A stretch of 64,000 nt of DNA, from NCBI GenBank assembly GCA_964291215.2, contig OZ219790.1, positions 832,001-896,000 on the forward strand, written 5' to 3'. Under the pieces are notes generated by a model, which ran no database searches, was not told where the DNA came from, and saw nothing but the letters and a program-made list of their open reading frames with translations. Position 1 is the stretch's first letter. Every line of letters starts with the position of its first letter. The translations under genes and the position numbers were made by a program. Source of the DNA: Alphaproteobacteria bacterium (lineage in GTDB: Bacteria > Pseudomonadota > Alphaproteobacteria > MPNO01 > UBA830). Shown in pieces: positions 1 through 64,000 of this stretch.

Positions 1-1
1 G

Positions 2-3000
2 GTTATCCTTGAAGATGTGCGGCCCTTGGGCGCCAACGGTTCTGCCGGCTACGAGTGCCGCGTCCGTCTGCCGGACGGCGAGCTCGAGGAGGCAGTCATC
101 ACGCCTGACGAGGCCGTTGAGCTTCTCGGTACGGAAGCGGCACGAGAGAAGGCGGCTCCTCAACCCGCGGATGCGAACCAACTGCGCCTCCTCGTCGAGT
201 CTGTCCGCATTCGTCTCGCCTACACCTACGACCGGCAGTTCGCGGTGAGCCTTTCCGGCATCAGGACGCTGCCGCACCAGCTTGAAGCGGTCTACATGAA
301 GATGTTGCCGCAGCCACGTCTGCGGTTTCTTCTCGCCGACGATCCCGGCGCCGGGAAGACGATCATGGCCGGCTTGCTTATCAAGGAGCTCAAGCTGCGC
401 GAGGCCATCGAACGTTGCCTCATACTTGTCCCCGCGCCCCTGACCATTCAGTGGCAGGATGAGCTGTTGCGCTTCTTCAACGAGCCGTTTCAGATCATCC
501 ACTCGGCGAACGACCAGCAGCAACTCCTGAATCTCTGGGAGAGGGAGCGCCAGGTCGTCGCATCCATCGATTACGCCAAGCAGGACGATGTCCGCGAGCG
601 CGTATGGCGGCAGCGGTGGGACCTCATCATCATCGACGAAGCCCACAAATGCAGCGCCTACACCAAGCGCGCATCGGGCCGCGAGGACGAAGTCGAACGT
701 ACGAAGCGATATCAACTCGCCGAGCGTCTTTCCGAGCAGTGCGACAGCCTGCTGCTGCTGACGGCCACCCCGCATCACGGCGACGACGACCGGTTCGCCC
801 ACTTCATCCGTCTGCTTGACAGCGACCTGTTCCCCGAACCGCACCGTTTCGGCGAGGCGGCCGGCCGCCTCCGCCGCGAAATCCTCAAGCTCGGCGATGA
901 CTGCCCGTGGTCGCTTCGTCGGCTGAAGGAAGACCTGAAGGACATGCGGGGCCGCCGCCTGTTCCCGGACCGCCACGTACAGACTGTCAGCTTTGCCCTT
1001 GGACCGGAGGAGTACACCATCTACAGGGCGGTGACGGCCTACATCAACGAGTTCCTGCCGCAGGCGACGGGCCGCCGCAAGAACAGCGTTGCGCTGGCGC
1101 GCACTGTCTTCCAGCGCCGCCTTGCGAGCTCGACGCACGCGATTCATGAGTCACTGCGACGCCGCAGGAAGAAGCTGGATGGCCTGCTCCGCGAACTCGA
1201 GGAGCTTCCTCCCGCACAACGCGCACGCCGTCTTGCCCAACTGCAAGGCCGGCTGTCGGATACGGAACAGGACGAGGACGACCTTGATGAGTCCGCCCGT
1301 GACGTGCTCATTGACGAAGCGACCACCGCCGCCGAGCTGGACCAGCTCCGCGCCGAGCTTTCGGAGCTTGACGATCTTGTGGCTCGCGTCGGGCGGGTTC
1401 GGGAGAGCGGACGCGATTCGAAGCTGGTGGCTCTGCGCGAGTGTGTGCAGCGATCGGAATTCGAGGAGCTGAAGGACGGACGCGGCAAGCTCCTTCTATT
1501 CACCGAACACCGGGACACGCTCGATTATCTGCGCGAGCATCTTGAAGCGTGGGGCTACTCGACTTGCCAGATTCACGGCGGCATGAATCCGCGCGAGCGC
1601 AAGCAAGCCCAGGAGGATTTCCGAACGAGCCGTCAAATCTGTGTGGCCACCGAAGCGGCTGGAGAGGGCATCAACCTCCAGTTCTGCCATCTGATGATCA
1701 ACTACGACCTACCCTGGAACCCGACCCGGCTCGAGCAGCGACTGGGCCGCATCCACCGCATAGGACAGACGCGCGACGTGTACGCGTTCAACTTCGTGGC
1801 GACATCCTCCGAAGATGGCCAGCCGGTGATTGAGGGGCGCATCCTGGAACGGCTCCTCGGCAAGCTGGACCGCATGCGCGAAGCGCTTGGAGACCGCGTG
1901 TTCGATGTCGTCGGCGAAGTGCTCTCGCTGAACAAGGTCAATCTTCCGGACATGCTGCGCGAGGTGGCCTACGAACCGAGACGGCTGGATGACTATCTGG
2001 ACGTGATCGATCGCATCGACCCCGATCTCCTCGGTCATTACGAGGAGGCGACCGGCATCGCCCTGGCGCGCGGGCATGTGGATTTCTCGGCCTTCGCCCA
2101 GGCCAATCTGGAGGTCGAGGAACGCCGGCTCATGCCGCGCTACGTGGAGTCCCACTTCCTGAGCGCAGCAAAGGTCGTGGGTCTTCGCACGGAAGCGAGG
2201 GCGGATGGACTATGGCGGATCGAGCACGTGCGCGCCGATCTCCGCTCTGAACGGCTTGCCGCCGTACGGCGCCTGGGTGCCCCGGATGCGAGTTATCGCA
2301 AGCTGACCTTCTACAAGGAGCATCTCGAACAGGATCAACACCTTGATGCCGTACTGCTCGGCCCCGGCCATGCCGTATACGCTGCGGTCGATGAGAAGCT
2401 CAATGAATTGCTTCACGATGTCGTGGGCCGCATCGCTGTCTATGTCGACCCGATGACTGCGGTGCCGTATCGGCTGCACTTCTACGAAATCACGATCCGT
2501 GGTCAGACGACCAAGGGGGATGCGACGATCATCCATGCTGAGCTTGCAGCCGTGCGTGAGGAGGCCGCCGAGGGCCTGGCCGGCGCCGGGCGGTTCGAGG
2601 TGGTTCCAGCCGACATCCTGATCGACCTTCCGGAACACCCCCATCCCCCGGAGACGCTGCCCGCAACCGACTACGGGCCCGTCAGCGACTACATCAAGAC
2701 CACGGTCCAGATGGAGCGCCGCAGCGCTGCGTGGGACGAACGGAGCCGCTATGCGGATGTCACGCGCGACTATCTCAAGAGGTCTTTCGACGCGCGAGTG
2801 AGGGCCGCGCAGAATCGCGTGATGCGGTTGAAGAGCCGCGAGCCTACCGAGCCGGAAGTAGCGCTTGCCCGGCAGCAGGCGGAACAGAGCCTGGCCGACC
2901 TCGAACGCACCCGGCAGGAACGCATCACCGGCGTGGACCGCCTCCGCGTAGCCCGTCATGGCCCGGTGCGCCACGTGGCCAGTTGTTTGGTACTTCCTCC

Positions 3001-3487
3001 CAACACGGCAATCGACAGCTTCCCGGAACTGGCGGAAGACCAGGATGCGGGGCTGAAACGCCGAATCGAGCTTGCAGCCGAGAACATCGTCGTCGCGCAT
3101 GAAGAGGCCCGAAACCGCGATTGCGAGCGGGTGGGACACCTCAAGATCGGCTTCGACATCCGCAGCCTCGCGGCTCCTGACCCGCAAACCGGATTCCGCG
3201 ACCCGGTTGACGGCGTCAGGCGCATCGAGGTCAAGGGCCGCAGGGCGGGCCACCCGGTCAGGCTCACCACGAACGAGTGGTACAAGGCCCAGCAACTCGG
3301 CGACACCTACTGGCTATACGTAGTGTGGGACCCGCTCGATAACCCGGACGCCGTCCCGTTGATCGTTCGCAACCCAGCCAAGCATCTGGACTACGCGAAA
3401 AGAGAGGTCGTTGCTGCGCGCTATTACGACATTCCGGCGAATGCCGTCGAACAAGCGGCGCAAGATCTCCGGGAGGGCGCCGCATGA
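2..3487 (+). CDS. SNF2-family helicase with C-terminal DUF3883-like (NOV_C, PD-(D/E)xK) nuclease domain; 5' end lies outside the window
   Basis: Walker A LADDPGAGKT, IIDEAH, LTATP, ATEAAGEGINLQ, YDLPWNPTRLEQRLGRIHR; C-terminal GFDIRS...IEVKGR...LTTNEW. Frame is open back to base 2 (VILEDVRP). Confidence 0.9.
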   Translation, partial: VILEDVRPLGANGSAGYECRVRLPDGELEEAVITPDEAVELLGTEAAREKAAPQPADANQLRLLVESVRIRLAYTYDRQFAVSLSGIRTLPHQLEAVYMKMLPQPRLRFLLADDPGAGKTIMAGLLIKELKLREAIERCLILVPAPLTIQWQDELLRFFNEPFQIIHSANDQQQLLNLWERERQVVASIDYAKQDDVRERVWRQRWDLIIIDEAHKCSAYTKRASGREDEVERTKRYQLAERLSEQCDSLLLLTATPHHGDDDRFAHFIRLLDSDLFPEPHRFGEAAGRLRREILKLGDDCPWSLRRLKEDLKDMRGRRLFPDRHVQTVSFALGPEEYTIYRAVTAYINEFLPQATGRRKNSVALARTVFQRRLASSTHAIHESLRRRRKKLDGLLRELEELPPAQRARRLAQLQGRLSDTEQDEDDLDESARDVLIDEATTAAELDQLRAELSELDDLVARVGRVRESGRDSKLVALRECVQRSEFEELKDGRGKLLLFTEHRDTLDYLREHLEAWGYSTCQIHGGMNPRERKQAQEDFRTSRQICVATEAAGEGINLQFCHLMINYDLPWNPTRLEQRLGRIHRIGQTRDVYAFNFVATSSEDGQPVIEGRILERLLGKLDRMREALGDRVFDVVGEVLSLNKVNLPDMLREVAYEPRRLDDYLDVIDRIDPDLLGHYEEATGIALARGHVDFSAFAQANLEVEERRLMPRYVESHFLSAAKVVGLRTEARADGLWRIEHVRADLRSERLAAVRRLGAPDASYRKLTFYKEHLEQDQHLDAVLLGPGHAVYAAVDEKLNELLHDVVGRIAVYVDPMTAVPYRLHFYEITIRGQTTKGDATIIHAELAAVREEAAEGLAGAGRFEVVPADILIDLPEHPHPPETLPATDYGPVSDYIKTTVQMERRSAAWDERSRYADVTRDYLKRSFDARVRAAQNRVMRLKSREPTEPEVALARQQAEQSLADLERTRQERITGVDRLRVARHGPVRHVASCLVLPPNTAIDSFPELAEDQDAGLKRRIELAAENIVVAHEEARNRDCERVGHLKIGFDIRSLAAPDPQTGFRDPVDGVRRIEVKGRRAGHPVRLTTNEWYKAQQLGDTYWLYVVWDPLDNPDAVPLIVRNPAKHLDYAKREVVAARYYDIPANAVEQAAQDLREGAA

Positions 3488-6306
3488 CGTCCGACGACCT
3501 TCGCCTGATCGAGGATTACCTGCCGCTGGATGTGCTCAATGCCCTCGCGTCGAAGGAGAAGCTGCATCCTCGCCGCTATGTGGAACTGATCCACTACTGG
3601 CCGGCCCGTCGCCCGACCACTGCATGCCGAGCCTCCATCTACGCCGCATTGGCGCCAGCGCCGTGCACCGACGCCGAACGAGACGAAGCCGCATCCTTCG
3701 TGGCGAATCTCGCTGCCTACAATCCCGATTCTGACACGGTTTCCAAGGCGCGCAAGAAGATCAGGGAATTGAACGGCGGACGATCGCCCAAGGTCCTCGA
3801 CATGTTCGCCGGCGGCGGGGCCATTCCACTCGAAGCAGCGCGACTTGGCTGCGAGAGTCATGCCGTGGACTACAACCCGGTCGCCCATTTGATCGAGCTT
3901 TGCACACTCGTTTATCCGCAGTCCTTCGGCGCAAGGCTGGCGGATGAATTCCAGCGTTGGAGCGCCGTGATCCTGGATCGAATGCGCGACGAGGTCGGCG
4001 ATCTCTACCAGCCGATCGAGCTGCCGCAGACCGCAGAGGCCATTCGGCAGCAACCTCAGCAGGACCAACTCTTCGACAACACCGAGTCCGTATCCGGCAC
4101 GCGCGCCGATCCTGTCGCATACATCTGGGCGCGCACCGTGCCCTGCCGCCACCCCGGATGTTCTGCGCCCGTCCCGCTGGTCAGGCAGTCGTGGCTGAGA
4201 AAGAAGGGCGGCGCTATCGCCGCCGTGCCGCGAATCAAAGACGGCAACCGGCTATGTTGGGACATCGTTGCTGGCAACACCGCCCGCGAAGTGTCGCAGC
4301 ACACCGGCCAGACAGGCGCCGGGCAGGCAGCCTGCGTGGCCTGCGGCACCCCGGCGCCCGCCGAGTACGTGAAGGAAATGGCGGTTGCCGGGCGCATGGG
4401 CGAATCGCTCGCTGCCGTCGTGGCCGCACTGCCGCCGAAGAAACCGAAGAGCAAGAAGCGCCACAAGATCTACCTGCCACCGGATGCCGAGTCGGCTCTG
4501 CTACCTGACAACGATGCCTGTCGTCGGCGCCTTGAAGCGCTACTCGTCGAGACGCGCCTTGAGCCTCCGCATGAGCAGATGAACACGACTGACTCAACGA
4601 CTGTGGCGGGGCGTGGATTTGGGATCGAACGATGGCGCGAGTTGTTCACACCGCGGCAACTTCTCGTCCTCTTTACGCTCATCAAGCACATCCGGCGAGC
4701 CCATGCGGAGATGCTCCACCAAGGGTTTTCGGAAGACCGCGCACGCGCATTGACAACCTTCTTCGCTATGGCCTTCGGGCGTTTCGTGATCGCGTTCAAC
4801 AAGTTCTCTCGGTGGCGGTCGGGAACTCAAGCAACGGAGGGGGTTTTTGATCGACAGGCTCTAAAGATGATTTACGATTTTTCGGAACTTAACTGTTTTG
4901 CCGATACGCAAGGATGTTTGCAACTTGCGTTTGAACGCGAGACCTTCTGCATACGGGAACTGGCCAAGATCAAGGAGCCTTGCGTTGTCACTCGGGGAAA
5001 CGCCGAGAAGCTCTTCTACGATGACGAGACATTCGACGCGGTCGTCACCGATCCCCCCTACTACAGCAGCATCTACTACGCCGACCTGTCCGCTTTCTTC
5101 TATGTCTGGTTGAAGCGGATCGTCGGCGACCTCTATCCTGAACACTTCACCCTTTCCTCTCCGCCCAAGCGGCGGGAAGCGGTGGCGCAATCCAGCGAGC
5201 ACGGTGGCGACGCCGAGAAGGCCAAGCAGCATTACGAACGCCTGATGCGCAACGCGCTGGTCGAGGCCCGCCGCGTCCTGAAACCCGGCGCCCCGCTAGT
5301 CTGCGTCTATGCCCACAGGACCACGGAAGGATGGGCGACCCTGATCCGGGCGCTTGTCGGCGCGGGCATGACAGTCACCGAAGCTTGGCCTGTGCAAACC
5401 GAATCACGTGGCCGCGTCAACGCGCTTGGCGCCGCCGCACTCTCCGACAGCATTTTCTTCGTCGCCCGGCGCCGCGAGCAGGCCGCCGTCGGCCGATACG
5501 AAACCGAGGTCGAGCCCGCTCTAGGCGAGATCGCTCGCGAGCGCGTCAAGACCCTGTGGAACGGCGGCAAGGGCATCGGTGGCGCTGACCTCCTGATGGC
5601 AGCCGTCGGTGCCGGTCTGCGCGCCTATACGCGGTTTGCCCGGGTCGACCATGCCAACGGCGAACCGGTTTCTGCCGAGCAGTATCTGCGCGATGTCGAA
5701 GGGGTCGTGCTCGACGTGATGCTCGATGAGGTCTTCGGCCTTCGGGGCGCGGCGGTCACGGCCGTCGATTCCATTACCCGGTTCTACATCTTGTGGCGGT
5801 TCACCTACCGTGAATCGGCCATCGAAGCAGGTGACGCCTACGTCTTCTGCTACCCGCAAGGAATCGAAATCGACGGCCCTGAGGGATTGACAGGCAGCGC
5901 CCCGAAGCTTGTCGAGAAATCCGGTGGCAAGTTCCGCGTGCGAAACTACATCGAGCGCGGGGATGACGAAGCGCTTGGCCTCCCTGCGAATGGCAGGGCC
6001 GCACCGCTGGTCGATGTGCTGCACCGGCTGCTCTACTTGATCGAGAAGCGGCCGGCCGCGGTTCAGGAATACCTTGAAGCATCCCGCCCGAACGGAGAGC
6101 AGCTTCGCCTGGTTGCGCAAGCGTTGTCGGCCCCGATCCTCGGGCGATCGGACGCACTCGATGCGTCGCCAACTGCCGAACTCGGTGCACTCACTCGACT
6201 CAATGCCAACTGGCGAAGCGTCGTCGAGGGAGCCGCGTACGCCCACGAAATGGAGTCGTTGGCAACCGGGCGGCAGGATCTGTTCAGCGGAGACGAATCT
6301 CGATGA
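3484..6306 (+). CDS. DUF1156-family DNA adenine methyltransferase
   Basis: N-terminal LIEDYLPL...HYWPARRP, motif I DMFAGGG, motif IV TDPPYY, Cys pairs (CRHPGC, CVAC); ATGA overlap with the helicase stop. Confidence 0.88.
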   Translation: MTSDDLRLIEDYLPLDVLNALASKEKLHPRRYVELIHYWPARRPTTACRASIYAALAPAPCTDAERDEAASFVANLAAYNPDSDTVSKARKKIRELNGGRSPKVLDMFAGGGAIPLEAARLGCESHAVDYNPVAHLIELCTLVYPQSFGARLADEFQRWSAVILDRMRDEVGDLYQPIELPQTAEAIRQQPQQDQLFDNTESVSGTRADPVAYIWARTVPCRHPGCSAPVPLVRQSWLRKKGGAIAAVPRIKDGNRLCWDIVAGNTAREVSQHTGQTGAGQAACVACGTPAPAEYVKEMAVAGRMGESLAAVVAALPPKKPKSKKRHKIYLPPDAESALLPDNDACRRRLEALLVETRLEPPHEQMNTTDSTTVAGRGFGIERWRELFTPRQLLVLFTLIKHIRRAHAEMLHQGFSEDRARALTTFFAMAFGRFVIAFNKFSRWRSGTQATEGVFDRQALKMIYDFSELNCFADTQGCLQLAFERETFCIRELAKIKEPCVVTRGNAEKLFYDDETFDAVVTDPPYYSSIYYADLSAFFYVWLKRIVGDLYPEHFTLSSPPKRREAVAQSSEHGGDAEKAKQHYERLMRNALVEARRVLKPGAPLVCVYAHRTTEGWATLIRALVGAGMTVTEAWPVQTESRGRVNALGAAALSDSIFFVARRREQAAVGRYETEVEPALGEIARERVKTLWNGGKGIGGADLLMAAVGAGLRAYTRFARVDHANGEPVSAEQYLRDVEGVVLDVMLDEVFGLRGAAVTAVDSITRFYILWRFTYRESAIEAGDAYVFCYPQGIEIDGPEGLTGSAPKLVEKSGGKFRVRNYIERGDDEALGLPANGRAAPLVDVLHRLLYLIEKRPAAVQEYLEASRPNGEQLRLVAQALSAPILGRSDALDASPTAELGALTRLNANWRSVVEGAAYAHEMESLATGRQDLFSGDESR

Positions 6307-9206
6307 GCGCCCATCCCCGCCCCTGGCTGCAGTGCGTTGAGCTCCATCCCGATGTGCTTTCCGACGATTTCTCCGAGGACATCTTTGCGCTCGATCTCGG
6401 CACCCTGGCCGACTACCTGATCGGCAAGGAGCAGGAGCGGCCCGACCCGGAGCTGGGGCGCGTCCCGGCGGTGTATCGCGATGCCCGCAGCTTCTTCGAC
6501 GCGTCGTATCTGACGAGCGGCCTCAAGTCCCTCCTCGAAGATGTGCTCGGACGCCTTTCCGGCGCCGGAGGCAACCGGGTGCTCAGATTGCAAACGCCCT
6601 TCGGTGGCGGCAAGTCTCATACCCTGGCTGCCCTGCTGCACGCAGCCCGAACCCGCGCGGCGCTCGATGCGCTGCCGGAAGCGGCCGAACTTCCGAGACC
6701 GGAGGGTGTGCGCGTCGCGGTCATCGATGGACAGTTCTTCGACCCGACCAACGGGAAACGAGCTTCCGGCTCGGACATCAACGCGAGGACTCTCTGGGGC
6801 TGGGTCGGCTGGGCGCTCGGCGGCCGGCAAGGCTATGACCTGGTGCGCGCACAGGACGAGGCCCGGGTCGCGCCCGGTGCCGATGCGCTGGTCGAACTGC
6901 TCAAGGGCGGGCCGAGCCTGATCCTCCTCGACGAACTGCTGCAGTATCTCATCAGTGCCGGCGGAATACGCGTCGAGCAGACCACACTTCGCGACGAGGC
7001 GTTGTCGTTCCTTCAGCGGTTGACCGTAGCGGTCGGGAGTGTGGACAACGCAGTACTGGTTTACTCGTTGCAGTCGAGCAAGCGCGAGTCCCTCGAATAC
7101 ACCAGCCTGCTCCGGACCGTTGAGCATCTGGCAGACCGCAAGGACCAGCGCCGCGAGCCGGTGGAAGGCAATGAGATCCTCAACGTCATCCAGCGCCGGC
7201 TGCTCGCCGGAGAGCCTGATGCGAGCGTTACGACCACCGTGGCAGATGCCTATGGTGAAGTGTTCACCCAGATGCGGCGAGCCCACGCGCAGGGTGAACC
7301 GGAGCGTCTGCAAGCAGAGGAAGAAGGCGCGGCGCTGCGTGAACGGATCAAGGCGTCGTATCCGTTCCACCCTGCCCTCATCGACCTGATGCGCGAGCGC
7401 TGGGCCGCCATCCCGGACTTCCAGCGCACCCGCGGCTCACTGCGTTTCCTGGCCTCCTGTCTTCGCGCAGCCCACCGCGCGGGCGCCTCCGGCTTTCTAC
7501 TCGGGCCCGGCGACGTTCCCGTTCAGGAGAACGATGTGCGCCTTGCCTTCTTCAAGGAGGTCGGCCAGCGCGAGGACTTCCAGGCGTGTCTGGAGCACGA
7601 CTTCGTCGGCGCCAACGCGCGTGCGCGCCGCATCGACGACCGGCGCGCGCGGGAGGTCACGGTCGAGGCAGGAAAGCAACCCGCCTCCCGTCTTGCCACC
7701 ACCATGCTGCTCCACTCCTTCGGCGGACTACGTCGGGGAGGGGGAGAGCACGGCGACCTGCTGCCCCCCGGCATCGGCGAGCCGGATCTGCTCGGCGCGA
7801 GCATCGGGCCCGACCTCGACACGACCACCATCCAGGCTTGCCTCAAGGAACTCAGGGAGCAATGCCTGTACCTGCATTTCGATGGCGTGCGCTACTGCTT
7901 CAAGAGGGATCCCAACGTCACGTTGCTTGTCGAACAGGAAGCCGATGCCGTCGGCAGGGACGAAAGTCGGGTTCACGCGCGCATCCGCGACATGCTCGAA
8001 GAGCGACTTGCCGGACAGCGCGCCCTCGTTTGGCCGGACAAACCGAGCGACGTGCCGGACCGGGAGCCGAGCTTCCTGATCGCCTACCTGCCGCTCGAGT
8101 TCGCAGCGCGACCGGAGGCGGAACGGCGCCACGAGGCGCTTTTGCTGTACGAGCAGTTCGGCGGCCGGCAACGCGAATTCCGCAACGGCCTCGGGCTTGC
8201 TGTTCCGGCTGCCGATCAGGTTGGGAATTTGCAGCGCAGCGTGCGCTATTTGCTCGCGGTCGAGCGAGTCCAGGGGAAATGGCGCCAACACAACCTCACC
8301 GATGCGCAGCGGAGCCAACTCAAGGAGCGCGGCGCTACGGAGACCGCGGCGACCGAATCCGCGTTGCTTCGGCTCTATGGCGAAGTCTGGTTGCCCGCGG
8401 CCGGCGAAAGAAAGCTGACCATCGACTCGGTCAGCCTGGGGGGGCGCCCCCTACAGATCACGCTCGACGACAAGAAGCGCGCGCTCATTCACCAGCGCCT
8501 GATGGAGCTGCTGACGAATGTTCAGCGGCGGGTGTTCACAACGGTGGCGCCCGGAAAGCTCGTCGAGCTCTTCAAGCTGGGTGAGCCAGGCAACCACGCT
8601 TCTGGCATTGCCACCGACAAGGTGCTGGCCGGCTTTTTCGAATTCCTCGGATTCCCGCGCATACTCTCCGTCGAAGCGGTGCGCAGGGCCGTCGCTCGAG
8701 GGGTGGAGACCGGCCTCTTCGGCTTTGTCACCGGGCGCCCTCCACTTGGCGATGATGGCCGTTATCGGATCGACCGGAGCCGCGTCGCTTTCGAGCGTAG
8801 CGTCGCCGACGACGAAATCGATCTCGATTCAGGCTTCCTCATCGTCCCGGGGGCACTGCCGGAAAAACGCGCCACCTCGGAGACAGCGACTGGTGATGGC
8901 GACCTTCCCGGCGAGGGCGCAGGTGAAGCAGCGGCCGGTGGCGGGACCGAAGAGAGCGGTGATGCGGAAAACGAGACGACTTCCACCGGGGCTTCCGACG
9001 CACGGGAATTCAGCCTGCATTTCGCTGCGCGCCAGAGCGACCTGTATGGCGCATGGAACGCCCTCGCCAATCTCGCCGATGTTGCGGGCGAGGTCTCCAT
9101 CGACGCCGGAGCCAAGCTGCCAGAAGGCTACGACAGGGCCAAGCTGGAAAACGGGGTGATCGAGCCGCTTCGCGAACTCGGTCTGATTGCGGACGAGAAC
9201 GGATGA
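6303..9206 (+). CDS. DUF499-family AAA+ ATPase
   Basis: LQTPFGGGKSH Walker A, LILLDE Walker B, SYPFHP and FQRTRG motifs typical of DUF499; ATGA overlap with the methyltransferase. Confidence 0.88.
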   Translation: MSAHPRPWLQCVELHPDVLSDDFSEDIFALDLGTLADYLIGKEQERPDPELGRVPAVYRDARSFFDASYLTSGLKSLLEDVLGRLSGAGGNRVLRLQTPFGGGKSHTLAALLHAARTRAALDALPEAAELPRPEGVRVAVIDGQFFDPTNGKRASGSDINARTLWGWVGWALGGRQGYDLVRAQDEARVAPGADALVELLKGGPSLILLDELLQYLISAGGIRVEQTTLRDEALSFLQRLTVAVGSVDNAVLVYSLQSSKRESLEYTSLLRTVEHLADRKDQRREPVEGNEILNVIQRRLLAGEPDASVTTTVADAYGEVFTQMRRAHAQGEPERLQAEEEGAALRERIKASYPFHPALIDLMRERWAAIPDFQRTRGSLRFLASCLRAAHRAGASGFLLGPGDVPVQENDVRLAFFKEVGQREDFQACLEHDFVGANARARRIDDRRAREVTVEAGKQPASRLATTMLLHSFGGLRRGGGEHGDLLPPGIGEPDLLGASIGPDLDTTTIQACLKELREQCLYLHFDGVRYCFKRDPNVTLLVEQEADAVGRDESRVHARIRDMLEERLAGQRALVWPDKPSDVPDREPSFLIAYLPLEFAARPEAERRHEALLLYEQFGGRQREFRNGLGLAVPAADQVGNLQRSVRYLLAVERVQGKWRQHNLTDAQRSQLKERGATETAATESALLRLYGEVWLPAAGERKLTIDSVSLGGRPLQITLDDKKRALIHQRLMELLTNVQRRVFTTVAPGKLVELFKLGEPGNHASGIATDKVLAGFFEFLGFPRILSVEAVRRAVARGVETGLFGFVTGRPPLGDDGRYRIDRSRVAFERSVADDEIDLDSGFLIVPGALPEKRATSETATGDGDLPGEGAGEAAAGGGTEESGDAENETTSTGASDAREFSLHFAARQSDLYGAWNALANLADVAGEVSIDAGAKLPEGYDRAKLENGVIEPLRELGLIADENG

Positions 9207-9258
9207 CCTTGCCTGCCAGCCGATACCGCCGATCGAACACTTCTGGATTGACCGCACC

Positions 9259-11226
9259 ATGATACTCAAACGAGTACAAATCACCAACTTTCAGAGCATT
9301 CGGGATTCGACGGAGTTCGAGATCGGCGAGGTAACATGCCTTGTCGGGAAAAATGAGGCAGGAAAGACCGCGCTGCTGAAGGCGCTGTATCGACTTAACC
9401 CAATTCGCGCATCTGACGCAGATTTCGATACGACCAGAGACTACCCGCGTCGTGATCTGGTCGACTATGAGGAAGGCCTTGAGAACGGCACCCAAGACGT
9501 TGCGCAGGTCGTCCGGGCAACCTACGCACTTGATGCTGATTGCATCGAAGCAATCGAATCCATGTATGGAGTCCATTGCCTGAAGGACAGGAATGCAATT
9601 GTTGAACTGCGCAAGGACTACTCCAACGAGGTGACGTACTCCGGGCTGCAGATAGACCATGAAGCTGTAGTATCCCATCTCGTGGCCAGCGCTGGTCTGC
9701 CAAAACCCCTGAGTGACACGCCGGGATCCTGCAAGAGCATCCCGGAAATAATCGAAGCCCTTCAAGACACTGAAGAAACAGATGCGTCACAAGAGCTCTG
9801 CCGACGTCTCGACGAAATACCCGGTGGAGATGTGGAGAACGCGATATACCACCAGATAATTTCCCCTAAGCTGCCCAAATTTCTGTATTTCGATGAATAC
9901 TACCAGATGAAGGGACAGGATAACCTCGATGCGCTCCAGGATCGCCGCAATCAAGACAATCTTGAGGAGGCTGATGAACCGCTGCTCGGGCTTATTGAAC
10001 TTGCCGGGCTAGATCTGGATCAACTTACGAATCCCGAACAAACTGAAAAGTTGCTCGGCCGGCTTGAAGCAGCGGAGAACCGGCTTACGAACAAGGCACT
10101 GAAATACTGGTCTCAAAATAGCCACTTGCGCATGAAATTTGATATTCGTCCTGGTCAACCTGGAGATCCTCCCGACATGACGAGCGGGATGAACATCCTG
10201 GGAAGAGTGCAGGACACCAAACACATGGTCAGTACCGCCCTTGGCACAAGGTCTCGCGGCTTCATATGGTTCTTTTCCTTTCTCGCATGGTATTCAAAGC
10301 TCCGCAAGCAGGGCGAAAACCTCATTCTGCTGTTGGATGAACCCGGACTATCTCTCCACGCAAAAGCCCAGGCAGACCTGCTTCGCTACTTCGAGGAGGA
10401 ACTCAGGCCGCATCACCAGCTCATCTATACGACGCATTCACCTTTCATGGTCGATCCGACGCGCTTCGATCGCGTCCGGATTGTTCAGGACTTGAGCGTA
10501 GAAGAGGGGTCGGATGATCTGCCGGACGACAAACAGGGGACAAGGGTAGTTGGCGATGTTCTCGATGCAACTCCGGACAGTCTGTTCCCACTCCAGGGTG
10601 CCCTAGGATACGAGATTCATCAGACATTATTCGTAGGCCCCAATTGCTTGGTTGTTGAAGGTGCTTCGGACCTTCTGTACATCCAGACCATGTCAGCCCT
10701 TCTTGAGAAACGGGGCAGGACCGGTCTCAGTGCTCGATGGACGATCACGCCTGTGGGAGGCGCTGGGAAGGTTCCAACGTTCGTGGCACTGATCGGTGCG
10801 CAGAACGACCTGAATGTGGCGGTACTTGTTGATTTTCATGAACGTGATCGGCAGCAAGTAGAAAATCTGTACAGGAAGAAATTGTTGAAGAGGCAGAATA
10901 TATTAACGTTCACAGATTTCACTCAGGGCGACGAAGCGGATATTGAAGATTTGTTCGGCGTTGAATTCTATTTGCGCCTGGTGAATGCGGAGTTTGGGTG
11001 CGAAATCCGGTCCACTGAATTGGACTCAGATCATCCTCGAGTTATCTGGCGAATCGAGGAGTATCTGAAAGGAAACCCACTTCCGGGGGAAGTTCGCTTC
11101 AGCCACTATCGCCCGGCGCGGTACTTCAGCGAGAATGCCAACGCGCTCGCGGAGCACCTGGGAGATAACGACCTTGGTCGCTTTGAGTCTGTCTTCCAAG
11201 CGGTTAACGGGCTTCTGCCGAATTAA
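9259..11226 (+). CDS. OLD-family ATP-dependent endonuclease (ABC ATPase + TOPRIM)
   Basis: ITNFQSI, GKNEAGKT Walker A, LLLDEPG, TTHSP, TOPRIM VVEGASD, DIEDLF. Start set at ATG 9259 (MILKRVQI). Lower GC than upstream genes. Confidence 0.85.
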   Translation: MILKRVQITNFQSIRDSTEFEIGEVTCLVGKNEAGKTALLKALYRLNPIRASDADFDTTRDYPRRDLVDYEEGLENGTQDVAQVVRATYALDADCIEAIESMYGVHCLKDRNAIVELRKDYSNEVTYSGLQIDHEAVVSHLVASAGLPKPLSDTPGSCKSIPEIIEALQDTEETDASQELCRRLDEIPGGDVENAIYHQIISPKLPKFLYFDEYYQMKGQDNLDALQDRRNQDNLEEADEPLLGLIELAGLDLDQLTNPEQTEKLLGRLEAAENRLTNKALKYWSQNSHLRMKFDIRPGQPGDPPDMTSGMNILGRVQDTKHMVSTALGTRSRGFIWFFSFLAWYSKLRKQGENLILLLDEPGLSLHAKAQADLLRYFEEELRPHHQLIYTTHSPFMVDPTRFDRVRIVQDLSVEEGSDDLPDDKQGTRVVGDVLDATPDSLFPLQGALGYEIHQTLFVGPNCLVVEGASDLLYIQTMSALLEKRGRTGLSARWTITPVGGAGKVPTFVALIGAQNDLNVAVLVDFHERDRQQVENLYRKKLLKRQNILTFTDFTQGDEADIEDLFGVEFYLRLVNAEFGCEIRSTELDSDHPRVIWRIEEYLKGNPLPGEVRFSHYRPARYFSENANALAEHLGDNDLGRFESVFQAVNGLLPN

Positions 11227-11272
11227 CTCCGCGCTTGAACAAACATCCTGAAGGGATTCTTGCGATGGGGAT

Positions 11273-12673
11273 GTGTCCTTGACACGCGAAGAGGTGGCGG
11301 CGTTGGCCTCGATGGGTGAGTCCGAGGTGCTGGAGTTCAAGGCTACCACCGGAACGCGCCGCGAGGCGGCGGCGACCGTATGTGCGATGCTGAACCAGCG
11401 CGGTGGACTTGTGCTGTTCGGGGTCGCGCCGGACAGCCGTGTCGTGGGTCAGCGGATCGGCGAACGGACAATTGAGCAGGTGAGCGCCGAAATCCAGCGG
11501 ATCGAGCCGCCCGCGTTTCCGGAGATCGAGCGCGTTCGTGTACGGGAGGATTTGGAGGTCATTGCGGTTCGGGTGGGCCCCGGGGCGTCGCCACCGTATC
11601 AGTACCGGGGGGCTTCCTATCTGCGTGTCGGCAATACGACGCAGGCCATGTCCGCCGAAGAATACAACCGCTTGCTTTTCGAGCGCATGCACAACGATCG
11701 ACGTTGGGAGAACCAGCCCGCCGACGGGTGGACGGTAGACGACCTGGACGTCGCAGAGATTCGCAATACGGTCGCGGAGGCTGTGCGGACCGGCCGTCTT
11801 GACGAACCTGGCGGCCTGAATTCAGAGGACATGCTGCGCGGGTTGGGGCTGCTGCGCGGCGGCGTCCTGTTCCGGGCCGCCGCGGTGTTGTTCGGAAACG
11901 CGGAGCGCCTCGAAAGCGAAATGCCGCAGTGCCTGCTCCGCGTAGCCCGCTTCCGGGGCGTTGACCGTTCGGAGTTTCTCGACAATCGTCAGTTCATCGG
12001 GAACGCGTTCATCCTGCTTGCGAGCGCCTCACGCTTTCTGCGCGATACGCTCCCCATCGCGAGCCGCTTCGAGCCCGGCCGCATGGCGCGCATCGACGAG
12101 CCGCTCTACCCGCCCCTTGCAACGCGGGAGGCGCTGGCGAACGCCCTGTGCCATCGAGATTATGCCATGGGCGGCGGCTCCATTGGGCTTGCAGTCTACG
12201 ACGACCGACTGGAGATAACCTCGACCGGTCCACTGCACTTCGGACTGACTCCGGAGGACCTCTTCGGACCGCACGAGTCGCGGCCCTGGAACCCGCTCAT
12301 CGCCCGCACGTTCTATCGGCGCGGCATCATCGAGGAATGGGGCCGCGGCACGATCAAAATGGCCGACCTGGCGACATCGGCCGGGCTACCACGCCCGGAG
12401 ATCGAGGAACGGGGCGATTGCGTGACGGTGCGCTTCCGGCGCGCTGACTACGTGCCGCCTAGACACGACGACGGCGAACTGACGGAACAGCAGAGGACAG
12501 TGTTGACGCTTATTCATCGGTCCGGCGGCGCTTTGGCGCTCCGGGATATCCGCGCTGCCCTGGGGTCTCAGGCAAACCAGCGGCGGCTACGGGAAGACCT
12601 CGCCACTCTGAAGGCCAAGGGGTTGGTGGAGTCCACCGGGGTGGGTCGGGGAGCACGCTGGAAAGCCCTGTAG
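11273..12673 (+). CDS. AlbA_2/Schlafen domain + HATPase_c_4 + winged-helix protein (often labelled RecG-like)
   Basis: GESEVLEFK...AMLNQRGGLVLFGV (AlbA_2), REALANALCHRDY, PWNPLIA...IEEWGRGT, C-terminal HTH ending GRGARW. Confidence 0.85.
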   Translation: MSLTREEVAALASMGESEVLEFKATTGTRREAAATVCAMLNQRGGLVLFGVAPDSRVVGQRIGERTIEQVSAEIQRIEPPAFPEIERVRVREDLEVIAVRVGPGASPPYQYRGASYLRVGNTTQAMSAEEYNRLLFERMHNDRRWENQPADGWTVDDLDVAEIRNTVAEAVRTGRLDEPGGLNSEDMLRGLGLLRGGVLFRAAAVLFGNAERLESEMPQCLLRVARFRGVDRSEFLDNRQFIGNAFILLASASRFLRDTLPIASRFEPGRMARIDEPLYPPLATREALANALCHRDYAMGGGSIGLAVYDDRLEITSTGPLHFGLTPEDLFGPHESRPWNPLIARTFYRRGIIEEWGRGTIKMADLATSAGLPRPEIEERGDCVTVRFRRADYVPPRHDDGELTEQQRTVLTLIHRSGGALALRDIRAALGSQANQRRLREDLATLKAKGLVESTGVGRGARWKAL

Positions 12674-12683
12674 AACGCGGCGT

Positions 12684-12743
12684 CGGCTCATTCCGGCTGA
12701 TTGCGGCTCATTCCGGCTGATTGCGGCTCATTCCGGCCCATTG
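12684..12743 (+). repeat. Six tandem 10-bp units CGGCYSATTS (20-bp superperiod CGGCTCATTCCGGCTGATTG)
   Basis: Read directly: cggctcattc/cggctgattg/cggctcattc/cggctgattg/cggctcattc/cggcccattg. Confidence 0.9.
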
Positions 12744-12816
12744 AAGAAACCCATGACCCGCGTTGTGCTATGGCGACTACCCGCGCCGCCGAAGAGGGAG
12801 CCGCCGTCAACTCCTC

Positions 12817-15771
12817 TCACAACCCGAGATCCACGTCCTTGCCGTGGCCGCGCTCGCGCATCGGTAACTCCTGCTCCTCAGCTGGCAGCGGGATGCCCGT
12901 TCGGCCCGCTTCGGCGCCCGTCCCCGGACCTTGAGCCGGCTGACGGTCGACGCCTTGCACGGCATTGTTCGCCTTGCCCTCCATCTCCGGCTCTGCCCTG
13001 GCAATTCCCTCCAGTGCCGATATGCGTTCGCCGGTAACGGATTCCAGCTGTTCCTTCAGCGCCGCCCTGTCGTCGGTGACGAGTTCCGCCCGGTCGCGGG
13101 CGCGGCTGATTTCGACGTAGAAGCTCTTCTGCGTGGTGAGGTGCGGATGGTTCGCCTCCATGGCGGCGATCACGTTGTCGACGGTTCGCCCCTGGAACGC
13201 ATGCACGGTCGAGGCCCAGGCATGGTCGAGATGACGCAGTTGCGGATCGCTTGCGCCCAGGGTGAGCATGCGCCCGTCCTCGAGCCGGAACGAGACCCTG
13301 CCGCCGGTCACTGCCGTCACCTCGGCGGTGTGGCTGTTGACGAGGCCGAGCGCCTGGTCGTTGCGGGTCCAGCGCACGCGGTCGCCGGCGCGGAGCCCGA
13401 TCGTTTCCACGCGGTAGACCTCGCTGCCGCCGCGCCGTCCGGCGATCTCGCCGGGCTTCCAGCGCACGGTCCCGCCCTCGCCGCCATCGAGCAGGACTTC
13501 CCGGCGTTCGTGATCGACCCCCGCGACCTGCCGCTCGTCGCCCTTCTCGACCCCGATCCGCCGGTAGGGCCGGTAGAACGCGACCACGTCGCCCGGCGCG
13601 TAGTTTCCGGCGAGCGCCTTTTCGGCGTTAGTGTAGCCCTTCGAGACGAGGCGTTCGCCCTCGAGCACGGGGCCGTGGATACGGCCCTCGCGTGCGAGGC
13701 GCTCGCGGATGTGTCCGTTGATGGCCTGGCGCAGTTCGTGGCTCGGGGCCATCACCCCGGTGCGCTCTCGCTCTTCCTGGGACAGCCCGAGCCAGCGCGC
13801 GGCAACGGCGCCGGCGATGTTGTCGGCCTTCACCTCGGCGACATTCGCCCCGAGCTTCCCGAAGGCCCTGCCGATGTCGCCCGCGAGGCTTGCCTCGACG
13901 GCGGCCTTCAGGCCGGGGTCGCGCTGGCGCAGGATCTCGTCCATGACGGCGGTCTTCATGCCCGCCTGCTGCAACTGGGCGAACGGCTTGCCGGCGTCCA
14001 CCGCGTCGAGCTGCTTCGCGTCGCCGACCAGCAAGACCCGAGGGATGCGCAGCACGGTCGCGATGCGCAGCAGGTCGCGGGCCTGGACGGTGGAGGCGAG
14101 CGAGCCTTCGTCCACCACGAGCACGGTCTTCGCGAAGGCGGCGCGCATCTCGCGCTCGCCCTTCCTGGAGAGCCGGCCCCCGGCGACGCCGGCGTTGCGG
14201 GCGAGGAAGAGCTGGAGCGTCTCGCCGTCGATACCGGCCTCGGCGCCGAGCGTGCGGGCGGCCGAGGCCGAGGGCGCGAGCCCGATCATGCGGTAGCCGC
14301 TCCTTTCGGCGAGCGCCCGGACGCGCCTCAGCATGTTCGTCTTGCCGGAGCCGGCATATCCCTGCACCCCCACCACCCGGTCCCTGGCACCGAGGATGAG
14401 CTTGACCGCTTCGCGCTGCCCGTGCGTCAGCGGCCCCCCGTGCAGCCGCGCGCTCACCATCCAGCTCCGCATCACCGGCCGGCTCCGGTTCTGGCCGCCG
14501 CGCATCAGGCGCAAGGTCTCCCGCTCGTCGGCGAGCGCCCTGTCCGTGGTCAGCCCGCCGCCCGGGTCGAGCGCGGGGGCCGCGTGAAGCGTGCCGGCGT
14601 CCAGGAGGCCGTCCACCGCCTTCTCCGCCGCCTCGACCGTGACCGCGCCGGGCTGCCAGGCCAGCGCCGCGGCGAGGAGGTCGGCGCGGCTGAACACGGC
14701 CTCGCGCTCGGCGAGATGGGCCACGGCCCAGTCCAGAGCCTGCGCCGCCGCGCCGGGTTCGCCCGGGCTTTCCTTCGCGGGGGCCGGCCCCTCGCGCGAG
14801 GGTCCGTCCGTTTCCCGCGCCGCGCCTGCGCTCGGGCCCGCGTCCCGGGACAGCGCATCCGCGGCGAGGGCGGGGCCATCGAACCCGAGGCCCGCGGCCT
14901 GCTTCCGCCAGCTCTCATGCAACGCGCCCTTGTCGATGTCGCGCTTGCGGGCGCGGGTCATGAGCGCCGCGCGCCCGGCAAGGCGCTGGTTCTCCGCGGT
15001 GCCCGCCGCCCCCCGCTCGGCCACCGCCGCCTCGATCTCCGCGCGCCTTGTCGAGAACGCCTCGATCACGCCGCGGGAGACCCCCGCGATCTCGAAGCGC
15101 CCGTCGGCGTGGCTCTTCTCCACGCGATAGCCGAGGCTGGCGAGCCCCCGCGCGAGTTCGCTGCGGTAGACCATGCCGATCAGCTTCTGCCGGCGGTAGA
15201 GCGGCTCGTTGGCCATGGCGCGCCACTTGCCGTCCTCGCCCCTGACCATGTTGGCGAGCACCGCGTGGGTGTGGAGCTGGGGGTCGAGGTTGCGGGAGGT
15301 GTCGTGGCGGAAGGTGGCGGCGACGATCTTCTGGCCGCCCGCGCGGACCATGCGTCCGGTCTCCGGGTCGCGCATGCGGGTCTCGGCGGCGTTCTGCTCG
15401 ACCCAGGCGAGCGCGCGGCCTACCGCCCGGTCGTGGGCCTCGACCGCGCGCGCGTCGCCGCCGACCAGCGCTGCGAGGGATACGGACTTCGGCGCACTGA
15501 ACGTCAGGTCGCGGCCGGGGCGGTGGATAAGGTTGCCGTGCCGGTCGAGGCGGCCGAGCCGCTGCCCCGACCCGTCGGGCACCTCGCCTTCGAGAACGGC
15601 CCTGAACGTCTCCGGATCGACCGGCCCCTGGAGGCCGAGCCCGGCCGCGCCCTTGCCGGCCCAGGCGCTCGCGTCCCTGTGCGCGGGATCGTCCTTCGCG
15701 TAGTAGCCGTCGCGCTCGTAGTAGGAGGTGCCCTGTGCGGGCGAGGCGACGGCGCCGATGGAGACGACCAT
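12817..15771 (-). CDS. mobF: MOBF (TrwC/TraI-type) relaxase-helicase
   Basis: YYERDGYY catalytic tyrosines, DLTFSAPKSVS, HDTSRNLDPQLHTH (HUH), helicase GYAGSGKT, VVDEGS, FQGRT; start placed at TGATG overlap with traD. Confidence 0.93.
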   Translation of the reverse strand: MVVSIGAVASPAQGTSYYERDGYYAKDDPAHRDASAWAGKGAAGLGLQGPVDPETFRAVLEGEVPDGSGQRLGRLDRHGNLIHRPGRDLTFSAPKSVSLAALVGGDARAVEAHDRAVGRALAWVEQNAAETRMRDPETGRMVRAGGQKIVAATFRHDTSRNLDPQLHTHAVLANMVRGEDGKWRAMANEPLYRRQKLIGMVYRSELARGLASLGYRVEKSHADGRFEIAGVSRGVIEAFSTRRAEIEAAVAERGAAGTAENQRLAGRAALMTRARKRDIDKGALHESWRKQAAGLGFDGPALAADALSRDAGPSAGAARETDGPSREGPAPAKESPGEPGAAAQALDWAVAHLAEREAVFSRADLLAAALAWQPGAVTVEAAEKAVDGLLDAGTLHAAPALDPGGGLTTDRALADERETLRLMRGGQNRSRPVMRSWMVSARLHGGPLTHGQREAVKLILGARDRVVGVQGYAGSGKTNMLRRVRALAERSGYRMIGLAPSASAARTLGAEAGIDGETLQLFLARNAGVAGGRLSRKGEREMRAAFAKTVLVVDEGSLASTVQARDLLRIATVLRIPRVLLVGDAKQLDAVDAGKPFAQLQQAGMKTAVMDEILRQRDPGLKAAVEASLAGDIGRAFGKLGANVAEVKADNIAGAVAARWLGLSQEERERTGVMAPSHELRQAINGHIRERLAREGRIHGPVLEGERLVSKGYTNAEKALAGNYAPGDVVAFYRPYRRIGVEKGDERQVAGVDHERREVLLDGGEGGTVRWKPGEIAGRRGGSEVYRVETIGLRAGDRVRWTRNDQALGLVNSHTAEVTAVTGGRVSFRLEDGRMLTLGASDPQLRHLDHAWASTVHAFQGRTVDNVIAAMEANHPHLTTQKSFYVEISRARDRAELVTDDRAALKEQLESVTGERISALEGIARAEPEMEGKANNAVQGVDRQPAQGPGTGAEAGRTGIPLPAEEQELPMRERGHGKDVDLGL

Positions 15772-17936
15772 CAGAGCCACTCGCATGCCGGCCGCCCGTC
15801 CGCGCGGCCGGCCGCATCATCGTCTTCGCCGGTACCCACCCCGGAATTGGCGCCGTCATGCCCATCGGACGCGGCTGCGGGTTGGCGGGGCGCAGCCTCG
15901 CCCGGCGTGTCCCCGTCGCCGGCATCGTCCCTGTCCGCCGCCTCGCCGGAACCGTCCGCCGGTCGCGCGGCGCCGACCGGCGCTTCGGTGGCTCGATCCG
16001 GTGTCTCAAGCGTCGCCGGCGCATCCGTTGGCCTGGCGTCCCCGCTCGCCGGTCCGTTCCGGGCGAGCCCCGGGCCGGGCGGCGGGAGGCTCAGGAGATC
16101 GCCCCGGGGGGCCGCCGTTTCCGGTGCGGCATCGGGCGGTCCCGAGGGCCTGGCTGCCGTTCCTGCCTCACTCGCCTCGGCCTGCGCCCTCGGCACGAAC
16201 CGCTCGGCGGCCCCGGGCCGCTTCACGTAGCGAAGGCGGATGCGGGCGACCGGCAGCGGTCCGGGGAAGCGGAGCCAGCCATGGAGGCTTTCGAGGCGCA
16301 TGATGTCGGAGGCGAGCGCCAGCGCGCGGAGTTCGCGTTTCGGGGTCAGCGAGACGCCGTCGCGGATGGTGTCGGCGCCGTATGAGACGCCTTCGGCCAC
16401 CTCCTCGACCTCGCTGCGGCCGAGGCTGTCGGCCGACCACTGGGCGGTGTCGCGGTCGGGCGCGGCGAGCACCGCGCGGGTGCCGCAGAGGCCGGAGATG
16501 GTCTCGGCGCCGTTGCGCCCGTAGAGGTCTCGGAGCGCCGAGATCACCTGGATGCCGAGCACGAAGCAGCCGCCGAACTGGCGGGATTCCGCGAGGCCGG
16601 GCTGGAGCGAGGGCACCTGGTGGAGGGTGGGGAGTTCGTCGAGCACGACCCAGATGCGCCGCGTGTCGTCCTGTTCGAGCGACAGCATGGCGTTGACGGC
16701 GATCTCGAGCCAGGTGGAGATGAGGCCGCGCAGGCTGGCATGCTGGTCGGCGCGCGAGGTGAGGAACAGGAACCCGCCGCGGTTTCGCTCTTGGGCCTCG
16801 CCGGACACCCAGTCGCGGATCGAGAAGGGCCTGCCGGTGTCGGGCAGGTATTCGAGCGCGCCGATATTGGCGGTCAGCATGGCGCGGACCGAGAGCGCCG
16901 TCTTCGGGTTCTCGGGATCGACGATGGACTGGGCGACGGTGCCCTCCATGGCCTGGGCGAGCGCCGTCAGGTCGGTCTTGAGCAGGTGGTCGACCAGGAC
17001 CTTGTTGCGGGTCTCTCCCTTCTCGCGCAGCACGCCGGCGCCGTTGGCGAACAACTGGCGGGCGGCGGTGACCCAGAACGGGTCGACAGTGTCCTTCTGC
17101 TGGGGGATGAGGGCCGCGGCCATGGTGTCGAAGTCGCGCGGGCCGCGCGCCTCGAGGAAAGGCGACCAGCGGGGGCTGCGGGCGTCGAGCGGGTTGAGCA
17201 GCATGTCGCGGGCGGGGTCGAAGAACGCGCGGGTGTAGGAGCCCATCTTGTCGTAGAGGACGCAGCGCTCGCCGCGCTCCCTGATCTGGGCGACGAGGTC
17301 GGAGATCAGCACCGTCTTGCCCGACCCGGTGGTGCCGGAGACGATGGTGTGCTGCGTCTCGGCGCGCTCGGGATACGGCACGCCGGCGATCCGGCAGGGC
17401 GGGCGCCTGCCCGTGGCCGGGACGAGGTCGCGCGCCCGGCGGTGGAGCGGGCGGATGCGCCATCGGAGCTGACGCGCGGTGGCGAGCTCGGCGCCCCGGA
17501 TGCGGCGCCCGGCCTGGAGCTGGCGCCCGCGGATCCAGAAGAGCGCCAGGAACAGCGCGATCGCGGCCGCCGCCGCCTTCGCTCCGAGCAGGGCGCCCGC
17601 GAACACCACGTCCTTCAGCGTCTCGCGCATGGCGCGCGCCCGCGGCGCGGCGGCGATGTCGGGGAGGGTGGAGATGACGGTGCTGCCGTCGGGCTGGCGC
17701 ACCTCCTGGCGCGAGGTGCGCCGGTAGCCGAGCCCGAGCTTGGCCTCGGCGACGGTGACCATGGCGGCGGCATACCACTCGTAGCCGGTGGTGCGCTCCC
17801 ACACGAACCAGGCGGGGACGGCGACCACGGAGAAGGCGGCGAGGAAGAAGCCGGCGCGCAGTAGCTGGCCCCACATGCGCAGCCCGTGGAAGACGGTCTG
17901 TCCGCCCCGGAGCGTGCTCGAGCCGACGGTCTTCAC
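15771..17936 (-). CDS. traD: Type IV coupling protein TraD
   Basis: N-terminal RGGQ...RM, two TM segments, SGTTGSGKT, NPLDARS, VLDELPTL; low-complexity C-tail. Confidence 0.92.
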   Translation of the reverse strand: MKTVGSSTLRGGQTVFHGLRMWGQLLRAGFFLAAFSVVAVPAWFVWERTTGYEWYAAAMVTVAEAKLGLGYRRTSRQEVRQPDGSTVISTLPDIAAAPRARAMRETLKDVVFAGALLGAKAAAAAIALFLALFWIRGRQLQAGRRIRGAELATARQLRWRIRPLHRRARDLVPATGRRPPCRIAGVPYPERAETQHTIVSGTTGSGKTVLISDLVAQIRERGERCVLYDKMGSYTRAFFDPARDMLLNPLDARSPRWSPFLEARGPRDFDTMAAALIPQQKDTVDPFWVTAARQLFANGAGVLREKGETRNKVLVDHLLKTDLTALAQAMEGTVAQSIVDPENPKTALSVRAMLTANIGALEYLPDTGRPFSIRDWVSGEAQERNRGGFLFLTSRADQHASLRGLISTWLEIAVNAMLSLEQDDTRRIWVVLDELPTLHQVPSLQPGLAESRQFGGCFVLGIQVISALRDLYGRNGAETISGLCGTRAVLAAPDRDTAQWSADSLGRSEVEEVAEGVSYGADTIRDGVSLTPKRELRALALASDIMRLESLHGWLRFPGPLPVARIRLRYVKRPGAAERFVPRAQAEASEAGTAARPSGPPDAAPETAAPRGDLLSLPPPGPGLARNGPASGDARPTDAPATLETPDRATEAPVGAARPADGSGEAADRDDAGDGDTPGEAAPRQPAAASDGHDGANSGVGTGEDDDAAGRADGRPACEWL

Positions 17937-18109
17937 GCCACGAACCTTCCCGGACCGGTTTGCGCAGCCCGGCCGTGGCCACGGGCGGCGCGGTCCGGGC
18001 GCCGCGCCGCGGCGAGGCAGGGCCGGGCGGGGGAAGGCGCGGGGGGCGCGCGGCCGGAGGAAGCGGTCCCGCCCGCCTTCTCACCCGCCGTTCCCCGGAG
18101 ACCCCGGCC

Positions 18110-18457
18110 ATGACCCGCCCCGACACGCCTGGCCACCCGCCCCATCCGCCGCGCCCCGCCTGGCGCGCCCGCCTCGTCATGCTCGGTCCGCCTGGCGTTG
18201 CCGCGCTCGTCACGGCGTTCGGGGCGGAGGCCGATATCCTCGCCCCGCTGTGGCTCGCCGCCCTTGCCTGGACCGTGCTCGCGAGCCTCGCGGGCGCGCT
18301 GGCGCGCGGTTTCCGGCAGGGCGGCCGGTCCGCCTTCCGCAGCCACCGGTTTCCCGAAGACCGCGGCGAGGACGACGAGTGGGCCGCGCGCACCGGGTGC
18401 TACGCCTGGCTCGGCGACCATGAGGACCGGCTCCGCGACGACCGCCATTTGCATTGA
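18110..18457 (+). CDS. Small membrane protein convergent with traG (candidate entry-exclusion protein)
   Basis: GGAG RBS at 18097-18100, ATG 18110, 115 aa with two hydrophobic segments and a charged tail; fills the traG-traD gap. Confidence 0.55.
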   Translation: MTRPDTPGHPPHPPRPAWRARLVMLGPPGVAALVTAFGAEADILAPLWLAALAWTVLASLAGALARGFRQGGRSAFRSHRFPEDRGEDDEWAARTGCYAWLGDHEDRLRDDRHLH

Positions 18458-18464
18458 TCCACCC

Positions 18465-21410
18465 TCAGCGGCCATGGCGCCAGTCCCTCCGGCCTTCCTG
18501 CGAGGCGGCCTTCGGCGCGGGCGCCGTATCTTCCGCCGCGCCAACCTCCGGCTCCGCCGGCCGGTGGTGCGGGGCGTCGGGCGCGGCGTTCTCCGCGGTG
18601 CCGAACAGCTTGCCGGCGAGCCACTCGCCGATGAAGGGCAGGTTTTCCGTGGCGTGGCGCTCGAACGGCTTCTCCGTCTCGGCGGCGACGCCGGCGCGGC
18701 CTTCCCGGGCGTCCTCCCGCGCAATCGAAGTCCGCGCCTCGCGCCCGGCCTCGTTCACCGTCATGTCCGCCCCGGTCCCCGCGCGCCCGGCCGCCGCCTT
18801 CGCCTCGACCTCGCCGGGACCCGGCGCACCGGCAGCACGGGCCCGGTCGCGCACCCCTTCCGACCAGCCGGCATGGGCGGCGGCGGTCTCGCGGGCATAG
18901 GCCCCGGCCAGGGCGTCCCGCGCCACGCCGTATTCCGCCTCGCCGCCGACGCTGGCGGGATCGGGGCCGGCGGGGCCGGGGAAGCGCTCCTCGACAAACG
19001 CCGCGGCGTGCTGGCGCAGCATCCCGGCGTCCTCCGGGGTCTGCGGCGAGGCGATGCGGATCGCCCCGGCCGCTCCGATCGCCCGCCCGTCCGCACCGGT
19101 GCGCTCCGACAGCCAGGCGAAGAAGGGCTGGCCGAGATCGCGGTCGATGGCCCGGGCCTCGGAGCGCACCCGCGCGGCCTGCTCCGACCAGCTCTCCGAC
19201 TCCTGCCGGGCGAGCGAGGCGCGCTCCTCGAACCGGCGCATGTCCGTCAGGTTGGCGGCAAGGCTCTCCTCGAGCCCGGCATGCCCGCTCTCGCCCGTGC
19301 TCGTCGAGTAGCGCCGGGACGCCTCCGAGACCCGCGACCAGAGGTCGAGCACCTGGTGGCTCTCGGCATAATCCCGCATCCGGTCCCACGCTTCCTTGCC
19401 GATGGTCTGGCCGCGCCAGGAGGCCGAGCCGTCGGCGCCGAGCTTCGCGATGAAGTTCCAGCCGCCGCCGATCCGCGCCTCGCCTGCCAGGGTCGCCATC
19501 TCGTTCCTCGATATCCCGGCCGTCTCCGACATCCGCTCCAGATGCGATTCCAGCGCCTGCACCTGCGCGCTCTCGGTCTCGGTCACCCCCCGCGCATGCG
19601 CCTCGCCGGTCGAGACGTCGCGGGCGTAGCGCTCGGCGAGGCGGGTCGCGTCGCTGACCGCCGCGCTCCGCGCCGTGCCGGCCTCCGCCGAGAAGTGCCG
19701 CGAGAGGGTGCGCGCCTCGGCCGCGCGCTGTTCATGGCTCGCCGCGAGCGATTCGGAGAGCCGCACCGAGGCCGCCGGGATGCGGCTGGTGGCGGCGCCC
19801 ATGTCGGCGATGACCGCGCCGTCTCCCGCTACCGTCCAGGCCGCGCCGCCCGGGGCGTAGCCCGAGTGGCGGTCGGTATCGACCTGCGCGGAGGTGCGGA
19901 CCTGGCGCCCTTCGAGCGTCGCGTAACGGTGGGTGTCCTGGCTCGTGTTGCCGAGCGAGAGGTTGCCGGTCGCGCCCTCGTGGGCGGCGGACGAGGCCGC
20001 GTCCTGGCCGACGGCGAGCACCGAGGTCGCGAGCACGGTGGCCTTCGACAGCCCGTAGGCGAGCGCGGCGGCGAGGAACGGCACCGACATGGAGAGGTAG
20101 CCCGACATCACCGCGACGTCGGCCGCCACCGCCCGGATGCCGGCCTGGGCGACCAGCGAGATGCCCGCCTCGCCCCCCGGCATCAGCGCCGCGGCCTGCA
20201 TGCGCTCCGCCGCCTCGCCCATGGCGATGCGATGCAGCACCGCATAGAGCGGCCCCCAGGACTGGAGCCATATGAGCCCGGTCACCCAGGAGCGGAAGAT
20301 CGCGGCGCCGGCGGGGGTGAGCATCAGCAGCACGGCCATCGGGAAGGCGCCGACATAGAGGCACTCGAAGACGATCTTCAGCATCGGCACCCAGGTCTCG
20401 GCCTGGCGGCCGATGGCCCGGTAGGCCGACACGGTCTGGGCCTCGGCCCGCGCCTCGGTGTAGGCCCGCAAGGCTGCGGCGTTGCCCGCTTCCGCCGCCC
20501 ACTGCTCGCCGGCGCCGTGGACGGCGTTCAGCACCATCTGCTGGCGCATGATCTCCGCAGCCGATCGCGAGGCGCCGATCAGGAAGTCATGGGCGGCCGG
20601 CAGCGCGGCCATCAGCTCGGCGCGGGCGAGCGCGCCGGTGGCGGCGTCCGGGAACAGGCGGCGTCCGAACACCGCGCCCGCGCGTTGCAGTTCCGCGGCC
20701 CACTGCGCGTTCAGCGCCGCCGCTGCATCCGCGCAGGTCGCGATGCTGCGGTCGACGGTTCCCGAACCCGGGTTCCGTGCGGCGACCGCGACCATGCGCG
20801 CGGGCGAAGCGCCGGCCGAGGGCGTGCGCGCCGAGGTCACCAGGGTCCAGAGGTCGGTGGACTCGCGCAGCTCGTCGGCCGACACGTGGCCGAGCAGCAG
20901 GGCGTAGAACACGCACTGGCGCGAGAAGGCGCGGAGGTTGCGGGCGAACACCGCGTCGGTGACCTCGAGCCGGGTTGCGGCCGCGGCGAGCCGGGCGCCG
21001 AAGATGAGCCCGTGGCGCTGGTAGGCGAGGTCGTCCGGCAGCGCGAAGGCCTGCTCGGTGAGGCGGGTGAGCCCGTCGCCCACCTGCGAGGTGAGCGAGG
21101 CGAAGAGCGCGAGGCCGACAGGCACGTTGGCCACCACCGCGGGCGCCAGCGCCGGGTCGAGCCGGTCGACCACCCGCACCGTCGCCTTCGGCACGATCAT
21201 TGCGCCCCACACGGCGACGAACAGCAGGATCCATTTCGCGTTGTCCTTCCACGAGCCGCCGAAGGCGGTGCGGAACAGCACCCAGGCGAGACCGGCGACG
21301 CCGGCGAGCTGGGCCAGCACGACATAGGCGCCGCCGCCGGCGATCGCGGCGACCGCGTTCAGCAGGTCGACCAGGTAGGCCCCGCCGCCAAGGGTGAAGA
21401 TCTCGTGCAT
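18465..21410 (-). CDS. traG: F-type mating-pair stabilisation protein TraG
   Basis: Starts MHEIFTLGGGAYLVDLLNAVAA; VANVPVGLA, WLQSWGPLYAVLH, SMSVPFLA TraG_N motifs; 981 aa; follows traH. Confidence 0.9.
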   Translation of the reverse strand: MHEIFTLGGGAYLVDLLNAVAAIAGGGAYVVLAQLAGVAGLAWVLFRTAFGGSWKDNAKWILLFVAVWGAMIVPKATVRVVDRLDPALAPAVVANVPVGLALFASLTSQVGDGLTRLTEQAFALPDDLAYQRHGLIFGARLAAAATRLEVTDAVFARNLRAFSRQCVFYALLLGHVSADELRESTDLWTLVTSARTPSAGASPARMVAVAARNPGSGTVDRSIATCADAAAALNAQWAAELQRAGAVFGRRLFPDAATGALARAELMAALPAAHDFLIGASRSAAEIMRQQMVLNAVHGAGEQWAAEAGNAAALRAYTEARAEAQTVSAYRAIGRQAETWVPMLKIVFECLYVGAFPMAVLLMLTPAGAAIFRSWVTGLIWLQSWGPLYAVLHRIAMGEAAERMQAAALMPGGEAGISLVAQAGIRAVAADVAVMSGYLSMSVPFLAAALAYGLSKATVLATSVLAVGQDAASSAAHEGATGNLSLGNTSQDTHRYATLEGRQVRTSAQVDTDRHSGYAPGGAAWTVAGDGAVIADMGAATSRIPAASVRLSESLAASHEQRAAEARTLSRHFSAEAGTARSAAVSDATRLAERYARDVSTGEAHARGVTETESAQVQALESHLERMSETAGISRNEMATLAGEARIGGGWNFIAKLGADGSASWRGQTIGKEAWDRMRDYAESHQVLDLWSRVSEASRRYSTSTGESGHAGLEESLAANLTDMRRFEERASLARQESESWSEQAARVRSEARAIDRDLGQPFFAWLSERTGADGRAIGAAGAIRIASPQTPEDAGMLRQHAAAFVEERFPGPAGPDPASVGGEAEYGVARDALAGAYARETAAAHAGWSEGVRDRARAAGAPGPGEVEAKAAAGRAGTGADMTVNEAGREARTSIAREDAREGRAGVAAETEKPFERHATENLPFIGEWLAGKLFGTAENAAPDAPHHRPAEPEVGAAEDTAPAPKAASQEGRRDWRHGR

Positions 21411-21433
21411 GCCCGGTCCCGTCCCCGCCGTTC

Positions 21434-22861
21434 CTACCGCGCGGCGGCGCCCGCGCCGCCGCGCGCGAACGCGAGCGCGGCGCGGAGGTCGGCCGAGAGC
21501 GCGCCGGCGAGTTCGGTCTCGATCAGGCGCAGCTTCTCGACCACGGCCAAGGCCGTGTTGAAGCGGGCGAGGCCCTGCGAGCGGTGCCGGGCGAGCGCCG
21601 CCCGGTTGGCGCGCAAGCCCGCGCGCCAGCGCTCGAGCTGCTCCCCGTCGGCGATGTCCAGCGCCCCCGCGCGCTCCTCGACCGCGCGGTGCAGGTCCGC
21701 GATCCAGACCTGCAGCAGGTCGAGCGCGACCGCCTCGGCGAGCGCGTCGATCTCCGCATCGATGACCGCGCCGCGATAGGCCGCCGCCGCGTTGATGACC
21801 CGGTAGACCGGGAGCGTGGTGAGGTTGACGAGCCCGAGCGCGTCCGCCGGCGGCGCGGTGTCGGTGCGCACCGCTTCCGCGAGCCGGCGCAGCAGGCCGG
21901 CCACCCGCGCCCGGAAGCCCCGGTCGGCCGGGACGGAGACGGTCCCGGGCGCCGGGTTGAGGCAGCGCGCGGTCTCGTCGCAGCGGTAGACCGGCAGCGC
22001 GCCGCCGCCCTCCATCAGCGCCTCGGTCACGCGCCGGTCCAGCGCCAGCGGCTGAAGGAGTCGCACCCGGGGACCGGCGGTGTCGGCGTCCGAGGTCGGC
22101 GCGGTGACGATCACCGTGCCCGAGACCGACATGGCGAACTCGGCGAGTCGGGTGTCGCCCGCGAGGAAGGACGAGGCCTGCACCGCCTTCCAGGCGTAGT
22201 TGACATTGACCGGCGCCTGGTCGGCCATCGGCCCGGCGGCGGCGGCGAGCGTCGAGTTGCGCCGGCCCCCGGCGCCGCAGCCGTGCCGGGCGGCGGCGTA
22301 GTCCGGGAAGATGCCCTGGGATGTGCCGATCGCGGCGCAGATGGCGGCGGACGCCCGGTCGTTCTTCGCCCACGCCGCGCCGACCAGCGCCTGGGCGGTC
22401 TCGCAGCTGTTCAGGTTCTGCGCGTTCACCCACTGGGCGAGTGCGCGGAGCTTCGCCATGGTCTCGGCGATCACCGGCGAGATGGTCTCCAGCGCCAGCT
22501 CGAAGGCGAAGCCCGCGGCGTTCTGCGCCACCGCGCGGCCGAAGGCGATCAGCTGGTCCGAGTCGATGAACGAGAACGCGCCGGCGAAGGCGTCGATGCC
22601 GCCGCAGCCGGCGCGGAACGAGGGCAGGTTCACCGTCGCGACCTGCTCGGCCCGCACCGGAGCGCGCATGTAGAGGTTGCCCAGCGTCCAGTGGCCCGAG
22701 GCCTGGCCGTCGAAGGCGGTCGGCCCGGTGGTGTTGACCGCCGCCCCCTGCCAGAAGCGGTTCATCTCCGAGAGCACGTCGGCCCGCGCGGGCAAGGCGG
22801 CGATTGCCAGCGTGGCAGATGCCAGCGCCACGGTGGCAACCCTCTTCCATTCAATAGTCAT
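21434..22861 (-). CDS. traH: F-type pilus assembly protein TraH
   Basis: Signal peptide; NTTGPTAFDGQ, LPSFRAGCGGIDAFAGAFSFI, NLNSCETAQ. Confidence 0.92.
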   Translation of the reverse strand: MTIEWKRVATVALASATLAIAALPARADVLSEMNRFWQGAAVNTTGPTAFDGQASGHWTLGNLYMRAPVRAEQVATVNLPSFRAGCGGIDAFAGAFSFIDSDQLIAFGRAVAQNAAGFAFELALETISPVIAETMAKLRALAQWVNAQNLNSCETAQALVGAAWAKNDRASAAICAAIGTSQGIFPDYAAARHGCGAGGRRNSTLAAAAGPMADQAPVNVNYAWKAVQASSFLAGDTRLAEFAMSVSGTVIVTAPTSDADTAGPRVRLLQPLALDRRVTEALMEGGGALPVYRCDETARCLNPAPGTVSVPADRGFRARVAGLLRRLAEAVRTDTAPPADALGLVNLTTLPVYRVINAAAAYRGAVIDAEIDALAEAVALDLLQVWIADLHRAVEERAGALDIADGEQLERWRAGLRANRAALARHRSQGLARFNTALAVVEKLRLIETELAGALSADLRAALAFARGGAGAAAR

Positions 22862-23693
22862 GTCCGGGCTCCAGGGCGGTGAGGGCGAAGATGCGCTCGG
22901 CGATCTCGTCCTCGGCCATGACGCCGAAGCCGACAGGGAGCACGCGTTTCGTCTTCGTGTCGAACAGCACCAGGGCCGGGACCGGGGCGTTGCCGAGGCC
23001 GAGCCGGGCGGCGCGCCCCCGATCGGCGACCGCCTCGGGCCAGCCCTCCAGCGCCTCGCCGGTGAGCGAGACGGCCAGCACCTCGAGCCCGTGGCGCATG
23101 GCGAAAGCGCGCAGGATCGGCCCGAACACCCGGCACGCCGCGCATGCTGCGTGGCCGAGATAGATGAGGCCGTAGCGCTCGCCCAGGTTCGCGAGCGCGG
23201 CGTCGCGCGCCCGTTTTCGTTCGTCCGACCAGACCTGCCTGGCGAGCGCGCCGACCGGGCGCCTCAGCGTGTAGTCGAGCTCCGGCGTCGCCCAGACGGT
23301 GCGCCGGAAGGCGTCGGAGAAGGTCGCGGCCCGTTGCAGGGTCTCCTGCTGGAGGCGCAGATAGGCGGTCACCTTGGCCGGGGTCGGATCGAGGATCGCT
23401 TCCGCCCGCGCCTCTTCCAGCGCCCTGCGCACCGCCTCGATGCGCGCGGACGCGGATTGCGCGGTATCGGGAGAGGAGGGTGTCGGTGGCACGGGCGCCG
23501 GTTCGGCCTCTTGCACTTCCTCTTGCCGGTCGCAGTAGAAATGCCAGCCGAGCGAGGCGCCGGCGCCCTCATCGGCGCACCAGCCGCGCCATTCGCCTGC
23601 CGCCGCAGGAGAACCCAGCGCTACCCAGACCGCCGTTGCGGCGAGGACGTGCTTCAGGGCATGCAGGGCGGTGTATTCCGGTCCCGGCGCCAT
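22851..23693 (-). CDS. traF: F-type conjugal transfer protein TraF (thioredoxin-like)
   Basis: GWHFYCD, AILDPT, CAAC thioredoxin-like motif, VPALVL, GFGVMAEDEI; TGATG coupling with traN. Confidence 0.88.
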   Translation of the reverse strand: MAPGPEYTALHALKHVLAATAVWVALGSPAAAGEWRGWCADEGAGASLGWHFYCDRQEEVQEAEPAPVPPTPSSPDTAQSASARIEAVRRALEEARAEAILDPTPAKVTAYLRLQQETLQRAATFSDAFRRTVWATPELDYTLRRPVGALARQVWSDERKRARDAALANLGERYGLIYLGHAACAACRVFGPILRAFAMRHGLEVLAVSLTGEALEGWPEAVADRGRAARLGLGNAPVPALVLFDTKTKRVLPVGFGVMAEDEIAERIFALTALEPGHDY

Positions 23694-24838
23694 CACTGCC
23701 CCCGCCGGTAGAAGTCGCGGATGCGCGTGCGCATGACCTGGCCGGTGTCGCCGGCGTCCGGCAGCGAGACCGACGGCTCCCTCGATCCGTCCATCAGGTC
23801 CTCGGCGAACTCCGACAGGTCGAGGCGGGCGAAGTCGATGCTCTCGATCTCCGCGACGGTGAAGCCCCGGCAGTTCGACCAGCCGATGCCGAGCTGGGCG
23901 CGGCCCTGCTGCTGGAGGAGGCGCCCGAGCTTCGATCCGAACACGCACCAGGCGCGCGAGTGGCGGAGGCAGACGCCGAAGAAGGCGCGCTTCGAGCAGT
24001 AGCGGCCGAGATAGTGGGTGTTGCCGGCGTTGCGCTCCCCGGCGAGCTCGATCTCGGAGGCCGAGCAGTTGCCGAGCCCGGCCAGCAGGCCGGAGTTCCT
24101 GCAGCAGTTCGCGAGCCCGAACAGCCTGATGTGGCAGGCCCGGCGCTCCCCGGTGAAGAAGCGCATGTCCTGGCGGTCGAACTCATCGCCGCCGAGCTCG
24201 ACCGCCATGTTCAACCGGGTCGCCGCGTTCACGAAACCGGCGTTGGCCTCCGGCCGCACGGTCTCGCAGCCGGCGCCGACGCAGTACGTGACCTGCCCGC
24301 AGGTCCCGCCGGCGTCCGCATCCTGAAGGTCCGCCCCGCATTCGGCGGCGCTGCCGGACGCGAGGCCGCCCGCGCCGTGTGTCGCCGACTGCGGCGAAGC
24401 CGCGACGGTCTCCGAACGCCGCACCATCGGATCGTTCGCCGGCACGCTCGCCGGGGGCCAGTCCGTCGTGCCGCGGACCACCACGCGCCCGGCCGCGCCG
24501 CCGGGATCGCCCGGATCGGCGAGCCGGGCGCGGGCCGCGTCCTGGAGGCGGCCCGCGCCGATGCGGCGCTCCGGCAAGTCCGTGCCGGCATGACCCGGCA
24601 CGTCTGCCGCGCTGGAGGCATCCCGTGCGATCGTCCGCGCCGCCGCATTGCCCGCAATGCCGACGGCGCGCGCGGCCTCTTTCGGATCTTCGGCCCGGGC
24701 CGCCATGCCCGACACCGCCCACAGCGTCAGGCAGACCAGCGCGAACATGGCGATCCAGGTCAGCAGACGGACGATCCGCGTTCCGCGGTCCAGCGCGACC
24801 TCGATGCGGTCGCGGGGAAATTCTGATTGTTCCGTCAT
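23693..24838 (-). CDS. traN: Mating-pair stabilisation protein TraN (short form)
   Basis: Cys-rich C-terminus FTGERRAC...NCC...YCSK...CVFGSKLGRLLQQQGRAQLG...CRGFT...IDFARLDLSE. Confidence 0.85.
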   Translation of the reverse strand: MTEQSEFPRDRIEVALDRGTRIVRLLTWIAMFALVCLTLWAVSGMAARAEDPKEAARAVGIAGNAAARTIARDASSAADVPGHAGTDLPERRIGAGRLQDAARARLADPGDPGGAAGRVVVRGTTDWPPASVPANDPMVRRSETVAASPQSATHGAGGLASGSAAECGADLQDADAGGTCGQVTYCVGAGCETVRPEANAGFVNAATRLNMAVELGGDEFDRQDMRFFTGERRACHIRLFGLANCCRNSGLLAGLGNCSASEIELAGERNAGNTHYLGRYCSKRAFFGVCLRHSRAWCVFGSKLGRLLQQQGRAQLGIGWSNCRGFTVAEIESIDFARLDLSEFAEDLMDGSREPSVSLPDAGDTGQVMRTRIRDFYRRGQ

Positions 24839-25581
24839 GGCCGGTCCTCCCCGTGCAGGCGTTGCAGATGTCGCCGGACCGCCGCTCGCGCGACCTCCCC
24901 TTCTCCGGCAACGGCCTCCAGAGCGGCCACAAGGCCGATGTTGCCGGTTACGCGGTCATGGGGCGGCGCCGGGTCCTCCGCGCAGCCCCGGCTCTCGCAA
25001 GGCGGCACACCGCCCGGCACGACCACCACCGCCGGCACGCGCGTCACGCCGAACAGGCGGAACAGGCGCGGATCGATGGCGACCCCGGCCGCCGCCCCGC
25101 CGAGGCGCGCACCGATTTCCTTCGCGGCAGCGGGCAGTCCGTTTTCGCCAACGCCGCGCAGCACCAGCGGCGCGCCCGTCTTCGCGGCCTCGCGCGCCCA
25201 TTGCCGCCACGATGCCGCCGGCACCGACAGGCTGGTGAAGATGAGCACTTCCGCCGTGCCGGCGCGCCCGGCCCCAATCCCGGCAAGACGTTCCGCATGA
25301 CGCTCGGCCGGAAGGGGAGACGTCTTCCCGGACCGGCCAGGCACAGTCTGCCGTGCGGCCTCGCCGGCGCGTCGGAGTGCGCGGTCGAGGATCGAACGGG
25401 TCCACTCGCCGAGCGGCTCCCCGTCCTTGCCGCCCGCCTTGCGCAGCACCTCCTCGACCAGGCGGGCCGCGTCCGGACTGCCCGCGGGCGGCCGTTCATC
25501 CGCCCGGGCAAGCCCGGCCGCCGCGGCCAGAACGGCGGCGAGGGCGAGGATGTTTCGGGGCAGGAAAAGGGCGGCTGTCAT
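24835..25581 (-). CDS. trbC: F-type pilin assembly protein TrbC
   Basis: IFTSLSVP, LVLRG, IDPRLFRLFGVTRVPAVV, DRVTGNI motifs; between traU and traN. Confidence 0.87.
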   Translation of the reverse strand: MTAALFLPRNILALAAVLAAAAGLARADERPPAGSPDAARLVEEVLRKAGGKDGEPLGEWTRSILDRALRRAGEAARQTVPGRSGKTSPLPAERHAERLAGIGAGRAGTAEVLIFTSLSVPAASWRQWAREAAKTGAPLVLRGVGENGLPAAAKEIGARLGGAAAGVAIDPRLFRLFGVTRVPAVVVVPGGVPPCESRGCAEDPAPPHDRVTGNIGLVAALEAVAGEGEVARAAVRRHLQRLHGEDRP

Positions 25582-25621
25582 GGCGTCTTCGCCTTTCGAT
25601 GTCTTCGGTTTTCCAACGGGT

Positions 25622-26623
25622 TCAGAGCAAACAGCAGTTGCGCTTGCGCCACAGCAGGTAGCCGAAGCTCTCGCCCGCAACCGGCAGTTCACGGAGTGTC
25701 TCCCAGAGCACCGAGGAGCGCCCCGTGGGGTTGCAGCCGGTCATCGGCGTGGTCGCCGGCACGGGCTGGGTCATCTGCCAGCGGTACTGGCTCTTCTTCA
25801 TCACCGGCATCGGATAGCGCCCGCAGAGCGCGGCGGAACCCGAGGTGCCCCAGGCGAGCCCGGCGCGGTGCAGCCGGTAGACCAGGCGCTGGGCCGCCAG
25901 CAGCGAGGCCTGCACGCCGCCGACATGGGCCGCGACATTGCCGGTCAGCGGATACATCCCGCCCTGGCAGCCGGCGCACCAGAACAGCGCATCCAGCGGC
26001 AACCCCGCGGAGGACGCGGCGCAGTCGGCGGCGCAGGCCGCCTGGGCCGGCAGGTTGGCGAACAGCGCCGCCTCGGGGTTCAACAGGAAGGTGAGCTCGT
26101 CGTCGAGCCATGTCGGGTCGAGCTCCGAGGCCCAGGCGATGTCGAGCGAGCCGCCCTCCAGGCAGCCGAGGTCGAGCAGCGCGCCGATCCAGGACAAGAG
26201 CGGATACATGTAATAGTGCGCGTGCCAGACCGAGCCTTGCGCGCCGTCGCCGCCGGAGGAGCCTGTACGGCCCCGCGCCGCCGGCAGTCCGGGATCGACG
26301 GTGAGCCCGCCGAGGTTGGGGAAGCACCAGGGGGTACGGGTCGCGTCCACCAGCCGCGCCGGCTCCCAGACCCCGAGCGCGAGCCCGATGCGGGGAATGG
26401 GCGAGCCGCAGAGGCAGACCGGCGAGGACGGGTTCGGCGTGTCCGGCGCCCCCGCCGCGCTGCCGATGGCGATCGGCCCGATCGAGATCGGGAACAGGCA
26501 CTCCCAGCACACGTCCGAGACCGGGTTGACGAACCGCCCGGTGCAGGACTGCGCCCAGGCCGCGCCGGACCAGAGCAGCACCGCGAAGGCCAGCACGGCC
26601 GGAAGGGCGAAGCGGCAACTCAT
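25622..26623 (-). CDS. traU: Conjugal transfer protein TraU
   Basis: CTGRFVNPVSDVCWECLFPI, WEPARLVD, SELDPTW, CAGCQG, ends YLLWRKRNCC. Confidence 0.93.
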   Translation of the reverse strand: MSCRFALPAVLAFAVLLWSGAAWAQSCTGRFVNPVSDVCWECLFPISIGPIAIGSAAGAPDTPNPSSPVCLCGSPIPRIGLALGVWEPARLVDATRTPWCFPNLGGLTVDPGLPAARGRTGSSGGDGAQGSVWHAHYYMYPLLSWIGALLDLGCLEGGSLDIAWASELDPTWLDDELTFLLNPEAALFANLPAQAACAADCAASSAGLPLDALFWCAGCQGGMYPLTGNVAAHVGGVQASLLAAQRLVYRLHRAGLAWGTSGSAALCGRYPMPVMKKSQYRWQMTQPVPATTPMTGCNPTGRSSVLWETLRELPVAGESFGYLLWRKRNCCLL

Positions 26624-27012
26624 TCCGGCGCCCCCGAACCCGGCCGCCGCGCCGACAGCATGTTGACCGTGCCCTGTCTGCCGGCGACGACGATTTCGGT
26701 CACCGTCCGGGCCACGTCCTCCCGGTCGCGCCAGGCGCGCGTCGCGATGCGACCCCCGGATCGAGTCCGGGGCAGGCTCTCGACCATCACCCGGTCGCCC
26801 TTCCTCAGCATCGTCTCCACCGCCGCGACCGCGGGGCCGTAAACGACAATCCGGCGCCACTCGGTGGCCTCGGCGGGTTTGCCCTCCCGGTCCTTCCATT
26901 TCTCCGTGGTGGCGAGCGTGAAGCTGGCGGCCTTCTCGCCGTTCGCAAGAGTGCGGACCTCCAGATCGCGGCCGGCATGGCCCACCAGGGTCGCCCGGTT
27001 CATGTTCAGCAT
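26620..27012 (-). CDS. ssb: Single-stranded DNA-binding protein (with 8-aa palindrome-encoded insertion)
   Basis: MNRATLVGHAGRD, LATTEKWKD, TEWRRIVVYG, LRKGDRVMVE, TEIV; lacks the acidic DDIPF tail. Confidence 0.88.
   Translation of the reverse strand: MLNMNRATLVGHAGRDLEVRTLANGEKAASFTLATTEKWKDREGKPAEATEWRRIVVYGPAVAAVETMLRKGDRVMVESLPRTRSGGRIATRAWRDREDVARTVTEIVVAGRQGTVNMLSARRPGSGAPE
26755..26778 (-). repeat. 24-bp palindromic element inserted in frame in ssb
   Basis: Minus strand AGCCTGCCCCGGACTCGATCCGGG (hairpin CCCCGGA-CTCGA-TCCGGGG) encodes SLPRTRSG, splitting the SSB motif VE|GRI. Confidence 0.7.
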
Positions 27013-27016
27013 GGTT

Positions 27017-27712
27017 TCAGTCCTTCTGTCGGGGGTTTGTCCCGGCCTCCGGGCCTGGATCGTCCCGGCTCTCGACCGGGATTTCGGTAATGCGCAGCCG
27101 CGTTCCTGCCTGCTCGACCAGGCTCGGCGTGAACCGGAGGCCGAACCGCGCGGCGAGCCGCCCGCCCCGGTCGAAGAAGAAGGGCCGGCCGTGCCGCCGC
27201 ATGAGGTCGAGCGGCCGCCCGGCGAGCAGCACGACCTTCGCGGATCGCCCGCTTTCGTCTTCATGTGCGAGCGCCCAGGCGATCTCGGCCTCGCGCCTGC
27301 CGTCGACGAACAGCAGGTCGCGGGCGATCCCGAACCGCTCCAGCGGGTTGACCCGCGTGCCGGCGGCGGCGATGAGAGCGCCGCCCGGCGTGCTTATGTC
27401 GCGCGCGACCGTGATGGCCGGATCGAACAGCCGGCTGCGTTCTTCCAGTGCCGGTGCGATACCCGGGAGCGGATCGGGTTCCTCCAGCTTCCGCCGGGCA
27501 TTGGCGCGGGCTTCGTCTTCCAGGCGCGCCAGGGCCCCCGATCGCTGCATTTCCAGCAATCGCACCTCGATCTCCACCAGCAGGTCGGGCTCGGCCACCG
27601 GCCAGGTCGCGCCGCGCACGCCGAGATCCTTCGCGGATGCGGGGAAGGGGACGCCGGCGGCTGGCAGGACGGCCAGTGCCGCGGCGAGCAGCAGGGCGGC
27701 AGGGCGCATCAT
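27017..27712 (-). CDS. traW: F-type conjugal transfer protein TraW
   Basis: Signal peptide then DLGVRGATWPVAEPDLL, FDPAI, GTRVNPL, FFDRGGRL. Confidence 0.9.
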   Translation of the reverse strand: MMRPAALLLAAALAVLPAAGVPFPASAKDLGVRGATWPVAEPDLLVEIEVRLLEMQRSGALARLEDEARANARRKLEEPDPLPGIAPALEERSRLFDPAITVARDISTPGGALIAAAGTRVNPLERFGIARDLLFVDGRREAEIAWALAHEDESGRSAKVVLLAGRPLDLMRRHGRPFFFDRGGRLAARFGLRFTPSLVEQAGTRLRITEIPVESRDDPGPEAGTNPRQKD

Positions 27713-28323
27713 CGCGGCATCACCGCTGTCGGCGCCGCCGCGGCGTCGTCCAACGGGTGCGGCAGGATCGGCGCATGCCCGTTCTCGCCGGTCTCTTCCG
27801 GCCCAATCAGCGGTCCGTTCAGGCCCAGCCAGGGCAGGTCCGGCAGCGCCAGGGCGCGGCCGAGGATGCGCGAGCGGGGCACGAGCCCGATCTCCGCATA
27901 GCGGCTGTCGTGGCTGTCGACATGATCGGCGTGCAGGTAGTAATGCCCCGGCGGGACGATCCCGGGCGCGATGGCCCGGAGCGGCCGCCCGTCCAGCGCA
28001 TGCGGCTTGGCGCGGCCGGCGGGCCCGCCGTCGAGCGTGACCGTGCCGTCCGCCCCGACCTCGATGCGCATGCCCGGCACGCCGCGCACGGTCTTGAGAT
28101 ACGGTATCGGCGCGTTCACGGACAGGTCGAACAGCACCCGGTCGCCGACCGCGGGGTCCGCGCCGAACAGCGGGAAGGCGGCGTAGCCCCAGGCTTCGTC
28201 CGACCAGCTCGCATTGACATGCACGCGCGAGGCCGCGAGCAGCCACATGCCGGCCAGCGCCGCCAGCACGGTCAGGCCGATCCGGGCCCGGCGCGTATCG
28301 CGCGATGCCTCCCGCGCGATCAT
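27709..28323 (-). CDS. S26-family signal peptidase (pilin maturation, TrhF-like)
   Basis: VNASWS (Ser), YLKTVRGVPG (Lys), SHDSRY...GLVP. Confidence 0.82.
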   Translation of the reverse strand: MIAREASRDTRRARIGLTVLAALAGMWLLAASRVHVNASWSDEAWGYAAFPLFGADPAVGDRVLFDLSVNAPIPYLKTVRGVPGMRIEVGADGTVTLDGGPAGRAKPHALDGRPLRAIAPGIVPPGHYYLHADHVDSHDSRYAEIGLVPRSRILGRALALPDLPWLGLNGPLIGPEETGENGHAPILPHPLDDAAAAPTAVMPR

Positions 28324-28694
28324 CGCCCGGCCCCCTTGCCGGCAGCGCCCGGCGTCCCCGCCAGGACGCGGTCCAGTTCGGCCCGGACCTCGGCCGTGAG
28401 GTCGGGCGCGCCGGCGGCGACCGCCCGGGCGGGCAGCAGCACCGCGCCGTGACGGTCCGCGACCCGCCCGAGCGCCGCTTCGAGGGCGTGCGCCCAGGCG
28501 CGGGTCGCCGCCGCCGCCTCTGCCGCGCCCGCATGGCCCCGGGCGGCCCCGGCGGCGTACTCCGTTGCAAGCCCGGCGAGGCGCACGCTCGCGATGTCCG
28601 GCGCGGCGGCGAGGCGCGCGAACCCGGCCGCGACCGATGCCGCCACGCCGGCGGCCAGCAGCAGCGCCGGGGCGAGGACGCGGAGGTCGTTCAC
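28320..28694 (-). CDS. trbI: TrbI-like F-type conjugation protein
   Basis: N-terminal TM; VLLPARAVAAGAPDLTAEV matches the TrbI C-terminal pattern; lies between traC and traW. Confidence 0.72.
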   Translation of the reverse strand: MNDLRVLAPALLLAAGVAASVAAGFARLAAAPDIASVRLAGLATEYAAGAARGHAGAAEAAAATRAWAHALEAALGRVADRHGAVLLPARAVAAGAPDLTAEVRAELDRVLAGTPGAAGKGAGR

Positions 28695-29005
28695 GCCCCG
28701 TCCTCCGCCGCCTGCCGCGCCGTCATCGGGACATACGCCCGCGTGTCGCGGTGCCTGAACCAGGCCGTGCCGTCCTCGTCATGGAACATGTAGAGGTAGT
28801 GTCCGGCCCAGTTGCGCTCGGAGCGCCCGGCCGAGAGCACGCCCGCCAGTATGGCCGTGCGGAACACCGCCTCGGCGTCGCGCACGACCCGCAGGCCGGC
28901 GGCGGCCCGGCGCTGCCGGTCACGCCGCCAGCGCTTGCCCGCCATCGCCCCGCTGCCTCCCGTGCGCCGTTTGCGTTCCTTGTGTCTTCGCCAGGTTCGC
29001 GACAT
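28691..29005 (-). CDS. Small hypothetical protein within the tra operon
   Basis: Strong RBS AAGGAG upstream; GTGA overlap with trbI; aromatic C-terminal motif NWAGHYLYMFHD...WFRHRDTRAY. Confidence 0.6.
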   Translation of the reverse strand: MSRTWRRHKERKRRTGGSGAMAGKRWRRDRQRRAAAGLRVVRDAEAVFRTAILAGVLSAGRSERNWAGHYLYMFHDEDGTAWFRHRDTRAYVPMTARQAAEDGA

Positions 29006-29696
29006 CGTCCTTCTCCTTCCGATCGGTTGCGTTCAGGTCTCCGTGCCTTGCTCCCGCCCCGGTTGCCGGGCCGGGGGCGGCCCCGGGCGGCTCCGTGAGC
29101 GTGCGGTAGCGTGCAAGCCAGAGCTTCGCGGCCTTGCCCGGCTCGACCGGCCGGATGCGGCCTTTCAGGGGCGGGAACGCCGCGCCGGCGGGCGCGCCCA
29201 TGCCGGCGTCCGGCAGGTCGCGGCGCTCGGCGGCGTCGGTCATGCGGGCGACGAAGCGCAGCAGGTCCGCCTGTTCGTCCGTGAGGTCGCCATCGAGCCC
29301 CGCGGCCTCGCGCACCGCCCGGTCGATGGCGGCGCCGTCGCGCCGCGACCGCTCCGCCGCCCGGGTCGAGGCAGGCCCATGGGCCTGCGCATCGCCGAGC
29401 CAGGCGATGCGGGCGTCGGCGAGCAGCGCGTGCAGCGCGAGCCGGCGCCGGTCCTCCGCGTCCAGCCCTTCCAGTGCCCCGATCTCCTCGCTCGCCGCCA
29501 CCGCGCGCTGCGCGACGGCGTAGAACCGGCGCGTGCGCCCGCCGAAGCGGCAGGTGTTGGCCAGCACATGGGCCAGCGCCTCGATGTCGATGCCGTCTGC
29601 CGTCAGCCCCTGCGGGTCGCCCGGCCAGGCGAGCGTTCGCCCGGCATGGGCCGCGGCTTCGACGCCGCGCGTTCGTCCGTTTCCCGATGCGCTCAT
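28920..29696 (-). CDS. HD-domain (YfbR/YfdR-like) protein with degenerate metal ligands
   Basis: IDIEALAHVLANTCRFGG..RFYAVAQR...ALLADARIAWLGD follows the family pattern IAHALS..CRF.GH..FYSVAQH...ALLHDA.EAY.GD; ATGA overlap with traC. Confidence 0.72.
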   Translation of the reverse strand: MSASGNGRTRGVEAAAHAGRTLAWPGDPQGLTADGIDIEALAHVLANTCRFGGRTRRFYAVAQRAVAASEEIGALEGLDAEDRRRLALHALLADARIAWLGDAQAHGPASTRAAERSRRDGAAIDRAVREAAGLDGDLTDEQADLLRFVARMTDAAERRDLPDAGMGAPAGAAFPPLKGRIRPVEPGKAAKLWLARYRTLTEPPGAAPGPATGAGARHGDLNATDRKEKDDVANLAKTQGTQTAHGRQRGDGGQALAA

Positions 29697-32347
29697 GCGC
29701 GTCCTCCTTCGATGTCTGCCGGTTCGGTCTGCGGTGCGGCCGGGGCGTCGCCCCCGCGCTCCGCCGCCGCCGGAACGGTGGGCCGGTCCGCGCCGGCGAG
29801 GGGACCGTCCCCGGCGATGCGGTCGATCGCCTCGACCGTGGCCAGGCCCCCGGCCTTCAGCCTTTCGACCTCCGCGAACGCAGGGCCGCGCGAGGAGAAC
29901 AGCGCCACCGACCAGGGGTCGAGCACGAGGCGCGCGAGGCGCCAGCCGTCGGGGCCGTGCAGCACCAGTTCGGCCCAGCGCCCGTCGGCGGTGGTCAGGC
30001 TCTTCAGCGCCTGCTCCATGCCGGGGTCGCAGTGGATGCGCTTCTCTTGCTTGAGCAGCTCGACCGACTCGTCCTTCTGGGCGAGGAAGATCGTCCAGTC
30101 GGAGTTGTCCCAGGCGGCGCGCGCGGCGGGGTTGGCGTAGTAGTCGTTGACCGACTGGGTACCGGTCACGAGCGCGCCGCGGTATTTGCGCGCCCGGCGG
30201 GCCGCGCCTTCGAGGAAGGCGCGGCTGTCCTCGCCGGAAAGCAGGTCCCAGGCCTCGTCGATGACGATTGCCTTCGCGCGCGTGCGGGGGCCGTGATACA
30301 TGCGCTGGGTCGCGAGGAAGACCACCAGCATGAGGACCACAGCCTGGACGTCGCCGCGGCCCTTGAGTTCGGCGAGCTCGAACACGGTGAGCGCCGCATC
30401 CAGGTCCGGAACCGCGCCGCCAGCGAACAGCCGCCCCATGGCGCCGCCCGGGCGCCAGGGACCCAGGGCCGTCGCCATGTCCTTCGCGCGCCGGTCGTCC
30501 TTCGCCTCGAGATGGCGGCGCACGGTCCCGAGGTCGGCGCCGTTGCCGGCCTCGTCCCAGGCGGCCGCGATGGCTTCCGCGATCAGCGCCGCCTCGATGT
30601 CGTCGATGGAGCCCCGCCGCCGGCACATGCGTGCGATGACGCTCGCCAGCATCGCGAAGCACTCCTCGCGGTAGTCGCCGTCGCGCGCCGCCGTTCCGGC
30701 ATCGATCATGGCGAAGGGGTTGAGGCAGGCCGGGTCCTTGCCGAAGGCTATGAACGCGCCGCCGAGCGCTTCGGCCGTGTGCTGGAAGGAGCGTCCGTCG
30801 TCGATGACGACTGCCTCGCCGCCCGCGCCGACGATGCCGGTGACCAGTTCCTGCATCAGCACCGACTTGCCCGAGCCGGACTTGCCGGTGACGGCGACAT
30901 TGTAGTTGCCGGCCTCGTTGGCGAAGGGCGACCAGCAGGCCGGCTGCCCCCGCCGCCCGACCAGCAGCAGTGCCGGCGGATTGCCGGGACCGGAAGGGCC
31001 GCCGGGCACGCTGCCCCCGCCGGGCACGCTGCCCCCGCTGGGCGCGCCGCCCTGGCCGCGCCATTCGCCGTGCAGGGGCGCGAGGTTGACCGCCGAGGAG
31101 GTCAGCAGGGTCTTCATCCGGCCCATGCGTTCGAGGTCGCTGTCGAGACCGCCGGCGGACGCCATCGGCAGGCAGGCGAGCCAGGAGGGGAGCTGCACGT
31201 AGCGCTCGGCCGCGACGCGCCAGCCCTGGCCGTGATAGATGGCGCGCACCGCCTGCTCGGCCTCGTCGATGGCGTCGAGCGGCGCATGGACCGCGGCCAT
31301 GTAGCAGGCGCGCACCAGCCGCTCGCCGTCCTTCAGCCGTTCGGTCACCGCCTGCCAGTCGCGCGCCTTCTCCGGCAGGCCGGGGAGGTAGCGGGCAATC
31401 CCGGTCCCGGCCTGCTGCGTGGCCCGCGCCGCCTTGAGGAACGCCCGCTCGCCCGAAGCCTCGTCGCCGGTCATGACCGTGAGGCAGGTCAGCACCGGGC
31501 AGCCCGGCTGCAGGAACGCGCGGTGGAAGTCGCCGATCAGCGCGTTGCCGCGCCAGCCCGGCCACACCTCGGGGAAGGCGACCGCGCTCAGCACCCGCAC
31601 CGCCACGTCCGTCCCGCCGGGCGCATGGAAGACGAGCCCGGTCGGGGCCACGGTGAGGGCGCGGCCCGGCGCGGCGCACTGGAGATGAAGCGGGTCGCGC
31701 GGCGACCAGCGCCGCCGCGGGCGGTCGAGCCCGTCCCCGTCTCCGGCCAGGTCCGGCGCGGTCAGTTCCGCCGCGAGCGACAGCAGGCCGTCCGGGTCGA
31801 GCCGCCGCGCGGCGGCGCCGGCAGACGCCAGCGTCCCTTCGAGCGCCCGCCGGAAGGCGCCGAGCGCGGTCTCCGAAGCGGGCCCCGGAGGACCCGCCAG
31901 CGAGGCGCACACGAACACCCGGTAGTCCGAGAGCGTGAAGGGCGGGCCGCCCGCATGCAGCGGACGCCAGCCGGCATGGCGGAGCAGCCGCTCCCGGCGC
32001 CGCGCAAGCGCCGCCTGCACCGGCCCGGCGCCGCGGCGCGGCGCGGCCCACGCGTCGAGCGCGGCTCCGAAGCGCGGGCTCGCCCAGTGGATCACCTGCA
32101 CCGTGCAGCGCTCCGGCGCCGCGTCGGCGAGCGTGCCCGAGAGCGCCCCCAGGGTCTCCCCGTCGATCCCGGCAAAGGGCGGGATCTCGATCGCGAACCC
32201 GGTGGAGCCTGCATTGACGTAGAGCGCGCTGCGCTCGTCGAAGGCGCGCCAGGGCAGCAGCGCGGCGAGCGGCGCCGGGACCTCCGGCGGCGACCACGGC
32301 TCGAGCCCGGCCGGGCCCTCGAACAGCGCCGCGAGACGGGCCGGCAT
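29693..32347 (-). CDS. traC: F-type T4SS ATPase TraC (VirB4 family)
   Basis: LLPWRAFD, NYNVAVTGKSGSGKS, VIDDGRSF, IVIDEAWDLL, RRARKY; start set at TGATG overlap with traV. Confidence 0.93.
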   Translation of the reverse strand: MPARLAALFEGPAGLEPWSPPEVPAPLAALLPWRAFDERSALYVNAGSTGFAIEIPPFAGIDGETLGALSGTLADAAPERCTVQVIHWASPRFGAALDAWAAPRRGAGPVQAALARRRERLLRHAGWRPLHAGGPPFTLSDYRVFVCASLAGPPGPASETALGAFRRALEGTLASAGAAARRLDPDGLLSLAAELTAPDLAGDGDGLDRPRRRWSPRDPLHLQCAAPGRALTVAPTGLVFHAPGGTDVAVRVLSAVAFPEVWPGWRGNALIGDFHRAFLQPGCPVLTCLTVMTGDEASGERAFLKAARATQQAGTGIARYLPGLPEKARDWQAVTERLKDGERLVRACYMAAVHAPLDAIDEAEQAVRAIYHGQGWRVAAERYVQLPSWLACLPMASAGGLDSDLERMGRMKTLLTSSAVNLAPLHGEWRGQGGAPSGGSVPGGGSVPGGPSGPGNPPALLLVGRRGQPACWSPFANEAGNYNVAVTGKSGSGKSVLMQELVTGIVGAGGEAVVIDDGRSFQHTAEALGGAFIAFGKDPACLNPFAMIDAGTAARDGDYREECFAMLASVIARMCRRRGSIDDIEAALIAEAIAAAWDEAGNGADLGTVRRHLEAKDDRRAKDMATALGPWRPGGAMGRLFAGGAVPDLDAALTVFELAELKGRGDVQAVVLMLVVFLATQRMYHGPRTRAKAIVIDEAWDLLSGEDSRAFLEGAARRARKYRGALVTGTQSVNDYYANPAARAAWDNSDWTIFLAQKDESVELLKQEKRIHCDPGMEQALKSLTTADGRWAELVLHGPDGWRLARLVLDPWSVALFSSRGPAFAEVERLKAGGLATVEAIDRIAGDGPLAGADRPTVPAAAERGGDAPAAPQTEPADIEGGRA
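31001..31036 (+). repeat. 18-bp in-frame tandem duplication in traC (GGSVPG x2)
   Basis: gccgggcacgctgccccc repeated twice, followed by a degenerate third copy. Confidence 0.8.
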
Positions 32348-32958
32348 CACGGGCGCCTCCAGTCGGCGGGCGCGATCACGATGCGCACATACGCGCCCTC
32401 CCGGTAGACGCCATCGCCGTCGACGTACGGCGCGATCCAGACCCGCCCGATCGTCTCCGGCACACGCAGACCGTCCCCGGCCGGATCGGCGGCAGTAGTC
32501 GTCTCCCGCGCCCCGTCCGGGCGTTCCTGCATCTCCGGCTGCGTCTGCTGCGCAACTGCCGTCTCCACGGAAGACCCGCTCTGCGGCGAAGAGCTTTGCA
32601 TTCCGCCCACGCCGCCCGCCCCGGTCCCGTCGTCCGCGCTCTCCGGCGCATCGCTGGCGAACAGCCGTGCGAGCCAGGCCAACGGGTTGCAGCCCCGGTC
32701 GCAACCGCCCCCGGTATTGCCGTCCCACGCCGGTCCGGCCGCGTCCTGCGCCCGGTAGGGCGGCGCCGGCTTCCGGCCCGCCGCGTCTCTGACCGCCGGA
32801 TCGGCGGCGGCGACGCTGGCGCACTGCGAGCCCTGGGCGAGCGGGCACTGCCAGTCCTCGCCCACATGGCCCGAGGCGCAGCCGGAGAGCGCGAGCGCGG
32901 CCAGGATCGTTGTCAGCGGCCCCTTGAGGCGCCGCATCGTCTTCGTCGGTTCAGTCAT
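32347..32958 (-). CDS. traV: Conjugal transfer lipoprotein TraV
   Basis: Lipobox LSGC, WQC...C, C-terminal RVPETIGRVWIAPYVDGDG...W. Confidence 0.88.
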   Translation of the reverse strand: MTEPTKTMRRLKGPLTTILAALALSGCASGHVGEDWQCPLAQGSQCASVAAADPAVRDAAGRKPAPPYRAQDAAGPAWDGNTGGGCDRGCNPLAWLARLFASDAPESADDGTGAGGVGGMQSSSPQSGSSVETAVAQQTQPEMQERPDGARETTTAADPAGDGLRVPETIGRVWIAPYVDGDGVYREGAYVRIVIAPADWRRP

Positions 32959-34198
32959 TGCCGTTCGTCCTCCGTGCGGGATCGGTTTCGGGCCGGCCGT
33001 CGAGCCGGGCGCCCTCGAGGAACACCACCGTCACCGGCGTGCCGGCCTGCAGCTGGATCACCGGCTGGTATTGCTCGGCGCGGCGGATCAGGTAGTCGGC
33101 GACCTTGCGGCCCGCCGAGGAGGCGCCGGAGCCGAGCCCGGCGCGGCCGATGTCGTCGAGACCGGTGTTGGCGACCGCCGCGCCGCCCGTGCCGGCCGCG
33201 ACCGCCTGGGGGGCGAACGCGCCCGCCACGCCCTGGCCGATGCCGGAGACGAGCCCGGCGAGGAATGCCTTCTCGACCAGCGCGCCCTCGCGGCTCACCA
33301 CCGGGCCGCGCACCCCGGCCTTGCCCGAGCCGGCAACGAACCCCGCCACATCGGTCTCGACCACCGTGCCGGGCTCGTTGCCCGCGCAGGTCAGCGTCCG
33401 GAGCCGCGCATAGACCTTCTCCGAGGACAGGTCGCCATAGGCCGCGGCCGTCACGGTGCAGCCGTCGAGATCGACGGACCGCGCCGTCCCGTCCGCCGCC
33501 GCGGTCCATCCCGGGCCGGCGATGCGCAGCAGCACCGGGCGCGGGTCGCCCTGGGAAGCCACCCCTGCCGAGGCGTCGACGCCCGCAATCACCACCGCCT
33601 CGGCGTGGCTGCCCGCCGGCAACCAGAGCGAGAGCGGCTTCGCGGCCTCGCCCCCGGGATCGCCGAACACCGGCGCCTCGAGCTCGAAGCGCCGGATCAG
33701 CGGCGCCGCGGGCGGCGGCGAGGCGGCCGGACCGGCCGGAGCCGCGCCCGGCGCCGCGCCCGGACCCGCCGGTGCGAAGACGCCGCTGTCCGGCGCCGCC
33801 CGGACCGGCCCCGGGCTGTCAGCGCCGGGCCCGTCCCGCCCCGCAGCGAGCTGGTCGATGACCCGCTTGGCCTCGTCGGCCTGCCCGCGCAGCTCGTCCC
33901 GCAGGCGGCGGTTCTCATCGGCAAGGCGCCGGTTGTCGTTGCGCGCCTCGTTCAGGTCCGCCTCGATCCGCCCGAGCCGCGCCTCCGAGCGCCGCGTCCA
34001 GCTTTCCTCCGCCGTCCCGGGCCCGGCGAGCTCGGCCGCGATCCGCGGACCCGGCCCCGGCGCCTTGCCGCCCGAGGCGGCGAGCCACGCCGCGACCGCC
34101 AGCAGCGCGACCGCGGCCACGCCGGAGAACAGCAGGATCTGCCGGTTGCGCACCTGGCGCGCCCCGCCGTCCGCCGCAGCAGTCCCGGCGGCGCTCAT
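32951..34198 (-). CDS. traB: TraB (VirB10-like)
   Basis: TM + coiled coil; WLPAGS, GVDA, YGDLSSEKVYAR...LTC, GKAGVRGPVVSREG, AEQYQPVI. Confidence 0.92.
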   Translation of the reverse strand: MSAAGTAAADGGARQVRNRQILLFSGVAAVALLAVAAWLAASGGKAPGPGPRIAAELAGPGTAEESWTRRSEARLGRIEADLNEARNDNRRLADENRRLRDELRGQADEAKRVIDQLAAGRDGPGADSPGPVRAAPDSGVFAPAGPGAAPGAAPAGPAASPPPAAPLIRRFELEAPVFGDPGGEAAKPLSLWLPAGSHAEAVVIAGVDASAGVASQGDPRPVLLRIAGPGWTAAADGTARSVDLDGCTVTAAAYGDLSSEKVYARLRTLTCAGNEPGTVVETDVAGFVAGSGKAGVRGPVVSREGALVEKAFLAGLVSGIGQGVAGAFAPQAVAAGTGGAAVANTGLDDIGRAGLGSGASSAGRKVADYLIRRAEQYQPVIQLQAGTPVTVVFLEGARLDGRPETDPARRTNGND

Positions 34199-34938
34199 CG
34201 CGAGGGGCCTTCATGCACGGCAACGGCGGCGCGGCCCACCGGGAACCCGGCCTCCGGCCCCGCAAGCCACACCGCCGCGATGCCGGGGCCGAGGCGCGCG
34301 GCAAGGGTCTCCGGGGCGCGCGGCCCGTCCGCGCCGAGCGCCACGACCCATGCCGAGAACCGCGGCCCGCGCCATACCTCGACAACCTCAACTGCCCCGT
34401 CGCCAGCATCGCCGCCGCCTTCGATCCTGTAGCCGGCGAGCGGGGCGCGGTTCGCCACCGCCCGGATCAGGGCCGCGATGGCGCCGATCCGCGCCTCGCC
34501 CGCCGCGGCGGTTCCCGATGCCGCCGCGATTTCCGGGTTGCGGATCAGGATCTGCGCCGGGCCCCCTTGCGAAGGCGTCAGCACGAGGCGATAGGTGAAG
34601 CCCTTTTCGGAGCCGACGAACAGCGCGACAGGCGAGGGCTGGCCATGGTCCGGCGCCGTGCTGTCCGCCGTTCCCGGCAGCGGGTGCAGCCAGAGGTCGC
34701 CCGTGGCCGGATCGTGCTCGACCCGGTAGCCGCCCGGAGCGCGGATCACCCGCGCGATCCGGTCGCCCAGCAGCGCCACCCGGATCACCCCGGCCGCCGA
34801 TACCGGCGCCGCAAGCCCGGCATGGTCCGCGGCGTCCAGGATCCGCGCCGCCGACGCGGCGCCCGCATGCGCCATGCAGAGAAGGAAGGCGGCGGCCAGA
34901 ATGCCGGACCCGTTCCGCTTGCGTTTCGTTCGCATCAT
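34195..34938 (-). CDS. traK: TraK secretin-like protein
   Basis: Signal peptide, RVALLGDRI, LFVGSEKGFTYRLVLTP; between traE and traB. Confidence 0.82.
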   Translation of the reverse strand: MMRTKRKRNGSGILAAAFLLCMAHAGAASAARILDAADHAGLAAPVSAAGVIRVALLGDRIARVIRAPGGYRVEHDPATGDLWLHPLPGTADSTAPDHGQPSPVALFVGSEKGFTYRLVLTPSQGGPAQILIRNPEIAAASGTAAAGEARIGAIAALIRAVANRAPLAGYRIEGGGDAGDGAVEVVEVWRGPRFSAWVVALGADGPRAPETLAARLGPGIAAVWLAGPEAGFPVGRAAVAVHEGPSR

Positions 34939-35492
34939 TGTTCATCCTCCATGTCCTCGAATCCCAGGAGCCCCAGCCGGCCGCCCTCGACGCGGAAGGC
35001 GAGCCGGTAGGTCCTGCTTGCGCGGCCGACCTCCTCGCGCCCGATCCAGGTCGCGAGCCGGCCCCGCACCTCCACCGTCAGCCGCTCCGGGTCGGCGTCG
35101 ATGCGCTCGGGGTAGAAGGCCGTGCTGAGATCGCGCCGCGCCATCCGCTCCGCCTCTACCGCCACCCAGGCGCCGATCGCGCCCCGGGCCGAGGGATGGC
35201 TCAGCCGCGCTGCCGCCTCGCGCACATGGCCCGCATTCTCCGGCGTGAGCGTCAGCAAGGTCACCGCCGCGGTGCGCGCCGCATCCTCGAGATAGCGCCG
35301 GCCCGCCCAGCTGCTCCCGACCTCCCACACCGGCCCGGAGACCGCGGGTACCAGCACCGTCGTCTGCCCCCGCCCGGCGAGCCCGACCGAGAGCGCCAGG
35401 TTGGCCGCCAGCGACAGCCCGAGCAGGACGCCGAGCGCCAGCCGCGCATCCCGCGCCTTCCGGCCCTCCGCCTCCTGTACATCCCGCCGCAT
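34935..35492 (-). CDS. traE: TraE
   Basis: N-terminal TM, TTVLVP, LLTLTPEN, STAFYP, RGRLATWIG. Confidence 0.85.
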   Translation of the reverse strand: MRRDVQEAEGRKARDARLALGVLLGLSLAANLALSVGLAGRGQTTVLVPAVSGPVWEVGSSWAGRRYLEDAARTAAVTLLTLTPENAGHVREAAARLSHPSARGAIGAWVAVEAERMARRDLSTAFYPERIDADPERLTVEVRGRLATWIGREEVGRASRTYRLAFRVEGGRLGLLGFEDMEDEQ

Positions 35493-35497
35493 CGCCG

Positions 35498-35791
35498 TCA
35501 GCCCGCGTAGCGCCGGACATGGCTCGGCGGCGTGGCCCTGAGCCGGAGCGCGAAGTCCGGCAGGAACCAGTAAAGCGCGTAATGCACCACATTCGCCCCG
35601 CCGCCCCGCTTGATGCGCCGCAGCAGCCACCAGCCGGCGGCGCCCGCCACGAGCCCCGTGACGAACGCATTGGCCGCCAGACCCAGCAGGGCCGGGCCGA
35701 TCAGCGCCGCTGCCTCGTCCACCGTCCAGAACAGCCAGCGCTCCGGATCGTCGAGACGGCGCGGGATCGCATGGCGGCGGGTCTCGCTCAT
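35498..35791 (-). CDS. traL: TraL
   Basis: IPRRLDDPERWLFWTVDE, TM pair, YWFLP...PPSHVRRY. Confidence 0.88.
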   Translation of the reverse strand: MSETRRHAIPRRLDDPERWLFWTVDEAAALIGPALLGLAANAFVTGLVAGAAGWWLLRRIKRGGGANVVHYALYWFLPDFALRLRATPPSHVRRYAG

Positions 35792-36126
35792 CACACGATC
35801 GCCGTGCCGACCAGGCCGGTCACGATGCCGGTGCCCGCGCCCGCCGCGATGCCGACCCCGACCGCGCCCAGCAGCTGGGCCGCGTTGAAGCGCAGCACCG
35901 AGCCCACCAGCGCCGCCCCCACCGCGAGCGCCGCCGCCAGCTGTCCGCCGGTGCCGCCGACGATGTTCGTCACCGTGCCGAGCGGACCGGAAAAGGTCGT
36001 GTCCGACGCGGCCAGTGCCGGGTCGGCGCCCGATACCAGCACCGCCGCCGCGACGGCGAGCGCCGTCACCAGCCGGGCAGGCGCGGCAGGCCCCGCGTCC
36101 CCGTTCGGGTGCGCCGGCAGGACCAT
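35791..36126 (-). CDS. traA: Conjugative pilin TraA
   Basis: Long leader ending ALA|ASD followed by two Gly/Ala-rich hydrophobic helices; directly upstream of traL. Confidence 0.75.
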   Translation of the reverse strand: MVLPAHPNGDAGPAAPARLVTALAVAAAVLVSGADPALAASDTTFSGPLGTVTNIVGGTGGQLAAALAVGAALVGSVLRFNAAQLLGAVGVGIAAGAGTGIVTGLVGTAIV

Positions 36127-36812
36127 CAGCGCGCCCTCCGGGGGCCGGAACCGCCGTCGTCCGACGTGGACGTCCGCCGCCGCGCCGCGGCCCAGTCCCC
36201 AAGGTCGGCGCGCGCATAGCGGATGCGCGTCCCGAACCTGTAGAACGCCGGACCCGCCCCGGTCACACGGTAGCGGTCCAGCGTGCGGGGCGAGAGCCCC
36301 AGCAAGGCCGCCGCCTCGCGCGTGCCCAGATACTCCATCGGCCTCTCTCCGTGGTCGTTCATGTCTGCGTCTCCTCCTCTTTCGTGTCCGTCGGCCTGCG
36401 CTGCCCGCCTGGCGATCGCGGCCTCGATCGCCGCACGCTCGCTGCCGGTCCGGTGGGCCGCCATCCACCGCCGCGCCCGGTCCACGGTGGCCAGCAGGGG
36501 CGAAGCCCCCCTGCGAAGCCGCAGGACAAAGGACGGATCCCCCACCGCCTCCATGCCGAGCATGTGCGGCTTGGTGCGCGTCACCTCGAGAAACGCCTCG
36601 ACCTCATGCCGGAAGACATCGCCGAGCGGCGCCTCGGCCATGAAGGCCAGCACCCTGTCGGCGGTATCCAGGCGCGGCTCGCGCCCGCGCATCAGCCGCT
36701 GCACGAAGGACGGATCGCCCAGCGCGTCCATGCCGAGCCGCGCGGGCGCGGTCCCGGTGGCTTCGAGCCAGGCCTCGACAGTGTCGCGGAAACGGGCGGT
36801 CAGTCCGGTCAT
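36126..36812 (-). CDS. Regulator: two tandem Cro-like HTH units fused to an HTH_17/excisionase-like domain
   Basis: Repeats FRDTVEAWL...LGDPSFVQRLMRG..PRLDTADR and FRHEVEAFL...VGDPSFVLRLRRG..PLLATVDR; then YLGTREAAALLGLSPRTLDRYR...GPAF...IRY. Confidence 0.78.
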   Translation of the reverse strand: MTGLTARFRDTVEAWLEATGTAPARLGMDALGDPSFVQRLMRGREPRLDTADRVLAFMAEAPLGDVFRHEVEAFLEVTRTKPHMLGMEAVGDPSFVLRLRRGASPLLATVDRARRWMAAHRTGSERAAIEAAIARRAAQADGHERGGDADMNDHGERPMEYLGTREAAALLGLSPRTLDRYRVTGAGPAFYRFGTRIRYARADLGDWAAARRRTSTSDDGGSGPRRAR

Positions 36813-36871
36813 GGCGCGGACGATACGGAGCGAGATTGTCGTTGACAATCGTTTTATTTAGCGAATATGCT
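36813..36871. promoter_or_regulatory. Overlapping divergent sigma70-type promoters with a palindromic operator
   Basis: Palindrome GATTGTC-GTT-GACAATC 36834-36850; plus strand TTGACA(36842-47)-18-TATGCT(36866-71); minus strand TTGTCA(36848-43)-17-TATCGT(36825-20), then 7 nt to ATG 36812. Confidence 0.72.
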
Positions 36872-36915
36872 ATGACATCCGCCGCCAGACGGCGACAACA
36901 CTGCGAGGCAATGCG

Positions 36916-37617
36916 ATGGAACCCGACCCGGTACGACAGAAAATCCGCGACCTGCTCTGGAAACGCGGCCTCAACATGCGCGAGACCTCGCTCGCCATCG
37001 GACGCAACGTCTCCTACCTGCACGGTTTCCTCGAACGCGGCAGCCCCAGGGTGCTCTCCCACCAGGACGCCGCGAAACTCGCCGGCCTGCTCGACTGCAA
37101 GGCGCAGGACCTGCACCACGCCGAACGCCCGCCCCGGCGCAAGCGGGCCGGGACGGAGAAACCGCGTCCCCGGGAGATGCAACAGGGCCCGGCGCCGCTC
37201 GCACCCGTCCCCGAGGTCGATGTCGAGGCCTCCGCAGGACCGGGCGCGCTCGCGGACGAGTTCGTCGCCGAGCGCGCGCGCTGGTTCCTCCCCGAAGGGA
37301 TGATCCGCTACGAGGGCGGCGCCGCTCCCGGCGCCATCCGCGTGCTCCGCGTGCGCGGCGAGTCCATGGAGCCCGAACTCTCCGAAGGCGACCGCCTGAT
37401 CGTCGACACCGCACGGCGCCGCCCCGAAACCGGCGAGATGTTCGTCCTCTGGGACGGCAACGGGCTCGTCGTCAAGCGCGTCGAGCACCTGCGCGCCGAA
37501 GGCGCCGCGCCCGCGCTGCGCCTGAAGTCAGCCAACCCCGACTACGACGACTACACCTGTCTCGCCGAGGACATCCACATCGTCGGCAAGGTGCTGTGGA
37601 CCCTCAGGAGAGTGTGA
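36916..37617 (+). CDS. CI/LexA-like repressor with S24 autopeptidase domain
   Basis: N-terminal HTH (SLAIGRNVSYLHGFL), Ala-Gly site ASAG, VRGESMEP (Ser), VVKRV (Lys), IVGKV. Confidence 0.9.
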   Translation: MEPDPVRQKIRDLLWKRGLNMRETSLAIGRNVSYLHGFLERGSPRVLSHQDAAKLAGLLDCKAQDLHHAERPPRRKRAGTEKPRPREMQQGPAPLAPVPEVDVEASAGPGALADEFVAERARWFLPEGMIRYEGGAAPGAIRVLRVRGESMEPELSEGDRLIVDTARRRPETGEMFVLWDGNGLVVKRVEHLRAEGAAPALRLKSANPDYDDYTCLAEDIHIVGKVLWTLRRV

Positions 37618-37766
37618 AAGCGCACGGGCTGTCGGGCAGGAGCGCCGGGCTCGCCGGGATTGCTCCGGCCTCCCGGCCGCATGGGCACAAGCATCCAGTC
37701 CGGGCACGGCACCGTGTTCCTGCTCATCGACCAAACTGGAACGAACAACGAATCATCCGCCTTGAG

Positions 37767-38024
37767 CTATGGCCGCCGAAAAATGGAAAGCCACCTCCAG
37801 AGCCGCCTGATCGCGTCCTTCCGAACGGGATTCCCGGTCCGCTGGAACGCGGTCTCGTTCTTCCCGTAGTACCTCTTCTTCAATCCGCGATCCTGTACGC
37901 GGCCAGCTTCGACCCGGCGGCCTGACCATTGTCTGGCCCATTTCATCGTGCTCTTGCTTATCCAGTAGTGCGAGCGACACTCGAAGCTCCAGTTGCCGAC
38001 CGACGGGTTCAGCGAAATCGACAT
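37767..38024 (-). pseudogene. 3' part of a DUF6527-like gene, 5' end replaced
   Basis: ISLNPSVGNWSFECRSHYWI...KW resembles the DUF6527 C-terminal motif; the expected N-terminal Cys motif is missing and sequence upstream of 38025 is integrase-derived. Confidence 0.6.
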
Positions 38025-38156
38025 ACCACCGTGCGGTATGCGCATCTGGCGCGGGACCCGGTGCACGAGGCCGGCATCCGTGTTTCCGACAGTATCATCA
38101 CCGATATCCTCGGGGACAGACACCGGCGATTGCCGACCCGACAGTGCCCGGCGTAG
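38025..38156 (+). pseudogene. Orphan C-terminal tail of a tyrosine integrase
   Basis: TTVRYAHLARDPVHEAGIRVSDSIITDIL versus TTARYAHLARESVHEAAARIANSIAADIL of the integrase ending at 55496: 19/29 identical by hand count. Confidence 0.85.
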
Positions 38157-38245
38157 GGTCGCGTCATGTTGAACGCCGCCCCTCTCCCGGCCCGTGAGCG
38201 GGCTGTTCGTCGGAAACCTTCCGGATACGGCGGGGAACACGCCCG

Positions 38246-39223
38246 GTGAGCCTTCCGGCGACGCCACACGATGCGCTGTTCCGCGCGCTGGTCTCCGAGC
38301 CGGCCCGCGCCGCTGCGCTGCTCGCGGAATACCTGCCGCAAGAGGTGGCCGCCCTCCTCGACCCCGAGGCCCCGCCCGAGGCGGTCGAGGGCAGCTTCGT
38401 CGACGAGGACGCCGCGCGGACCCAGTGCGACGCGCTCTTCCGGGTCAGGCTGAGGAGCGGCCACGAGGCGCGCCTCTATGTGCTGCTCGAACACAAGAGC
38501 CGCGTCGATGCCGACACGCCGCTCCAGCTCCTGAAATACATGGTCAACATCTGGCGCCGCGAGATCGAGAATGGCACTGCCGGGGACAGGCTGCCGGCGA
38601 TCGTCCCACTGGTCTTCTACCACGGCCGGGGCCGCTGGACGGCGCCGCTCTCGGTGCCGGGGATGATCGACGCGCCCGGGGAGCTGGAGCCGTTCGTCAG
38701 GGAGTTTGCCTGTGTGGTGCACGACCTTGGCGAGATTGCGCCGCGCCGGCTGTCGGCCTCGCCCGAGGTGCGGGCCGGGCTTCTGGCGCTCAGGATCGTC
38801 CATGCCGAGGAGATACCGCCCGATCTTCTGGACGAGATGACGGGCGGGCCGGTTGCGGGGAGCGCGTTCGAGCGTCATATTGTGCGCTACATTGCCGAGC
38901 GCATGAACCTGACGCCGCCCTTGCTGGAGGCGTCGCTGCGCCGGACGAAGCCGGACCGCTGGGAGGCGCTGATGGGAACGGTCGCACAAGCCTGGATCGA
39001 ACAGGGAAGAGCCGAGGGAATCGAGCAGGGGATCGAACGAGGTCGGAGCGAGGGCCAAGCCGGAATCGTTCTTCGTCTCCTGGAACTGCGCTTCGGGGCT
39101 GTGCCGGGTGCGGTTCGCGAGCGGGTCCGCGGTGCGTCGGCCGCCGAACTGGAGGCCTGGGCGGAGGCGGTGCTGGTGGCGGCGAGCCTCGATGAAGTGC
39201 TGGCCGCCAAACCTAGACGTTGA
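38246..39223 (+). CDS. Rpn-family PD-(D/E)xK nuclease (putative transposase YhgA-like)
   Basis: PHDALFR, GSFVD, DALFRV, YVLLEHKS, PLVFYHG, C-terminal EQG/EGI repeats and LELRFG tail. Confidence 0.9.
   Translation: MSLPATPHDALFRALVSEPARAAALLAEYLPQEVAALLDPEAPPEAVEGSFVDEDAARTQCDALFRVRLRSGHEARLYVLLEHKSRVDADTPLQLLKYMVNIWRREIENGTAGDRLPAIVPLVFYHGRGRWTAPLSVPGMIDAPGELEPFVREFACVVHDLGEIAPRRLSASPEVRAGLLALRIVHAEEIPPDLLDEMTGGPVAGSAFERHIVRYIAERMNLTPPLLEASLRRTKPDRWEALMGTVAQAWIEQGRAEGIEQGIERGRSEGQAGIVLRLLELRFGAVPGAVRERVRGASAAELEAWAEAVLVAASLDEVLAAKPRR
38972..39223 (+). CDS. Putative nested small Rpn antitoxin (RpnS-like) from an internal start
   Basis: GGAGG at 38962-38966, 5 nt before an in-frame ATG giving MGTVAQAWIEQG (83 aa). 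Confidence 0.6.
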   Translation: MGTVAQAWIEQGRAEGIEQGIERGRSEGQAGIVLRLLELRFGAVPGAVRERVRGASAAELEAWAEAVLVAASLDEVLAAKPRR

Positions 39224-39284
39224 ACCCGGTGCGTCCAACGCACTTGCCACTTGCGTCGCACGCCTCTATGCGAGGAGGCAATTC

Positions 39285-41714
39285 ATGAATATCGAGAGGC
39301 TGTTCTGGGACCTTTACAAGGCACAGACCGAGTTGGAAGTCGACAAGGTCCTAAAGCAACACGGTCTCGACGCAAACCCAAATTACTGGCGCCCTTATGG
39401 GCAGAACGAGAGCAACTTCGGGGTAGTGGAGAATCAGCAATCCTCACCCATTCCTGCGTTGATCGAGAAGATCACCAACGGAATCGATGCTATCCTGATG
39501 CGCGCCTGCATCGAACATGGAATCGATCCCCGGTCAGAGGAGGCGCCGCGCTCGATCAACGAAGCGCTGGATTGCTTCTTCCCCGACCACAAAAACTGGG
39601 ACTTGGGGCGACAAAGGCGTCAGCTTGCCGAGCGGCTTCAGATTCTTGCCGACGGTCCGCGGATGGAAACCTCGCTCGTGATCTATGACGATGGCGAAGG
39701 TCAAGCCCCGGAGGATTTCGAGAAGACCTTCCTGTCGCTGCTGCAAGGCAACAAGAACGACATCCATTTCGTCCAGGGCAAATACAACATGGGCGGTGCC
39801 GGCGCGATCGTGTTCTGTGGCATTCGGCGGTACCAACTCATTGCCTCGAAGCGGTTTGATGGCAGCGGCGAGCTCGGATTCACGCTTGTACGCCGCCATC
39901 CCCTGACAGCCGATGAAGAATGGCGCAAGAAAGCGACCTGGTATGAGTATCTGGTCGTCGGCGATCGGATTCCTGCCTTTGCCTGCGGGGCATTGGAGCT
40001 GGGTCTGCATAATCGAAAATTCAGAACAGGCACCGCCATCAAGCTGTATTCCTACGATCTACCCTCGGGATCGCGGTCGGTCATATCGCGCGACCTAAAC
40101 CAGAGCATCAATGAGTATCTCTTCAACCCCGCACTGCCGGTCTTCACCATCGACACCCCGGGCCGCTATCCAGAAGACCGGAATCTCGAACGCGACCTGT
40201 ACGGACTGAAGCGGCGTCTCGAGGAAGACGAGAGCCGATACGTCGATCAGTTTTTTTCCGAGGACGTGGTTGACAAAGAGATCGGACGTATCCGGGTGAC
40301 CTGCTATGTGTTCAAGGCACGGGTGGAAAAGCGTACCGCCAAGGAAACCCGCGAAACGATCCAACGGGAGTTTTTTAAGAACAACATGTCGGTCCTGTTT
40401 TCAGTGAATGGACAGGTCCACGGGCATTACACGTCCGAGTTCATCACGCGGTCGCTAAAGTTTCCGCTACTGAAGGACTACCTGTTGGTTCACGTGGATT
40501 GCGCCAACCTCCGCACCGAGGTCCGCAATGAACTCTTCATGGCCTCACGCGACCGCCTCAAATACGGCGCGGAGTCCCGGAACCTTCGGCAAAGGCTCGC
40601 CAAGCTTCTGGCCAATGGCCGCCTGAAGGAAATCCACAAGGAACGCAAGGCGAATATAACCGTTGAAAGTGGGGATACCGAGGAACTTCTGCGTAACCTT
40701 ACGCGGAATCTTCCGATCCGCGACGATCTGGCGGACTTGCTCAGCCAAACCTTCAAGCTTGGCGACAAGCGAGACGGCAAGCGAAATGAGAAGGCGAAGG
40801 AGACTTCGCTGAGAGAACCGAAGACAAAGCCTGTGTTCGACCCGAAGCGGTATCCGAGCTATTTCAATATTGATGCCAAGCCGGCCAATGGCGAAGCGTT
40901 TCCCATGGTGCAGGTACCACTTGGAGGCGAGCGCACGATCCGATTCTCCACGGACGTCGAAGACCAATATTTCGACAGGGTGCAGGATACAGGAGACCTA
41001 CTGATCGGCCTGCTGGAGTCGGGCTCCAACGGTGGAGAAGACGGTCCAGGCCAGCCCCGGGATATTCAAACCGTTCTCAACGTGGTCAAGTCGAGCCCTC
41101 AAGACGGGACGATTCGGGTCGTGGTGACGCCGACCGGGGAGGCGAGGGTAGGCGACGCCATCAAACTCCAGGCATCTCTGTCCAGCCCGGAACGATCACT
41201 GGAGCAGATCTTCATGGTGCGGATCGGGGCGCCGGAAAAGAAAAACACCGACCCCAAACAGGGAGACCAGCCTGACACCCGGCTCGGCCTTCCCGAGCCC
41301 CGCATGGTCTACAAAGATGAAAGCCGTGGCAAACTTACATGGGATAGACTGGAGGAGACCGGCGTTTCAATGAACCACGATGTCGTCGTCTGTCCGCTAG
41401 TCGAGGGCAACACGTTGAGCGCGGTCTTTATCAACATGGATAGCAATGCCTTGCTGACACATCGTGCGAAGCTAACCAAAGAGGAGGCGATCGCCAATGC
41501 TGAAAAACGATATGTATCTGCGGTCTACTTCCACACCCTGTTTCTCTACACGATCACGAAGAACCGCAAGTTCGGGATCGTCCAACAGAAGGAACAGGAA
41601 GACGACGTACATGTCGAGGTCACCGACTACATTTCGGACCTGTTCAGTACTTTCTATGCGCAGTTCCTTCTGAATTTTGATACTCAGGAATTGATCGCTG
41701 CACTGGAGGCATGA
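39285..41714 (+). CDS. Large GHKL-type ATPase domain protein of unknown function
   Basis: RBS GAGGAGG; Bergerat-fold motifs ALIEKITNGIDA, IYDDGEG, GKYNMGGAG, TGTAIKL; 809 aa. Confidence 0.7.
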   Translation: MNIERLFWDLYKAQTELEVDKVLKQHGLDANPNYWRPYGQNESNFGVVENQQSSPIPALIEKITNGIDAILMRACIEHGIDPRSEEAPRSINEALDCFFPDHKNWDLGRQRRQLAERLQILADGPRMETSLVIYDDGEGQAPEDFEKTFLSLLQGNKNDIHFVQGKYNMGGAGAIVFCGIRRYQLIASKRFDGSGELGFTLVRRHPLTADEEWRKKATWYEYLVVGDRIPAFACGALELGLHNRKFRTGTAIKLYSYDLPSGSRSVISRDLNQSINEYLFNPALPVFTIDTPGRYPEDRNLERDLYGLKRRLEEDESRYVDQFFSEDVVDKEIGRIRVTCYVFKARVEKRTAKETRETIQREFFKNNMSVLFSVNGQVHGHYTSEFITRSLKFPLLKDYLLVHVDCANLRTEVRNELFMASRDRLKYGAESRNLRQRLAKLLANGRLKEIHKERKANITVESGDTEELLRNLTRNLPIRDDLADLLSQTFKLGDKRDGKRNEKAKETSLREPKTKPVFDPKRYPSYFNIDAKPANGEAFPMVQVPLGGERTIRFSTDVEDQYFDRVQDTGDLLIGLLESGSNGGEDGPGQPRDIQTVLNVVKSSPQDGTIRVVVTPTGEARVGDAIKLQASLSSPERSLEQIFMVRIGAPEKKNTDPKQGDQPDTRLGLPEPRMVYKDESRGKLTWDRLEETGVSMNHDVVVCPLVEGNTLSAVFINMDSNALLTHRAKLTKEEAIANAEKRYVSAVYFHTLFLYTITKNRKFGIVQQKEQEDDVHVEVTDYISDLFSTFYAQFLLNFDTQELIAALEA

Positions 41715-41715
41715 G

Positions 41716-42365
41716 GGGCGTGAGTCTGGCATGGCGATGGCGGGACCGGTCGGCTGACCGGGCTCATGCGGCGCGCTTGGGGGCGTAACCGGGGCAGTTG
41801 TTGTCGTTGACCGGGGTATCGGCATCGCTCATGAGGCCTGCCCATGCGCGGTCGAAGCGTCCGGATTTGATGAGGGCGCGTATGGTGAGGACGGCCGCCC
41901 GCCGTGGATGCGCCATCGCATGCCGGAGCGCTTCATCCTCTGTGCGACGAGGGTTTTGTTCGCGGCCTCGACAACGCCGGAGCCGATGGTGATGCCCCGG
42001 TCGCTGAGGTTGCGGTATCGCATGCGCTTGCGGTGCTTGCGGAAGAAGGCGAGTTCGCGCTCGACGGCGTTGCGCGCGGATCACCTTGGCGACGCCGCAC
42101 GGGTCATGACGCAGGATATGGCGGTAAGTCTCGAACCAGCGGGGATCGACGGCATGGTGTGGTGCGGTGCGATTGCTTCAGAACGACATCCTGCCCGCCT
42201 TCGGCGGGCGGAGCGGTCCCGCTTCCGGCCCTGCCACCGAGCGGCCGTGACAAAATCCCGACCCCGAAACCCCGATTGTCACCGATCGACCCCAAAGGCC
42301 ATCCGAAACGAACATAAAATTTCAATAAATCAAATGGTTGCAATCGCCATACGGGACCTGCACCC
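41716..42365 (-). mobile_element. Internally deleted ISKra4/ISLre2-like IS remnant
   Basis: MRY...IGSGVVEAANKTLVAQRMKRSGMRW transposase C-terminus with a frameshift; boundaries approximate from imperfect GGGYGY terminal repeats. Confidence 0.65.
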
Positions 42366-42445
42366 GTGCAGACCTGAAAAGCCGCTCATATCCGCAGACT
42401 ACAAGGGACTCGGCAAGGTCACGCCATCCTCAAATGCCGGATTTA

Positions 42446-42495
42446 GGGTCAATCTTCGACGCCGATCCGGGGTCAACTTTGAACGCCGATTGACA
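42446..42495 (-). mobile_element. Solo IS21-family-like terminal end
   Basis: Minus strand TGTCAATCGGCGTTCAAAGTTGACCCC-GG-ATCGGCGTCGAAGATTGACCC: TG terminus plus two tandem binding repeats; no istAB nearby. Confidence 0.7.
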
Positions 42496-42505
42496 GTCTA
42501 CGGCT

Positions 42506-43768
42506 TTATCTAATTTTTTTCGGCAATTCCGCTGTATTATTGCCGCTTGCTCTTTGATACCTTTCGAGTAATGTCGCTTCCGGGTAGTTTTTTGTGTTCT
42601 TCCCGACCATGTACCACAGCACTTCACGTATCGTCACCTTATGGCCATTAAGCATGATCTTCTTGGTCGGCTCCCACATTAGCCACCGAAACGGCTCTTC
42701 GTTTAGGTTATTGGGTAGCTCGGCCACTAGTTTGACGGCCCGATCAAGACTAATGTCTTTCGTTAATCGCGCGATCACGCGAGTCATGATCTCCAGTCCG
42801 ATAGGACGATAGAGAACATGACCTCCGTGGCTACCGCGATACCTCTTGACCACGGGTTCGGTGTTCTCCGCGCTAAAAAACTCATCAAGAGCTTCAAAAT
42901 TCTTCTTAAGTTGAAGAAAGTATGCTTCAGCGAACTCAAAATATTTATCCAAAATTATATCATCCGGACGCACACGCTGCAAATTTGGCCTCTGATTCTT
43001 CAGATCGGATTGAGCGTTAGTGAACAATATCGTCAGGATATCGTAGAGATTGGCAATCGTGGTCAGGCTGGTCGTGTTCGCGGTTGGCATATTGTTGCTG
43101 GCAACGAAAGCGACCTTGTTACCAGTGAAAAGTTCGGTTTGTTCAATGAGTCGCCTTACGCAAATGGCCATGACATCGTCCTCATCAAGGGCGATGATTT
43201 CCCCTTTAGAAACGGGGCGTGCAGTCTTGTTCAAGGTCGTAAACAACCGACGTGTGCGCTCCAACCCTTCTTCGGTATCTTTATGTCCAACGAATATGAC
43301 AGAAAATTCATCATAGAGGCCGTTGTGCAGACCGTCTTTTATAGCCTTCTTGATGCCAGCCAGACGATGCTGACCGTCGAGCGCAAAAAGCTTCTCTCGC
43401 CCCGTGAGCGTCAGAAATCCGACGGAGGAAACCGTATCCTCGGTGAGGTTCTTCAACTCTCTACGGGCAGTCTTGCTCCGAACATCCGAAAGGGCGTACC
43501 AACTAGGTTGGCCACCGTATGTAGCGACCACAAGGGAATTAAAGAAGTGCTCGGGTTGTCTCTTGAGATAATCCGCGATCTGTGTAGCCCGGCCTTTCTT
43601 TAGGTGCCGTTGTATCATGTCCGAAAGCGCTTCGTTCTCGTGGATTTGCTCCGCGTAATTGACGCGCGAACTCAGCTCACCAATGTCCATAAGGCATGAA
43701 TAAAAAACCCAATCGCCCATGACACCACGGAGAGCCGGCAGTACGATTTCTTTTTGCTTTCTTGTCAT
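42506..43768 (-). CDS. DGQHR-domain (DndB-like, ParB-fold) protein
   Basis: PALRGVMGDWVFY, IQR, FFNSLVV, ALDGQHRL, LFTTLNKTARPVS; TGATG coupling; low GC. Confidence 0.85.
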   Translation of the reverse strand: MTRKQKEIVLPALRGVMGDWVFYSCLMDIGELSSRVNYAEQIHENEALSDMIQRHLKKGRATQIADYLKRQPEHFFNSLVVATYGGQPSWYALSDVRSKTARRELKNLTEDTVSSVGFLTLTGREKLFALDGQHRLAGIKKAIKDGLHNGLYDEFSVIFVGHKDTEEGLERTRRLFTTLNKTARPVSKGEIIALDEDDVMAICVRRLIEQTELFTGNKVAFVASNNMPTANTTSLTTIANLYDILTILFTNAQSDLKNQRPNLQRVRPDDIILDKYFEFAEAYFLQLKKNFEALDEFFSAENTEPVVKRYRGSHGGHVLYRPIGLEIMTRVIARLTKDISLDRAVKLVAELPNNLNEEPFRWLMWEPTKKIMLNGHKVTIREVLWYMVGKNTKNYPEATLLERYQRASGNNTAELPKKIR

Positions 43769-44310
43769 CACCGGAACGCCTTCCGTTTTTGCTTTATATC
43801 GGCGTCGATGTCTCCTTCGGAGAATGGCGGCAGCAACGCCGTGTTGAGCTGCTTTTCGAGCGCCTGTAAATCATCTGAGGAAACATCATCATCGATGGGA
43901 GCAAAGTAGAACCGTAATACTTGGTGCCAAGTTCCGATCATTCGTGCGATGCGAGCACGCTTTAGGACCTTCTTGGCGTTAAGATAATCCTTATACCGTT
44001 CCCTAAGCGGGCGTTTGGAATCGCGTCCTGCAATTCCGATGTAAAGAACGTACCCATGAGGCGGAAATACATCATTAGTGCTCGAGATCGCGAAGGCGTA
44101 AATGCCTCGCTTATCAGCAGGAACCCTTCCCAACTCTTCTTCGCCGTAGCTGATAGAATCCCACGCAAGGGCTTCAATGGCGAACTCATTCGCCATCATT
44201 TTATCAGGCGACAAGGTAACGGGAACCGTATACTTGTTGATTTCCTCGGCTGCCTCGTTTGCAAAATCTGTCAAGGATTCCAGATCCACCGTCCGTGCCC
44301 TCGCCTTCAT
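43768..44310 (-). CDS. GIY-YIG-like endonuclease
   Basis: GIYAFAI...VLYIGIA...LRERYKDY...LEKQL..ALLPPF; TAATG coupling to the PAPS reductase gene. Confidence 0.72.
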   Translation of the reverse strand: MKARARTVDLESLTDFANEAAEEINKYTVPVTLSPDKMMANEFAIEALAWDSISYGEEELGRVPADKRGIYAFAISSTNDVFPPHGYVLYIGIAGRDSKRPLRERYKDYLNAKKVLKRARIARMIGTWHQVLRFYFAPIDDDVSSDDLQALEKQLNTALLPPFSEGDIDADIKQKRKAFR

Positions 44311-45149
44311 TATTTGTGACATGCCAGACAGGCTTTGGCCCTGCCATACAGATCATCGATGTCCAGAGGTTCCCGGTCGGGCCGAAGTGGATTGATTCCG
44401 CCGCGTGAACGCATCCGCGCTAGCCTCAGTTCGTGATCGCGTCTGATTTGCGCGATGCGCTCCGATCGTTCCAGCTCTTCGAGAGACTCTCCCTGGCTCC
44501 ACGTGAACGGCGAGCCGTGCTCGACGGCGTTCTTTTCGTAGGCTTTGGCTTCTTCGAAGGCCGCGGGGTGTTGTTCCCTGAGCCGCACCCACTCGATTTT
44601 TTGCTGGAAGAAGCAGAAGGTGCAGCCGCTGCGTGTGCGCCAAGCGTAATACGCTGGCAGACCGAGCCCCGCGCCATCAAGGATATCCAGCACACCCGCC
44701 TTGTCGACACCGGCCTGTTTGAAAGGCAGCCTGATGACGAGGCGGTCGTGCTTCGAAGTGTAGCCTTCGCGATATTCCTCGTCGCTGCGGATCGCGACAT
44801 AGCTGTAGACGATAGTGCCAGCCGCGAGGATCGGTCGGAGCCATTGCTCGAACGGCCGGAGCTTGAGTTGCCGTGTGCACCAGCGCGTCTGGGGTGACGG
44901 AAGAAAGTCGTTGTACTGCTTGAGCCAGAAGTCGAAGTCGCGGTCGGGGTTCAACCGCCGTATCGGCTGTCCGAGAAATCCTTCGAGTTTCCCCAGATAC
45001 TCGTAGACCTCGGGCAATTCCTTGCCCGTGTCCGTAAAGAAGTAATCAATCTGCAACTCGGGATGATGCTGTCTCATATGGACGGCGAGCGCCGCGCTGT
45101 CACGCCCACCGGACAGGCCGAGGACATGTTTCACGGAATCGGACGTCAT
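44310..45149 (-). CDS. PAPS-reductase-family protein (SspD/DndC-like)
   Basis: PP-loop SGGRDS, DTGKE, RWCTRQLK, RSGCTFCF, C-terminal CLACH. Confidence 0.88.
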   Translation of the reverse strand: MTSDSVKHVLGLSGGRDSAALAVHMRQHHPELQIDYFFTDTGKELPEVYEYLGKLEGFLGQPIRRLNPDRDFDFWLKQYNDFLPSPQTRWCTRQLKLRPFEQWLRPILAAGTIVYSYVAIRSDEEYREGYTSKHDRLVIRLPFKQAGVDKAGVLDILDGAGLGLPAYYAWRTRSGCTFCFFQQKIEWVRLREQHPAAFEEAKAYEKNAVEHGSPFTWSQGESLEELERSERIAQIRRDHELRLARMRSRGGINPLRPDREPLDIDDLYGRAKACLACHK

Positions 45150-48100
45150 GAAGCGACTCTCCCATTACGTTTCTCTTCCACGGGCGCAGGCTGCTGCATG
45201 TAGCGCGTGCTGAGTTCTGCCAGCGCCGCCAGAATGATGCTGCGGTGACTGTTATCGGCTTTCTCAAGGGCGGCAGCCACGCGCTCGACAAGTTCGTTGA
45301 CGGCGGCGCGGTCGGTGTCGGCAATTTCGAACTCCTCCAGCAGGGGCGCCGGGCGGCCGTCCATGCCGATGACGACGGCAAGGGCCTGCCGTTTGTCGGG
45401 ACGTCCCTTGACGCGCGCATATGTCTCCGTGCGCAGGAACTTCTGCGCCATGTCGGCAAGCTCGATTGCCGCCCGGTCCAGGTCGGGATCGACCCAATCG
45501 CGCGGAGGCTTGTTGGCGGCCAGGCTGGCAATTCCTTCGAAACTGTCGTGAGAGCCATCGAACTGCATGAGCCGACCGACGAAGGCGTCGAGACGGAAGT
45601 CTCCGGCAAGCTGCCTGATGTTCTCTGCGCGCTCCCGCAATTCCGCGAGGGCCTGCGGGGAGCAGTTCGGCACCTGCAACTCTGCGAGCATGAGGTCGCG
45701 CAGGCGATACAGCATGGAGGGATAGGCCTGTACCAGCTCTTCGAGCCCTGCGCGGACGCTGCCGATGACACCGCGCAGGGCGTCCTCATCGCCAAGCGAA
45801 ACGTCTTCGCCCAGCGTTCCGGGGATGTCATCGAACAGGAACTGGTTGGGGTCGTGTGCCCGTTTGAAGAGCTCGCGGATGCTCACGGCATTCGAGGACA
45901 GCCGCATTGTCCGTTCGGTCCACCTCGGAAGCCGGTCGTAGATCGCAACGAGGCCGCGGCCGACATCGATCGGCTTCAGATATGTGAGTTCATTCGTTTC
46001 GTCGAGATCACGCACTATCTGCGCCATACCCGAAAGCAGACCCCGGGCAAGGCCGGTGAGGTCCATCCAGCGCAATTGGACAAAGGCTGCGTCCTTCGCG
46101 AGATAGTCCACGTCCACATCGTCGAATATCGCCCGGAACACGCCGTTCCGATAGACCGCGAGCCTGTCGCGCTGCGACAGGATGAAGGCGACGGCGAGGA
46201 TCGGCATGAGGCCATCCTTGACGCCGAAAGGCGGTTGCCTCCACTCATCGAACAGCTCGGAGATGGCGACCGCGCGATTCGCGTTCTGCTCCACGAACTG
46301 GCTTGCCCATTCCCAAATGGGGCCCAGACGGCATGGATCGTCGTGGCCTGTCGTCGGCGAAACGAATCGCCAGGCATTTTCACTTCGGGCATAGAGGCCC
46401 GTCGCTTCAAGCAGGGACGCAAACAGGCCGCGCTCGGCGGGGAACCCGTCAATGCCGAGACGAGGCGCGCCCTGGTTCAGAACCATGCGTCGAAGGAGAT
46501 TGTTCTGCGCCGCGATGGCGTTGCTGGACGGCTTCCTTCGGTTGAGAAGCTCGTTGTGCAGGCGCGGCGACTTGTCGAAACGGCGATCTGCCAGCTCGGA
46601 GGCAATGCCGTTCAGGTCCGCCTGCCGGAAGCGCTTCGCCCGGTGGCCCTTGCGAAACCACAGGGCGCTGTCGAACGCCTTGTGCAACTCTGTTTCCAGG
46701 ACGGCCTGCAGGGCTGCAAGCCGTGCGGAGACTTCTCGCCGGGCAACGGTATCGCCAGCCAGTTCCGGATGAGCGTCGGCGACGCGGTCGAGAGCCAGCA
46801 GTTCACGCGCGAGCGGCATGATGGTCCAGGATCGCTGGGAAATTCCGACGACCGTGTCCCATTCATCACTGCAACGCGCCGCCTTGCGGCACAGCGCTTC
46901 GGCGTTTCTCCTGCTTTCTCCCCCGGTCGGGATGGTGAGGAGGAACTGACCGATCGCGCCGTTTCTCGGTCCGGGGCCGGTTGTGAATTCAGCGAGTCCG
47001 CCGACGGGAACAATGTTCACGTCGAACCACCGGAGCGCGCCTGTATCGTGATAATGGCGTTTGGCGAGAATTGGCTGAAGTCCCGCCAGGGATTCGAGTC
47101 CCCGGAAATCGACCTCGCCGGTCTCGTCGAGCGCAGCGCGGACGGCCCGGTCGATGTCGAAATCGCTGCCGGCAAATATCGCGCGGGCGTCGAGGAACTT
47201 CTTGAAGATCGTGAATGACCACGTGTCCAGCTGCGTGAGCGTTTTCTCAAGCTCGCTGTCGGAGACCTCGGGGAAGCAGGTTCGCAGAAGCCCGGAATTC
47301 GGAACGAGGCCCGAGTTCTCCTTGAACAGATCGATGACCGCGATCGTCTTGAGCAGGCGCACATGAAGGGCATCCCCGCCGATTGCTTCACATCGCTCCA
47401 GTGCTTCCGCCGCCAGCGCCCATCGGTGCCCGTCGGGAGAGGCAAGGATGGATGGCTCAAGGTTGACGCGCAGGTAGTCCCAAAGCCGCTCCGGGCCGTA
47501 AAGGTGCCTGCCGGAGGCCCTGTTGAGGAAGTCCTGGAATCCGTGTGGCTCGGCGGAGTTGAGGAAGCCGAATATGCTACGCTGGTTCTGCCCGAAACGG
47601 CGCCGCGAAATCGGTCCCAGCAGACACGAGACGACCGGATGCAGTGGCCAGCATGCTTCGAGCACGGCGGCCAGCCTTTCCGCGTCGCGAGGATGCCCCG
47701 GCAGCGAAAGCCCTGCGACGGCGGATGCGAGTGCGCCCGGCTTCGTCGGGCGGTGATCGCTGTCGATGGCGCGGGAGATGAGGTCGATCTGTTCCTCGCC
47801 CGCGGTGTTGACGACGAGATCGACGAAACGGCCCTGTATCTTGGCCCATTCATCGCGCATTTCGTGCGACAGGCGGCGGGCATACTCCTCGAATGCCTGA
47901 TGCAGCACACCGACCATCAGCAAGCGCCCATTGCTCCGGGACGCCGCTTCGGCAAGTTGCTGGAGGATGTAGATGTCGGAGCCGTCCTGGGCCGCGGCTT
48001 CGAGAAACTTGCCCATCTCGTCGATGAAGAGGACGAGCCCGCCATGCGTTGCGGGCTTTTCTGCCGCCGCGCCGGTCAGCGTGGCGATCAGGTTGGCTTC

Positions 48101-48541
48101 GGTCCAGCCGCCCCGCGGTTGGCGAGATACAAGTCCGGCTCGCTTTACAGCTTCGCCGATGACCGCAACGGGGTTGTCGCGCCGGGCAACCACGGGAAGG
48201 ACACGCCAGCCCTTCGAGCCGGCCGGCAATGCCTCCCGGACCGTCCTCGTGACCTTCCGGCCGAAGACCCTGGCAGCTTTTGCGCGCAATCGGGCATTGC
48301 CGTTCAGCAAGGCGCTGAACGCGACGATCAGGCTCGACTTGCCGCTGCCGTAAGGGCCGGTCCAAGTATATGCGCCCTGTCCGGTTTCGGAAACATGCCG
48401 GGCCATCGTCAAGAGAATGTCGGCGAAGGATTGCGGACAGATGAAGCCTTCAAGGCTCGCGGCATCGCCGAAGTCGGAGTCGATGCGGACCGATCGGAGG
48501 AAACGGCGGGCAATGCGGACACGATCGCCGAAAGGCATCAC
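45146..48541 (-). CDS. Large P-loop ATPase (SspC/BrxC-like)
   Basis: FLRSVRIDSD, TGPYGSGKS, LFIDEMGKFLE, EWAKIQGRF, WPLHP, QNQRSIFGFL, PPFGVKDG. Confidence 0.82.
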   Translation of the reverse strand: MMPFGDRVRIARRFLRSVRIDSDFGDAASLEGFICPQSFADILLTMARHVSETGQGAYTWTGPYGSGKSSLIVAFSALLNGNARLRAKAARVFGRKVTRTVREALPAGSKGWRVLPVVARRDNPVAVIGEAVKRAGLVSRQPRGGWTEANLIATLTGAAAEKPATHGGLVLFIDEMGKFLEAAAQDGSDIYILQQLAEAASRSNGRLLMVGVLHQAFEEYARRLSHEMRDEWAKIQGRFVDLVVNTAGEEQIDLISRAIDSDHRPTKPGALASAVAGLSLPGHPRDAERLAAVLEACWPLHPVVSCLLGPISRRRFGQNQRSIFGFLNSAEPHGFQDFLNRASGRHLYGPERLWDYLRVNLEPSILASPDGHRWALAAEALERCEAIGGDALHVRLLKTIAVIDLFKENSGLVPNSGLLRTCFPEVSDSELEKTLTQLDTWSFTIFKKFLDARAIFAGSDFDIDRAVRAALDETGEVDFRGLESLAGLQPILAKRHYHDTGALRWFDVNIVPVGGLAEFTTGPGPRNGAIGQFLLTIPTGGESRRNAEALCRKAARCSDEWDTVVGISQRSWTIMPLARELLALDRVADAHPELAGDTVARREVSARLAALQAVLETELHKAFDSALWFRKGHRAKRFRQADLNGIASELADRRFDKSPRLHNELLNRRKPSSNAIAAQNNLLRRMVLNQGAPRLGIDGFPAERGLFASLLEATGLYARSENAWRFVSPTTGHDDPCRLGPIWEWASQFVEQNANRAVAISELFDEWRQPPFGVKDGLMPILAVAFILSQRDRLAVYRNGVFRAIFDDVDVDYLAKDAAFVQLRWMDLTGLARGLLSGMAQIVRDLDETNELTYLKPIDVGRGLVAIYDRLPRWTERTMRLSSNAVSIRELFKRAHDPNQFLFDDIPGTLGEDVSLGDEDALRGVIGSVRAGLEELVQAYPSMLYRLRDLMLAELQVPNCSPQALAELRERAENIRQLAGDFRLDAFVGRLMQFDGSHDSFEGIASLAANKPPRDWVDPDLDRAAIELADMAQKFLRTETYARVKGRPDKRQALAVVIGMDGRPAPLLEEFEIADTDRAAVNELVERVAAALEKADNSHRSIILAALAELSTRYMQQPAPVEEKRNGRVAS

Positions 48542-49494
48542 GCGGCCTCCTTCCCGGCAAGCGCCCCGTAGTCGTCTGGAATCCGGGACAGGATTGACCC
48601 GTCGTCGAGGTCGATGTTGCGTTCAACCTGCCTGAGGCCGGCGGTTTCGGACCACTGCAAGGCGCCGTCCGTTGCCCCGCCGAGGGCGGACAGGCGGTCG
48701 GCGACATCGTTCTCGTCGAAAAGGAATACGCGCCCGGGGCCACCGGGGGCATGTGCAATGGCTTCGAATGACAGGGTAGATGCAGTGGAATACTGTCGCC
48801 AGAAATCCAGGAGCGCATATATGAAGATACCGTTACCCAAGGTTGTCTTCGCCCCGCGCACGAAACGGAATCCGTCTTTCTGGCCAACAGCCTTGATAAG
48901 GCCCAATTCGGTCAGCGGCGATTCAAGTGCGTCGTCGTGGCCCGCATTGCCTGAAGGTTGACGCGCGACATAGGTGCGAATGAAGCAGGCGACATCGTTC
49001 CTGATCGTCTTGCTGGCGGCGCGGGACCACTGGCGGTCCGTTGCAAGACGATCGAGTCTCCTGATCAGTGACTCTCGCTCGAAGGTGACGGCGGGGTAGT
49101 GGTTAAATGCCCAGAACCATGTCGTCTTGTCTGCATGAGCTGCGAACTGCCAATGGATGAGCCACAGCGTTGCAGGATGCTCCATGTACGGGTCAAGACC
49201 TTCGGAGCCGAACAACAGGCGACCGAGTGTCGTCGTGCGAACCGAATTGGCCGCAGGCTCCTCGACCACGCCGGCTGCCTTCGCCCAATGGCGTATGGAC
49301 GCGACCATGTTCCTGCCGACGCCGAAGCGCGCTATGGCCTCTTCTCCCCAACAGGCAGCCCGGTTCTCGGGCCGATGCTCGGTCCCTGCGACTCGGTCGA
49401 ACGCCTTCTTGAGCCATCCGTAACGGAGCGGGAAGGTCTCATGGCCTGAAAACTGCGGGTTGTAGGTGTTCTGATAGAGCGGTCCACGCACCAT
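48538..49494 (-). CDS. DUF4007-family protein (SspB-like)
   Basis: FSGHETFPLRYGWLKK, FGVGRNMVASIRHW, DPYME...LWLIHW, SPLTELGLI, ETAGLRQ; GAGGA RBS before ATG 49494. Confidence 0.88.
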   Translation of the reverse strand: MVRGPLYQNTYNPQFSGHETFPLRYGWLKKAFDRVAGTEHRPENRAACWGEEAIARFGVGRNMVASIRHWAKAAGVVEEPAANSVRTTTLGRLLFGSEGLDPYMEHPATLWLIHWQFAAHADKTTWFWAFNHYPAVTFERESLIRRLDRLATDRQWSRAASKTIRNDVACFIRTYVARQPSGNAGHDDALESPLTELGLIKAVGQKDGFRFVRGAKTTLGNGIFIYALLDFWRQYSTASTLSFEAIAHAPGGPGRVFLFDENDVADRLSALGGATDGALQWSETAGLRQVERNIDLDDGSILSRIPDDYGALAGKEAA

Positions 49495-49652
49495 TCGTTC
49501 CTCGGCTACTGGACCCTGCATCCAGTGGTTCGACTCTAGCGCACGGCCTGTGCTACGGTCAACGGAAACTGGAGACCTCCGCCAGACGGAGACACAGGGC
49601 CGAATCTCGACCCTGCGGTACCCACCAAATCACGCCAACATATTGTTATATA

Positions 49653-50861
49653 ATGAAAATTGGACAAACGATCTATCTGGACCATCAGGCCACGACGCCT
49701 TTGGATCCGCGCGTCTTGGCCGAAATGGCTCCCTGCCACGGCGAATCGTTCGGGAATCCGCACTCCTCGGATCACAGCTTCGGCTGGCAGGCCGCGCGTG
49801 CGATTGAAGAAGCCGCTGCGCGATTCGCACGGTTCATCGGAGCGGACCCCGACGAAGTCTTTTTCACCTCCGGCGCAACCGAATCCAACAACATGGCGTT
49901 GCTCGGGCTCGGACGCAGGGCCGCCCGGGGAGACCGCCGCCGTATCCTGGTCAGTGCCATCGAGCACAAGTGCGTGCTCGCATCGGTTCGAGCGCTTGAA
50001 GAACAGTACGGGTACGCCGTCGAGCGGATCCCGGTGGACCGACAGGGCCTCGTCGATCTCGAGGCGTTTGACGACATGCTCGGCGAAGACATCCTCGTTG
50101 TGTCGGTCATGGCCGTGAACAACGAAATCGGATCGATTCAGGATATCGAGACCATATCCGATCGTGTTCGTCCGCATGGGATCGTGTTTCATTGCGATGC
50201 GGCACAAGCGCCTCTCGGCATGCCGAGAGGCGCGCTTGCAATGCATGCGGACCTGCTGAGTTTCTCCGGTCACAAGATGTACGGTCCGAAAGGGGTCGGA
50301 ATCATCTTCATCGCGCGCGCGCTGCAAGACCGGATCGAACCGCTGATTTACGGCGGTGGTCAGCAGGACGGGCTTCGCTCGGGAACGCTCCCGGTGCCGC
50401 TCTGCGTGGGCATGGGCGCGGCCAGTCATTTGCTGAACAGCGAAGAAGCGCGAAAGAAACTCGAGGAACTGTCCCTCCGCCGCGACGCTTTCGTGCGTCT
50501 CCTGACAGGTCTGGACCGGTCCGTTCGATCAATCGGCCCCGAAGGCGAGTCACGGCATCCGGGCAATGCAAGCATCTGTTTCCACGGGTTCTCGGCGCAC
50601 GAGATACTCGGGGCGCTTCAACCCCGTCTTGCCGCTTCAACAGGCTCTGCGTGCACATCGGGTATTCCGGAGCCGTCTCATGTGCTGAGGGCGGTCGGCC
50701 TCAACAGTGACGATGCTGAAGCGACCATACGTTTCAGCCTGGGCTTCGGAACGACCGATGAAGACATCGGGCAAGCCGTGGCGCTGATTGAAGAGGTCTT
50801 GGCGAAAATGCTCAAAGCCGGATCGCGGAATGTCAGGCCCAACTTCAACAGTGACGATTAA
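49653..50861 (+). CDS. Cysteine desulfurase (IscS/DndA/SspA-like)
   Basis: YLDHQATTP, FTSGATESNN, SGHKMYGPKG (PLP Lys), RSGT, STGSACTS (catalytic Cys), IRFSLG; divergent from the DUF4007 operon. Confidence 0.93.
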   Translation: MKIGQTIYLDHQATTPLDPRVLAEMAPCHGESFGNPHSSDHSFGWQAARAIEEAAARFARFIGADPDEVFFTSGATESNNMALLGLGRRAARGDRRRILVSAIEHKCVLASVRALEEQYGYAVERIPVDRQGLVDLEAFDDMLGEDILVVSVMAVNNEIGSIQDIETISDRVRPHGIVFHCDAAQAPLGMPRGALAMHADLLSFSGHKMYGPKGVGIIFIARALQDRIEPLIYGGGQQDGLRSGTLPVPLCVGMGAASHLLNSEEARKKLEELSLRRDAFVRLLTGLDRSVRSIGPEGESRHPGNASICFHGFSAHEILGALQPRLAASTGSACTSGIPEPSHVLRAVGLNSDDAEATIRFSLGFGTTDEDIGQAVALIEEVLAKMLKAGSRNVRPNFNSDD

Positions 50862-50925
50862 AAATATTCGATATCACAACGAGTTATACCGGCACGGCCG
50901 AGTGTACCCACTACATTTCGTTGAT

Positions 50926-51133
50926 TTGCCGTGAAAATTATTGGGGATCGGGCGCGCAAAAACCCCTCCCCGCCAAAGCACTGCTCCCGAGGCGTCCGAT
51001 ACTCGCCATCTGCGGCACCCGTCTTGCGGACCGTGACCGGTAGGCAACCCCGTAAAAGCCCGAAGTCCCGCCCGCGCGGCCGGCACCTGTTTTCATGATA
51101 CGGGGTGGCCGACCCGCCCGGCAATGAAGGTTT
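50926..51133. mobile_element. Non-coding IS110-type mini-element, copy 1
   Basis: Starts TTGCCGTGAAA like the adjacent IS110 end; ends TTTCAT...CGGGG...ATGAAGGTTT like the other IS110 end; 201-bp core differs from copy 2 at 2 positions. Confidence 0.72.
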
Positions 51134-51162
51134 TGAGGGGATCAGGCTTTGTGTTCGCGCCA

Positions 51163-51370
51163 TTGCCGTGAAAATTATTGGGGATCGGGCGCGCAAAAAC
51201 CCCTCCCCGCCAAAGCACTGCTCCCGAGGCGTCCGATACTCGTCATCTGCGGCACCCGTCTTGCGGACCGTGACCGGTAGGCAACCCCGTAAAAGCCCGA
51301 AGTCCCGCCCGCGCGGCCGGCACCTGTTTTCATGATACGGGGTGGCCGACCAGCCCGGCAATGGACGTTT
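51163..51370. mobile_element. Non-coding IS110-type mini-element, copy 2, fused to the IS110 end
   Basis: Direct repeat of copy 1 (period 237 bp); ends ATGGACGTTT, and the last TT is the first TT of the IS110 end TTGCCGTGAAAC. Confidence 0.72.
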
Positions 51371-51531
51371 GCCGTGAAACAGATTCGGCCGAAGGGCGCG
51401 CGGAGGGGTTCCAACGCCGTGTTGCGGAGTTGGGGTCGGTGGCCGAGATCGGCGCGGCAGGGACGAGCGTTGGACTTCCCCGATGTGGCCCGTAGCAGTC
51501 CCGCGTTGCCGGCTGGCGTGTTTCAGGGGGC

Positions 51532-52785
51532 TCAGGCGGCCTTGAGTTCTGGCGCGTTGACGGGTGCGATGTAGCCGTATCGTCGGAGCATTCGGATCCA
51601 GCGCGGGGCGTTGCGTTTGACCATCAGAGCGTCGTAGTCGGCGGTGCGGTCGTAGTAGGGCGTGGCGGTCTTGAGGACGACATGGATGATGCGCAGCATC
51701 TTGTGGGCGCCGGCGACGATGGCGCGCTTGTAGCCGCGCCGTGCGGCAAGCGCGCGGTGGTGGGCCTCGAACTGGCATCCTTTGGTTCGGGCGGCGCCGT
51801 GGGCGCACTCGACGAGACTGGCGCGCAGGGTTCTGGAGCCCTTTCGGGTGCGCGCGTTGCGGCGCTTTCCGCCGCTCTCGTTGTTGCCGGGGCACAGCCC
51901 GGCCCAGGCGGCGAAGTGCTCCCTGGAGGCGAAGGCCTCGATATCGGGTCCGATCTCGATCAGGATGGTCGAGGCGGCGGTGCGGTCGATCCCGGGGATG
52001 GTGGTCAGCAGACGGAGCTGCTGCTCCCACGGCGTCATCTGCCCGTCGATCCTGTCAGTGCAGGAGGCGATGCGCGCCTCCAGCGCGTCATGCTCCGCCA
52101 GCAGGTCGCCGAGCATGAAGCGGTCGTTGTCGCCCAGGCTGAGCGAGAGCGCCTCGCCGAGCCCTTCCAGCTTGCTGGCGACATGGCCGGTGAGCGAGGC
52201 AAGAATGACCTCGCGCTCCACGCCCTGCGCCAGGCCGTCGAGGATCCTGCGCCCGTTGAGTCCGAAGACGTCGGAGAGGATGCCGCCGATGCGCACGCCG
52301 GCGCGGTCGATGATCTTCTGGACGCGGTTGCGCACGGTGGAGCGCTGCCTGACCAGAACCCGCCGCTGGCGGCTCAGGGCGCGCAACTCCCGGAACGGCT
52401 CGGGCGGCACATGGGACGGCGTGCAGAGCCCGAACTGGCACACGCAGGCCAGCCATACGCTGTCGGCCACGTCGGTCTTGCGCCCCTTCAACTGCTTCAC
52501 CTGCTGCGCGTGCACCAGGATCGCCTCGATCCCGGCCGCTTCCAGGGCCGCGAAGGGCGCCTGCCAGTAGATGCCGGTCCCTTCCATCACCGCAGCCTCG
52601 ACGCCGTGTGCGCTCAGCCAGGAGACCATCGCCTCCAGACCGCTGGGCAGCGTGCCGAAGCAGCGCGTCTCGACCACCGGCTCGCCCTCGCCCTCGCACA
52701 GGCGAACCGTCGCGGTAATCTCCATCTTGTGCACGTCCAGACTCGCCGCGCGCGCCCGGACAACATGCAAGCCTTCCGTCTTCAT
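51532..52785 (-). CDS. IS110-family recombinase/transposase
   Basis: DEDD residues LDVHK, VMEGTG, RKTDVADS; TIPGI; WAGLCPGNNESGGK (Ser motif); AHKML; GAGGAG RBS. Confidence 0.95.
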   Translation of the reverse strand: MKTEGLHVVRARAASLDVHKMEITATVRLCEGEGEPVVETRCFGTLPSGLEAMVSWLSAHGVEAAVMEGTGIYWQAPFAALEAAGIEAILVHAQQVKQLKGRKTDVADSVWLACVCQFGLCTPSHVPPEPFRELRALSRQRRVLVRQRSTVRNRVQKIIDRAGVRIGGILSDVFGLNGRRILDGLAQGVEREVILASLTGHVASKLEGLGEALSLSLGDNDRFMLGDLLAEHDALEARIASCTDRIDGQMTPWEQQLRLLTTIPGIDRTAASTILIEIGPDIEAFASREHFAAWAGLCPGNNESGGKRRNARTRKGSRTLRASLVECAHGAARTKGCQFEAHHRALAARRGYKRAIVAGAHKMLRIIHVVLKTATPYYDRTADYDALMVKRNAPRWIRMLRRYGYIAPVNAPELKAA

Positions 52786-52955
52786 CCTCTTCTCCTCATT
52801 GCGCGCTCTCGCCACGATCGCACAGGATCACGATGTGGCATCGCCACGGTGGAGGCGGGGACAGCGGTCGGAAGGACACGCATCCGCCATGCGGGTGCGG
52901 TTCGTTTTGCCGCGCGTCCACGGCCAATGGCCGGGCACAATACGGGGTGCGGATC

Positions 52956-54407
52956 GATCGTGTCCCGAGCCGTGGTGTAAGAGCCTGGCGCCCGTGGCGG
53001 TGTCCGGCGGGTAGGGCCGGTAGGCTCATGCTGCCACGGCGGGCAGCTTGACGGTTGCATTGTCGCTCACGGGAGCGATGGATTCCAGCGTTACGTATCT
53101 GGCTCTCTGGACGGCCCATTCGTCGTTCTGCTCGAGCAGGATGGCACCGATCAGGCGGGTGATGGCGTTCTCGTTGGGGAAGATGCCGACGGTGTTGGTG
53201 CGCCGCTTGATCTCGCCATGGAGGCGTTCGAGCGGGTTTGTGGAGTGCAGCTTGGCGCGATGCGCGGCCGGGAAGGTCATGTAGGCGAGAACATCGTGCT
53301 CGGCCTCGTCCATGATGGCGGCGAGCTTCGGCGCCTTGGGCCTGAGCTGGTCGGCGACCTGGCGCCACTGGGCGGAGGCGCTGTCTGCATCCTCCTGGGC
53401 GAAGGCGGTGGTGACGAAGGCGGAGACGACGCGCCGGCCCTGCTTGCCGGCATGGGCGAGCAGGTTGCGCATGAAATGCACGCGGCATCTCTGCCATGTG
53501 GCGCCGAGGATGCGGGTCGCGGCGGCCTTCAGGCCCTTGTGGTCGTCGGAGATCACCAGCTTGACGCCGCGCAGGCCGCGCCGGGCGAGCGAGCGCAGGA
53601 AGTCGGTCCAGAAGGTCTCGGCCTCGGACGCGCCGATCGCCATGCCGAGCACCTCGCGCCGGCCCTGGTCGTTGACCGCCACCGCGATGGTGACCGCGAC
53701 CGAGACGATGCGCCCGGCCTCGCGCATCTTCACATAGGTCGCGTCCAGCCACAGATACGGCCAGTCGCCCTCCAGCGGCCGGTCGAGGAAGTCGCGGATC
53801 TTGTCGTCGATCTCGCCGCACAGCCTGGACACCTGGCTCTTGGAGATGCCCGACATGCCCATCGCCTGCACCAGGTCGTCGACCGAGCGGGTGGATACGC
53901 CCTTGATGTAGGCCTCCTGGATCACCGCCGTCAGCGCCTTCTCCGCCATCCGCCGCGGCTCAAGGAAGCCCGGGAAGTAGCTCCCCTTGCGCAGCTTCGG
54001 GATCTTCAGCTCGACCGTGCCGGCGCGCGTCTCCCAGACCCGGTCGCGGTAGCCGTTGCGGTGCGTGATCCGGTCCGGCGAACGCTCGCCGTGCCCGGCG
54101 CCCGCAAGGCCCTCAACCTCAAGCGCCATCAGACGCGCGGCCGTGAACCCGATCATCTCGCGAAGCAGATCGGCGTCGGAACTCTTCTCCAACAGCGCCC
54201 GCAGGGTCATCATGTCGGTGGTGGTCATCGTGGTACTCCTCCGGTCGGATGGACTGTGGAAGCCCAACCCTACCGGCACCGCGATGGCCATCCGCTATGG
54301 ATAAGTGGCCCGCCGCCGCCAGACTCCAGACGGTCGCGGCGGCGGGCCACTTACCCACAGCTACCGATGGTGGCTCCAGCTCCTACACCACGCCTGGGGG
54401 CACGACC
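52956..54407 (-). mobile_element. IS256-family element with terminal IRs and 9-bp target duplication
   Basis: IRs TCGTGTCCCGAGCCGTGGTGTAAGAGC / TCGTGCCCCCAGGCGTGGTGTAGGAGC (23/27); TSD GTGCGGATC at 52947-52955 and 54408-54416. Confidence 0.93.
53026..54228 (-). CDS. IS256-family transposase
   Basis: [52 protein letters not shown]. Confidence 0.95.
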
Positions 54408-55026
54408 GTGCGGATCCGACCGCCGGAAGCAGTTTTGGCGTCGGGAACTACGTCACCGATAAAGCAACGCTCACGCGTCCCCGCCTCCGCCATCAGCCAC
54501 CCTGCCACAGCAGAAGCCGCCAAGCCCCTGTTTCATCAAACGGGGCGGCTCAGAACGCAGAGACCATGAAGGTTTTGGGCGTTTGGAGATGCGCTGCGGC
54601 TCGTTGTCTGGTTTCTTTCGCTGCCCCGGGCGCGTCCGGAGCGTTTGATGATCGGGCCGGGGGCAATTTTCGCGCCGATCCGGTGCTCATCGGGACCGAC
54701 CGGGCGCGCGTTTTCCTCCGGCGTCGTGCCGGTGGGTTTTCAGTGGCGCTGTGTGGCGCGGGGCTCAGGCGGTCGAGGGCGTCGGCGGCGGCATGGCGAG
54801 GCCCATACGCCGGCGTGCCGCCATCAGATGCGTGCCGCCGTTGCCGAGCACGAGTGTAATCTGGCGGCCATGGTGGACGACCCGGGCGACGAGGTGGATC
54901 CACATCGCGCGCAGAGCGATAAACCCTCACCATTCCTTCACCCGCTCGGTGAAAACCAGATGCACAACCCCGTTGCGCTCAAATCAGCCTACACAAGCGA
55001 TCAGAACACTCTCCACCCCACCAAAG

Positions 55027-55306
55027 CTCGCCGATCAGGGAGGCCTATGACAGCGCCAAAAACCGCCAACTCGCCCACAAAAGAGGCGCCCTGACCGTCA
55101 TCCCCTACCGCAAGAACACCAAAAACAGGCCAAAGTGGTTCGCAAGGGCGCTCTACAGGGCACGCGCCCGCGCCGAACAGGCTGTCGGCAAGCTCAAACG
55201 CTTCAAGCGCATCGCCCTGCGCTGCGAAAAGACCGCCACTAACTTCAGTTCCTTCGTCGCACTCGCCACCGCATTCATCTTGATCAAATCCGTCCACAGA
55301 ACCTAG
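55027..55306 (+). pseudogene. IS5-family transposase 3' fragment
   Basis: AYDSAKNR...LYRARARAEQAVGKLKRFKRIALRCEKT...IKSVHRT* ending at CTAG. Confidence 0.8.
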
Positions 55307-55480
55307 GGTTCCTCTTTTCCGGGCGAGTTGGCGGTTTTTGGCGCCGCCATAGGCCTTGTCGGCGACGACAGCGCGGGTCCGATGTGCATCAGGGTCTCGG
55401 AATGCGGACAGTCCGCGGCCTCGCGGCCGGTCAGGCCGAAGGCGGCCGGCAGGCTGTCGAAATCCGTCTTCAAGGATCAC
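55303..55480 (-). pseudogene. Second IS5-family transposase fragment, inverted, cut at CTAG
   Basis: AVVADKAYGGAKNRQLARKRGT, near-duplicate of the 55043-55095 segment on the other strand. Confidence 0.72.
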
Positions 55481-55495
55481 CTCCCGGACCGCGGC

Positions 55496-56668
55496 CTACA
55501 GGATGTCGGCGGCGATGCTGTTCGCGATTCGCGCGGCCGCCTCGTGCACCGACTCGCGCGCGAGATGCGCATAGCGCGCCGTGGTCTCGACCTGGCTGTG
55601 GCCGAGCAGCTTGCCGATCATCGGCAGGGACTCCCCGAGCGCCAGGGCCCTGGACGCGTAGCTGTGGCGGAGGTCGTGAAGCCGCACGCCCTTGAGCCCG
55701 GCGCGCTCCCGGAGGGTCTGCCAGGCGCCGTCGATGTCGGTCATGTGCGTGCCCGGCCTGTGCCCCGGAATGACCCAGGGATTGCCGGGCCTGCGGGGCA
55801 GCGCCGCCAGCAGCCGCACCGCCGAGGGCGGCAGCGGCACCGCGCGCGGGCCGGTCTTCGCGTCGGCCAACGCCAGCTCGCCCGCGTCCAGGTCCACGTC
55901 GTCCCACCTCAGCGTCAGGATCTCGTTCTTGCGGCACCCGGTCAGCATCAGCAGCCGGATCGCCGTCACCGCGCCCGCCGACGCGCCGCCCTGCGTCTCC
56001 GCCCCGTCCAGCACCCGGCCCAGCTTCTCGAACTCCGCCCCGGTCAGAAACCGCTCGCGGCGTTTCGACGGGTACCTCGTCAACGACCCGCACGGGTTGA
56101 CCCCGTCCGCCACCATGCCCCAGCCCTCGGCCAGACGGTACATGTGCGAGAGCGTTGCCACCGCCATGTTCGCCATCGCGGGCCGGTCGCCGAGACCGTG
56201 ATGCAGCTCCAGGACATCGCGGGGCTCGACCGCCGCCAGCGCCAGACCGCCGAGCCCGGGCACGATGTGCCGCTCGACCACGCTGCGCGTCGTCCTCGCG
56301 GTCTTGGGCTTGCAGCGCACCGCCACATGCTCCTCGAGGTAGCGCGCCGCGAGGTCGGCCACGGTCGGCCCCTGCGCCAGCTTCGCCGCCAGCGGCTCCG
56401 GCACCGGGTCCTCGCCCGCCTTCACCCGCGCGATGACCAGCGCCGCCCGGCGCCTGGCCTCCTCCGCGTTGAGCACCCCGTGACGGCCCACCGTGACACG
56501 CCTCGGCCCCCCGGGTCCCCGCGCCTGCGCGACATAGACCCTGCCGCCGCCGGGATAGGCCCGCACCCCGAAGCCCTTCAGCTCACGGTCCCAGAACACC
56601 GTGTCCCGCTCCACTTCCAGCGCCGCCACCATGCGGTTGGAGATCGTCCGCCTGCGCGTTCCCCTCAT
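55496..56668 (-). CDS. Tyrosine recombinase/integrase with N-terminal arm-binding (DUF4102-like) domain
   Basis: FWDRELKGFGVR; catalytic LTGCRKNEI, AKTG, HDLRH, LLGH, TARYAH; ATGA overlap with the upstream integrase. Confidence 0.93.
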   Translation of the reverse strand: MRGTRRRTISNRMVAALEVERDTVFWDRELKGFGVRAYPGGGRVYVAQARGPGGPRRVTVGRHGVLNAEEARRRAALVIARVKAGEDPVPEPLAAKLAQGPTVADLAARYLEEHVAVRCKPKTARTTRSVVERHIVPGLGGLALAAVEPRDVLELHHGLGDRPAMANMAVATLSHMYRLAEGWGMVADGVNPCGSLTRYPSKRRERFLTGAEFEKLGRVLDGAETQGGASAGAVTAIRLLMLTGCRKNEILTLRWDDVDLDAGELALADAKTGPRAVPLPPSAVRLLAALPRRPGNPWVIPGHRPGTHMTDIDGAWQTLRERAGLKGVRLHDLRHSYASRALALGESLPMIGKLLGHSQVETTARYAHLARESVHEAAARIANSIAADIL

Positions 56669-57846
56669 GCCGCGCTCCGCTCCGGCGCCACGTGAACGCC
56701 GATGCTCTCGCCCACCCGGCCCGCCGCCGCCCTCTCCGCGTCGCGCACCAGATGCGCATAGCGCGCCGTCGTCGCCACCCGGGAATGACCCAGCAGCCGC
56801 CCGATCATGCTCAGGCTCTCCCCCAGCGCCAGCGCCCGGCTTGCATACGAATGGCGGGCGTCGTGAAGGCGCACATCCCTGAGGCCGGCTCTCGCGGTGA
56901 TGCGCCGCCAGTAGTAGTCCAGGTTGACCAGATGAGTATCCCGCTTGCGGCCCGGCACGATCCACGGACTGCCGTCCGACCGGTCGATGCCGTCGAGCAC
57001 CTTCACCAGCGGCGGGGTCAGCGGCACCATGCGCGGCCCCGACTTCGCGTCCCTCAACCGCAGTTCGTTCGCCACCCGGTCCACGTCGTCCCACCGCAGC
57101 GTCAGGATCTCGCTCTTGCGGCAGCCGCTCAGGATCAGCAGCCGGATCGCCGCCACCGCCTGCGGCCACGGCGCCGATTTCGACGCCGCCTCGCGCAGCG
57201 CCTCGCCCAGACGGCGGTATTCTTCCGGCGTCAGGAAGCGCTCGCGCGTGTGTTCCCGGTAGTAGCGCAGCGACCGGCACGGGTTGGAGCCGCGCGGCGC
57301 CAACTCCCAGCTCTCCGCCAGCTTGTACATCTTCGACAGGACCGCCGCGGCGGTGTTGGCCATGTAGGGGGTGCCACGCAGCCGGTGGTGCAGCCCGGCC
57401 GCGGCCTCCCGCCCCACATCCCCGAGCGCCCTGCCGCCGAGCGCCGGCAGGATGTGCAGGTCCAGCACCGTCCGGTAGAGCGCCGCCGTCTTCGGCTTGC
57501 AGTGCATCGCCACATGCTTCTCCATGTAGCGCGCCGCCAGCCCGGCCACGGTGAGCGCCGGCGCCGCAGGCGCCGGACAGGGCTCCTCGCCCCGCTTGAT
57601 CCGGTCGATCGCCGCCGCCGCGCGCGTTCTTGCCTCCTCGACGGTGATCTCGCCATGTCTGCCGAGCCGGGCGCGCTTCAGCCCGCCCGGCCCCCGGGAC
57701 TGGACCACGTAGACCTTGCGCCCGGTGGCATGGATGCGGACGCCGAAGCCCGCGAGGTCGCGGTCCCAGAAGGTGGCGTCGTCGCGATCGACGCTGAGCG
57801 CATCGACGGTGCGCTTGGTGATCCTGAGAGTGCTTCGCTTGGGCAT
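56665..57846 (-). CDS. Tyrosine recombinase/integrase, paralogue of the adjacent one
   Basis: FWDRDLAGFGVR; LSGCRKSEI, AKSG, HDARH, LLGH, TARYAH. Confidence 0.93.
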   Translation of the reverse strand: MPKRSTLRITKRTVDALSVDRDDATFWDRDLAGFGVRIHATGRKVYVVQSRGPGGLKRARLGRHGEITVEEARTRAAAAIDRIKRGEEPCPAPAAPALTVAGLAARYMEKHVAMHCKPKTAALYRTVLDLHILPALGGRALGDVGREAAAGLHHRLRGTPYMANTAAAVLSKMYKLAESWELAPRGSNPCRSLRYYREHTRERFLTPEEYRRLGEALREAASKSAPWPQAVAAIRLLILSGCRKSEILTLRWDDVDRVANELRLRDAKSGPRMVPLTPPLVKVLDGIDRSDGSPWIVPGRKRDTHLVNLDYYWRRITARAGLRDVRLHDARHSYASRALALGESLSMIGRLLGHSRVATTARYAHLVRDAERAAAGRVGESIGVHVAPERSAA

Positions 57847-58029
57847 GGCGTCATTCCCGTGATCAAACCGCACATGAGCGGCATCGAACCGGGGCGCATT
57901 CAAACGCATCCATGGCGCAGATGCAAGAGGCGAAAGCGACCGGGTATTTCAGGTAATCATAGGGAATACAAGGCATTATCATCTTCGGAGGTAGCCAGGC
58001 GCATGAGTGACATGGTCGAAAAAATGTAA

Positions 58030-58818
58030 CCTGTCTTTGAGTCGCGCAGCCGTATCTCGCCGGTGTCGAAGTTGAGGTCGTCCTACCGCAGGCCGAGGAT
58101 CTCGTTGCGCCGGCAGCCGGTCAGCACGAGAAGATAGATGGCGGCCGCCGCATGGGGGGACGCCCGGCGGGCGCGGTCCTGAGCGCCTCGCCGGGAGAGT
58201 TCCTCGCGGGTGAGGAAGCGCTCGTGCTTCTCGACCCTGAAACGGGGCACGCTCCGGGCCGGGTTGCGCCCCGAGGGACACCAGCCCCACTCGTCGGCCA
58301 GATTGAACATCTTGACCAGAATGTCGGCCGCCCGGTTGGCGACGGTGGGGCTGTGATGCAGCGCGTCGTGGAAGCGCAGGATGTCCTTGTGCCCGACCTC
58401 GGCGACGAGACGCCCGCCGAGTGCGGGCACGATGTGCTTGCGCAGCGTGATCCGGTAGCGGGAGACGGTGGCCGGCTTGCAGTGCATCTCGACATGTTCG
58501 CGGAAGTAGCGGTCCGCGAGGTCGGCGACGGTGGGATCGTTGGCCGGGTCCTGCGGGGGCTGCCCCGTCTTGATGCGGACGATGACCTCGGCGGCCTCCT
58601 TGCGGGTCGGCGGAGAGCGGGTTGCCGTGCTCGCCGAGGGTCACGCGTCTGGAACGGCCGAAGGCTCGCGTCTGGACGACGAAGACCTTCTTGCCGCTCG
58701 CGTAGACGCGCAGGCCGAAACCGGGCAGCTCGCGGTCCTAGTAGACGGTGTCCCTGCCATCGGCGGGAAGACTGTCGACGATACGCTTGGAGAGGGTGCG
58801 GTACTGGCGTTGCGTCAT
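58030..58818 (-). pseudogene. Third tyrosine integrase paralogue, decayed and 3'-truncated
   Basis: TVY*DRELPGFGLRV, HCKPAT, ERFLT, LTGCRRNEILGLR*DD...RLRDSKTG; amber stops at 58738-40 and 58083-85 plus frameshifts; lacks HxxR and Tyr. Confidence 0.85.
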
Positions 58819-59192
58819 GGCGTCCTGCTCCGGAGACGAGGGCGTTCGGTCATGGCGACGATGAAAACGACGATGCCGGCTCCGCGTTCCGGCAGGTCCG
58901 GTCCGAATTCGGTCTGCGCCATCGCTCCCTCCGTCACGGCCTCGCCGAACCGGATTCGACGGATGGCGTCCTGCGGCGGAACGGGTCGATTTTCTCGTAA
59001 GCGCAGCGGGAATGCGAGCGTGCGAAACGGGTCGTAAGCACTCGCTCTCTTGTCTCGTTTGGCGACTGTGGGTTCCATGGCCGCAATCTGACGGACTAAA
59101 ATAATCCTGTCAACGCAACCAGTTATGTCACACATGCCTCAAATGGAAGGGCCTGGCAAGGATGCCGAAGTGGGTGCTTCGTGGAGAGTTAT

Positions 59193-59786
59193 TTACTTGC
59201 CCCAGTCCGCATCGGGGTTCGGGGTCTTCCCCCTGTCCCCGGCAACCCGGCCCGTCGAGTGGCTCGCCACCGCCTTGCCGTCGTACCCGGGATGGCGCCC
59301 GAAATCCGGCAACTCCTCGAACAGCGACGCGCGAAAGCTGTCGATCATCGCCGATACCAGGCCGCGCTCGTTCTCAAGCCGCACCACGCGTCCCAGAAAG
59401 CGCGAGAAGTTCCAGGAGCCCGGCACCGTCGAGCGCAACGGCGCCGGATGCCTCACCACGCTTGTCCCCTCGCTCCTCTCGCAAAGCTTCATCACCGGCG
59501 CACTCTGGAAGGGCAGCGCCTCGAAGCCGCAAATCCCAAGCAATGCCGGGTTGCGGCCCAACTCCCGCAGCAGCGACTGGATCGAGGCATGCCGGAACAC
59601 GATCCCCGCGATCAACGCACGCCACATCGCCCGCACCGGATAGTCGTTCCGCCCGCGACCCGCCTCAAGCGCCGCCACAACCTTCTCGTCGGGGAGCGTG
59701 TCGAGCACCACACGCAGACGCTCAAGGTCCGCAAGGCCTTCCACAGACCTCCACGAAAAGGCTAACTTCTCCGCTGTCGCCATCAC
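59193..59786 (-). pseudogene. Truncated transposase (DUF772-type N-terminus, IS5/IS1182-like)
   Basis: GRNDYPVRAMWRAL, LLRELGRNP, PGSWNFSRF, YDGK, PDADWGK then stop. Confidence 0.72.
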
Positions 59787-59983
59787 GTTCTCACAATCAG
59801 CGCTGGTGGAGGGAACAAGGGTCGAAGGCCCGATGGCGACACCTTCTACTCATTCCCGCGCCTCAACGCGACGACGCCCGAAAACCAGCCCGCGCACGGC
59901 CATGGGGTGGAAATCCACAAAAACCTTCCCTTCAAGCCGCAAAAACCCCGGAAATCAGCCATGCTGACAGGGTAAGAAAAATC

Positions 59984-60277
59984 TCAAACCTCCGCGAAAC
60001 CTTGCTCAGAAAGCACTTCCAAACAGCGCACACGCCTCTGATCCGTCCAACCCGAGGCAGCGATCTCTTTCATCTCCTCGACCGAGAACGAAGCCTGCGG
60101 TTTCGCGAGCATGCCGAAGACGGCCACAGCTGACGTGCGCCACTTCGACTTTAGCTGCATGCGCCTGTCCGTCAGCAGGTCGCTCTCAAGCTTATCGCCG
60201 GGCCGCATCCCCAAGTGTGCGAGCACATCCGTGCGCAGCGTGATCTGTTCCTTCGAAGTAACCGTGTAACTGCTCAC
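59984..60277 (-). CDS. AbrB/MazE-family antitoxin-like protein (possibly degenerate, no intact toxin)
   Basis: TVTSKEQITLRTDVLAHLGMRPGDKL resembles VTSKGQITLP..VR..LGL.PGD; C-terminal SVEEMKEIAASGW. Confidence 0.65.
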   Translation of the reverse strand: MSSYTVTSKEQITLRTDVLAHLGMRPGDKLESDLLTDRRMQLKSKWRTSAVAVFGMLAKPQASFSVEEMKEIAASGWTDQRRVRCLEVLSEQGFAEV

Positions 60278-60838
60278 CCCCTGGTTCCGGCTTGATGTCG
60301 GGGTAGAGTAACGAACGGGTTTTCGTGGAGATTTGACACTGCAGGCCAATTCGTTCAGTGGTGGTCATCGATAACGACGGGGGCCGCCAGTGGGCTACTT
60401 TGGATCGAAGGCGACGAGCGGGCTGTGCCAGCTGCTTCCGGGGCTCCAGCCTCCGCATGATCTGTATGTGGAAACGCATCCGGAGGCGGCGCGCTGATGA
60501 AGCGCAAGGCGCTGCGCTCGATCGGGATCGACCGGCGAGCGCTGGACGGGTTCGGGTGCGACTATCCGGTGAAACTGATCCACGGCTGCGCCCACGCGTT
60601 CCTGGCCGGCTTTGCGTTCCGGGGCACGGAACCGGTCTGCAGCGACCCCTGCAGGCGACCCGCCGATCGAAGCAGCGGTACCGCCACGACTACACCGACC
60701 ATGTCGAACTCCTTAAACTGCTCAAGGGGCTGCTGTGGCAGTAATGCAATAACGAAGTGCGCGAGAATCTGCCTGCCGCTCCCGTTATCCGTGAAATTCT
60801 ATAGTTGACATATCGATTTTCAAGGATGACTTTAGTTT

Positions 60839-62020
60839 ATGATTGTTGATCGCCCCGACGCCCGCGCCCGCATCCAGGAGGCGTTCTCCGTCCACCCAGC
60901 CGTGGCCCTGACCGGACCGCGGCAATGCGGCAAGACGACGCTTGCTCGCGAGATCGCATCGGACATGCCGGAGAGCACTTTCTTCGATCTCGAAGATTTG
61001 GCAGACCGGCAGCGCCTGCAAGCCCCGCGCCAGGCACTTGCAGACTTGCGAGGTCTTGTCATCATTGATGAAATACAGCGGGAACCCGCGCTTTTCGAGA
61101 TGCTTCGCGTGCTCGTCGACCGGCCCGACAACGTGGCGCGGTTTCTCGTCCTCGGAAGCGCTTCTCCCTCGCTCGTCCGCGGGGTTTCGGAATCCCTTGC
61201 CGGACGTGTGGGCTTGGTAGACCTGTCTGGTTTCGACCTTTCCGAGGTCGGACCGGAAACCTGGCGCAGGCTCTGGTTCAGGGGCGGTTTCCCGCGCGCG
61301 TTTCTCGCTCCCGATGACCATGCATCGTCGGTATGGCGGGAGAGCTTTGTCCAGACCTTCCTTGAACGCGATATTCCCCAACTCGGAATCACGATTCCGG
61401 CGGTTACGCTTCGTCGATTCTGGACCATGCTGGCTCACTACAGTGGCCAGAAATGGAATGCGGCCGAGTTTGCCCGCGCCCTGGGATCCAGCGAAATCAC
61501 CGCGCGGCGGTACCTCGACATTCTGAGCAGTACTTTCATGGTGCGCGCGCTCCCGCCATGGTTCGCAAATGTCCGAAAACGCCAGATCAGGTCGCCCAAG
61601 ATATACCTGCGCGACACGGGCCTTCTGCACACTCTGCTCTCTCTGGAAACGAGCGAAGATGTCGCCGGCCATCCGAAGCTTGGCGCATCTTTCGAGGGGC
61701 TCGTAGTCGAACAGCTCGCTGCCAGGTTCGGAACGGGCACACTCTACTTCTGGGCGACACATGGCGGCGCCGAACTCGATGTGCTACTCATGCGCGGTGG
61801 TCGCAGCTACGGTTTCGAATGCAAGTTCAGCGACGCGCCCGGCACCACGCGTTCCATGCGTACAGCACTTGATGACCTCGATCTGACGCACCTTTGGATA
61901 ATATACCCGGGAGATGACGCCTACTGGCTGGATGACCGGATTTCGGTATTGCCGATCACACAGATCCCGGCGCTCGCACTATCTCCGGGCTCTGGAGGTG
62001 AGCGTAGCGCGGAGATCTGA
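60839..62020 (+). CDS. AAA_14 ATPase + DUF4143 protein
   Basis: TGPRQCGKTT, IIDEIQ, LGSAS, SESLAGR, RGGFP, SPKIYLRDTGL, ELD...FECK; TTGACA at 60805-60810. Confidence 0.9.
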   Translation: MIVDRPDARARIQEAFSVHPAVALTGPRQCGKTTLAREIASDMPESTFFDLEDLADRQRLQAPRQALADLRGLVIIDEIQREPALFEMLRVLVDRPDNVARFLVLGSASPSLVRGVSESLAGRVGLVDLSGFDLSEVGPETWRRLWFRGGFPRAFLAPDDHASSVWRESFVQTFLERDIPQLGITIPAVTLRRFWTMLAHYSGQKWNAAEFARALGSSEITARRYLDILSSTFMVRALPPWFANVRKRQIRSPKIYLRDTGLLHTLLSLETSEDVAGHPKLGASFEGLVVEQLAARFGTGTLYFWATHGGAELDVLLMRGGRSYGFECKFSDAPGTTRSMRTALDDLDLTHLWIIYPGDDAYWLDDRISVLPITQIPALALSPGSGGERSAEI

Positions 62021-62130
62021 ACCCAATCGGTGCGGTCATCGGCGTCGCCTCGGCTGCCGTCTCCAGCAACAACTCGGGCGTATCCCGGCGCCAGATTCAG
62101 ATGTCCTGACCTCGGGTTCGATTTTTCCAA

Positions 62131-62990
62131 TCAGAGTGATGCTTTCGGGCCGAGTTTGCGTGCGTTGTCTGGCAGTTCGTAGATCATGCGGAGGCCGGTT
62201 CCGGGGAAGACCGTGCGCATCCGGTTGAGTTCGCCGAGCAGTCCGGCGATGTCGGCGTCCGACTGGAACAGTTCGGCGAGAGGGCGTCGCGGACGCTGCT
62301 TTGCGCCCTGCGCCGCGGCGACGGCGGACATCATCCGAGTCTCGGCGCGGTAGGCGATCATGCGAACGATGTCGAGCAGAAGCTTCTCGCTGGAGGATAG
62401 GGCGTCGAGCCTCTTGTCCTCGTCGAGCTCGGCCACCGTGACATGCTTCGGGATTTCGGAACGCTGGACCTTGAGCGCCGTGTGCTCGGCGTCGAGCGTC
62501 ACGATCTCGTCCTTCAGCGTCCCGTGACGGCGGTGTCGGACGGGGTGCCCCTGAGCAGGTCGGCGACGCGGTTGCGCAGCGTGCCGAGCTCCTCGCGCAT
62601 GTACTTGAAGAAGTTCTCCCGGGATCAGCGCCAGAACAGCGCGCCCGCGACCCGCTCCATGGTCGTGTGCATGTCGGTGGTGACAAGCGGCACCTGCCGG
62701 CCGCTGTCCGGAAGACGCCGGATCTGGCGCACCTCCGACCCGCCGGACAGCGTGATCCGTTTCTCCGCGAGCCGCACCTCGGCGGTCCAGACGCCACCTG
62801 GACCGTGAAGCGGCCGTGCGGAACTCCCCCTCGGGCCAGGGATCGCCCCCGAACCCCTTGTGCCAGGCGATCACCTCCATCCCGCGCCGGGCGAGGCGGG
62901 CGAACAGCGCCGGGCTCCAGCGGTCGAACACCAGCGTCAGCGCGGCTGCCTCTCCCTTGGCGAGATCCGGCACGTCCGATCCCGGCAGGC
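62131..62990 (-). pseudogene. Degraded transposase 3' portion
   Basis: TLVFDR.WSPALFARL, ENFFKYMREEL (shifted frame), RMIAYRAETRM; many indels; boundary approximate. Confidence 0.6.
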
Positions 62991-63984
62991 TCCTCCAACG
63001 CCGGCAGGATGCGATCCGACGAGGCGTCCGAGATCGATGACCACCGCCCTGATGTCGGGCGCCTTCCCGTCCGCCATCCTCACGACGTTGCGATGACCCT
63101 GCGCTTCCGGCAGCGTGTGGAGCAGGCCGATGTCCTCCTCCGCAAACACCTCGCTCGCCGAGGTCGAGGGATGCTCCCGCGCGAGGACGGTCAGGACATG
63201 GACGGCGAGGCACTTCTTCAGGTCGTCGGCCCGCCGGCGGTCCTTGATCCGGGTCTTCAGCGTGCGGAACCAGGTCTCGATGCGCGTCCGCGCCGCATGC
63301 ACGGCCTCCGCTTGCGCCGGGCGCTCGGTGGTCAGCAGCGCCTCGTCGCCGTCTCGCTGGCCGCGAACATGGAAACAGGCGTCGCCCTCGCGGTGCGGCG
63401 GCGCCACCTGTGCGGATCTCGAGACGGACAACGCGCTCCTTGCGGGCGCGCGGGCCGCCGGGATCGTCAGCTCCGTCACGGGCCGCGACATGCTCCCGCA
63501 GGCACGCCTCGTTGCCGTCCGCACGCGCTGGCTCGCGCGCACCAGCAGCGCGGTCCCGGTGTCCACGGCATGCAGCTCCCGGAAGTCGCCCTCGCGGTCG
63601 CAGACCACCCGCGTGTCCGGGCAGGCCGCCGCGAGCTCCCGTGCCCGCCCGGCGCCGGCTGTCCTCCCCGGGCTCCTGCCGGAAGGCCGCGTCCATCAGG
63701 CCCGGGGGCCGGCCCTCCGGCGTCACCGCCAGACCGGCGAGACCGACACTTCCCTTGCCGCCCCCGTCCGGACCCTTCGTCGACCCCGGGCCGCTGCAGT
63801 CGAGTGCCGTCGTGTCCTGTATCGCAAGAGGCTCTGTCCGACAACGCTCGACGGGCGCCTCGACATGCGCCTCCAGAACATGCTCCATGGAGATCCTCGG
63901 GTTCGACAGCAGGCGGCCTTCTGCTCCGCCTTCTCCGGAAAGATGACCGGCAGATCCTCCCCCATGTTCTCCATCCGGGCCCAT
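62991..63984 (-). pseudogene. Degraded IS4-family (IS50/Tn5-like) transposase
   Basis: AIQDTTALD, VCDREGDFREL, LLTTE, RIETWFRTLKT.RIKDRR across several frames. Confidence 0.78.
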
Positions 63985-64000
63985 GTCAACGATGCGCCGC

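Follow-up and report, generated by a model that had tools for sequence, protein, structure and literature searches.

Among the described phosphorothioate (PT) systems, SspE and DndI are ParB-like NTPases fused to a nickase, which stack with SspFGH or DndFGH (PMC8092258, PMC11662687). The SspE motif is DGQQR and lies in a DUF262 domain that is ParB-related but does not belong to the DGQHR family (PMC9646914). DndB is a DGQHR protein that represses dndBCDE transcription (PMC4507180); it has been proposed as a guard, and standalone URI/GIY-YIG nucleases at Dnd boundaries as a backup (PMC10853773). Of 2,678 sspBCD loci (Wang et al. 2021), 199 have sspE as a neighbour, 196 have sspFGH and 36 have both, which leaves most Ssp writers with no known partner (PMC8092258).

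In the window, the whole 64,000-nucleotide stretch of alphaproteobacterial DNA that was analysed, an ssp operon ends with genes for a GIY-YIG and a DGQHR protein. Our comparisons support the view that these two genes form a genuine module, inherited together and linked to PT writer loci. We propose, with a probability of about 45%, that it is a split SspE/DndI-like auxiliary effector, which would act as an add-on second defence layer and not as the sole restriction partner. Searches that did not reach subscription papers, among them the original one on SspE, found no published description of the pair, of a lone MORC-like gene or of the operator reported below; for Dnd loci, neighbouring GIY-YIG nucleases have already been published as a "backup".

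The ssp locus and its promoter

The six open reading frames of the preliminary description lie where it had placed them, all without internal stops (Table 1). PADLOC SspA, SspB, SspC and SspD are the best matches of the core, which confirms the Ssp assignment and the divergent cysteine desulfurase; sspB, sspC and sspD are adjacent with overlapping junctions, as in other SspABCD modules. From these matches the module is predicted to place single-strand PT marks on host DNA. The Ssp target is CCA, with a single-strand PT at 5'-CpsCA-3'.

Table 1. Features of the ssp locus (positions in the window).
Feature	Position	Strand	Remarks
MORC/GHKL-like ATPase, ~810 aa	39285..41714	+	convergent; weak HATPase_c_3 match, E=0.0022, below cut-off
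Multi-copy insertion sequence fragments	41716..42451		between DGQHR and MORC genes; dozens of blastn matches in own genome
DGQHR (DndB-like) protein, 420 aa	42506..43771	-	ParB/Srx-fold N-domain (model) and helical C-half
Unnamed predicted GIY-YIG nuclease, 173 aa	43768..44289	-	alternative starts 44310, 44322; AlphaFold model, fold match
sspD, short PAPS-reductase-family sulfur transferase	44310..45149	-	PADLOC SspD E=4e-133; stop codon is the cassette-swap breakpoint
sspC, large P-loop ATPase	45146..48541	-	PADLOC SspC 1317 bits
sspB (DUF4007)	48538..49494	-	PADLOC SspB E=5e-107, DUF4007 E=2e-86; start in ORF scan 49521
Downstream operator-like palindrome CTGGA-N7-TCCAG	49509..49525		ahead of the sspB ribosome-binding site
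Sigma70-like sspB promoter, TTGACC-18-TAGAGT	49533..49562	-	between the two palindromes
Upstream operator-like palindrome CTGG-N9-CCAG	49569..49585		each arm contains CCA
sspA, cysteine desulfurase	49653..50861	+	divergent from operon; PADLOC SspA E=4e-125, Pfam Aminotran_5

The translational coupling described for all five operon genes was found at three junctions, as GTGATG at sspB/sspC and GIY/DGQHR and as ATGA at sspC/sspD. A TAATG exists at the sspD/GIY junction as well, but most relatives of the GIY-YIG protein are 173-174 aa long, so its gene probably starts at GTG 44289, approximately 20 nt past the sspD stop, and the TAATG overlap is probably not a real start. Likewise, ATG 49494 is a more probable start of sspB than 49521, because many relatives align from residue 10.

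As had been noted, the last two genes are more AT-rich than the core (GC 0.505 for GIY and 0.484 for DGQHR vs. 0.59-0.635 for sspBCD; genome 0.64). GC and distances were compared in 39 loci, the window included, with all five genes present at 75% length or more. The pair has a lower GC than the core in 39 of 39, so that low GC alone cannot date the insertion and is ruled out as a general sign of a recent one. In the window the GC3 values (0.74 vs. 0.555) lie further apart than in the median locus (gap 0.06). The ssp locus sits in an IS-rich conjugative element with further defence genes. A contig joint 42452->50838 was seen in one run (23-nt side), and the genome holds no adjacent copies of its two flanks.

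In agreement with the preliminary description, none of the eight locus proteins scanned with PADLOC matched SspE, DndD/E, PglZ or BrxL. Throughout the genome, which is 99.3% complete, tblastn gave no match to SspE, SspF, SspG, PbeC, DndC, DndD or DndI; SspH matched only via an FtsK domain on another contig, and the lone GmrSD_N match lies ~520 kb off in a different cluster. A single chain with a DUF262 DGQQR and a DUF1524 HNH domain as in SspE was found neither in the locus nor in the genome. The window genome also has no sspF, sspG and sspH adjoining sspBCD and, by the tblastn results for DndC-type proteins and DndD, no Dnd core of DndC, DndD and DndE. The locus shares SspB, SspC and SspD homologues and a cysteine desulfurase with BREX type 4 (PMC12839542, PMC12914056). 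Unlike BREX type 4, which combines PglZ and BrxL with BrxC and BrxP, the eight scanned proteins include no PglZ, BrxL or BrxP fusion, and the Ssp models score far above the Brx models.

The preliminary description overlooked the MORC-like gene and two palindromes at the sspB promoter. CTGG-N9-CCAG occurs in 81 of 83 sspB upstream segments compared to 16 of 4150 shuffles, and in 54 of the 58 loci that have two boxes, box 1 is followed by TTGAC. With the pair, 37 of 39 loci have this element, without it 32 of 32 (for the operator and module counts, pair-less loci were used only if they had at least 2.5 kb of downstream sequence and no DGQHR gene of another subfamily). By its sequence it is a conserved double operator-like element that is independent of the pair. 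No pair-specific palindrome was found among 1424 gapped palindromes (best p 0.06), and the Salmonella DndB box TACG-N10-CGTA occurs in 0 of 71 upstream segments. E. coli-type LexA boxes have the form CTGx-N8-xCAG; LexA was rejected as binder since the spacing is wrong (CTGG-N8-CCAG in 0 of 83 segments, N9 in 81).

Folds and conserved residues of the pair

The small GIY-YIG ORF has no Pfam, PADLOC or NCBIfam match at E<=0.1. Its AlphaFold model (pLDDT 90) has a predicted GIY-YIG fold, which places the protein in this superfamily; the top VIA-align rows are T4 EndoII (2wsh, Z 8.7, rmsd 2.9, 105 aligned) and the UvrC GIY-YIG domain (1ycz, Z 8.5, rmsd 2.0, 86 aligned), followed by 1ln0 (Z 7.2) and 3mx4 (Z 6.2). 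Foldseek returned nothing at E<=0.001 for this model. Profiles of the GIY, DGQHR and MORC proteins had no significant match among PDB sequences, and a protein atlas yielded nothing on the GIY and MORC proteins. In 113 sequences Y64, Y83, G85, R98, Y102 and E145 are kept at 99-100%; we take the catalytic residues of GIY-YIG enzymes to be Tyr, Tyr, Gly, Arg, Tyr/His, Glu and a terminal Asn. The C-terminal Asn position is Ser in the window's clade (family-wide Asn 46%, Ser 29%), and an Asp nearby is present at 83%.

The DGQHR ORF carries the motif LDGQHRL and matches Pfam DndB (E=3e-29) and TIGR03187 DGQHR above cut-off, which together with the GIY-YIG fold bears out the identities first given to both proteins. 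These matches and the motif are its likeness to DndB (PMC4507180). Unlike canonical DndB, it reaches only 54 bits against the 328-bit cut-off of TIGR03233, the DGQHR proteins of the pair form a clade apart from three canonical DndB proteins (support 100/100), and the gene follows the GIY-YIG gene instead of heading a dndBCDE operon. D131, G132, H134 and R135 are invariant in 84 sequences. The six best structural rows of the model belong to ParB/Srx-fold families, with middling Z scores of 4.9-6.4 (best row KorB, rmsd 3.7, 100 aligned; SspE Z 4.7, BrxU Z 4.2). The model therefore suggests an N-domain of the ParB/Srx fold with the arginine of DGQxR. Within the full-length model the C-terminal half has no clear structural match, no nuclease domain was recognised, and Foldseek found nothing at E<=0.001.

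The statement that the N-terminus of SspE is DGQHR-like did not hold, as its motif is DGQQR in DUF262 (PMC9646914) and hhalign gave a probability of 2% for the DGQHR protein against an SspE. Of 18 DGQHR proteins of the pair, 17 carry xIQR and one carries YQR. Judging from this motif, the Ile apparently replaces the PT-reading Tyr of SspE (Y30/Y63) and DndI (Y25), a correspondence to the SspE YQR that gets no support from the same hhalign comparison.

Distribution of the pair and accompanying modules

The GIY-YIG gene is accompanied by the DGQHR gene in 55 of 55 GTDB loci, and in 50 the two overlap at start and stop or abut. Plasmid searches with either query returned the same five records, and at all three viral loci found with a DGQHR gene the GIY-YIG gene lies directly upstream. 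Distances correlate better between GIY and DGQHR (0.66) than between pair and core (0.40-0.53), and dN of 0.08-0.10 vs. dS of 0.66-1.4 indicates purifying selection on the pair.

A PT-type writer gene lies within 10 kb in 50 of the 55 loci: SspD and SspC in 39, a PDC-M33-linked PAPS reductase, presumably also a PT writer, in eight and a DndC-type gene in three. Besides Ssp, the pair thus adjoins dndBCDE, DndC-only and PDC-M33-linked systems. Two of the five genomes with no writer in this range encode DndC elsewhere; neither SspD nor DndC was found anywhere in three of the 55 genomes (MAGs without stated completeness), and one viral locus has no writer near the pair. The five loci with no writer within 10 kb, and the conjugative element, rich in IS and further defence genes, that surrounds the window locus, would suit a self-sufficient defence pair that has simply gathered in defence islands. 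Random genome draws speak against it: all five non-own matches (3/400 in the phylum, 2/400 in the class) lie beside ssp or dnd genes, though SspB is present in only 12 of 400 random-draw genomes (~3%). Since the pair also stands directly after sspD in nearly all Ssp loci, we consider such hitch-hiking very improbable.

A survey of the genes after sspD, which the preliminary description had called for, covered the best 80 of 502 SspD loci. The pair recurs directly 3' of sspD in 37 of the 39 Ssp loci that have it, usually as the tail of the ssp operon. The cores of L079/L013 are 98% and those of L071/L067 91% identical, with divergence exactly at the sspD stop. The window core matches the pair-less L056 (84%) up to position 44312, and the window pair matches the ssp-less L005 (90%). 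The pair, which is small (~1.8 kb) and also occurs in cultured non-pathogens, is exchanged with the sspD stop codon as the exact boundary, and the window locus is a mosaic of core and pair. Pair presence changed at least 19 times on an SspC tree of 89 rows (SspC >=900 aa; pair-less loci with <700 bp after sspD left out).

These data bear on a role of the pair in modification, in which the DGQHR protein would limit PT like DndB, as repressor or NTP sink, and/or the GIY-YIG protein would install or repair PT sites. The nearest named family is a transcription repressor (PMC4507180), the pair is usually an operon tail, and a UvrC-like fold suits repair. However, near-identical cores exist without the pair, which is therefore not needed for modification, the pair proteins branch apart from canonical DndB and coexist with dndB at L140, L146 and L151, and the sspB operator is equally present without the pair, with no pair-specific palindrome. 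A role of this kind seems unlikely to us.

Modules were called with bit-score thresholds set by us, partial genes at contig ends included (L012, L022, L048). A second module, PbeA/C-like, helicase-MORC-PLD, SspFGH or lone MORC, is present in 38 of 39 Ssp loci with the pair. SspFGH occurs in five, with the pair between sspD and SspFGH; because both co-occur in this order, they are separate modules. In the window, the MORC-like gene converges on the operon across ~790 bp of IS scraps. Its orthologues follow DGQHR directly in five of the 39 loci, follow sspD alone at L086, and adjoin sspBCD in three of three plasmid matches examined (of six). By this arrangement the MORC-like ATPase is likely the second Ssp-associated module here. 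The 3' end of sspD thus serves as a slot for several unnamed cassettes, namely the pair, the helicase-MORC-PLD triad, lone MORC and PbeA/C-like genes.

According to the preliminary description the pair stands in place of SspE and SspFGH, as the split effector of a candidate new subtype; on this reading it would be the sole restriction effector. SspE indeed matched in no pair-containing locus, the window genome has no SspE, SspF or SspG, L044 shows no other recognised module, and the window MORC gene is set apart by IS scraps and has no recognised nuclease domain. On the other hand, the second modules, SspFGH among them, and MORC orthologues beside sspBCD with or without the pair make it quite improbable that the pair acts alone. 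SspE loci have a second module in three of five cases.

An alternative is a guard or abortive-infection backup, in which the pair ignores PT and fires once the main PT system is blocked by a phage, by nicking host DNA or depleting nucleotides; the DGQHR protein might restrain the nuclease like an antitoxin. Another module nearly always accompanies the pair, its writers are of several types with different target motifs, the PT-sensing Tyr seems to be missing, and the same role has been proposed for standalone URI/GIY-YIG nucleases, with DndB as guard (PMC10853773). A PT-independent trigger alone does not explain why 50 of 55 loci and five of five random-draw matches adjoin writers, and we regard this possibility as rather unlikely.

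A proposed split effector and its implications

In the split-effector reading, SspABCD would place single-strand PT marks on host DNA. The ParB-fold DGQHR protein is likely a DNA-bound NTPase switch, which would sense PT, couple physically to the GIY-YIG enzyme and license it to nick invading DNA, and so might protect against phages. At the window locus, the other partner is probably the MORC-like ATPase encoded convergently to the operon.

The likeness to SspABCD-SspE lies in the same writer and in a ParB-fold DGQxR protein and a nuclease at the sspD 3' end (PMC9646914, PMC13251355), and the lack of SspE matches in pair loci fits a similar role. Unlike SspE, which joins a DUF262 ParB-like GTPase and a DUF1524 HNH nickase in one chain (PMC9646914, PMC13251355), the pair consists of two proteins, DGQHR/DndB-like and GIY-YIG, apparently has Ile for the PT-reading Tyr and also occurs with Dnd-type writers. 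IscS-DndBCDE-DndI resembles it in using a ParB-like NTPase and nickase as an extra layer beside DndFGH, but DndI consists of one DUF262-HNH chain and belongs to Dnd, whereas the pair is split, has GIY-YIG and is mostly found with Ssp (PMC11662687). With SspABCD-SspFGH it shares the writer and the slot downstream of sspD (PMC8092258), but as a separate module. The proposed URI/GIY-YIG backup nucleases also lie at PT locus boundaries; the text available for that paper describes neither a fixed GIY-YIG and DndB-like pair nor a link to Ssp (PMC10853773).

Several observations count against a split effector: the apparent Tyr to Ile change, the hhalign result, the middling ParB-fold scores (Z 4-6.4), Ser for the terminal Asn, the three genomes without SspD or DndC and the writerless viral locus. 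No GIY fusion was found among 7993 scored candidates of 341-2000 aa, which is a weak test. Next to the DndI/GmrSD-like ParB-HNH genes that the pair adjoins at L030, L050, L053 and L146, a second ParB sensor looks redundant. Of the effector plugged into an Ssp core, as first described, the ParB-fold and GIY-YIG-fold parts and the insertion at the sspD 3' end stand, but not the restriction to Ssp.

A wider reading, which we offer tentatively and find doubtful as a whole, has three parts. The pair would be a PT sensor-nuclease made of two proteins and indifferent to the type of writer, the split equivalent of SspE/DndI, for Ssp, Dnd and uncharacterised PAPS-reductase systems. The lone MORC-like ATPase would be one more Ssp partner without a name. 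The ssp operon would control itself via the two CCA-containing palindromes, and binding to them might depend on the PT marks that the operon itself makes. If true, this would account in part for the majority of sspBCD loci, for which no effector or regulator is known. The pair could show whether a ParB-type switch can act on a nuclease in trans, and whether there are effectors, and not only repressors, among the DndB-like proteins, and the conserved operator would be a handle on PT-level regulation in Ssp, which has no dndB.

The SspABCD core and its setting

All six ORFs of the preliminary description are present and intact. The best PADLOC matches of the four core genes are SspA, SspB, SspC and SspD, far over the Dnd and BREX models, which by gene content places the core among the SspABCD modules; phosphorothioate (PT) formation is predicted. 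The absence of SspE holds for the whole genome (99.3% complete), in which SspF, SspG, PbeC, DndC, DndD and DndI likewise gave no match. The locus is distinct from SspABCD-SspE, SspFGH, Dnd and BREX-4. The gene overlaps described at the junctions are real, but the TAATG coupling of the GIY-YIG gene to sspD is doubtful, because relatives favour the GTG at 44289 as GIY-YIG start. The GIY-YIG and DGQHR genes have, as described, a lower GC content than the core, and this drop was found in 39 of 39 loci compared.

IS elements are frequent around the locus, F-type conjugation genes and integrases are found alongside, and an integrative conjugative element probably carries it as cargo. A set of BREX-related genes is found at the opposite end of the conjugative region. 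One contig of run X2 joins positions 42452 and 50838 with the six-gene block missing; one side of this join is only 23 nt, and repeats of the genome give no support for it.

Features of the window and of the loci compared with it (L numbers denote other loci)
Feature	Location	Strand	Remarks
BREX-related genes (SNF2 helicase with NOV_C, DUF1156 methylase, DUF499), followed by ABC ATPase and Schlafen/AlbA gene	window 17-12673		
F-type conjugation genes, TrwC relaxase, S24 repressor, integrase genes	window 12817-36848 and 55496-57909		
MORC/GHKL-like ATPase, ~810 aa	window 39285-41714	+	no family name; convergent with DGQHR gene across IS scraps
CTGG-N9-CCAG palindrome, two copies	window 49509-49525 and 49569-49585		flank sigma70-like sspB promoter
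SF2 helicase, MORC-like ATPase and PLD nuclease triad	L003:10060-14480; L139:11477-15901; others		beside sspBCD
PbeA/PbeC-like (CxC ABC ATPase) module	L002:11781-16990; L056:12348-17421		
Two-gene unit: ~630 aa of no recognised family and ~790 aa with two GHKL-type domains	L056:7970-12240	-	after sspD
680-765 aa proteins with weak DndB-like N-terminus	L112:12427-14721; L117:3783-5825; L129:3096-5393		downstream of sspD
Cysteine desulfurase, short DndC and GmrSD-like gene	L030:11879-20211		
Pair adjoining SspD-like PAPS reductase	L136:9456-14749; L137:9390-12163		viral contigs

The GIY-YIG and DGQHR pair and its linkage to PT writers

The GIY-YIG and DGQHR genes are a real unit (hereafter the pair). 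A search with the GIY profile gave 55 GTDB loci from at least eight phyla; the DGQHR gene accompanies the GIY gene in every one of them, and the two overlap or abut in 50. Among 72,556 plasmid records, the GIY and DGQHR queries were answered by the identical five. Compared with three close relatives, both genes show purifying selection (dN 0.08-0.10, dS 0.66-1.4). Cultured bacteria that carry the pair include Ectothiorhodospira haloalkaliphila (L001) and Roseobacter litoralis (pROLI83, L139).

SspD and SspC are encoded in 39 of the 55 pair loci, directly upstream of the pair in 37. In three loci a cysteine desulfurase accompanies a DndC-type gene. Eight loci combine PDC-M33-like genes with a divergent PAPS reductase, whose PT role we infer; these eight possibly contain an uncharacterised PT writer. 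Their PDC-M33 genes are of the A/B-like type (L025, L038, L039, L042, L034, L035, L049, L052), and a cysteine desulfurase is also present in three of them. No PT writer was found within 10 kb in the remaining five loci; two of these five genomes have DndC elsewhere, and in the other three, all MAGs, a genome search showed neither SspD nor DndC. Among random draws of 400 genomes each from the phylum and the class, the broad GIY profile matched three and two other genomes (for comparison, SspB: 12/400), and all five matches were a GIY gene followed by DGQHR with ssp or dnd genes alongside; these and the locus figures are counts and not tests, because kin are not independent. That the pair is a mere hitch-hiker is very improbable.

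Cysteine desulfurase, short DndC and GmrSD-like genes, with DndD absent nearby, occur at L030, L050, L053 and L169, with SNF2, ParB and metallo-beta-lactamase genes added at the first three. The pair was also observed on two viral contigs.

A cassette slot downstream of sspD

The pair is an optional cassette that is seldom alone. From a metagenome survey of SspD we analyzed the best 80 of 502 loci, 73 of which had at least 600 bp downstream. Among these 73 loci, PbeA/C-like genes were found in 23, the helicase-MORC-PLD triad in 11, SspFGH in nine, the pair in eight, the two-gene GHKL unit in eight, SspE in five and a lone MORC gene in one; other GIY/DGQHR subfamilies were found in five more. 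The PbeA/PbeC-like module, described with Dnd, is the commonest companion of the Ssp clade studied. The triad matches no named system, and the long proteins with weak DndB-like N-termini are another DndB-like companion class.

The sspD stop is the precise point at which cores of 98% and 91% identity part. The window locus is itself a mosaic: up to 44312 its core resembles that of the pair-less locus L056 (84%), and its pair resembles that of L005 (90%), a locus without ssp genes nearby. On an SspC tree of 89 rows (FastTree, no shuffle control) the pair was gained or lost at least 19 times.

The preliminary description regarded the pair as standing in place of SspE or SspFGH. SspE indeed has no match in any pair locus, but 38 of the 39 loci with Ssp and pair hold a second module (some partial at contig ends): Pbe-like in 15, the triad in 12, SspFGH in five, a lone MORC gene in five, and SNF2 with a second GIY-DGQHR pair in one. 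It is thus quite improbable that the pair is the sole replacement of SspE. DndI/GmrSD-like genes lie beside the pair in four Dnd-type loci. The window conforms to the second-module pattern with its MORC-like gene, in whose product no nuclease domain was recognised. Orthologues (55-71%) come directly after DGQHR in five loci and after sspD, without the pair, at L086, and lie beside sspBCD in three plasmid matches (three of six examined).

The palindrome at the sspB promoter is present in 81 of 83 sspB upstream segments of the clade (16 of 4150 shuffles), doubled in 58 and spaced by 57-58 bp in 35; variants with gaps of 5-8 were absent from the 83 segments. Of 12 other SspB loci in a random draw, 6 contain it, and two distant plasmid loci lack it. 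The double palindrome is a candidate autoregulatory operator, of which a literature search found no description. CCA, reported in PMC8092258 as the motif targeted by Ssp, is present in each arm, and we infer that the palindrome may be bound by SspB and be sensitive to PT. It occurs with the pair (37/39) and without it (32/32), which argues against DGQHR as a DndB-like repressor of the ssp operon; a function of the pair in PT regulation or repair is unlikely.

The two proteins and their possible function

The GIY-YIG protein matched no family in any library searched. Its AlphaFold model (pLDDT 90) is structurally closest to T4 EndoII (Z 8.7, rmsd 2.9, 105 residues) and the GIY-YIG domain of UvrC (Z 8.5, rmsd 2.0, 86 residues), with further matches to I-TevI and Eco29kI; Foldseek returned nothing significant. 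The family comprises 525 close clusters (515 representatives at 50% clustering). Y64, Y83, G85, R98, Y102 and E145 are 99-100% conserved in 113 aligned members, presumably with the roles they have in known GIY-YIG enzymes; the usual terminal Asn of the site is Ser (S157) in the window protein.

Pfam DndB and TIGR03187 DGQHR both match the 420-aa ORF, which scores 54 bits with the true-DndB model (cut-off 328). Eighteen GIY-paired DGQHR proteins split from three canonical DndB proteins (support 100/100; long branches), and three dnd loci contain canonical dndB alongside the pair. D131, G132, H134 and R135 are invariant in 84 DGQHR proteins. The N-domain has a moderate structural similarity to ParB/Srx-fold proteins (Z 6.4 to KorB, 4.7 to SspE, 4.2 to BrxU); the helical C-half has no clear structural match.

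GIY-YIG nucleases at Dnd boundaries are mentioned as backups in PMC10853773. A full-text literature search found no description of the fixed pair, although the supplement of PMC10853773 may list such loci. That the pair is a guard or abortive backup is unlikely. SspE and DndI are described, in the available parts of the sources, as a PT-stimulated ParB-like NTPase coupled to a nickase (PMC9646914, PMC13251355, PMC11662687), and both stack with larger modules (also PMC8092258). The pair has the equivalent two predicted functions, but on two chains, and shares the slot and the stacking, which favours a split auxiliary effector of the SspE/DndI type. Against this reading, the PT-reading Tyr is apparently Ile in the DGQHR proteins of the pair (I52 in the window), and their sequence likeness to SspE is the motif alone. 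We tentatively give the split auxiliary effector a probability of about 45%; the pair would then combine a ParB-like DGQHR NTPase and a GIY-YIG nuclease on separate chains.
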